Positions 1 through 21,509 of a DNA stretch of 21,509 nt are shown here, in pieces. The stretch covers positions 1 through 21,509 of the forward strand of contig JBIOIY010000052.1 of the NCBI GenBank assembly GCA_044450345.1. The letters run 5' to 3'. The stretch's first letter is position 1, and every line of letters begins with the position of its first letter. The notes beneath the pieces were generated by a model. The model was given only the letters and a program-made list of their open reading frames with translations. It made no database searches and was not told where the DNA came from. A program made the position numbers and the translations under genes. Source of the DNA: Thermodesulfovibrionales bacterium. Its GTDB lineage: Bacteria > Nitrospirota > Thermodesulfovibrionia > Thermodesulfovibrionales > UBA6898.

Positions 1-1
1 G

Positions 2-154
2 TGCGAGCGCGGTTGCCCTGCCGATGCGAAGGGCCTTGTTTCGAAAGGCTTCAAAGACTTTGAGCTGCAATATATAGAGGGCGGTATACTTTCGGCCCGA
101 AGATCGATCGGGGACGGCAGGCTTTTCTATCTCAAGATGTTTCCTGATTTCTAA
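2..154 (+). CDS. 3' end of a CDS entering from outside the window (hypothetical; ...CERGCPADAKGLVSKGFKDFELQYIEGGILSARRSIGDGRLFYLKMFPDF*)
   Basis: Frame open from the window edge to TAA at 152-154; converges on hsp20 with a hairpin between them. No family recognised. Confidence 0.55.
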   Translation, partial: CERGCPADAKGLVSKGFKDFELQYIEGGILSARRSIGDGRLFYLKMFPDF

Positions 155-184
155 TCTGCCATCTCCATTGCGCATCAAAAAGGC

Positions 185-215
185 AAAAACCCCCCGGCAA
201 AAGAGCCTGCCGGGG
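185..215 (-). terminator. Rho-independent terminator of hsp20
   Basis: 8-bp stem CCCCGGCA (192-199) / TGCCGGGG (208-215), followed on the minus strand by a T-tract (A-run 185-189); starts 11 nt after the hsp20 stop. Confidence 0.8.
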
Positions 216-226
216 ACGTTGAAAAA

Positions 227-709
227 TCATTCGATCGGGATAGGCTTGCTCATTCTCTCTGCTTCAGGAGATTTCGGTATCTTTATTTCGAGAACGCCGT
301 TCTCAAAATGCGCCTTGGCTTTATCGATGTCCAGGCCCTCAGGCAGTTGGAAACTCCTCGAGAACTTGCCGTATGTGGTTTCATACCTGTAATAGTTTGC
401 CTTCTCTACCTTCTCTTCTTTGCTTTTTTCCCCTGAAATTGTCAGCAAGTCGTGCGTGACATCCAGCTTAATGTCATTCTTTTTTACGCCGGGGATATCG
501 CATTTTACCACAAGCTCATGATCGGTCTCATACATATCGACAGACGGCGAAAACTCTTCAAGTTCCGTTGTTCTTGTTCCCGCCCAAAAAGGCGCCCTGA
601 ACGCCGAAAACGGCCTTCTCCACATCTCTTCGAACCATCTTTCCATATCTTCGATCGGAGCGAGCAGTCTCGTCGGCTCGGATTTTACCAGTTCTTTCGT
701 GCCTTTCAT
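227..709 (-). CDS. hsp20: Hsp20/alpha-crystallin family small heat shock protein
   Basis: Motifs PSVDMYE..DIPGV..LTISGEK..YGKFSRSFQLP..AHFENGVLEIKIPK. Start moved from the TTG at 733 to ATG 709, which follows SD-like AAAGGGGGTG. Confidence 0.95.
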   Translation of the reverse strand: MKGTKELVKSEPTRLLAPIEDMERWFEEMWRRPFSAFRAPFWAGTRTTELEEFSPSVDMYETDHELVVKCDIPGVKKNDIKLDVTHDLLTISGEKSKEEKVEKANYYRYETTYGKFSRSFQLPEGLDIDKAKAHFENGVLEIKIPKSPEAERMSKPIPIE

Positions 710-988
710 CGTTAACACCCCCTTTCCGGTCAATACATACCCTTATCTTCAGCTTATTACGCAAGCAGGAAAATTTCAAAAGCCTGAATTGCATTTTTTG
801 GCTGAAAAAGGGCCAATAAAAAGAGTTTTCAGGGAGAAAAAGTCCCGACTTTCAAGATAGATTATCGGGGAATTGTTTTACTCATTCAGGCTATTCGGGA
901 CACTTCTAGGGCAATATCCCGGCCTCCCGGAGGAGCTCCGCAGGGTGATGAGGAAAGCGGCCGAAAACCAGAAATAACCTGCCGGCGC

Positions 989-1017
989 TTGACTTCCTCA
1001 CCTATTTGCGCTATTTT
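989..1017 (+). promoter_or_regulatory. Sigma70-type promoter (TTGACT-17 nt-TATTTT), probably giving a leaderless mRNA
   Basis: -35 at 989-994, -10 at 1012-1017; GTG start at 1025 lies 7 nt after the -10 and has no SD. Confidence 0.6.
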
Positions 1018-1024
1018 TTAGAAA

Positions 1025-1273
1025 GTGGACACTACTTCAAAAATAGCCGTAATTATCGGCCTTTTTTCTTTGACGGTGATGATTAATCTGTTGTTCGGCC
1101 ATCTCAGAAACCGGACGAAGAAATTTTCGCTTAACTGGTTCCTGTGCATACATTTGCCTATTCCGCTTATCTTCTTTGCAAGGGTCTCTTCTCATCTTGG
1201 TTTCCAATATGTCCCGATCTTTGTTGTCGCTGCGCTCACCGGTCAGATCATCGGCGGAAAGATAGAGTTCTAA
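1025..1273 (+). CDS. Small membrane protein of unknown function (about 3 hydrophobic segments)
   Basis: 82 aa with a FGxLRxxxxKFSxxWFLxIHLPIP pattern typical of a conserved hypothetical family; own promoter; 3 nt before the next gene. Confidence 0.8.
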   Translation: MDTTSKIAVIIGLFSLTVMINLLFGHLRNRTKKFSLNWFLCIHLPIPLIFFARVSSHLGFQYVPIFVVAALTGQIIGGKIEF

Positions 1274-1276
1274 CCA

Positions 1277-2293
1277 ATGCTCTCTGCAATCTTAACGAGA
1301 CCCGGTGAAATAGAGCTCCAGGAAACAGCTATCCCGGAGCCCTGCGAAGGGGAACTCCTCATAGAGGTAAAGTCATCCCTGACCTGCGGGACCGACCTTA
1401 AGGCGTTCATAAGGGGCCATACCTTTATCCCGATGCCGGGGCCTTTCGGACACGAATTTTCCGGCATTGTGGCCGAAAAGGGCAAAGGCGCGGCCAAGTT
1501 CAATGTCGGAGATTCCATTATGGGGGTCCACAGTGCACCATGTCTTAACTGCTCATATTGCAGAAAAGGACTTTTTAACATTTGTGAAAACCTGATGTCG
1601 ACCAAGGCGCTTGGCGCTTTTTCGGAATATCTCCTGCTTCCCAAGCACGTCGTCAAACAAAATGTCTTCAAGAAGCCAAAAGCCATGGGCTTCAGCGAGG
1701 CTGCGTTCCTGGAGCCTCTCGCCTGTGTGGTCCACGGCATGGAGCCGCTAGGGATAAAGAAAAATGATACGGTTTTCATCATCGGAGCGGGGCCCATCGG
1801 CCTCCTTCACCTGATCCTTGCGAAATCAAAAGGGGCGACGGTCCTGATAACCGGTCTGGAGGAAGAAAGGCTGAAGACCGCCAAAAAACTCGGGGCAGAC
1901 TTTGTTTTCGACCCTTCTCAAGCCGTAAAATCGGTGCGCGATTTTACAGAAGGCATCGGTGCGGATTTCATATTTGAATGCACCGGACAGCCCGACATAT
2001 GGGAGGCCGCTGTGGAGTATGTACGAAAGGGAGGGAGTGTCGTCCTCTTCGGCGGGTGCAAGAGCGGAGCCATCGTCAAGTTTAATGCCGAGAGGCTCCA
2101 CTATGACGAGATAACCCTTAAGGGCACCTTTCACTTTACTCCTCATGATGTGGCAACAGCCTTCGGCCTTCTCACTGAGAAGAAGATCAATGTGAGAAAA
2201 TTGATATCCGGGACATATCCGCTCAAGGATATCAGGGAGGTGTTTGCGAAACTTGCCAAGGGCGACGGGATTAAATATGCCCTGACGCCGTAA
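1277..2293 (+). CDS. Zn-dependent medium-chain dehydrogenase/reductase, polyol/sorbitol dehydrogenase-like (paralog 1)
   Basis: Catalytic Zn ligands CGTD, GHE, EP; structural Zn CxxCxxCx7C; Rossmann GAGPIG. Confidence 0.93.
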   Translation: MLSAILTRPGEIELQETAIPEPCEGELLIEVKSSLTCGTDLKAFIRGHTFIPMPGPFGHEFSGIVAEKGKGAAKFNVGDSIMGVHSAPCLNCSYCRKGLFNICENLMSTKALGAFSEYLLLPKHVVKQNVFKKPKAMGFSEAAFLEPLACVVHGMEPLGIKKNDTVFIIGAGPIGLLHLILAKSKGATVLITGLEEERLKTAKKLGADFVFDPSQAVKSVRDFTEGIGADFIFECTGQPDIWEAAVEYVRKGGSVVLFGGCKSGAIVKFNAERLHYDEITLKGTFHFTPHDVATAFGLLTEKKINVRKLISGTYPLKDIREVFAKLAKGDGIKYALTP

Positions 2294-2308
2294 ATAGCGC
2301 TCTGAGCC

Positions 2309-3208
2309 CTAACCTTTACCTTTTGCTCTGATTATCTCCTGCATCCGACGGGCGTTCCTTATGGCCGATGCGCCATGACAATTGTTGAACATCGCAAAGA
2401 CCACACTTATCTTTTCGTTTGCCGCAAGGAGAGGGGGAATAAATTCCTTAAGTTCTTCTTCGGAATAAAGGTAGTCGTAACGGAGTGAGGTCTCTAGTCC
2501 CTTTTTGAGCCAATTCTCCTTGTTTCTGCCATGGAACCTGAAATAAGCGGTATCGGTAGAAGCCATAGGAAAAAATGGAACGGTTGCAAGATTTCCGTAC
2601 TGCGGCTCGTCTGCCGGCACGTAAGTTATCCCGTGTCCCCTTAGGAAATCCATGACTGTCTCTCTGTTTCCTGGGGAAAGCCAACTGCCATGTCTGAATT
2701 CGACTGCCGCACGCAGGCCATTTATGAGAGACACGCGGCCGACTATATGGTCAAGGTTTCCTTCTGTGTAATGAAGCCAGGGGGGGAACTGGAACACGAC
2801 GACGCCGAGTTTCCCGGCCCCTGTGAGAGGCGCCAGGGACCCCGTAAACCTTCGGCCGATAATCTGCAGCAGTTCCGGGTCCTTGATATATACGTATTTC
2901 TTGTCCCTGTCCGCGGAAGGGAGGGCACTGATGACCTCTGCCGGAAGTGTCTTTGGATCAACTCCGTGGCCTGTGAGCGCCCCGAAGGCCTTAACATGGA
3001 ATATGAAATTCCCCGGAGTTCTTTCTGCCCATACCATTGCATTTTTTACATCAGGGATCGCATAGTAGCTGGAATCGACCTCGACCGTATCGAATGATGC
3101 TGCGTAATACCTAAGCCTGTCTTCTGCGGATTTTACCTCTTTCGGATAAAATTCTCCGCTCTTGATGAGTGTCTTCTCTGTCCATGAACAGGTGCCGATA
3201 TGGATCAT
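2309..3208 (-). CDS. DUF72 (YecE/YunF-like) protein
   Basis: Motifs IGTCSW, TVEVDSSYY, FHVKA, FQFPPW, VEFRH, YFRFHGRN, YDYLY, FNN. Confidence 0.92.
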   Translation of the reverse strand: MIHIGTCSWTEKTLIKSGEFYPKEVKSAEDRLRYYAASFDTVEVDSSYYAIPDVKNAMVWAERTPGNFIFHVKAFGALTGHGVDPKTLPAEVISALPSADRDKKYVYIKDPELLQIIGRRFTGSLAPLTGAGKLGVVVFQFPPWLHYTEGNLDHIVGRVSLINGLRAAVEFRHGSWLSPGNRETVMDFLRGHGITYVPADEPQYGNLATVPFFPMASTDTAYFRFHGRNKENWLKKGLETSLRYDYLYSEEELKEFIPPLLAANEKISVVFAMFNNCHGASAIRNARRMQEIIRAKGKG

Positions 3209-3223
3209 GTTGTAATAAGGTGG

Positions 3224-3286
3224 TCACCGAAGCAAGCCGGTGGGCTTTCGGGTAGCAGCGTCAGTGTCAGTCGTTATCGGCGCCAT
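3224..3286 (-). CDS. Putative 20-aa leader ORF (MAPITTDTDAATRKPTGLLR*) upstream of, and in frame with, DUF72
   Basis: SD GAGGA (3296-3292) 5 nt before ATG 3286; extended -10 just upstream; TGA at 3226-3224. Confidence 0.3.
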   Translation of the reverse strand: MAPITTDTDAATRKPTGLLR

Positions 3287-3302
3287 GGCTGTCCTCAGGG
3301 CT

Positions 3303-3311
3303 ATTTTATCA
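3303..3311 (-). promoter_or_regulatory. Extended -10 promoter TGaTAAAAT for the DUF72 transcript
   Basis: Reverse complement of 3303-3311 reads TGATAAAAT. Confidence 0.5.
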
Positions 3312-3332
3312 TAATCGGCAAAAGATCCCGTT

Positions 3333-3367
3333 ACCCCGTTAGAAGACCTTCGACCTTCTAACGGGGT
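3333..3367. repeat. Palindromic REP-like element ACCCCGTTAGAAG-N9-CTTCTAACGGGGT
   Basis: Perfect 13-bp inverted repeat (3333-3345 / 3355-3367) with a 9-nt loop, located between divergently oriented genes. Confidence 0.75.
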
Positions 3368-3398
3368 TTACTTTTCGCAGAGATTAAAGTTGGGCGCT

Positions 3399-3539
3399 AT
3401 GGCTGCCCCTATCAGACCCATTGGTCCTATTGATGTATGTGGGAAAATAAGTGAGATAAAATGGGTTCCAGAGGAAAAGGGCAAGGGGATTCCAGGGATG
3501 TCAGGTTCCGCAGGGCATGACCGAACAAGGCTCGTGTAG
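3399..3539 (+). pseudogene. Probable gene remnant or small ORF (MAAPIRPIGPIDVCGKISEIKWVPEEKGKGIPGMSGSAGHDRTRLV*)
   Basis: 46-codon ORF with protein-like composition; the frame is open from 3315 through the palindrome; no SD. Confidence 0.35.
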
Positions 3540-3629
3540 ATGAGAAGCAAGAGTTCTTCCTGGACTCCGGGAATGGCGGCTTCTTGAAATAGGTAGAGAA
3601 GCCCTGGAAGCACTACATGAGGACGGAAA

Positions 3630-3638
3630 TGCTAAAAT
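3630..3638 (+). promoter_or_regulatory. Extended -10 promoter TGcTAAAAT for the dehydrogenase 2-cupin unit
   Basis: TG 3630-3631, TAAAAT 3633-3638; ATG 11 nt downstream; no SD. Confidence 0.55.
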
Positions 3639-3649
3639 AAAACCTATAA

Positions 3650-4675
3650 ATGAAGGTCGCGAGATTATACAGTTTTAATGATATCCGCATTGAGGATATC
3701 CCTGTCCCGGAGGTCGGGCCGGGCGACGCCCTGATAAAGACAAAGGCCTGCGGGATTTGTTCGGGCGACGTGATGCCATGGTATATAGAAAAAAAGGCGC
3801 CGCTCGTCCTCGGCCATGAACCGGCGGGAGAGGTCGTGGAAGTCGGCAAAGAGGTCCGCTCCTTTAAGAGAGGCGACAGGGTCTTTACCCACCACCACGC
3901 TCCCTGCTTCACCTGCAGGTTCTGCAGACGCGGGGACTACGTGCAATGCGACACGTGGAAAAATTCGCGCATCATTCCCGGCGGGGTCTCGGAATACATC
4001 CTCGTTCCCCCCGTGAATCTTGAAAACGATACGATACTTATTCCTGAGAATATGGGTTTTGAGGACGCGGCCCTGATTGAACCTGTTGCCTGCGTCCTGA
4101 AGGGCCTGAAAAGGGCTCGGATCAGGCGCGGCGATACCGTACTGGTCATCGGACTGGGCGTAATGGGCATGGTCAATATAATGGCGGCGAAGCACTTTGG
4201 CGCCGGCAGGGTCATAGGGGCCGACATGGTGAAATTCAGGCTCGATAAAGCCGGTGAATTCGGGGCCGATGAGGTCATTAATGTTTCGACTATCGAACTT
4301 TGTGCAGGACTCAGAGACGTTACAAAAGGGGAGATGGCCGAACTTGTAGTTGTTGGGCCGAACAGCGCCGCTGCCATGGTGCAGGGGTTGAGGTGCGTCC
4401 GGCCGGGCGGCCAAGTGCTCTTTTTTACGCCGGCGAAGCCCGGCGAGATGATCTCGATAGATCCCAACCTTCTTTATTTTAATGATATCAATATCATAAC
4501 CAGTTATTCCTGCGGGCCGTCAGATACCGCCGACGCCTGTGAACTGATAGGCAAGGGGATTGTGTCGGCGAAAAAGGTAGTGACACATAGATTTCCGGTA
4601 GAGAAGACGGAGGAGGCGTTCAGGCTTACTTCTGCGCCGGGTGACTCACTGAAGGCATTGATCGTATTCGATTAA
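3650..4675 (+). CDS. Zn-dependent medium-chain dehydrogenase/reductase, polyol/sorbitol dehydrogenase-like (paralog 2)
   Basis: CSGD, GHE, CFTCRFCx7C, EP, GLGVMG; Asp after beta-2 (IGAD) suggests NAD(H). Confidence 0.93.
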   Translation: MKVARLYSFNDIRIEDIPVPEVGPGDALIKTKACGICSGDVMPWYIEKKAPLVLGHEPAGEVVEVGKEVRSFKRGDRVFTHHHAPCFTCRFCRRGDYVQCDTWKNSRIIPGGVSEYILVPPVNLENDTILIPENMGFEDAALIEPVACVLKGLKRARIRRGDTVLVIGLGVMGMVNIMAAKHFGAGRVIGADMVKFRLDKAGEFGADEVINVSTIELCAGLRDVTKGEMAELVVVGPNSAAAMVQGLRCVRPGGQVLFFTPAKPGEMISIDPNLLYFNDINIITSYSCGPSDTADACELIGKGIVSAKKVVTHRFPVEKTEEAFRLTSAPGDSLKALIVFD

Positions 4676-4708
4676 GCAGACCCATGGTCTGAGGAGATAA
4701 AAAACGTA

Positions 4709-5176
4709 ATGAAAAAAAATCCGGCAAGGCAGGCGTCGTTTTGTGAAGTAGTCAGCACAGGAAAGGGAGTGCGGAAAAAGACGAACAGTTCCGCTTTTTA
4801 CAAGCATAAGGGCGACATGAACTGGCGCGGCGTTGCGGACGAACCCTACAAGACCGTGACCGGAGGATGGTCAAATATCATAAGACGGGTGTTGATCGGC
4901 GCCCGCGGGGAATCAGCGAAGTTCCACGTCCGGTATTTCGAAATTGCACCTGGCGGCGCCAGCAGCCTTGAGAGACATAGGCATGAGCATGTGGTCATAT
5001 GCGTGAAAGGTGAAGGCATTGTCAGGACCGGGAAGGCAAGGAGGAAGATGGGATTTATGGATACCCTCTATATTTCTCCCGACGCCATCCATCAGCTTTC
5101 GAACCCCTTTAAGGTCCCCTTCGGTTTTTTTTGTATAGTCAATGCCAGAAGGGACAAACCAGAGGTCCTTACTTAG
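4709..5176 (+). CDS. Cupin_2 domain protein, resembling R. rubrum 1-methylthio-xylulose-5-phosphate methylsulfurylase
   Basis: WRGV..PYK, RYFEIAPGGASSLERHRHEH, P..IHQ, GFFCIVNARRDKP. The cupin fold is secure; the subfamily match is from recalled sequence. Confidence 0.85.
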   Translation: MKKNPARQASFCEVVSTGKGVRKKTNSSAFYKHKGDMNWRGVADEPYKTVTGGWSNIIRRVLIGARGESAKFHVRYFEIAPGGASSLERHRHEHVVICVKGEGIVRTGKARRKMGFMDTLYISPDAIHQLSNPFKVPFGFFCIVNARRDKPEVLT

Positions 5177-5198
5177 GCCTTACATGCCCGCAACTCCC

Positions 5199-5228
5199 TT
5201 GTTTTATCTCAAAAAGATATTCTATTAT
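5199..5228 (+). promoter_or_regulatory. Putative sigma70 promoter (TTGTTT-18 nt-TATTAT) for resB-ccsA
   Basis: Hexamers at 5199-5204 and 5223-5228; SD GAGGGGAG before ATG 5258. Confidence 0.35.
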
Positions 5229-5257
5229 ATCGAACTAATGTTGAGGGGAGCCGTTTA

Positions 5258-6712
5258 ATGGAAAAGAAAAAAAACAAGTCGATAATAGACAAGATAATAG
5301 ATCCCGTCTGGGACCTTTTTGCGTCGGTCAAGTCCGCCGTCGTCATTTTTTCTCTCATCGCGCTGACATCGATGGTAGGGACGGTCCTCGAACAGAACGC
5401 CGAGCCTGAGAAGAATATCAAGATACTTGTAAAGATGTTCGGTGTGGAGCATGAGACTGCACACAGCATATACGGAGTCTTTGACAGCCTCGGGTTCATG
5501 AATATGTACCACTCCTGGTGGTTTGTTACATTCCTGCTCCTCTTTGCCGCAAACCTGATCATCTGCTCACTCGACAGGCTCCCCAGGATAATTAAGCTGG
5601 TCCGGGAAAATATCAGGCCGCTTTCGCAGGAGCATCTCGAAAAGATGTCCATAAGAAGAAGTCTTCAGATGAAAGGTAAGGCATCGGCTATCAAGGGTGA
5701 TGTGGCCTCCTCGATCGTTAAGATTGGATTCAAGCCGTCCGAATCCCCTGCAGAAAATGGGTTCCAGTTCTGTGCAGAAAAGGGAAATTTCACGAGACTG
5801 GGCGTATATATCACTCATCTCAGCATTCTGATAATCCTCGCGGGGGCTATTATAGGCCTGAAATTCGGGTTTAACGCGTCCCTCAACCTCCCGGAGGGGC
5901 GGACTTCTTCGGTTGCATACAAGGACAGGGGAACCGAAGTGCCGCTCGGGTTCGAACTCAGATGTGACAACTTCGAGGTGGAATATTACGGTGACAGCGA
6001 CATGCCTAAGTCATATAAGAGCTGGCTTACAGTGCTTAAGGACGGCAGGGAGGTTCTGAAAAAAGTCATATCGGTAAACGATCCGCTTTCCTATGGGGGC
6101 ATTACCCTTTACCAGTCCAGCTACGGCTCCTTGCAGGAGAATATGAACAACGGCATACTTGTGCTCCGGGTGGTTTCCCGTGACGGAAAGAGCAGCCAGA
6201 TCAATACACGCATAGGGGGGACATTTACGATGCCGGGCTCCGCAGGAGAAGGGCGTATAGCGAATTTTAGCCCTGCCCTCTCTTTTGATCAGTCAGGCCG
6301 GGCCTTTACCTATGACGCGGGTTTAAAAAACCCGGCGATATTTGTAGAATTGCCTGACGTTGGGGGTAAACCCTATTCCGGGTGGATATTAAAAAGATAT
6401 CCGCAGACCTGGCGTCTGCCCGATGGAAGCAGCGTGGAGTTCCTTGACTATTGGGGGGTAGAATATACCGGGTTACAGGTGAGAAGAGACCCCGGCGTCT
6501 TGATCGTGTATCTTGGATGCATTATCATGGCGGCAGGTCTTTATATAACGTTCTTTATGAGCCATAAGAGGCTCTGGGTGAACGTGGCTGAGGAAAAGGG
6601 CGCTGCAAAAATTTTGATCGGCGCCTCCGCTAACAGAAACAGGGCGGCCTTTGAACGGGACATAGAAAAGCTGACTGGCCTTCTCGGTGAAGGCCACAAA
6701 GGGGGAAGATAG
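5258..6712 (+). CDS. resB: Cytochrome c biogenesis protein ResB (Ccs1 family, system II)
   Basis: N-terminal TM helices with GTVLEQ, MYHSWWF, NLIICSLDR; YITH heme ligand; large periplasmic domain with VNDPL and YQSSY; C-terminal TGLQVRRDPG plus TM. Confidence 0.93.
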   Translation: MEKKKNKSIIDKIIDPVWDLFASVKSAVVIFSLIALTSMVGTVLEQNAEPEKNIKILVKMFGVEHETAHSIYGVFDSLGFMNMYHSWWFVTFLLLFAANLIICSLDRLPRIIKLVRENIRPLSQEHLEKMSIRRSLQMKGKASAIKGDVASSIVKIGFKPSESPAENGFQFCAEKGNFTRLGVYITHLSILIILAGAIIGLKFGFNASLNLPEGRTSSVAYKDRGTEVPLGFELRCDNFEVEYYGDSDMPKSYKSWLTVLKDGREVLKKVISVNDPLSYGGITLYQSSYGSLQENMNNGILVLRVVSRDGKSSQINTRIGGTFTMPGSAGEGRIANFSPALSFDQSGRAFTYDAGLKNPAIFVELPDVGGKPYSGWILKRYPQTWRLPDGSSVEFLDYWGVEYTGLQVRRDPGVLIVYLGCIIMAAGLYITFFMSHKRLWVNVAEEKGAAKILIGASANRNRAAFERDIEKLTGLLGEGHKGGR

Positions 6713-7807
6713 ATGAGCGGTTCAGCAAGTTCGGTATTTTTCGGGTTATCCACCATCGCATATATCCTTGCCATGATCTTGTACATAGGATATCTTGCAT
6801 TCAGAAAAAGTCAGGTGGGGGTCGTTGCAACTACGGTCACCATTGTCGGCTTTATATCCCAAACGTTGGCTATATTGCTGAGATGGAAGGAGTTTCATGA
6901 GATCGGCCAGATGGGATGGCTGAGGGCCGTGCCTCTGACCAATCTCTATGAATCGCTTGTCTTCTTTGTCTGGTGCCTGATACTCGCCTATCTGGTGATA
7001 GAGTTCAGATACAAAAACCGCTCTTTCGGTGCTTTCATCACGCCGGTTGCAGGGCTTGTCCTTGCGTTTATCGACATATCCGGCATGTCGAAGGACATAC
7101 AGCCTCTTGTTCCGGCACTTCAGAGCAACTGGCTGCTCGTCCATGTCATGATGAGCTTTATCTCCTACTCCATGTTCGCAGTCTCCTTCAGCACCGGCCT
7201 GATGTATCTTATTGTCAGGACTGAAAAGAGGAACGAGCCGGCATATATATTCTGGACGGTGATGCTCAGCGTTTTTATCTTAGTTCTCTGCGCTATGGGC
7301 CTGGATTACCTTACGTTTAAAGTTTCAGTAAGGAGTCAGGAGGAGCTTATAAAGAGCTATCTTTTTAAAGCCACTTTCAGGAGCAGTTCGTCCGCGATTT
7401 CGCTCCTGAGTTTTGCCGTGTCCGCGGCGTTTACGTTCGTCATCTGGAGGTTTGGGGGCGCGCTCAAGAGAGTCATCACCGGGCTTAACATCTCTGCCGA
7501 CACCCTTGATGAAATTACCTATAAGAGCATCGCTATGGGATTTCCGATCTTTACCCTAGGAGGACTCATATTCGGGGCGATCTGGGCTGATCAGGCGTGG
7601 GGGAAATATTGGACCTGGGACCCCAAGGAGACATGGTCCCTTATCACTTGGTTTTTTTACGCCTTCTATCTCCACAGCCGCCTCATGAGGGGATGGAAGG
7701 GAAAGAGAGTAGCCATGGTCGCGGTGTTAGGGTTTGTCGCGGTTATTTTTACCTATCTTGGCGTCAATCTCCTCCTCTCAGGCCTTCATAGTTATGGGTC
7801 GCAGTAA
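6713..7807 (+). CDS. ccsA: Cytochrome c biogenesis protein CcsA/ResC (WWD-domain heme lyase subunit; named CcsB in some schemes)
   Basis: PLTNLYES, LVPALQSNWLLVH, WWD motif GAIWADQAWGKYWTWDPKETW, YLH, GVNLLLSGLHSY; directly abuts resB. Confidence 0.96.
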   Translation: MSGSASSVFFGLSTIAYILAMILYIGYLAFRKSQVGVVATTVTIVGFISQTLAILLRWKEFHEIGQMGWLRAVPLTNLYESLVFFVWCLILAYLVIEFRYKNRSFGAFITPVAGLVLAFIDISGMSKDIQPLVPALQSNWLLVHVMMSFISYSMFAVSFSTGLMYLIVRTEKRNEPAYIFWTVMLSVFILVLCAMGLDYLTFKVSVRSQEELIKSYLFKATFRSSSSAISLLSFAVSAAFTFVIWRFGGALKRVITGLNISADTLDEITYKSIAMGFPIFTLGGLIFGAIWADQAWGKYWTWDPKETWSLITWFFYAFYLHSRLMRGWKGKRVAMVAVLGFVAVIFTYLGVNLLLSGLHSYGSQ

Positions 7808-7824
7808 GCATAAAGTTGCATGCA

Positions 7825-8178
7825 ATGAAGATCTTAGTCGTTGATGACGAACAGTTGGTCCGCTGGTTTATGGAGAGGGCGCTGCGGAAAAGCGGCCACG
7901 AAGTAATTACCGCATCTAATATTGCAGAGGCTTACGATAAACTTAGTGCGGAGGATATAGACCTGCTTTTTATTGATCTCCGGATGCCTGAGGGAAATGG
8001 CCTGGAAGTGATAAAAAAAGTGGTCAATTCACCAAAAAGGATCAAGGTTGTTGTCTGCTCTGCTTTTGTCACTGCGGAGCTTGAGGATGATTTCAAAGAC
8101 AAGGGGATACACGTACTCAAAAAACCCTTCAAGCTCGATGAATTGAATTCTACCGTGAAGAGTTGTCTTGGAGGTTAA
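7825..8178 (+). CDS. Single-domain response regulator (CheY-like receiver)
   Basis: KILVVDDE, phospho-acceptor in FIDLRMP, CSA, KPF; no output domain. ATG 7825 preferred over TTG 7816. Confidence 0.92.
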   Translation: MKILVVDDEQLVRWFMERALRKSGHEVITASNIAEAYDKLSAEDIDLLFIDLRMPEGNGLEVIKKVVNSPKRIKVVVCSAFVTAELEDDFKDKGIHVLKKPFKLDELNSTVKSCLGG

Positions 8179-8243
8179 TGTCTCCGCAATGTCGTGCCGA
8201 CCGTCCCGGATGTTTTATTCACTCAAATAATGACTTATTTCCC

Positions 8244-8273
8244 TTGACTATTCTCGGTCCTTTCCATAACAAT
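8244..8273 (+). promoter_or_regulatory. Putative sigma70 promoter of the ceramide operon
   Basis: TTGACT at 8244-8249 and an imperfect -10 (TAACAAT, 8267-8273); ATG at 8284 without SD. Confidence 0.35.
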
Positions 8274-8283
8274 AAATGACCCT

Positions 8284-9246
8284 ATGAAAGCCCTGGTGAC
8301 AGGAGCTGCAGGCTTTATCGGAAGCTATCTTGTGGAAACCTTGAAAGAACGAGGCTATGAGGTGACATGTCTCGCGAGAAGGTCTTCCAACCTCAAATGG
8401 ATAGAACATCTCGGTCTGAAATATATTATTTGCGATCTTTCCGATGTCGAATCACGTGCCGACGAAATCAGCGGGTTTGATTACATATTTCATCTGGCCG
8501 GCGTGACCAAGGGGTTATGCGAGCGCGACTTTTTTCATGCCAACGCGGAATGCACGGAGAAATTAGTTCGTGTAGCGGCCGAAAGAGGAGGCGGTCTGAA
8601 AAGGTTCATCTACCTCAGCAGCCTTGCCGCCGTAGGGCCGGGCGACGGCAGTGAGGCCGTGAGAGAGGATTCGCCCCCGCTGCCTGTTTCCTTTTACGGC
8701 AGGAGCAAGCTCGAAGGGGAGAAGGCGGTGCTTCAGTATAGAAACAGGTGCCCCGTGACGATCATAAGACCTCCGGCGGTGTACGGACCGAGGGACACCG
8801 ATTTTTTTGTAATGTTCAAGATGATAAAAAAAGGCGTCTTCCCGTTCTGGGGGACATGCCTCTATTCCTTGCTCTATGTTGAAGATCTCGTTCGGGGCAT
8901 CATACTTGCGGCGGAGAAGAAAGAGGCGGCGGGTGAGATATTTTTTTTATCGGACGATATGGTTTATACTAACGAGGATATTGCGGCCGAGATATCGGAG
9001 GCAATCGGCGTAAAAGCGATGAAAATCCGTTTGCCCCGACCGCTCTTGCCTTTATTAGCTTTTGTGGGTCAAAAAATTGACAAAAAAGGTATAATTAACA
9101 GAGACCGGATAAATGATTTCCGCTATTCCAACTGGACATGCGATTCAAGCAAGGCAAGAAATGAGCTGGGTTTTCGTTCAAGAATAATGTTAAGGGAAGG
9201 GATAAAATGGACGGCAGACTGGTACAGAATTCACCGATGGCTATAG
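8284..9246 (+). CDS. NAD-dependent epimerase/dehydratase family extended SDR; candidate ceramide or 3-keto-sphinganine reductase (CerR-like)
   Basis: [32 protein letters not shown]. Function inferred from the overlap with spt. Confidence 0.85.
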
Positions 9247-10433
9247 AGAGGTCGGCAGACCTTTTCGACAAGTGCTACAGGTTCACCAAGGCGAAGGAAT
9301 TGATCAACGCCGGGATGTATCCCTATTTCAGAGTGATCCAGAGCGCACAAGACCCCGAGGTTGTGATTGACGGTAAAACGATGATCATGGTCGGCTCCAA
9401 TAATTATCTGGGTCTCACGAACCACCCCAAGGTCAAAGAGGCTGCACTGGATGCCATAAAGAAATACGGTTCGGGTTGTGCGGGATCGAGGTTCCTGAAC
9501 GGCACACTGGATATCCATGTACGCCTCGAAGAGAAGCTCGCGCGTTTTATCAGAAAAGAAGCCGCACTCGTGTTTTCGACGGGCTTTCAGGTAAATCTCG
9601 GTGTCATATCGTCCCTTGCAGGGAAGGACGATGTCATTATTATCGACAAGATGGACCACGCGAGCATTATAGACGGATGCCGGCTCTCCTACGCTGAAGT
9701 CAGGAAGTTCAGGCATAACGATATGACCGATCTCGAAAGGATCCTGGTCGAGAACAAGGACCGGAGAAAGCTTATAGTAGTCGACGGAGTTTTTAGTATG
9801 GAAGGCGATCTTATCAACCTGCCCGAGGTCGTCGCTCTTGCCAAAAAATATGGCGCGAGGGTCATGGTCGACGACGCCCATGGCATTGGTGTGCTGGGCA
9901 AGACGGGCCGCGGCACGGCCGAACACTTCGGGCTTGAAAAGGACGTCGATCTTATCATGGGTACGTACAGCAAATCTCTTGCCTCTATCGGGGGATTTAT
10001 CTCGGGAGATGAAAGAGTGGTCCACTACATCAAACATTTCGCAAGGGCACTGATCTTCAGCGCAAGCCCTCCCCCTGCATCGATAGCCGCGGTCAGCGCC
10101 GCACTCGATATTATCGAAGGCGAGCCGCAGCGAATTGAAAAGTTATGGGAAAATACATGGAAAGTCCACAAGGGCTTCAAGTCGCTCGGTTTCGAGATAG
10201 GGCCCACTGAAACACCTATCATTCCCATTCTTGTCGGCGAAGACCTAAAGGCATTTACCATGGCGATGATGCTCCAGCAGGAGGGTGTTTTCGCCAACGT
10301 GGCGGTGAGTCCGGCCGTGGCCAGCGGCAAGGCGCTTATAAGGACCAGTTATATGGCCACGCATACTGATGAACATATTGAGAAGGTGCTGAGCGCCTTC
10401 GAAAAAGTAGGCAAGGCCCTGGGCATTATCTGA
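9237..10433 (+). CDS. spt: Serine palmitoyltransferase (PLP-dependent alpha-oxoamine synthase family)
   Basis: [20 protein letters not shown] (SPT-type; differs from KBL SVRFICGT and BioF ASRLxxG), DHAS, DDAH, PLP-lysine motif GTYSKS, FSAS. ATG 9237 preferred over 9207. Confidence 0.85.
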
Positions 10434-11533
10434 TGATCGAAGTCATTGAGGCCCGGGAGTCTCTCGATGACTTTATCAAATTCCCCCTGTCCTTATACTC
10501 GGGTGATCCCCTGTTTGTACCGCAGCTTACAAGGGAGATGCGCGTGCATTTCTCGCCGGAAAATCCTTTTTTCGATCACGCCAGCGCTAAATTTTTTATC
10601 GCGGTGAAAGAAGGCCGCCCGGCAGGCAGGATAATATCTTTTGTGAACAGGAGGCACAACGAGTTCCATCACGAGAAAACGGGCTTCTTCGGCTTTTTTG
10701 AGTCGGTGAACGACGGGTCCGTCTCCCGTGCCCTCTTCGACAAGGCGGCCGCCCACCTGAAAGAGGAAGGGATGGAAGTGGTGAGGGGCCCGATGAACTT
10801 TTCAACGAATGATGAATGCGGTTTTCTGATAAATGGGTTTGCAGAACCTCCCTTTATCATGATGCCCTATAATCCGCCTTATTATAACGTCCTCGCCGAG
10901 GATTACGGCTTCAGGAAGGTCAAGGACCTCTACGCCTATCTCTATACGCTTCGGGACAGACTTCCCGAAAAGATCTTAAGGGTTGCGGCTATCGTGGAAA
11001 AGAGGGGGATATCCGTGAGGCCTATCAATATGAAGAACTTTAGATCGGACATGATGATATTCAAAGACGTGTATCACTCGGCGTGGGAAAAGAACTGGGG
11101 TTTTGTGCCTATGACGGATGAGGAACTTGATTATTCAGCGGCGAGGCTGAAGCAGATTATTATCCCGAGGATGACCCTTATTGCGGAAGAGGAAGGCAAA
11201 CCAGTAGGATTCATGGGATTGGTCCCGGATTTTAACTATGTCCTTAAACATATGGGCGGAAAGATGAACCCGGTGAGCATCGTCAAGGCGCTGTATTATT
11301 CCAAGAAGATCAAAGACTTGAGAGTGATGCTCCTGGGCACCAAAAAGGAGTTCCGGAACAAAGGCATTGAAGCGCTTCTGTTCAGGGAAGGGTTTGGTCC
11401 GATCAAGGAAGGAAATTATAAAAGAGTGGAGTTTTCCTGGATACTGGAAGATAATATACCGGTCCAGCGGACTATCGAAATGTTCGGGGCCGAGTTGTAC
11501 AAGAAATACAGGGTCTACGAGAAACAGTTGTAA
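10433..11533 (+). CDS. GNAT-fold N-acyltransferase; candidate bacterial ceramide synthase (bCerS-like)
   Basis: FIKFP..LY..DP.FVP, NPFFDH, GRI, GFFGFFE, RGPMNFSTNDECG, MPYNPPYY, WEKNWGFVP, SWILEDN; TGATG coupling to spt. Confidence 0.8.
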   Translation: MIEVIEARESLDDFIKFPLSLYSGDPLFVPQLTREMRVHFSPENPFFDHASAKFFIAVKEGRPAGRIISFVNRRHNEFHHEKTGFFGFFESVNDGSVSRALFDKAAAHLKEEGMEVVRGPMNFSTNDECGFLINGFAEPPFIMMPYNPPYYNVLAEDYGFRKVKDLYAYLYTLRDRLPEKILRVAAIVEKRGISVRPINMKNFRSDMMIFKDVYHSAWEKNWGFVPMTDEELDYSAARLKQIIIPRMTLIAEEEGKPVGFMGLVPDFNYVLKHMGGKMNPVSIVKALYYSKKIKDLRVMLLGTKKEFRNKGIEALLFREGFGPIKEGNYKRVEFSWILEDNIPVQRTIEMFGAELYKKYRVYEKQL

Positions 11534-11566
11534 TGTATGCAGACTGTTTGGAATGGCGGGATACAC

Positions 11567-12805
11567 TCATTGATAACGACCCAGGACCAGAACAGCATTC
11601 ACCCCTCCGAACCCGAACGAGTTTGAGAGTGCGATGCCGGCGGCCGCCTCTCTTTTCTCGGCTGCCACGTTCAGTGCGCAATCGTCATCCCTTCCGCTAA
11701 AATTTATCGTGGGTGGGATGGTCCCCTCCTTCAGACTCATGACTGCAAATGCGGCCTCGAGTGCCCCCGAAGCCGCGAGCATATGGCCTGTCATTGATTT
11801 TACCGCACTCACTGTGACCGCAGGGCATCTCTTCCCGAGCAGGACGGCGATAGCTTCCGATTCGATCCTGTCCCCGAGCGGGGTGGAGGTGCCGTGAGCA
11901 CTGATATAATCGATGTCCGCCGGAGAGATCCCCGCCTCTTCTATCGCACCCTTCATCGCCCGAATCAACCCGTCCCCGTTGGGCATTGTCTGATGAAAGG
12001 CGTCGGCCGTATTGCCGTAGCCTAAGACCTCTCCATAAATAGATGCCCCCCTCTCCAAAGCGCTCCTTTCCTCTTCCAGGACCACGACGCAGGCGCCCTC
12101 GGAAAGCACAAAACCGTCTCTTGCCCTGTCGAACGGCCTGCTCGCCGAGGGATCGGCCACCCGGGACAACGCACCTGCGGCTCCATACCCTTCGAGGCAT
12201 AATCGGCAGAGGGGGGCCTCCGATCCCCCCGCAATTACCGGCCCCGTGAAGCCGTTTTTTATCAGTCTGAATGCCTCTCCGATCGCATTTGCGCCTGAAG
12301 CGCAGGCATTTGAAATACCGAGACAGTATCCTCCGGCCCCCAGCTTTTGGGCAATGTATGACGGCGCCATGCTGATAGTAGTTGAGGGCATCATATACGC
12401 TGAGAAGCGTATCTTGTGCGTAAGGTTCCGGAGGAGGGAACGCTCAAGGGTGCCGATTCCCCCTCTGCTTGAGCCGATAATTACGCCGCCGGAAGAAAGG
12501 GGCTGGTAATGATTCTCCGCTGAGGTACTGTGCAATGAAAAACCCGCATCGTCAACCGCCATGAGCGCTGCGGAGACTGCGTATTGTACGAACAAATCGA
12601 CCCGCCGGATCTCTTTTCTTCCCAGGGAGAGGGAGGCATCGAAGTCTTTCAATTCTCCTGCCACCTTCCAGGGAAGATGCGACACGTCAAACCTGGTGAT
12701 GGGCCCAAGTCCGCTCTCGCCGGCCTTTGCGGCCGCCCAGGATTCCCTGAAGCTGTTTCCCAGCGGTGTGACCGCACCTATCCCCGTTATGACTACACGT
12801 TTCAT
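11567..12805 (-). CDS. fabF: Beta-ketoacyl-ACP synthase II (FabF family), orphan copy
   Basis: RVVITGIG; catalytic Cys (NACASG), His (HGTST), His (KSMTGH); SRPFD..RDGFV; NSFGFGG. ATG 12805 preferred over TTG 12811. Confidence 0.9.
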   Translation of the reverse strand: MKRVVITGIGAVTPLGNSFRESWAAAKAGESGLGPITRFDVSHLPWKVAGELKDFDASLSLGRKEIRRVDLFVQYAVSAALMAVDDAGFSLHSTSAENHYQPLSSGGVIIGSSRGGIGTLERSLLRNLTHKIRFSAYMMPSTTISMAPSYIAQKLGAGGYCLGISNACASGANAIGEAFRLIKNGFTGPVIAGGSEAPLCRLCLEGYGAAGALSRVADPSASRPFDRARDGFVLSEGACVVVLEEERSALERGASIYGEVLGYGNTADAFHQTMPNGDGLIRAMKGAIEEAGISPADIDYISAHGTSTPLGDRIESEAIAVLLGKRCPAVTVSAVKSMTGHMLAASGALEAAFAVMSLKEGTIPPTINFSGRDDDCALNVAAEKREAAAGIALSNSFGFGGVNAVLVLGRYQ

Positions 12806-12813
12806 CGTCAACT

Positions 12814-12836
12814 ATAATAGCATGGAGGATCATGCT
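12814..12836 (-). promoter_or_regulatory. Extended -10 promoter TGcTATTAT of fabF with an overlapping 6-6-6 palindrome AGCATG-N6-CATGCT
   Basis: The -10 lies 8 nt from ATG 12805 (leaderless geometry); inverted repeat at 12819-12824 / 12831-12836. Confidence 0.5.
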
Positions 12837-12837
12837 T

Positions 12838-12861
12838 AAAAAAACGCGGCCGGCAGGCCGC
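12838..12861 (-). terminator. Intrinsic terminator-like hairpin upstream of fabF
   Basis: Minus strand reads GCGGCC-TGCC-GGCCGC-G-TTTTTTT. Confidence 0.55.
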
Positions 12862-12903
12862 ACTCGGGCTTGATCGGCATACGAAGCCGACGTGGATTTC
12901 ACT

Positions 12904-12933
12904 TTGAAAATATCGGGGAAAATGTGTTATTTT
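12904..12933 (+). promoter_or_regulatory. Sigma70 promoter of rodZ (TTGAAA-18 nt-TATTTT with TG extension)
   Basis: -35 at 12904-12909, TG at 12925-12926, -10 at 12928-12933; SD AAGGA before TTG 12958. Confidence 0.5.
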
Positions 12934-12957
12934 ATTTAAAACTCCTAAAGGACTGAT

Positions 12958-13680
12958 TTGGCCGGAGAGATCTTTAAAAAAAGGCGTGAAGATTTAGGCC
13001 TGGACATCCGCGAAATAGCAGACCTTCTAAAGATCAAGGCCTCTTATCTTGTGGCTATTGAGAGCGACACGTTCGCAGAACTCCCCGCTCCGGTCTACAC
13101 GATGGGCTATATCAGGTGTTATGCGAAGTATCTTGATGTTGGCCCCGAATCAATAATCGAACATTATACGAAAAACCTTTCCCAGCCGAAACATTCGACC
13201 ATCATCCCGGTCGCCTTTTCACAGAGGAAAGTCCCCAAGATATACTATGTCATTTCTTTTGGTGTATGTGCGTTGGCTGTTTTCCTTTTTGTCTCGCGCG
13301 GTGGGACCAAACCACATGAAACAGCGAAGGTCCCGCTGAGCAATGTCCCGGTTGTTGAGACTGCTCTTCCGCGCACAAGCCAGCCAGCAGCCTGGACCAG
13401 GGGTCTTTCCCGCGGTGAACACCGGCTGGAAATAGCCGCGACCGATACGACCTGGATTTCCATCAAATTTTCTGACGGCAGATCAGAGGAGATGCTTCTA
13501 AGGCCCGGCAATTCAAAAGACATGAGATTCTCGGAAAAGGTGCTGCTTAAGATAGGCAATGCCGGGGGAATCAGGGTCAGACTGGATGAAAAGGATTTAG
13601 GCGTTCCGGGCGACAGGGGTCAGGTAATCACCTTGCCTCTTCCCCCCGGCGAGACCCAGTCTCCCGTTACCTCCCCTTAA
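12958..13680 (+). CDS. rodZ: RodZ-like cytoskeletal membrane protein (HTH_25, TM, DUF4115)
   Basis: GEIFKKRRE..LKIKASYLVAIE..LP..YTMGYIRCYAKYL; single TM; C-terminal TWISI..DG..LKIGNAGGIRV..G..GQV. Confidence 0.9.
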   Translation: MAGEIFKKRREDLGLDIREIADLLKIKASYLVAIESDTFAELPAPVYTMGYIRCYAKYLDVGPESIIEHYTKNLSQPKHSTIIPVAFSQRKVPKIYYVISFGVCALAVFLFVSRGGTKPHETAKVPLSNVPVVETALPRTSQPAAWTRGLSRGEHRLEIAATDTTWISIKFSDGRSEEMLLRPGNSKDMRFSEKVLLKIGNAGGIRVRLDEKDLGVPGDRGQVITLPLPPGETQSPVTSP

Positions 13681-13840
13681 AGCCCGGACAACCTTCAAAC
13701 CCGAAACATTTCGCCTTTTTCCTGAGCACGCATCCGGTGTTCGCACATATCGGGACCTCGTCTCCGTATGCGCTTTCCCGGCGCTTGTATTCCGGCTTCC
13801 CCGGTCGTTTGGTATTGGCAGGTGTTTTTTTGGTTTTCAT
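13667..13840 (-). CDS. Small basic four-cysteine protein, 57 aa (MKTKKTPANTKRPGKPEYKRRESAYGDEVPICANTGCVLRKKAKCFGFEGCPGFKGR); absent from the ORF track
   Basis: Fills the rodZ-tilS gap; C-x4-C-x7-C-x5-C; GGGA 5 nt before the ATG; AT-rich promoter region upstream; 14-nt tail-to-tail overlap with rodZ; alternative start at 13846. Confidence 0.65.
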   Translation of the reverse strand: MKTKKTPANTKRPGKPEYKRRESAYGDEVPICANTGCVLRKKAKCFGFEGCPGFKGR

Positions 13841-13877
13841 GCGCATCCCGCAGCCGTATCCCTTCTTGTGATGCAGC

Positions 13878-13913
13878 TTGTGCGGATTTACTCTATAATA
13901 ATATAATTATTAT
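13878..13913. promoter_or_regulatory. Divergent promoter region with perfect palindrome ATAATAAT-ATA-ATTATTAT; TTGTGC-18 nt-TATAAT towards tilS
   Basis: Palindrome arms 13895-13902 / 13906-13913; TATAAT at 13902-13907. Confidence 0.5.
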
Positions 13914-13965
13914 TCGATATGAAACGGCTTGATGAGATGGAGAGTCCGCGCAGGAGATGACAGGT

Positions 13966-15372
13966 ATGAAGGAGGCGTCGGGGACCGGAGGTTGCGGCCT
14001 TACGGAAAGGGTGGCGGATACGATTAAGAAACACGCCATGCTTACCGGAGGTGAGACTGTCCTCGTGGGACTGTCGGGAGGGCCGGATTCCGTTTGTTTG
14101 CTGAGCATATTGTCAGGCCTTAAGGAAAGATACGGATTGGCCCTTCACGCGGTATACGTCAATCACAACCTCAGACCTGAAGAGACACCCAAGGAAATCC
14201 GATTCTGCGAAGATTTTTGCAAAGAGAAGGGGGTAAATTTTCTTGTCAAATCCATCGACGTACTGTCCCTCGCAAAGAGCCTGGGACTGAACAAACAGGA
14301 GGCTGCGCGAGACTTGAGATACCGCGCCTTTGATGAGGCCGCCGTCGAGGTGGGCGCCGGGAAAATTGCATTGGCCCACAATGCGGATGACCAGATAGAG
14401 ACGATCTGCATGAGATTCCTCAGGGGGGCCGGTCCGGCCGGGCTTTCCGGCATGCCCGTGAAGCGCAGCAAGGTCATCAGACCCCTTATCGAGATCGAGA
14501 GGGCTGATATAGAGAGTTTTCTCTCCGCCGGGAACGTACCGTTTGTCGTTGATTCATCGAACCTCGGCATGGAATATTTCAGGAACAAGATCAGAAGGTT
14601 GATCGTACCCGTTATGAAAGAGCTTAATCCGTCGCTCGCCGGTACGATGGCTCATACCGCATCCATACTTCGGGAAGAGGAACGGTATTTCAGTATTGTC
14701 GTTACCAAGGCGCTGATGAAGATGATCAGCAGAAAGACGAATAACAGGATCGAATTGTTCCTTTCCCCCATGGAAAGTATGGACACCGTGATATTGCGTC
14801 GGGTCCTCCGAAGGGCCATAGAGGAGACCGACAGCCTGAGAGGAATAAGCTTTACCCATGTGGAAGACATCATAAGTCTCGTGAGGAGCGGCGCGCCGGG
14901 GAAAAGGCTGTATCTCCCGCGTGGGATAAGGGTTATTAGGGGATATGCACTGCTGGTCATTACATCAGAGAAAGCGGGGAGGATCGGCGAATATGAACTT
15001 TGTCCTCCCTCCGAGGTTGCGGTCAAAGATACGGGGACGGTGATCAGGGCATTTCACGAGGACGTAAGCGGAGACCCCGGTGACGGAAGGACTTCAGTAC
15101 TCTTTGACGCGGCTGCCATGAAATTCCCCCTCAGGATAAGACCGAGGGCCATCGGCGATTTTTTCTTCCCGATGGGCTTCGGGAGGCGGAAAAAACTGCA
15201 GGATTTTTTTGTCGATGCAAAGGTCCCGAGGGACGAGAGGGACATGGTCCCGATCGTCGTGTCGGGAGATGACATAGTATGGGTCGCAGGATACCGGGCC
15301 GACGACAGGTTCAGGGTACGAAGCGGCACTGAAAAATTTCTGAGACTCGATATCGTAAAGGGCAATTGCTAA
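13966..15372 (+). CDS. tilS: tRNA(Ile)-lysidine synthetase
   Basis: PP-loop SGGPDS, NHNLR, ARDLRY, AHNADDQIET, IRPL, DSSN..RNKIR; C-terminal GDFFFPMG..KKLQDFFVDAKVPRDER. AGGAG spacing favours ATG 13966 (13957 is the alternative). Confidence 0.96.
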   Translation: MKEASGTGGCGLTERVADTIKKHAMLTGGETVLVGLSGGPDSVCLLSILSGLKERYGLALHAVYVNHNLRPEETPKEIRFCEDFCKEKGVNFLVKSIDVLSLAKSLGLNKQEAARDLRYRAFDEAAVEVGAGKIALAHNADDQIETICMRFLRGAGPAGLSGMPVKRSKVIRPLIEIERADIESFLSAGNVPFVVDSSNLGMEYFRNKIRRLIVPVMKELNPSLAGTMAHTASILREEERYFSIVVTKALMKMISRKTNNRIELFLSPMESMDTVILRRVLRRAIEETDSLRGISFTHVEDIISLVRSGAPGKRLYLPRGIRVIRGYALLVITSEKAGRIGEYELCPPSEVAVKDTGTVIRAFHEDVSGDPGDGRTSVLFDAAAMKFPLRIRPRAIGDFFFPMGFGRRKKLQDFFVDAKVPRDERDMVPIVVSGDDIVWVAGYRADDRFRVRSGTEKFLRLDIVKGNC

Positions 15373-15384
15373 AAGGAGGTCATC

Positions 15385-16821
15385 TTGGCTGAGGGAGTGA
15401 GAGTTCGTTTTGCGCCGAGCCCGACGGGATTTCTTCACATAGGCGGGGCGAGGACCGCCCTGTTCAACTGGCTTTATGCGAGGCACCATAACGGCACATT
15501 TATTTTGAGGATCGAAGATACGGACCGGACCCGGTCAACGGAAGAATACATCGATGCGATCATCGAGGGCATGAAATGGGTCGGTCTCGACTGGGACGAG
15601 GGGCCATTCAGGCAGACCGACAGGTTCGATGTGTACCGCAGCTATATCGCGAGGCTGGTTGAAGAAGGAAAGGCATATCACTGTTACTGTTCTCCCGAAG
15701 AACTTGAGGCCAGACGCCAGGAGGCGCTTGCGCAGGGTAAATCTCCCAAATATGACGGCAGATGCAGGAACCTTAGGGAACCTGTCCCCGGCAGGGCCCC
15801 GGCGGTCCGCTTCAGGATGCCCCAGGAAGGGCATACGGTTGTGGACGATATGATACGCGGGAAGGTCGAGTTCGAGAATTCCCAGTTAGATGACCTGATC
15901 ATCCTCCGCTCTGACGAGACGCCCACCTATAACTTCACCGTCGTGGTCGATGATGTGGATATGGGGATCACCCACGTCATCAGGGGCGACGACCACTTAA
16001 ATAACACGCCCAAGCAGATGCAACTCTACAGCGCCTTCGGATACCCCATCCCCAAGTTCGCGCACCTGCCGATGATACTCGGGGCGGACAAGACGAGGCT
16101 CTCGAAGAGACACGGCGCAACGTCGGTGATGGCCTATTATGAGATGGGGTATCTCCCCGATTCCCTCATCAATTACCTTGTGCGGCTCGGCTGGTCCTAT
16201 GGGGACCAGGAGGTGTTTACCAGGGAGGAGTTGATAAAGTATTTCACCTTTGAGAACGTCGGTTCGTCGGCTGCAGTATTCAACCCTGAAAAGCTCCTCT
16301 GGCTGAACCAGCAGTATATCATCGGATCGACTCCCGAGAGGCTTTCTGAACTTGTAGTCCCTTTCCTTCTGAAGGAGAAAATAATAGATGAGGGACAGAC
16401 GCTCGAAATGGGCTGGCTTGTCAGGGCGGTCAAGACCCTTCAGGAGAGGGCGAAGACCTTGGTGGAACTCGCAAGGTCCCTGCGCTATTATATAGTTGAA
16501 TACGTCGATTACGATGAAAAGGCGAAAAACAAGTTTCTGAACGAGAAATGCCTTCCGCTTCTTAAAGACCTGAAGAGGGAACTCTTGTCCCTCGACGACT
16601 TTTCCCATGAAGGGCTTGAAACGGTGTTCCGGTCGATCATCGAAGAACACGGCGTCAAACTCGGCAACCTGGCTCAGCCGGTACGTGTGGCGATGACCGG
16701 GGGTACGGAAAGTCCCGGCATTTTTGAGGTCCTTGAGGTCATCGGAAAGGAAAAGACGATAAGGAGACTTGAGAAGGCGATAGAGACGATAGAAGGAAAA
16801 AATCCCGGAAAGGAATCTTAG
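15385..16821 (+). CDS. gltX: Glutamate--tRNA ligase
   Basis: [55 protein letters not shown] start with SD AAGGAGGT. Confidence 0.98.
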
Positions 16822-16823
16822 AC

Positions 16824-18542
16824 ATGGCCGAGAGCGACTCTTTAAGACCCTCCGATTTCATACGAGAGATCGTGGAAAACGACATGAAGGCGAAAAAATA
16901 CAACAGCAGGGTCCATACGCGTTTTCCGCCGGAGCCGAACGGTTACCTGCACATCGGACATGCCAAGTCGATCTGCCTCAATTTCGGGGTCGCCTCCGAA
17001 TTCGGCGGCAAATGCAATCTGCGCTTTGACGACACGAACCCCGAGAAGGAAGAGCAGGAGTATGTCGACTCCATCATAGACTCGGTCAGATGGCTCGGCT
17101 TTGACTTCGGCCCTGGGCCGCTCTATGCCAGCGACTACTTCGACTTCATGTACCGGGCTGCCGAACACCTCATCACTGCGGGACATGCGTATGTGGACAG
17201 CCAGTCCGCTGACGAGATGCGCGAGAACCGGGGGACGCTGACGTCACCGGGGAAGGACTCTCCCTTTCGCGGACGTTCCGTGGAGGAGAACCTGCGTCTG
17301 TTCCGGGAGATGCGCGACGGCAGGCATCCCGACGGCATGATGGTGCTACGCTCAAAAATAGACATGGCCTCACCCAACATCAACATGCGTGACCCGGCGA
17401 TTTATCGCATCAAACGTGCGGACCACCATCGCACAGGCGGCACGTGGTGCATCTACCCAATGTATACGTACGCCCATCCGATCGAGGACGCGCTCGAACG
17501 CATCACCCACTCGATCTGCACCCTTGAGTTCGAAGACCAGAGGCCATTCTATGATTGGCTGCTTGAGCGGCTTGCCGAGGGTGGACTGCTGGAAAGACCG
17601 TTGCCCCGACAGATCGAGTTTGCCCGCCTGAACCTGAGTCATACCGTGCTCAGCAAAAGGAAGCTCATCCAGCTGGTACAGGAAGGGCACGTCTCGGGAT
17701 GGGACGATCCGCGGATGCCTACCCTCGCAGGCATCAGGAGACGCGGGTATACGCCGGAGGCGATCCGAAATTTCTGCGACCGAATAGGCGTCGCGAAGCG
17801 GGACAGCTTAGTCGACATCGCCCTGCTGGAATATTGTATACGCGAAGACCTCAATAAACGCGCCCCGCGCGCCATGGCGGTGCTTCGGCCGCTTAAGGTG
17901 GTCATAGACAATTATCCGGAAGATCTTCCGGCCGAGGAACTCGATGCGGTAAATAACCCTGAGGACGCCTCGATGGGGACGAGGAAGGTACCTTTTTCGC
18001 GCATCATCTATATTGAGAAGGACGATTTCCGTGAAAACCCTCCGAAGGAATTTTTCCGATTAGCGCCGGGCCGCGAGGTGCGGCTGAGGTACGCGTATTA
18101 TATTACCTGCACAGGGGTCGTCAAGGATGAGAAGACCGGAGAAGTGAGCGAGTTGCACTGCACCTATGACCCAAAGACAAAAGGAGGCGACTCTCCTGAC
18201 GGAAGGAAGGTAAAGGCGACGCTGCACTGGGTCTCGGCCCGGCATGCGGTGCCGGCGGAAGTGCGCCTTTATGCCCATCTGCTGATGAAGGCCGACCCCG
18301 GAGATGTCGGAGAGGGGCAGGACTTCAAGTCTCTCCTCAACCCGAACTCTCTTGAAACATTGCCGGTCTGTTTTGTTGAACCGACCCTTGCGGGGGCCGC
18401 TCCGGGCAGCCGATATCAGTTTGAAAGGCAGGGATATTTTTGTGTTGATCCCGACTCTTCAAAGGACAAACTCGTTTTCAACCGGATAGTGACGTTAAAG
18501 GACACGTGGGCGAAGATCGAAAAGGCGCAGAAAAAGCGGTGA
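16824..18542 (+). CDS. glnS: Glutamine--tRNA ligase
   Basis: [68 protein letters not shown]; no C-terminal YqeY domain. Confidence 0.98.
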
Positions 18543-18557
18543 GGGAAAACAGGTGCG

Positions 18558-18586
18558 TTGTTTCTGCAACGGGAATCTGTTATATT
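18558..18586 (+). promoter_or_regulatory. Sigma70 promoter of gpsA-larB (TTGTTT-17 nt-TATATT with TG extension)
   Basis: -35 at 18558-18563, TG at 18578-18579, -10 at 18581-18586. Confidence 0.55.
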
Positions 18587-18645
18587 TCTCCACAAGAGGT
18601 GAGTGTGAAGTGAAGTTGCAAACCGTTATTGATGAGAGGTAATGC

Positions 18646-19635
18646 ATGAGCTATATCGCTGTCATAGGGGCCGGAAGCTGGGGAACTACACTGGCGGGTC
18701 TTCTTACGGAGAAGGGGTACGATGTTTCCCTCTGGACCTTCGAGAAAGAGATTGCGGATGAGATAAATAATCGCTTTGCGAACAGCACGTATCTGCCTGG
18801 CACGCTCTTGCCGCATGGATTGAAGGCGACGAACGATCTGGAAAACGCTGTGAAAAAGGCCCGTTATATACTCAACGTCGTGCCCACCCAGTTTACCCGT
18901 TCTGTCTTCAGGGAAGCGGTGAAATACATTCATGAAAGCGCAGTCATGGTCAGCGCATCGAAAGGGATCGAACACGGTACGCTCCTGACGGTATCTGCCA
19001 TCCTGAATGAAATATCCGGGAACCAGAGTGCGGTGCTTTCAGGGCCGAGCTTTGCAAAAGAGGTGATCAACAAGTTGCCGACCGCGGTCACGCTGGCGAC
19101 GAACAATCCCGAGACCGGCCTTCTCCTGCAGGAGATCTTTAATACGAGTTATTTCAGGGTATACACGCACTCCGATATCCTCGGCGTAGAACTGGGCGGC
19201 GCGCTCAAGAATGTGATCGCCATCGCGTCCGGCATCTCCGACGGGCTTGGCCTCGGACATAATGCGAGGGCCGCGCTGATCACGAGGGGCATCGCCGAGA
19301 TGATGAGGTTGGGGGAGAACATGGGGGCCGACAAGAGGACCTTTGCCGGGCTCAGCGGCATGGGGGACCTTGTGCTTACCTGCACCGGTCCGCTTTCGAG
19401 GAATTATTCGGTCGGCATCAAACTCGGGCAGGGGATGAAATTGTCCGATATCCTCTCGTCGACGAGGAGCGTCGCCGAAGGGGTCGCGACCTCGCTTTCC
19501 GCCTTCGAACTTTCACAGAAGTTCGACGTCGAGATGCCGATCGTAGAACAGGTCTATCAAGTCATCTACAAGGACAAGAGCCCTGCCGAAGCGGTACACG
19601 TACTTATGAACCGGGCCTTGCGCTCGGAATTTTGA
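18646..19635 (+). CDS. gpsA: NAD(P)H-dependent glycerol-3-phosphate dehydrogenase
   Basis: GAGSWGT, SKGIE, LSGPSFAKEV, GVELGGALKNVIAI, GLSGMGDLVLTC..SRN, VAEGV. Confidence 0.97.
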   Translation: MSYIAVIGAGSWGTTLAGLLTEKGYDVSLWTFEKEIADEINNRFANSTYLPGTLLPHGLKATNDLENAVKKARYILNVVPTQFTRSVFREAVKYIHESAVMVSASKGIEHGTLLTVSAILNEISGNQSAVLSGPSFAKEVINKLPTAVTLATNNPETGLLLQEIFNTSYFRVYTHSDILGVELGGALKNVIAIASGISDGLGLGHNARAALITRGIAEMMRLGENMGADKRTFAGLSGMGDLVLTCTGPLSRNYSVGIKLGQGMKLSDILSSTRSVAEGVATSLSAFELSQKFDVEMPIVEQVYQVIYKDKSPAEAVHVLMNRALRSEF

Positions 19636-19650
19636 ACCCGCGAATGAATT

Positions 19651-20385
19651 ATGAATAAGGGCAAGATCAAGCTTCTTCTGGGTTCCGTCAAAAAAGGGAC
19701 GGTCTCTATAGAAGATGCGCTCGGCCGGTTGAAACACCTGCCCTATGAGGACATACAGTTTGCGAAGGTCGACCATCACCGGCATCTCAGGCAAGGAGTC
19801 CCGGAAGTCGTTTTCGCATCGGGAAAGACCACCGAACAGGTAGTTACCATCTCCCGCGCGATGCATAAGAGAAGCGGCAGCTTTCTGATCACGAAGGCCA
19901 CGAAAGAGATATTCGACGCGCTGGGAATAAAGGGCGCGGTCTTTCATGAGTCGTCAGGGGTGATCGCTGTCGGAAGGACGAAGAAAAAGAGCGGAAATGT
20001 TTTGGTGCTGACGGCCGGCACGTCCGACATGCCCGTTGCCGAAGAGGCGGCGGTTACCGCATCATTTCTCGGCAGTAAAGTGAGTACGGTATATGACGTC
20101 GGTGTCGCCGGATTGCACAGGCTGATGGACACCTCCGTCCTCATGCACAAGGCCCGCATAATCGTCGTCGTCGCCGGCATGGAGGGTGCTCTTCCCTCTG
20201 TGGTAGGCGGCATGACGGACAAGCCGATCGTCGCGGTCCCCACTTCTACCGGCTACGGTACAAGCCTGGGAGGTCTTACCGCCCTTTTTGCGATGCTCAA
20301 CTCCTGCGTCCCCGGCATAGCGGTCATGAATATCGACAACGGCTTCGGCGCCGGCTGCCTCGCGCATAAGATCAATACACGGTAA
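19651..20385 (+). CDS. larB: Nickel-pincer cofactor biosynthesis protein LarB (AIR carboxylase/CpmA-like)
   Basis: DHHRHLRQGVPEVVF..GKT, AGTSDMPVAEEA, DVGVAGLHRL, AGMEGALPSVVGG, VPTSTGYG, NIDNGFGA. Confidence 0.93.
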   Translation: MNKGKIKLLLGSVKKGTVSIEDALGRLKHLPYEDIQFAKVDHHRHLRQGVPEVVFASGKTTEQVVTISRAMHKRSGSFLITKATKEIFDALGIKGAVFHESSGVIAVGRTKKKSGNVLVLTAGTSDMPVAEEAAVTASFLGSKVSTVYDVGVAGLHRLMDTSVLMHKARIIVVVAGMEGALPSVVGGMTDKPIVAVPTSTGYGTSLGGLTALFAMLNSCVPGIAVMNIDNGFGAGCLAHKINTR

Positions 20386-20404
20386 TCGGGAATCGGAACG
20401 GACT
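20354..20404 (+). repeat. 51-bp direct repeat, copy 1 (larB 3' end, stop and 19 nt downstream)
   Basis: GCTGCCTCGCGCATAAGATCAATACACGGTAATCGGGAATCGGAACGGACT, identical to 21240-21290. Confidence 0.95.
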
Positions 20405-20433
20405 ACTTATATAACCAGGGAAAGCCGTAGAAA

Positions 20434-20483
20434 TTGACAACTATTCTAAATAGTACTACTATTATATTAAGTAATGCTCATTA
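20434..20483 (+). promoter_or_regulatory. TA promoter TTGACA-17 nt-TACTAT with two palindromic operator candidates
   Basis: -35 at 20434-20439, -10 at 20457-20462; AATAGTA-C-TACTATT (20449-20463) and TAATG-CT-CATTA (20472-20483). Confidence 0.8.
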
Positions 20484-20503
20484 GAAAGGTAAGGTAACAT
20501 AAC

Positions 20504-20758
20504 ATGACGACTGCAGCAGTCAAGATTACTAGTAAGGGGCAGGTGACGATCCCTAAGGAGATTCGGGAAAAGCTCAAAGCCAATTCCGTTTATTTCGAGG
20601 TGGAGGATGATACTGTCATGGTGAGGCCGGTGCGGGATGCTGCCGGTTCACTCAGCGCATACGCCGGCAAAGGTAAGCCGGGCGTGTCCATGAAGCAGAT
20701 GAAAGAGAGGGCGTGGGAGGTGGCTGTCCGTGAAAAGACCGGCAAGAAGTCTTCCTGA
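20504..20758 (+). CDS. AbrB/MazE/SpoVT-family DNA-binding antitoxin (VapB-like)
   Basis: VKITSKGQVTIPKEIREKL swapped-hairpin signature; overlaps the downstream PIN gene. Confidence 0.92.
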   Translation: MTTAAVKITSKGQVTIPKEIREKLKANSVYFEVEDDTVMVRPVRDAAGSLSAYAGKGKPGVSMKQMKERAWEVAVREKTGKKSS

Positions 20759-21137
20759 CACCAACACCATTATCCGGTATCTCGTCGCAGATGATCCCAT
20801 CCTGCATGCAAAGGCAAAGGAATTCTTTGATAAGGTAAAAAATGGCGGCGTCAAGGCCGTTTTCCTCGAAAGCGTGATTGCCGAATGTATCTATGTACTG
20901 ACGAAGATATATAAGGTTCCTCGGGACCGGGCCGCGAGCAGTCTCATCGATATCTTGCACTATAAGGGAATTGCAAATGATGATCGGCTGGAGCTTATCA
21001 GTGCCTTGTCCATGTTCTCGGAGCAAGGTCTTGATATTGTTGACTGTATCTTGTGCGCCAAGGTCGTGACCGCCGGTGACCACCTTTTTACCTTCGATAT
21101 AGACCTGAACAAACTCGCGAAGCGAATAAGCCCATGA
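20730..21137 (+). CDS. vapC: PIN-domain ribonuclease toxin (VapC family)
   Basis: DTNTIIRYL, VIAECIYVL, DIVDCIL, TFD: the conserved PIN acidic residues are present; GTG start overlaps the antitoxin. Confidence 0.92.
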   Translation: MKRPARSLPDTNTIIRYLVADDPILHAKAKEFFDKVKNGGVKAVFLESVIAECIYVLTKIYKVPRDRAASSLIDILHYKGIANDDRLELISALSMFSEQGLDIVDCILCAKVVTAGDHLFTFDIDLNKLAKRISP

Positions 21138-21271
21138 AAAAAACGCAAATTCCAGCCGGAATACACGCTCTCGCCGGGCAAATACAGAAGATCAAAGATC
21201 AAAAAAAACGGCTGGGCCTGTTTTGCGAAGACAGAGAGTGCTGCCTCGCGCATAAGATCAATACACGGTAA
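21134..21271 (+). pseudogene. Truncated third operon gene fused in frame to the duplicated LarB C-terminus (MKKTQIPAGIHALAGQIQKIKDQKKRLGLFCEDREC-CLAHKINTR*)
   Basis: ATGA overlap with the vapC stop; the last nine residues and the stop come from repeat copy 2. Confidence 0.55.
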
Positions 21272-21290
21272 TCGGGAATCGGAACGGACT
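21240..21290 (+). repeat. 51-bp direct repeat, copy 2
   Basis: Identical to 20354-20404. Confidence 0.95.
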
Positions 21291-21370
21291 TCTCACAGGA
21301 CTAAACGCGAGTTTCACTTTTCGATAACTGAGGAGTTTGCCCCGTAGCATATTCGATCCAGCGGTATTGC

Positions 21371-21482
21371 CGGCGTGACCGGAGACAATAGAGAGGCCAG
21401 AACTCACATTTTACCCGCGCGGAATGCCGGTAGAAACATTCTGTCACCGGTCTTAATAGTCTCTATAGTCTCTGTCACCCCG
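21371..21482. repeat. Imperfect long inverted repeat (MITE/REP-like or structured RNA)
   Basis: CGGCGTGACCGGAGACAATAGAGA (21371-21394) pairs imperfectly with TCTCTATAGTCTCTGTCACCCCG (21460-21482); inner hairpin CGGAATG/CATTCTG; tandem TAGTCTCT and a repeated TCTGTCACC. Confidence 0.45.
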
Positions 21483-21509
21483 TCGCCCTTCAGCCCAAAC
21501 ATACTTACA

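Follow-up and report, generated by a model that had tools for sequence, protein, structure and literature searches.

Our favored reading, held with moderate confidence, is that two zinc-dependent medium-chain dehydrogenases (MDR1 and MDR2) and a cupin from a Thermodesulfovibrionales bacterium form one functional module and jointly stand in for the RuBisCO-like protein (RLP) in the MTA-isoprenoid shunt, yielding DXP. The proposed substrates, regiochemistry, cofactor roles, and end product are drawn from gene identities, clustering, co-occurrence, the exclusion of RLP, and carriers devoid of Dxs.

Layout of the locus

The window analyzed is a DNA stretch of 21,509 nt (GCA_044450345.1, contig JBIOIY010000052.1, positions 1–21,509, forward strand; GTDB lineage Bacteria; Nitrospirota; Thermodesulfovibrionia; Thermodesulfovibrionales; UBA6898), of which positions 1277–5176 were studied. 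Both dehydrogenase genes and the cupin gene were found exactly at the coordinates given in an earlier note on this DNA (Table 1), and the MDR2 stop codon (TAA, 4673–4675) is separated from the cupin ATG (4709) by 33 nt. The earlier note had overlooked a DUF72 gene on the opposite strand that splits MDR1 from MDR2; because of this intervening gene, MDR1, MDR2, and the cupin are not one operon in this window.

Table 1. Features in and next to the studied region of the window.
Feature	Position	Strand	Description
orf82	1025–1273	+	82-aa predicted membrane protein, conserved; stops 3 nt 5' of the MDR1 start
MDR1	1277–2293	+	Zn-dependent medium-chain dehydrogenase; ADH_N and ADH_zinc_N domains
DUF72 gene	2309–3208	-	Divergently oriented, between MDR1 and MDR2
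MDR2	3650–4675	+	Zn-dependent medium-chain dehydrogenase; ADH_N and ADH_zinc_N domains
Cupin RBS (GAGGAG)	4691–4696	+	12 nt before the ATG; read from the sequence
Cupin	4709–5176	+	155 aa; Rru_A2000 (MTXu-5-P methylsulfurylase) family, by homology and motifs

The locus includes a fourth conserved gene, orf82, that the earlier note did not anticipate. Its product showed 18 invariant columns across 18 orthologues and matched no Pfam or NCBIfam family in profile searches, and it has no place in the proposed scheme. It was located directly upstream of MDR1 at 11 of 11 MDR1-bearing loci and at 37 of 43 in a survey of species representatives. The usual cluster order was orf82-MDR1-MDR2-cupin, found as an uninterrupted run in four families, including one from another order of the class. 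Among 65 informative species-representative loci, 61 had a co-oriented MDR2 orthologue upstream of the cupin, immediately next to it in 45 cases, and MDR1 was within the flank at 43 of 61 loci. A block 3' of the cupin (ResB-CcsB-response regulator-SDR-serine palmitoyltransferase) was also syntenic in the same loci, and thus, clustering alone is weak evidence.

Sequence features of the cupin and the dehydrogenases

When the cupin was compared with PDB sequences using phmmer, the best matches were 3ibm (3.4e-22), 3jzv, which is Rru_A2000 (2.4e-19, residues 30–153), and 3kgz (6e-16), while the next cupin, TM1459, reached only 3e-07. The translation contained every motif quoted in the earlier note (WRGV..PYK, RYFEIAPGGASSLERHRHEH, HQ, and GFFCIVNARRDKP), and the likeness to Rru_A2000 stated there was confirmed, including the same invariant residues. 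Judged from its sequence, the window cupin is truly homologous to the MTXu-5-P methylsulfurylase Rru_A2000. Residues Y47, R59, R75, Y76-F77-E78, H90/H92/H94, H128, C142, and R148 were invariant in 44 diverse family members; the three invariant arginines, together with the full Rru_A2000 residue set, suggest a phosphorylated substrate. The full 155-aa length is conserved among relatives and includes an extra Lys-rich N-terminal tail bearing a conserved Cys12, which was present in 65 of 71 cupin sequences (the remaining six have gaps). Of 39 long cupin relatives scanned, 26 were RLP-cupin fusions and none was an MDR fusion. In the cupin tree, in which Rru_A2000 was not among the placed sequences, MDR-type cupins formed their own branch apart from the RLP-fused ones; resolution was weak, and the cupins of families f6 and f14 were placed outside the main MDR-type clade.

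MDR1 and MDR2 were indeed two divergent zinc-dependent paralogs with C/H/E ligands, sharing 30% identity. The ligands predicted from the translations were C37/H59/E60 (and E146) for the catalytic zinc and C89/C92/C95/C103 for the structural Cys4 site of MDR1, and C37/H56/E57 (and E144) and C86/C89/C92/C100, respectively, for MDR2. These residues were kept in 53 MDR1 and 83 MDR2 orthologues. At the NAD(P)-discriminating site, we take Asp to denote the NAD type and Gly followed by a later Arg to denote the NADP type. MDR2 D192 was found in 83 of 83 orthologues; among 53 MDR1 sequences, position 193 was occupied by G (42), D (8), A (2), or S (1), and R198, five residues later, was R in 49. This pattern points to an NADP-like preference for MDR1 and an NAD-type preference for MDR2. 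Both proteins scored well under the cut-offs of all named NCBIfam equivalogs, with L-threonine 3-dehydrogenase and scyllo-inosose dehydrogenase as the best sub-cut-off matches; thus, the substrate class of the MDRs is suggested by context only.

Pathway genes and co-occurrence across the class

Profile searches of the source genome (91% complete) retrieved two copies of MtnP, MtnA, SpeE, and Dxs, and no RLP, PF00016, or class II aldolase match. The presence of mtnP and mtnA and the absence of RLP had been predicted, and dxs was present as well; most of the sequence-based predictions in the earlier note were borne out. The predicted absence of a class II aldolase applied to the source genome but not across the clade, where the aldolase occurs alongside the module in f6 (12 of 14 genomes) and f3 (26 of 36) and offers these substrates an alternative, competing fate. 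In four genomes (G000, G007, G022, and G145), translation of MtnA was coupled to that of a polyprenyl-diphosphate synthase.

As outlined in portions of PMC5893883 and PMC6302742, the MTA-isoprenoid shunt of Rhodospirillum rubrum and Rhodopseudomonas palustris comprises MtnP, MtnA, a DeepYkr RLP (Rru_A1998/RPA2169), and a cupin (Rru_A2000/RPA2170). The source genome resembles it in having MtnP, MtnA, and a homologous cupin with the same invariant residues, and the proposed end products, DXP and a methanethiol equivalent, are shared. In contrast, RLP was found in neither the source genome nor 111 cupin-bearing relatives, two Zn-MDRs accompany the cupin, and the cupin has its extra Cys-bearing tail. 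No glutathione synthetase was found here, and the R. rubrum thiol is therefore probably unavailable.

A total of 201 genomes of the class were surveyed using orthologue cut-offs of E ≤ 1e-95 (MDR1) and E ≤ 1e-100 (MDR2), which retrieved MDR1 from 106 and MDR2 from 107; the related genomes are non-independent samples, and most of the evidence comes from one phylum. The co-occurrence of both MDR subfamilies with the cupin in RLP-less genomes, as anticipated in the earlier note, was observed in 99 of 111 genomes having the cupin without RLP (MDR2 in 105 and MDR1 in 101), against none of the 17 genomes with a linked or fused RLP, in which neither MDR was detected. Among the 73 cupin-less genomes, two had MDR2 and five had MDR1. 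RLP-cupin fusions (about 520–615 aa) were carried by all 11 genomes of f7, which belongs to the same order as the source, and no MDR1 or MDR2 orthologue was detected in these 11; the fused cupin domain is of the same family as that of the window, which, unlike it, stands alone.

The association was also observed without linkage. The unlinked trio was retained in G007 and G051, and in f24, a family of another class, all 12 genomes had the cupin and MDR2, and 10 had MDR1; there, the genes lay on separate contigs or at distances above 100 kb, and not even a weak RLP-type match was found. The trio was jointly absent from G152 (g24) and G175 (g36), both 100% complete, while their congeners carry it.

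At E ≤ 1e-120, 23 of the 201 genomes gave no Dxs match. Of 20 listed Dxs-less genomes, 18 had the cupin, comprising 17 with MDR2 (16 with both MDRs) and one of the RLP type. The Dxs-less MDR2 carriers were all 14 genomes of f6, both genomes of genus g23, and G052; one of them, G164 (f6), gave no MDR1 match at E ≤ 1e-95. A relaxed search of five Dxs-less genomes recovered split transketolase halves only, and Dxr was above the cut-off in five of five Dxs-less genomes examined. Thermodesulfovibrio yellowstonii is listed as lacking RLP, Dxs, and the MVA pathway and having the cupin, DxrI, and IspD-H (Supplementary Table S2, PMC10663253), which is the same profile as that of the Dxs-less module relatives in our survey. 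The source genome and most module carriers retain Dxs, and thus, DXP supply does not generally depend on the module.

Proposed carbonyl transposition and competing readings

In the proposed route, the products of mtnP and mtnA elsewhere in the genome would convert MTA to 5-methylthio-D-ribulose-1-P and 5'-deoxyadenosine to 5-deoxy-D-ribulose-1-P, and the dehydrogenase pair would shift the carbonyl of either product from C2 to C4. The C4 hydroxyl would be oxidized most likely by MDR2 with NAD+, and the C2 ketone would be reduced to the arabino configuration most likely by MDR1 with NADPH, with either the reduction or the oxidation taking place first. The differing cofactors would give this redox relay a direction. 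The renumbered product would be 1-methylthio-D-xylulose-5-P, which the cupin, using a thiol, would strip of its methylthio group, leaving DXP; from the 5-deoxy substrate, DXP would arise directly. The MDR-family D-arabitol-phosphate dehydrogenase of Enterococcus avium is a Zn-MDR precedent acting on pentitol and pentulose phosphates, and fungal pentose catabolism uses pairs of NADPH-dependent reductases and NAD-dependent dehydrogenases as a two-step redox isomerization. As those systems are generally described, the likeness lies in a reduction and an oxidation with differing cofactors that move the carbonyl along a pentose or pentulose, whereas the substrates proposed here are 5-methylthio or 5-deoxy sugars phosphorylated at position 1.

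An oxidative catabolic variant, which we consider unlikely, would have MDR2 oxidize C4 of methylthioribulose-1-P, the cupin demethiolate the α-methylthio diketone to 3-hydroxy-2,4-pentanedione-5-P (P-HPD), and an LsrF-like thiolase form DHAP and acetyl-CoA; DXP would not be the product, and MDR1 would have another job. Elsewhere in the genome, MDR3, the closest paralogue of MDR2 (42% identity), is the immediate neighbor of an LsrF-like gene that reaches 423 bits (cut-off, 297), and this pairing recurs across the class. In G040, G030, and G054, the f7 RLP-cupin fusion likewise has an adjoining LsrF-like gene, and by chemical reasoning, C4 oxidation of 5-deoxyribulose-1-P would give exactly P-HPD. 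We reason that the MDR3-LsrF cassette and the module would both act on MtnA products at C4; MDR3 has a thiolase as its partner, with DHAP and acetyl-CoA as the expected products, whereas MDR2 partners the cupin and MDR1. However, the trio is kept in f6 and f3, where the LsrF-like gene was not found in any of 14 and in 26 of 36 genomes, respectively; MDR1 tracks the cupin as tightly as MDR2 does, and Dxs loss, seen almost only in genomes with a cupin system, would be left unexplained.

We give somewhat less credence to the cupin acting on a non-phosphorylated α-methylthio carbonyl, such as 2-(methylthio)acetaldehyde from aldolase-type cleavage, with MDR1 and MDR2 as alcohol/aldehyde dehydrogenases of a DHAP-shunt-like route. 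The DHAP shunt, as excerpted from PMC5893883, requires an alcohol dehydrogenase for this aldehyde, both MDRs belong to the alcohol dehydrogenase superfamily, and the LsrF-like protein is a member of the DhnA family of class I aldolases. One reductase would suffice for this, yet two deeply divergent MDRs are co-kept; the retained Rru_A2000 residues argue for a phosphorylated substrate, and neither the strict MDR/RLP exclusion nor the Dxs-less carriers would be explained. It is very improbable that the genes share no common function, being neighbors by inherited gene order, with ordinary polyol- or threonine-type MDRs and an unrelated or redundant cupin. The conserved ResB-CcsB block and the sub-cut-off NCBIfam matches would suit this explanation, but the trio co-occurs when dispersed (f24, G007, and G051), is lost together in G152 and G175, and has neither MDR represented in the 17 RLP-linked cupin genomes.

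If the replacement of the RLP step by MDR1, MDR2, and the cupin is true, SAM-derived sugar waste in these anaerobic bacteria would reach an isoprenoid precursor without the RuBisCO-like enzyme on which other bacteria rely, and this could account for the survival of some relatives that lack the usual DXP synthase.

Genes of the window and pathway genes of its genome

The genome of the window (G000) comprised 3.19 Mb in 86 contigs, with 91% completeness and 1.9% contamination, and the window is its entire contig C52. The nearest named records were Candidatus Sulfobium and MAGs of Thermodesulfovibrionales. An ORF check returned the two Zn-MDR dehydrogenase genes (MDR1 and MDR2) and the cupin gene (155 aa) at the coordinates given in the earlier note. 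The end of MDR2 is separated from the cupin start by 33 nt, and a GAGGAG site lies 12 nt 5' of the cupin ATG. Two further genes had been absent from that note: orf82, whose last base lies 3 nt from MDR1, and a DUF72 gene between MDR1 and MDR2. Of 100 other loci examined, only 5 (L016, which is truncated, L037, L038, L045, and L061) had DUF72 at this place, and it was thus rejected as a part of the module; it looks like a recent insertion, as it is confined at that spot to the closest relatives.

In the 441-nt gap before MDR2, a perfect inverted repeat of 12 bp (CCCCGTTAGAAG ... CTTCTAACGGGG) precedes a T-rich run, an arrangement that resembles a terminator. The gap matched no Rfam family, and no riboswitch was retrieved 5' of either gene pair when window positions 600-5400 were scanned with Rfam at E≤1, the sole match being snoRNA-like and attributable to chance. 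The promoter and terminator scan gave counts no higher than in shuffled sequence. Elsewhere in the window, a block kept in many relatives encodes an HpnA-like SDR, a serine palmitoyltransferase-like enzyme (591 bits, slightly below the cut-off of 640), a 366-aa GNAT-domain protein, and a divergent FabF-like ketoacyl synthase, and it resembles a gene cluster for sphingolipid-type lipids in Nitrospirota. Two adjoining aminoacyl-tRNA synthetase genes, a LarB homologue, and a VapC-type PIN gene lie farther downstream.

Coordinates of the features in the window, its genome (G), and related loci (L)
Feature	Location	Strand	Remark
orf82	window 1025-1273	+	82-codon ORF
MDR1	window 1277-2293	+	
DUF72 gene	window 2309-3208	-	
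Inverted repeat	window 3333-3370		terminator-like
MDR2	window 3650-4675	+	
Cupin gene	window 4709-5176	+	
Lys-rich N-terminal tail of the cupin	window 4709-4820		residues 1-37
Lipid-type gene block	window 8284-12811		
Glutamyl-tRNA synthetase and glutaminyl-tRNA synthetase genes	window 15385-18542		
LarB homologue	window 19651-20385		
VapC-type PIN gene	window 20730-21137		
Second MtnP paralogue	G000:C58:13061-13846 (L015:9061-9846)	-	next to a sigma-54 response regulator
MtnA and polyprenyl-diphosphate synthase genes	G000:C13:14076-16170 (L013:8076-10170)		
MDR3 and LsrF-like gene	G000:C1:67753-69645 (L116:5751-7646)	-	directly adjoining
Type III RuBisCO locus	L125 (G022:C1:605500-611000)		family f6, without Dxs
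RLP-cupin fusion and LsrF-like gene	L121 (G040:C1:2222000-2238000)		family f7

The earlier note had found no RuBisCO-like protein (RLP) in the window, and this was extended to the genome, in which, at 91% completeness, PF00016 was unmatched in a search that recovered the RLP of B. subtilis as a control. The RLP expected to be adjacent or fused to such a cupin was missing in G000 and in 111 relatives with the same cupin type. MtnP (317 and 295 bits, cut-off 275) and MtnA (424 bits, cut-off 279), the presence of which had been left to be checked, were both retrieved. One of the two mtnP copies adjoins apt, and the second paralogue also exceeded the cut-off of the S-methyl-5'-thioinosine phosphorylase model (290 bits versus 223). 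A polyprenyl-diphosphate synthase gene begins within the single mtnA gene; this overlap was observed in G000, G007, G022, and G145 (loci L013, L117, L118, and L120) and not in G040, which carries an RLP fusion, and it is a gene-order link from MTA salvage to isoprenoid synthesis. G000 also encodes Dxs (848 bits) and spermidine synthase; no glutathione synthetase was found in it. The class II aldolase of the DHAP shunt, expected to be absent, was indeed lacking in G000 (PF00596 unmatched), but the expectation failed for the class Thermodesulfovibrionia, in which 84 of 201 genomes, module carriers included, encode it. MtnA was found in 197 of the 201 genomes and hence does not discriminate.

Gene order, co-occurrence, and loss of Dxs in relatives

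Twenty cupin loci were fetched from 13 families, of which 18 contained MDR2 and 11 contained MDR1, with orf82 directly 5' of MDR1 in all 11. A contiguous, one-strand orf82-MDR1-MDR2-cupin arrangement was found in L025, L028, L029, and, within another order of the class, L033. For 80 species-representative loci, all from Nitrospirota and partly from the same genomes as the 20, at least 1.4 kb of sequence 5' of the cupin was available in 65; MDR2 was encoded on the same strand 5' of the cupin in 61 of these (45 adjacent and 16 farther off) and absent in 4. Where at least 3 kb was available (61 loci), MDR1 was present in 43, orf82 accompanied MDR1 in 37, and a direct MDR1-MDR2-cupin tandem was formed in 20. 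In some loci, MDR2 and the cupin are parted by genes for PIN toxins, CheV, an HDAC-like protein, an M48 peptidase, or an MCP; these differed from locus to locus and were rejected as module parts. Gene order alone is no proof of a functional link, since ResB-CcsB and further downstream genes are also syntenic.

One set of 201 class genomes was searched with every query (cupin, E≤1e-15; MDR2, E≤1e-100; MDR1, E≤1e-95), the orthologue thresholds being chosen from bimodal E-values; most of these genomes are MAGs, and related genomes are non-independent samples. Weak PF00016 matches (E 1e-19 to 1e-32) were counted as RLP-type, and eight strong ones represent true RuBisCO. The MDR pair, the joint occurrence of which the earlier note had predicted for genomes lacking RLP, tracked the RLP-less cupin: among 111 such genomes, MDR2 was found in 105, MDR1 in 101, both in 99, and neither in 4. 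All 17 genomes with both cupin and RLP (11 fusions in family f7 and 6 adjacent pairs) lacked MDR1 as well as MDR2, and the 73 genomes without the cupin contained MDR2 in 2 cases and MDR1 in 5. RLP without the cupin was found in one genome. Of the four genomes with a cupin and neither MDR (G084, G091, G121, and G133), two have a completeness of 78-80%, G121 is split into 490 contigs, and the cupin match of G084 is a partial open frame of 95 aa.

Joint loss was observed in G152 (genus g24) and G175 (genus g36): the whole trio is missing from these two genomes, each 100% complete, and present in their congeners. In G007 and G051, the three genes occurred together although unlinked. Across the phylum, 49 of 181 sampled genomes contained the cupin. 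Family f24, from another class, carried it in 12 of 12 genomes, together with orthologues of MDR2 (12/12; 55-63% identity) and MDR1 (10/12; 47-52%); no MDR lay within ~9 kb of the cupin in the seven f24 loci fetched, the orthologues being either on a different contig or at a distance above 100 kb. PF00016 gave only strong, RuBisCO-type matches in f24 (7 of 12 genomes).

Dxs was detected (E≤1e-120) in 178 of the 201 class genomes and not in 23. The 20 listed of these 23 comprised all 14 genomes of family f6 (four of them in 1-3 contigs), both genomes of genus g23, and G052, G002, G014, and G075. The cupin was present in 18 of the 20, and 17 of those also had MDR2 and 16 of those MDR1; G002 is of the RLP type, and MDR1 was unmatched at the threshold in G164 (f6). 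The two without the cupin are 83% complete. A relaxed search of G022, G038, G145, G018, and G064 gave no Dxs above the cut-off; the best matches in the four f6 genomes were halves of split transketolases, and the sole match in G064 was weak and partial (E 7.8e-14). A Dxs hidden in the split transketolase of f6 is unlikely, as the halves in G022 scored 364 and 321 bits with the transketolase model versus 224 with the Dxs model (cut-off 466). One f6 locus (L125) encodes a type III RuBisCO (566 bits) beside phosphoribulokinase, the two-gene split transketolase, and GAPDH. Dxr exceeded its cut-off in all five Dxs-less relatives tested. Dxs was kept in f24 (5/5), in G000, and in most module carriers. 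According to Supplementary Table S2 of PMC10663253, Thermodesulfovibrio yellowstonii DSM 11347, a member of the class, has the cupin, DxrI, and IspD/E/F/DF/G/H and lacks RLP, Dxs, and MVA. It is one of four Dxs-less species with the methylsulfurylase only and no RLP, for which section 3.1 of that source left the question open.

Features of the cupin, the dehydrogenases, and orf82

The cupin, a single-copy gene in G000, has the Cupin_2 fold (PF07883 at 1.2e-09). The likeness to the R. rubrum methylsulfurylase Rru_A2000, pointed out in the earlier note, was recovered against PDB sequences, in which 3jzv_A (Rru_A2000) matched residues 30-153 at E 2.4e-19; 3ibm (3.4e-22) and 3kgz (6e-16) also matched, and the next cupin reached only 3e-07. 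Every motif that the note had quoted occurs in the protein. The His cluster (H90/H92/H94 and H128), the GFxC cysteine, and conserved Arg align with 3jzv, and Y47, R59, R75, Y76, F77, E78, H90, H92, H94, H128, C142, and R148 are invariant among 44 diverse family members. A representative library contained 619 relatives at E≤1e-3. RuBisCO_large-cupin fusions accounted for 26 of the 39 long relatives scanned, and an ADH domain for none of the 39; overall, the cupin family is hence linked to RLPs. As the family includes such fusions, several sources label small cupins as 'ribulose-bisphosphate carboxylase large chain'.

In quick IQ-TREE trees of 150 and 165 cupin domains, a set that excludes Rru_A2000 itself, the window cupin fell in a clade (SH-aLRT 96-97) of MDR-associated cupins and 6-7 sequences without an assigned gene context. 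This clade and the seven f24 cupins formed a group of 41 rows (support 92) with no RLP-fused member, and RLP-fused cupins were spread over several further clades. Cupins from f6 and f14 were placed outside the main MDR-type clade with weak support. An extra cysteine (Cys12) in the Lys-rich N-terminal tail was present in 65 of 71 MDR-type cupins of the class, and the seven f24 cupins (L127-L133) have one in a C-x-C-G-I-D-R or F-C-G-I-D-R loop ahead of R59. Both forms were missing from the four other cupins looked at, namely the RLP-adjacent cupin of G260 (L134) and three from family f26. The extra cysteine may be a built-in thiol where no glutathione synthetase is found.

MDR1 and MDR2 share merely 30% identity, and both have ADH_N and ADH_zinc_N domains, the catalytic Cys/His/Glu, and a structural Cys4, which are features of the polyol/threonine dehydrogenase branch. 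Neither reached a named NCBIfam MDR equivalog (L-threonine 3-dehydrogenase, galactitol-1-P 5-dehydrogenase, scyllo-inosose 3-dehydrogenase, and L-idonate 5-dehydrogenase were compared), the best scores being 164 bits for MDR1 and 165 for MDR2 versus cut-offs of 380-550. They may also resemble D-arabitol-phosphate dehydrogenase (APDH), the MDR-family enzyme to which the earlier note pointed. The position discriminating NAD from NADP is Asp in 83 of 83 MDR2 orthologues; in MDR1 (n=53), it is Gly (42), Asp (8), Ala (2), or Ser (1), with Arg five residues later in 49. From general knowledge of MDR cofactor sites, MDR2 presumably uses NAD+ and most MDR1 proteins NADPH.

The gene orf82 was regularly found directly 5' of MDR1, even where MDR1 is parted from MDR2 and the cupin. 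Its product has invariant R28, S35, W38, H43, R53, Q74, and GG (18 orthologues), and its hydrophobic stretches look like three membrane helices. The 18 orthologues matched no Pfam family (E≤1), orf82 itself matched neither Pfam nor NCBIfam, and the look-alikes in a protein atlas were nameless 86-aa clusters in Nitrospirota and, most commonly, Thermodesulfobacteriota. Complex prediction for orf82 with MDR1 gave a score of 0.00, which weighs neither way on binding.

The nearest paralogue of MDR2 in G000 is a third dehydrogenase, MDR3 (42% identity; MDR1-MDR3, 34%), beside which lies an LsrF-like '3-hydroxy-5-phosphonooxypentane-2,4-dione thiolase' gene (423 bits, cut-off 297). The LsrF-like gene was found in 127 of 201 class genomes and adjoins MDR3 wherever the positions of both were listed. 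It is largely complementary by family to the class II aldolase (LsrF-like and aldolase, respectively: f1, 10/15 and 5/15; f2, 8/8 and 0/8; f3, 10/36 and 26/36; f4, 6/6 and 0/6; f6, 0/14 and 12/14; f9, 2/7 and 5/7). By our own chemical reasoning, oxidation of 5-deoxyribulose-1-P at C4 yields exactly the substrate of LsrF; MDR3 was therefore taken as a C4 dehydrogenase of MtnA products, with MDR2 as its probable methylthio-adapted relative. MDR3 and the LsrF-like enzyme are candidates for converting 5-deoxyribulose-1-P into DHAP and acetyl-CoA by a dehydrogenase step and a thiolase step; the full-text search gave no link between LsrF and 5-deoxyribulose among the matches listed. In f7, the LsrF-like gene directly follows the RLP-cupin fusion in L121, G054:C19, and G030:C15, and the next gene in G054 is a 700-aa class II aldolase/SDR fusion. 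The LsrF-like gene adjoins such a fusion in other f7 and in f14 genomes.

Proposed route to DXP and its alternatives

The best-supported reading, which we favor with restrained confidence, is that the MDR pair acts as a redox relay doing the job of the R. rubrum RLP, after which the cupin would yield DXP. One MDR would oxidize the C4 hydroxyl of 5-methylthio- or 5-deoxy-D-ribulose-1-P, and the other would reduce the C2 ketone to the arabino configuration. The renumbered product would be 1-methylthio-D-xylulose-5-P, from which the cupin would remove the methylthio group, or DXP itself from the 5-deoxy substrate. The stereochemical argument of the earlier note, that an unchanged C3 provides the D-xylulose configuration, proved correct when worked through on paper. 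The reduction-first order proposed there would proceed via a pentitol phosphate, and the oxidation-first order via a 2,4-diketone; both are possible, and we lean slightly to oxidation first because MDR2 is kin to MDR3. We infer the whole of this chemistry from what was observed directly, namely the gene identities, their clustering and co-occurrence, the exclusion of RLP, and the association with Dxs loss.

A catabolic version, in which the route ends in P-HPD and LsrF, is improbable, given that f6 and most of f3 keep the trio though the LsrF-like gene was not found there. It is slightly less probable still that the MDRs are alcohol dehydrogenases of an aldehyde branch, which would leave both the RLP exclusion and the Dxs pattern unexplained. 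Least of all would we expect the three genes to be kept together by mere inherited synteny, which is at odds with the dispersed trios and with the joint losses. Under the redox relay, the module would work like the MTA-isoprenoid shunt as described in PMC5893883, PMC6302742, and PMC4334135, but it lacks the RLP that defines that shunt. Neither dehydrogenases paired with an Rru_A2000-type cupin nor an RLP-free route was found among the matches listed in the full-text literature, a scope outside which subscription journals fall. More tentatively, and with some doubt on our part, the module might be the sole DXP source in f6, g23, and, going by the published table, T. yellowstonii. In that case, the ribose of the SAM by-products MTA and 5'-deoxyadenosine would supply all isoprenoid synthesis and any further synthesis that depends on DXP, with the extra cupin cysteine replacing glutathione as the methylthio acceptor.

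The cupins named 'ribulose-bisphosphate carboxylase large chain' in several sources can have their database labels corrected, and the module provides candidate enzymes for Dxs-independent DXP supply. If the redox relay is true, a dehydrogenase pair instead of RLP would be a second, non-homologous solution to the key isomerization of the shunt, and it would give a concrete, testable answer to the question that section 3.1 of PMC10663253 raises on Dxs-less species with the methylsulfurylase and no RLP. If the same two MDRs act on 5-deoxyribulose-1-P, radical-SAM waste would be linked directly to DXP.
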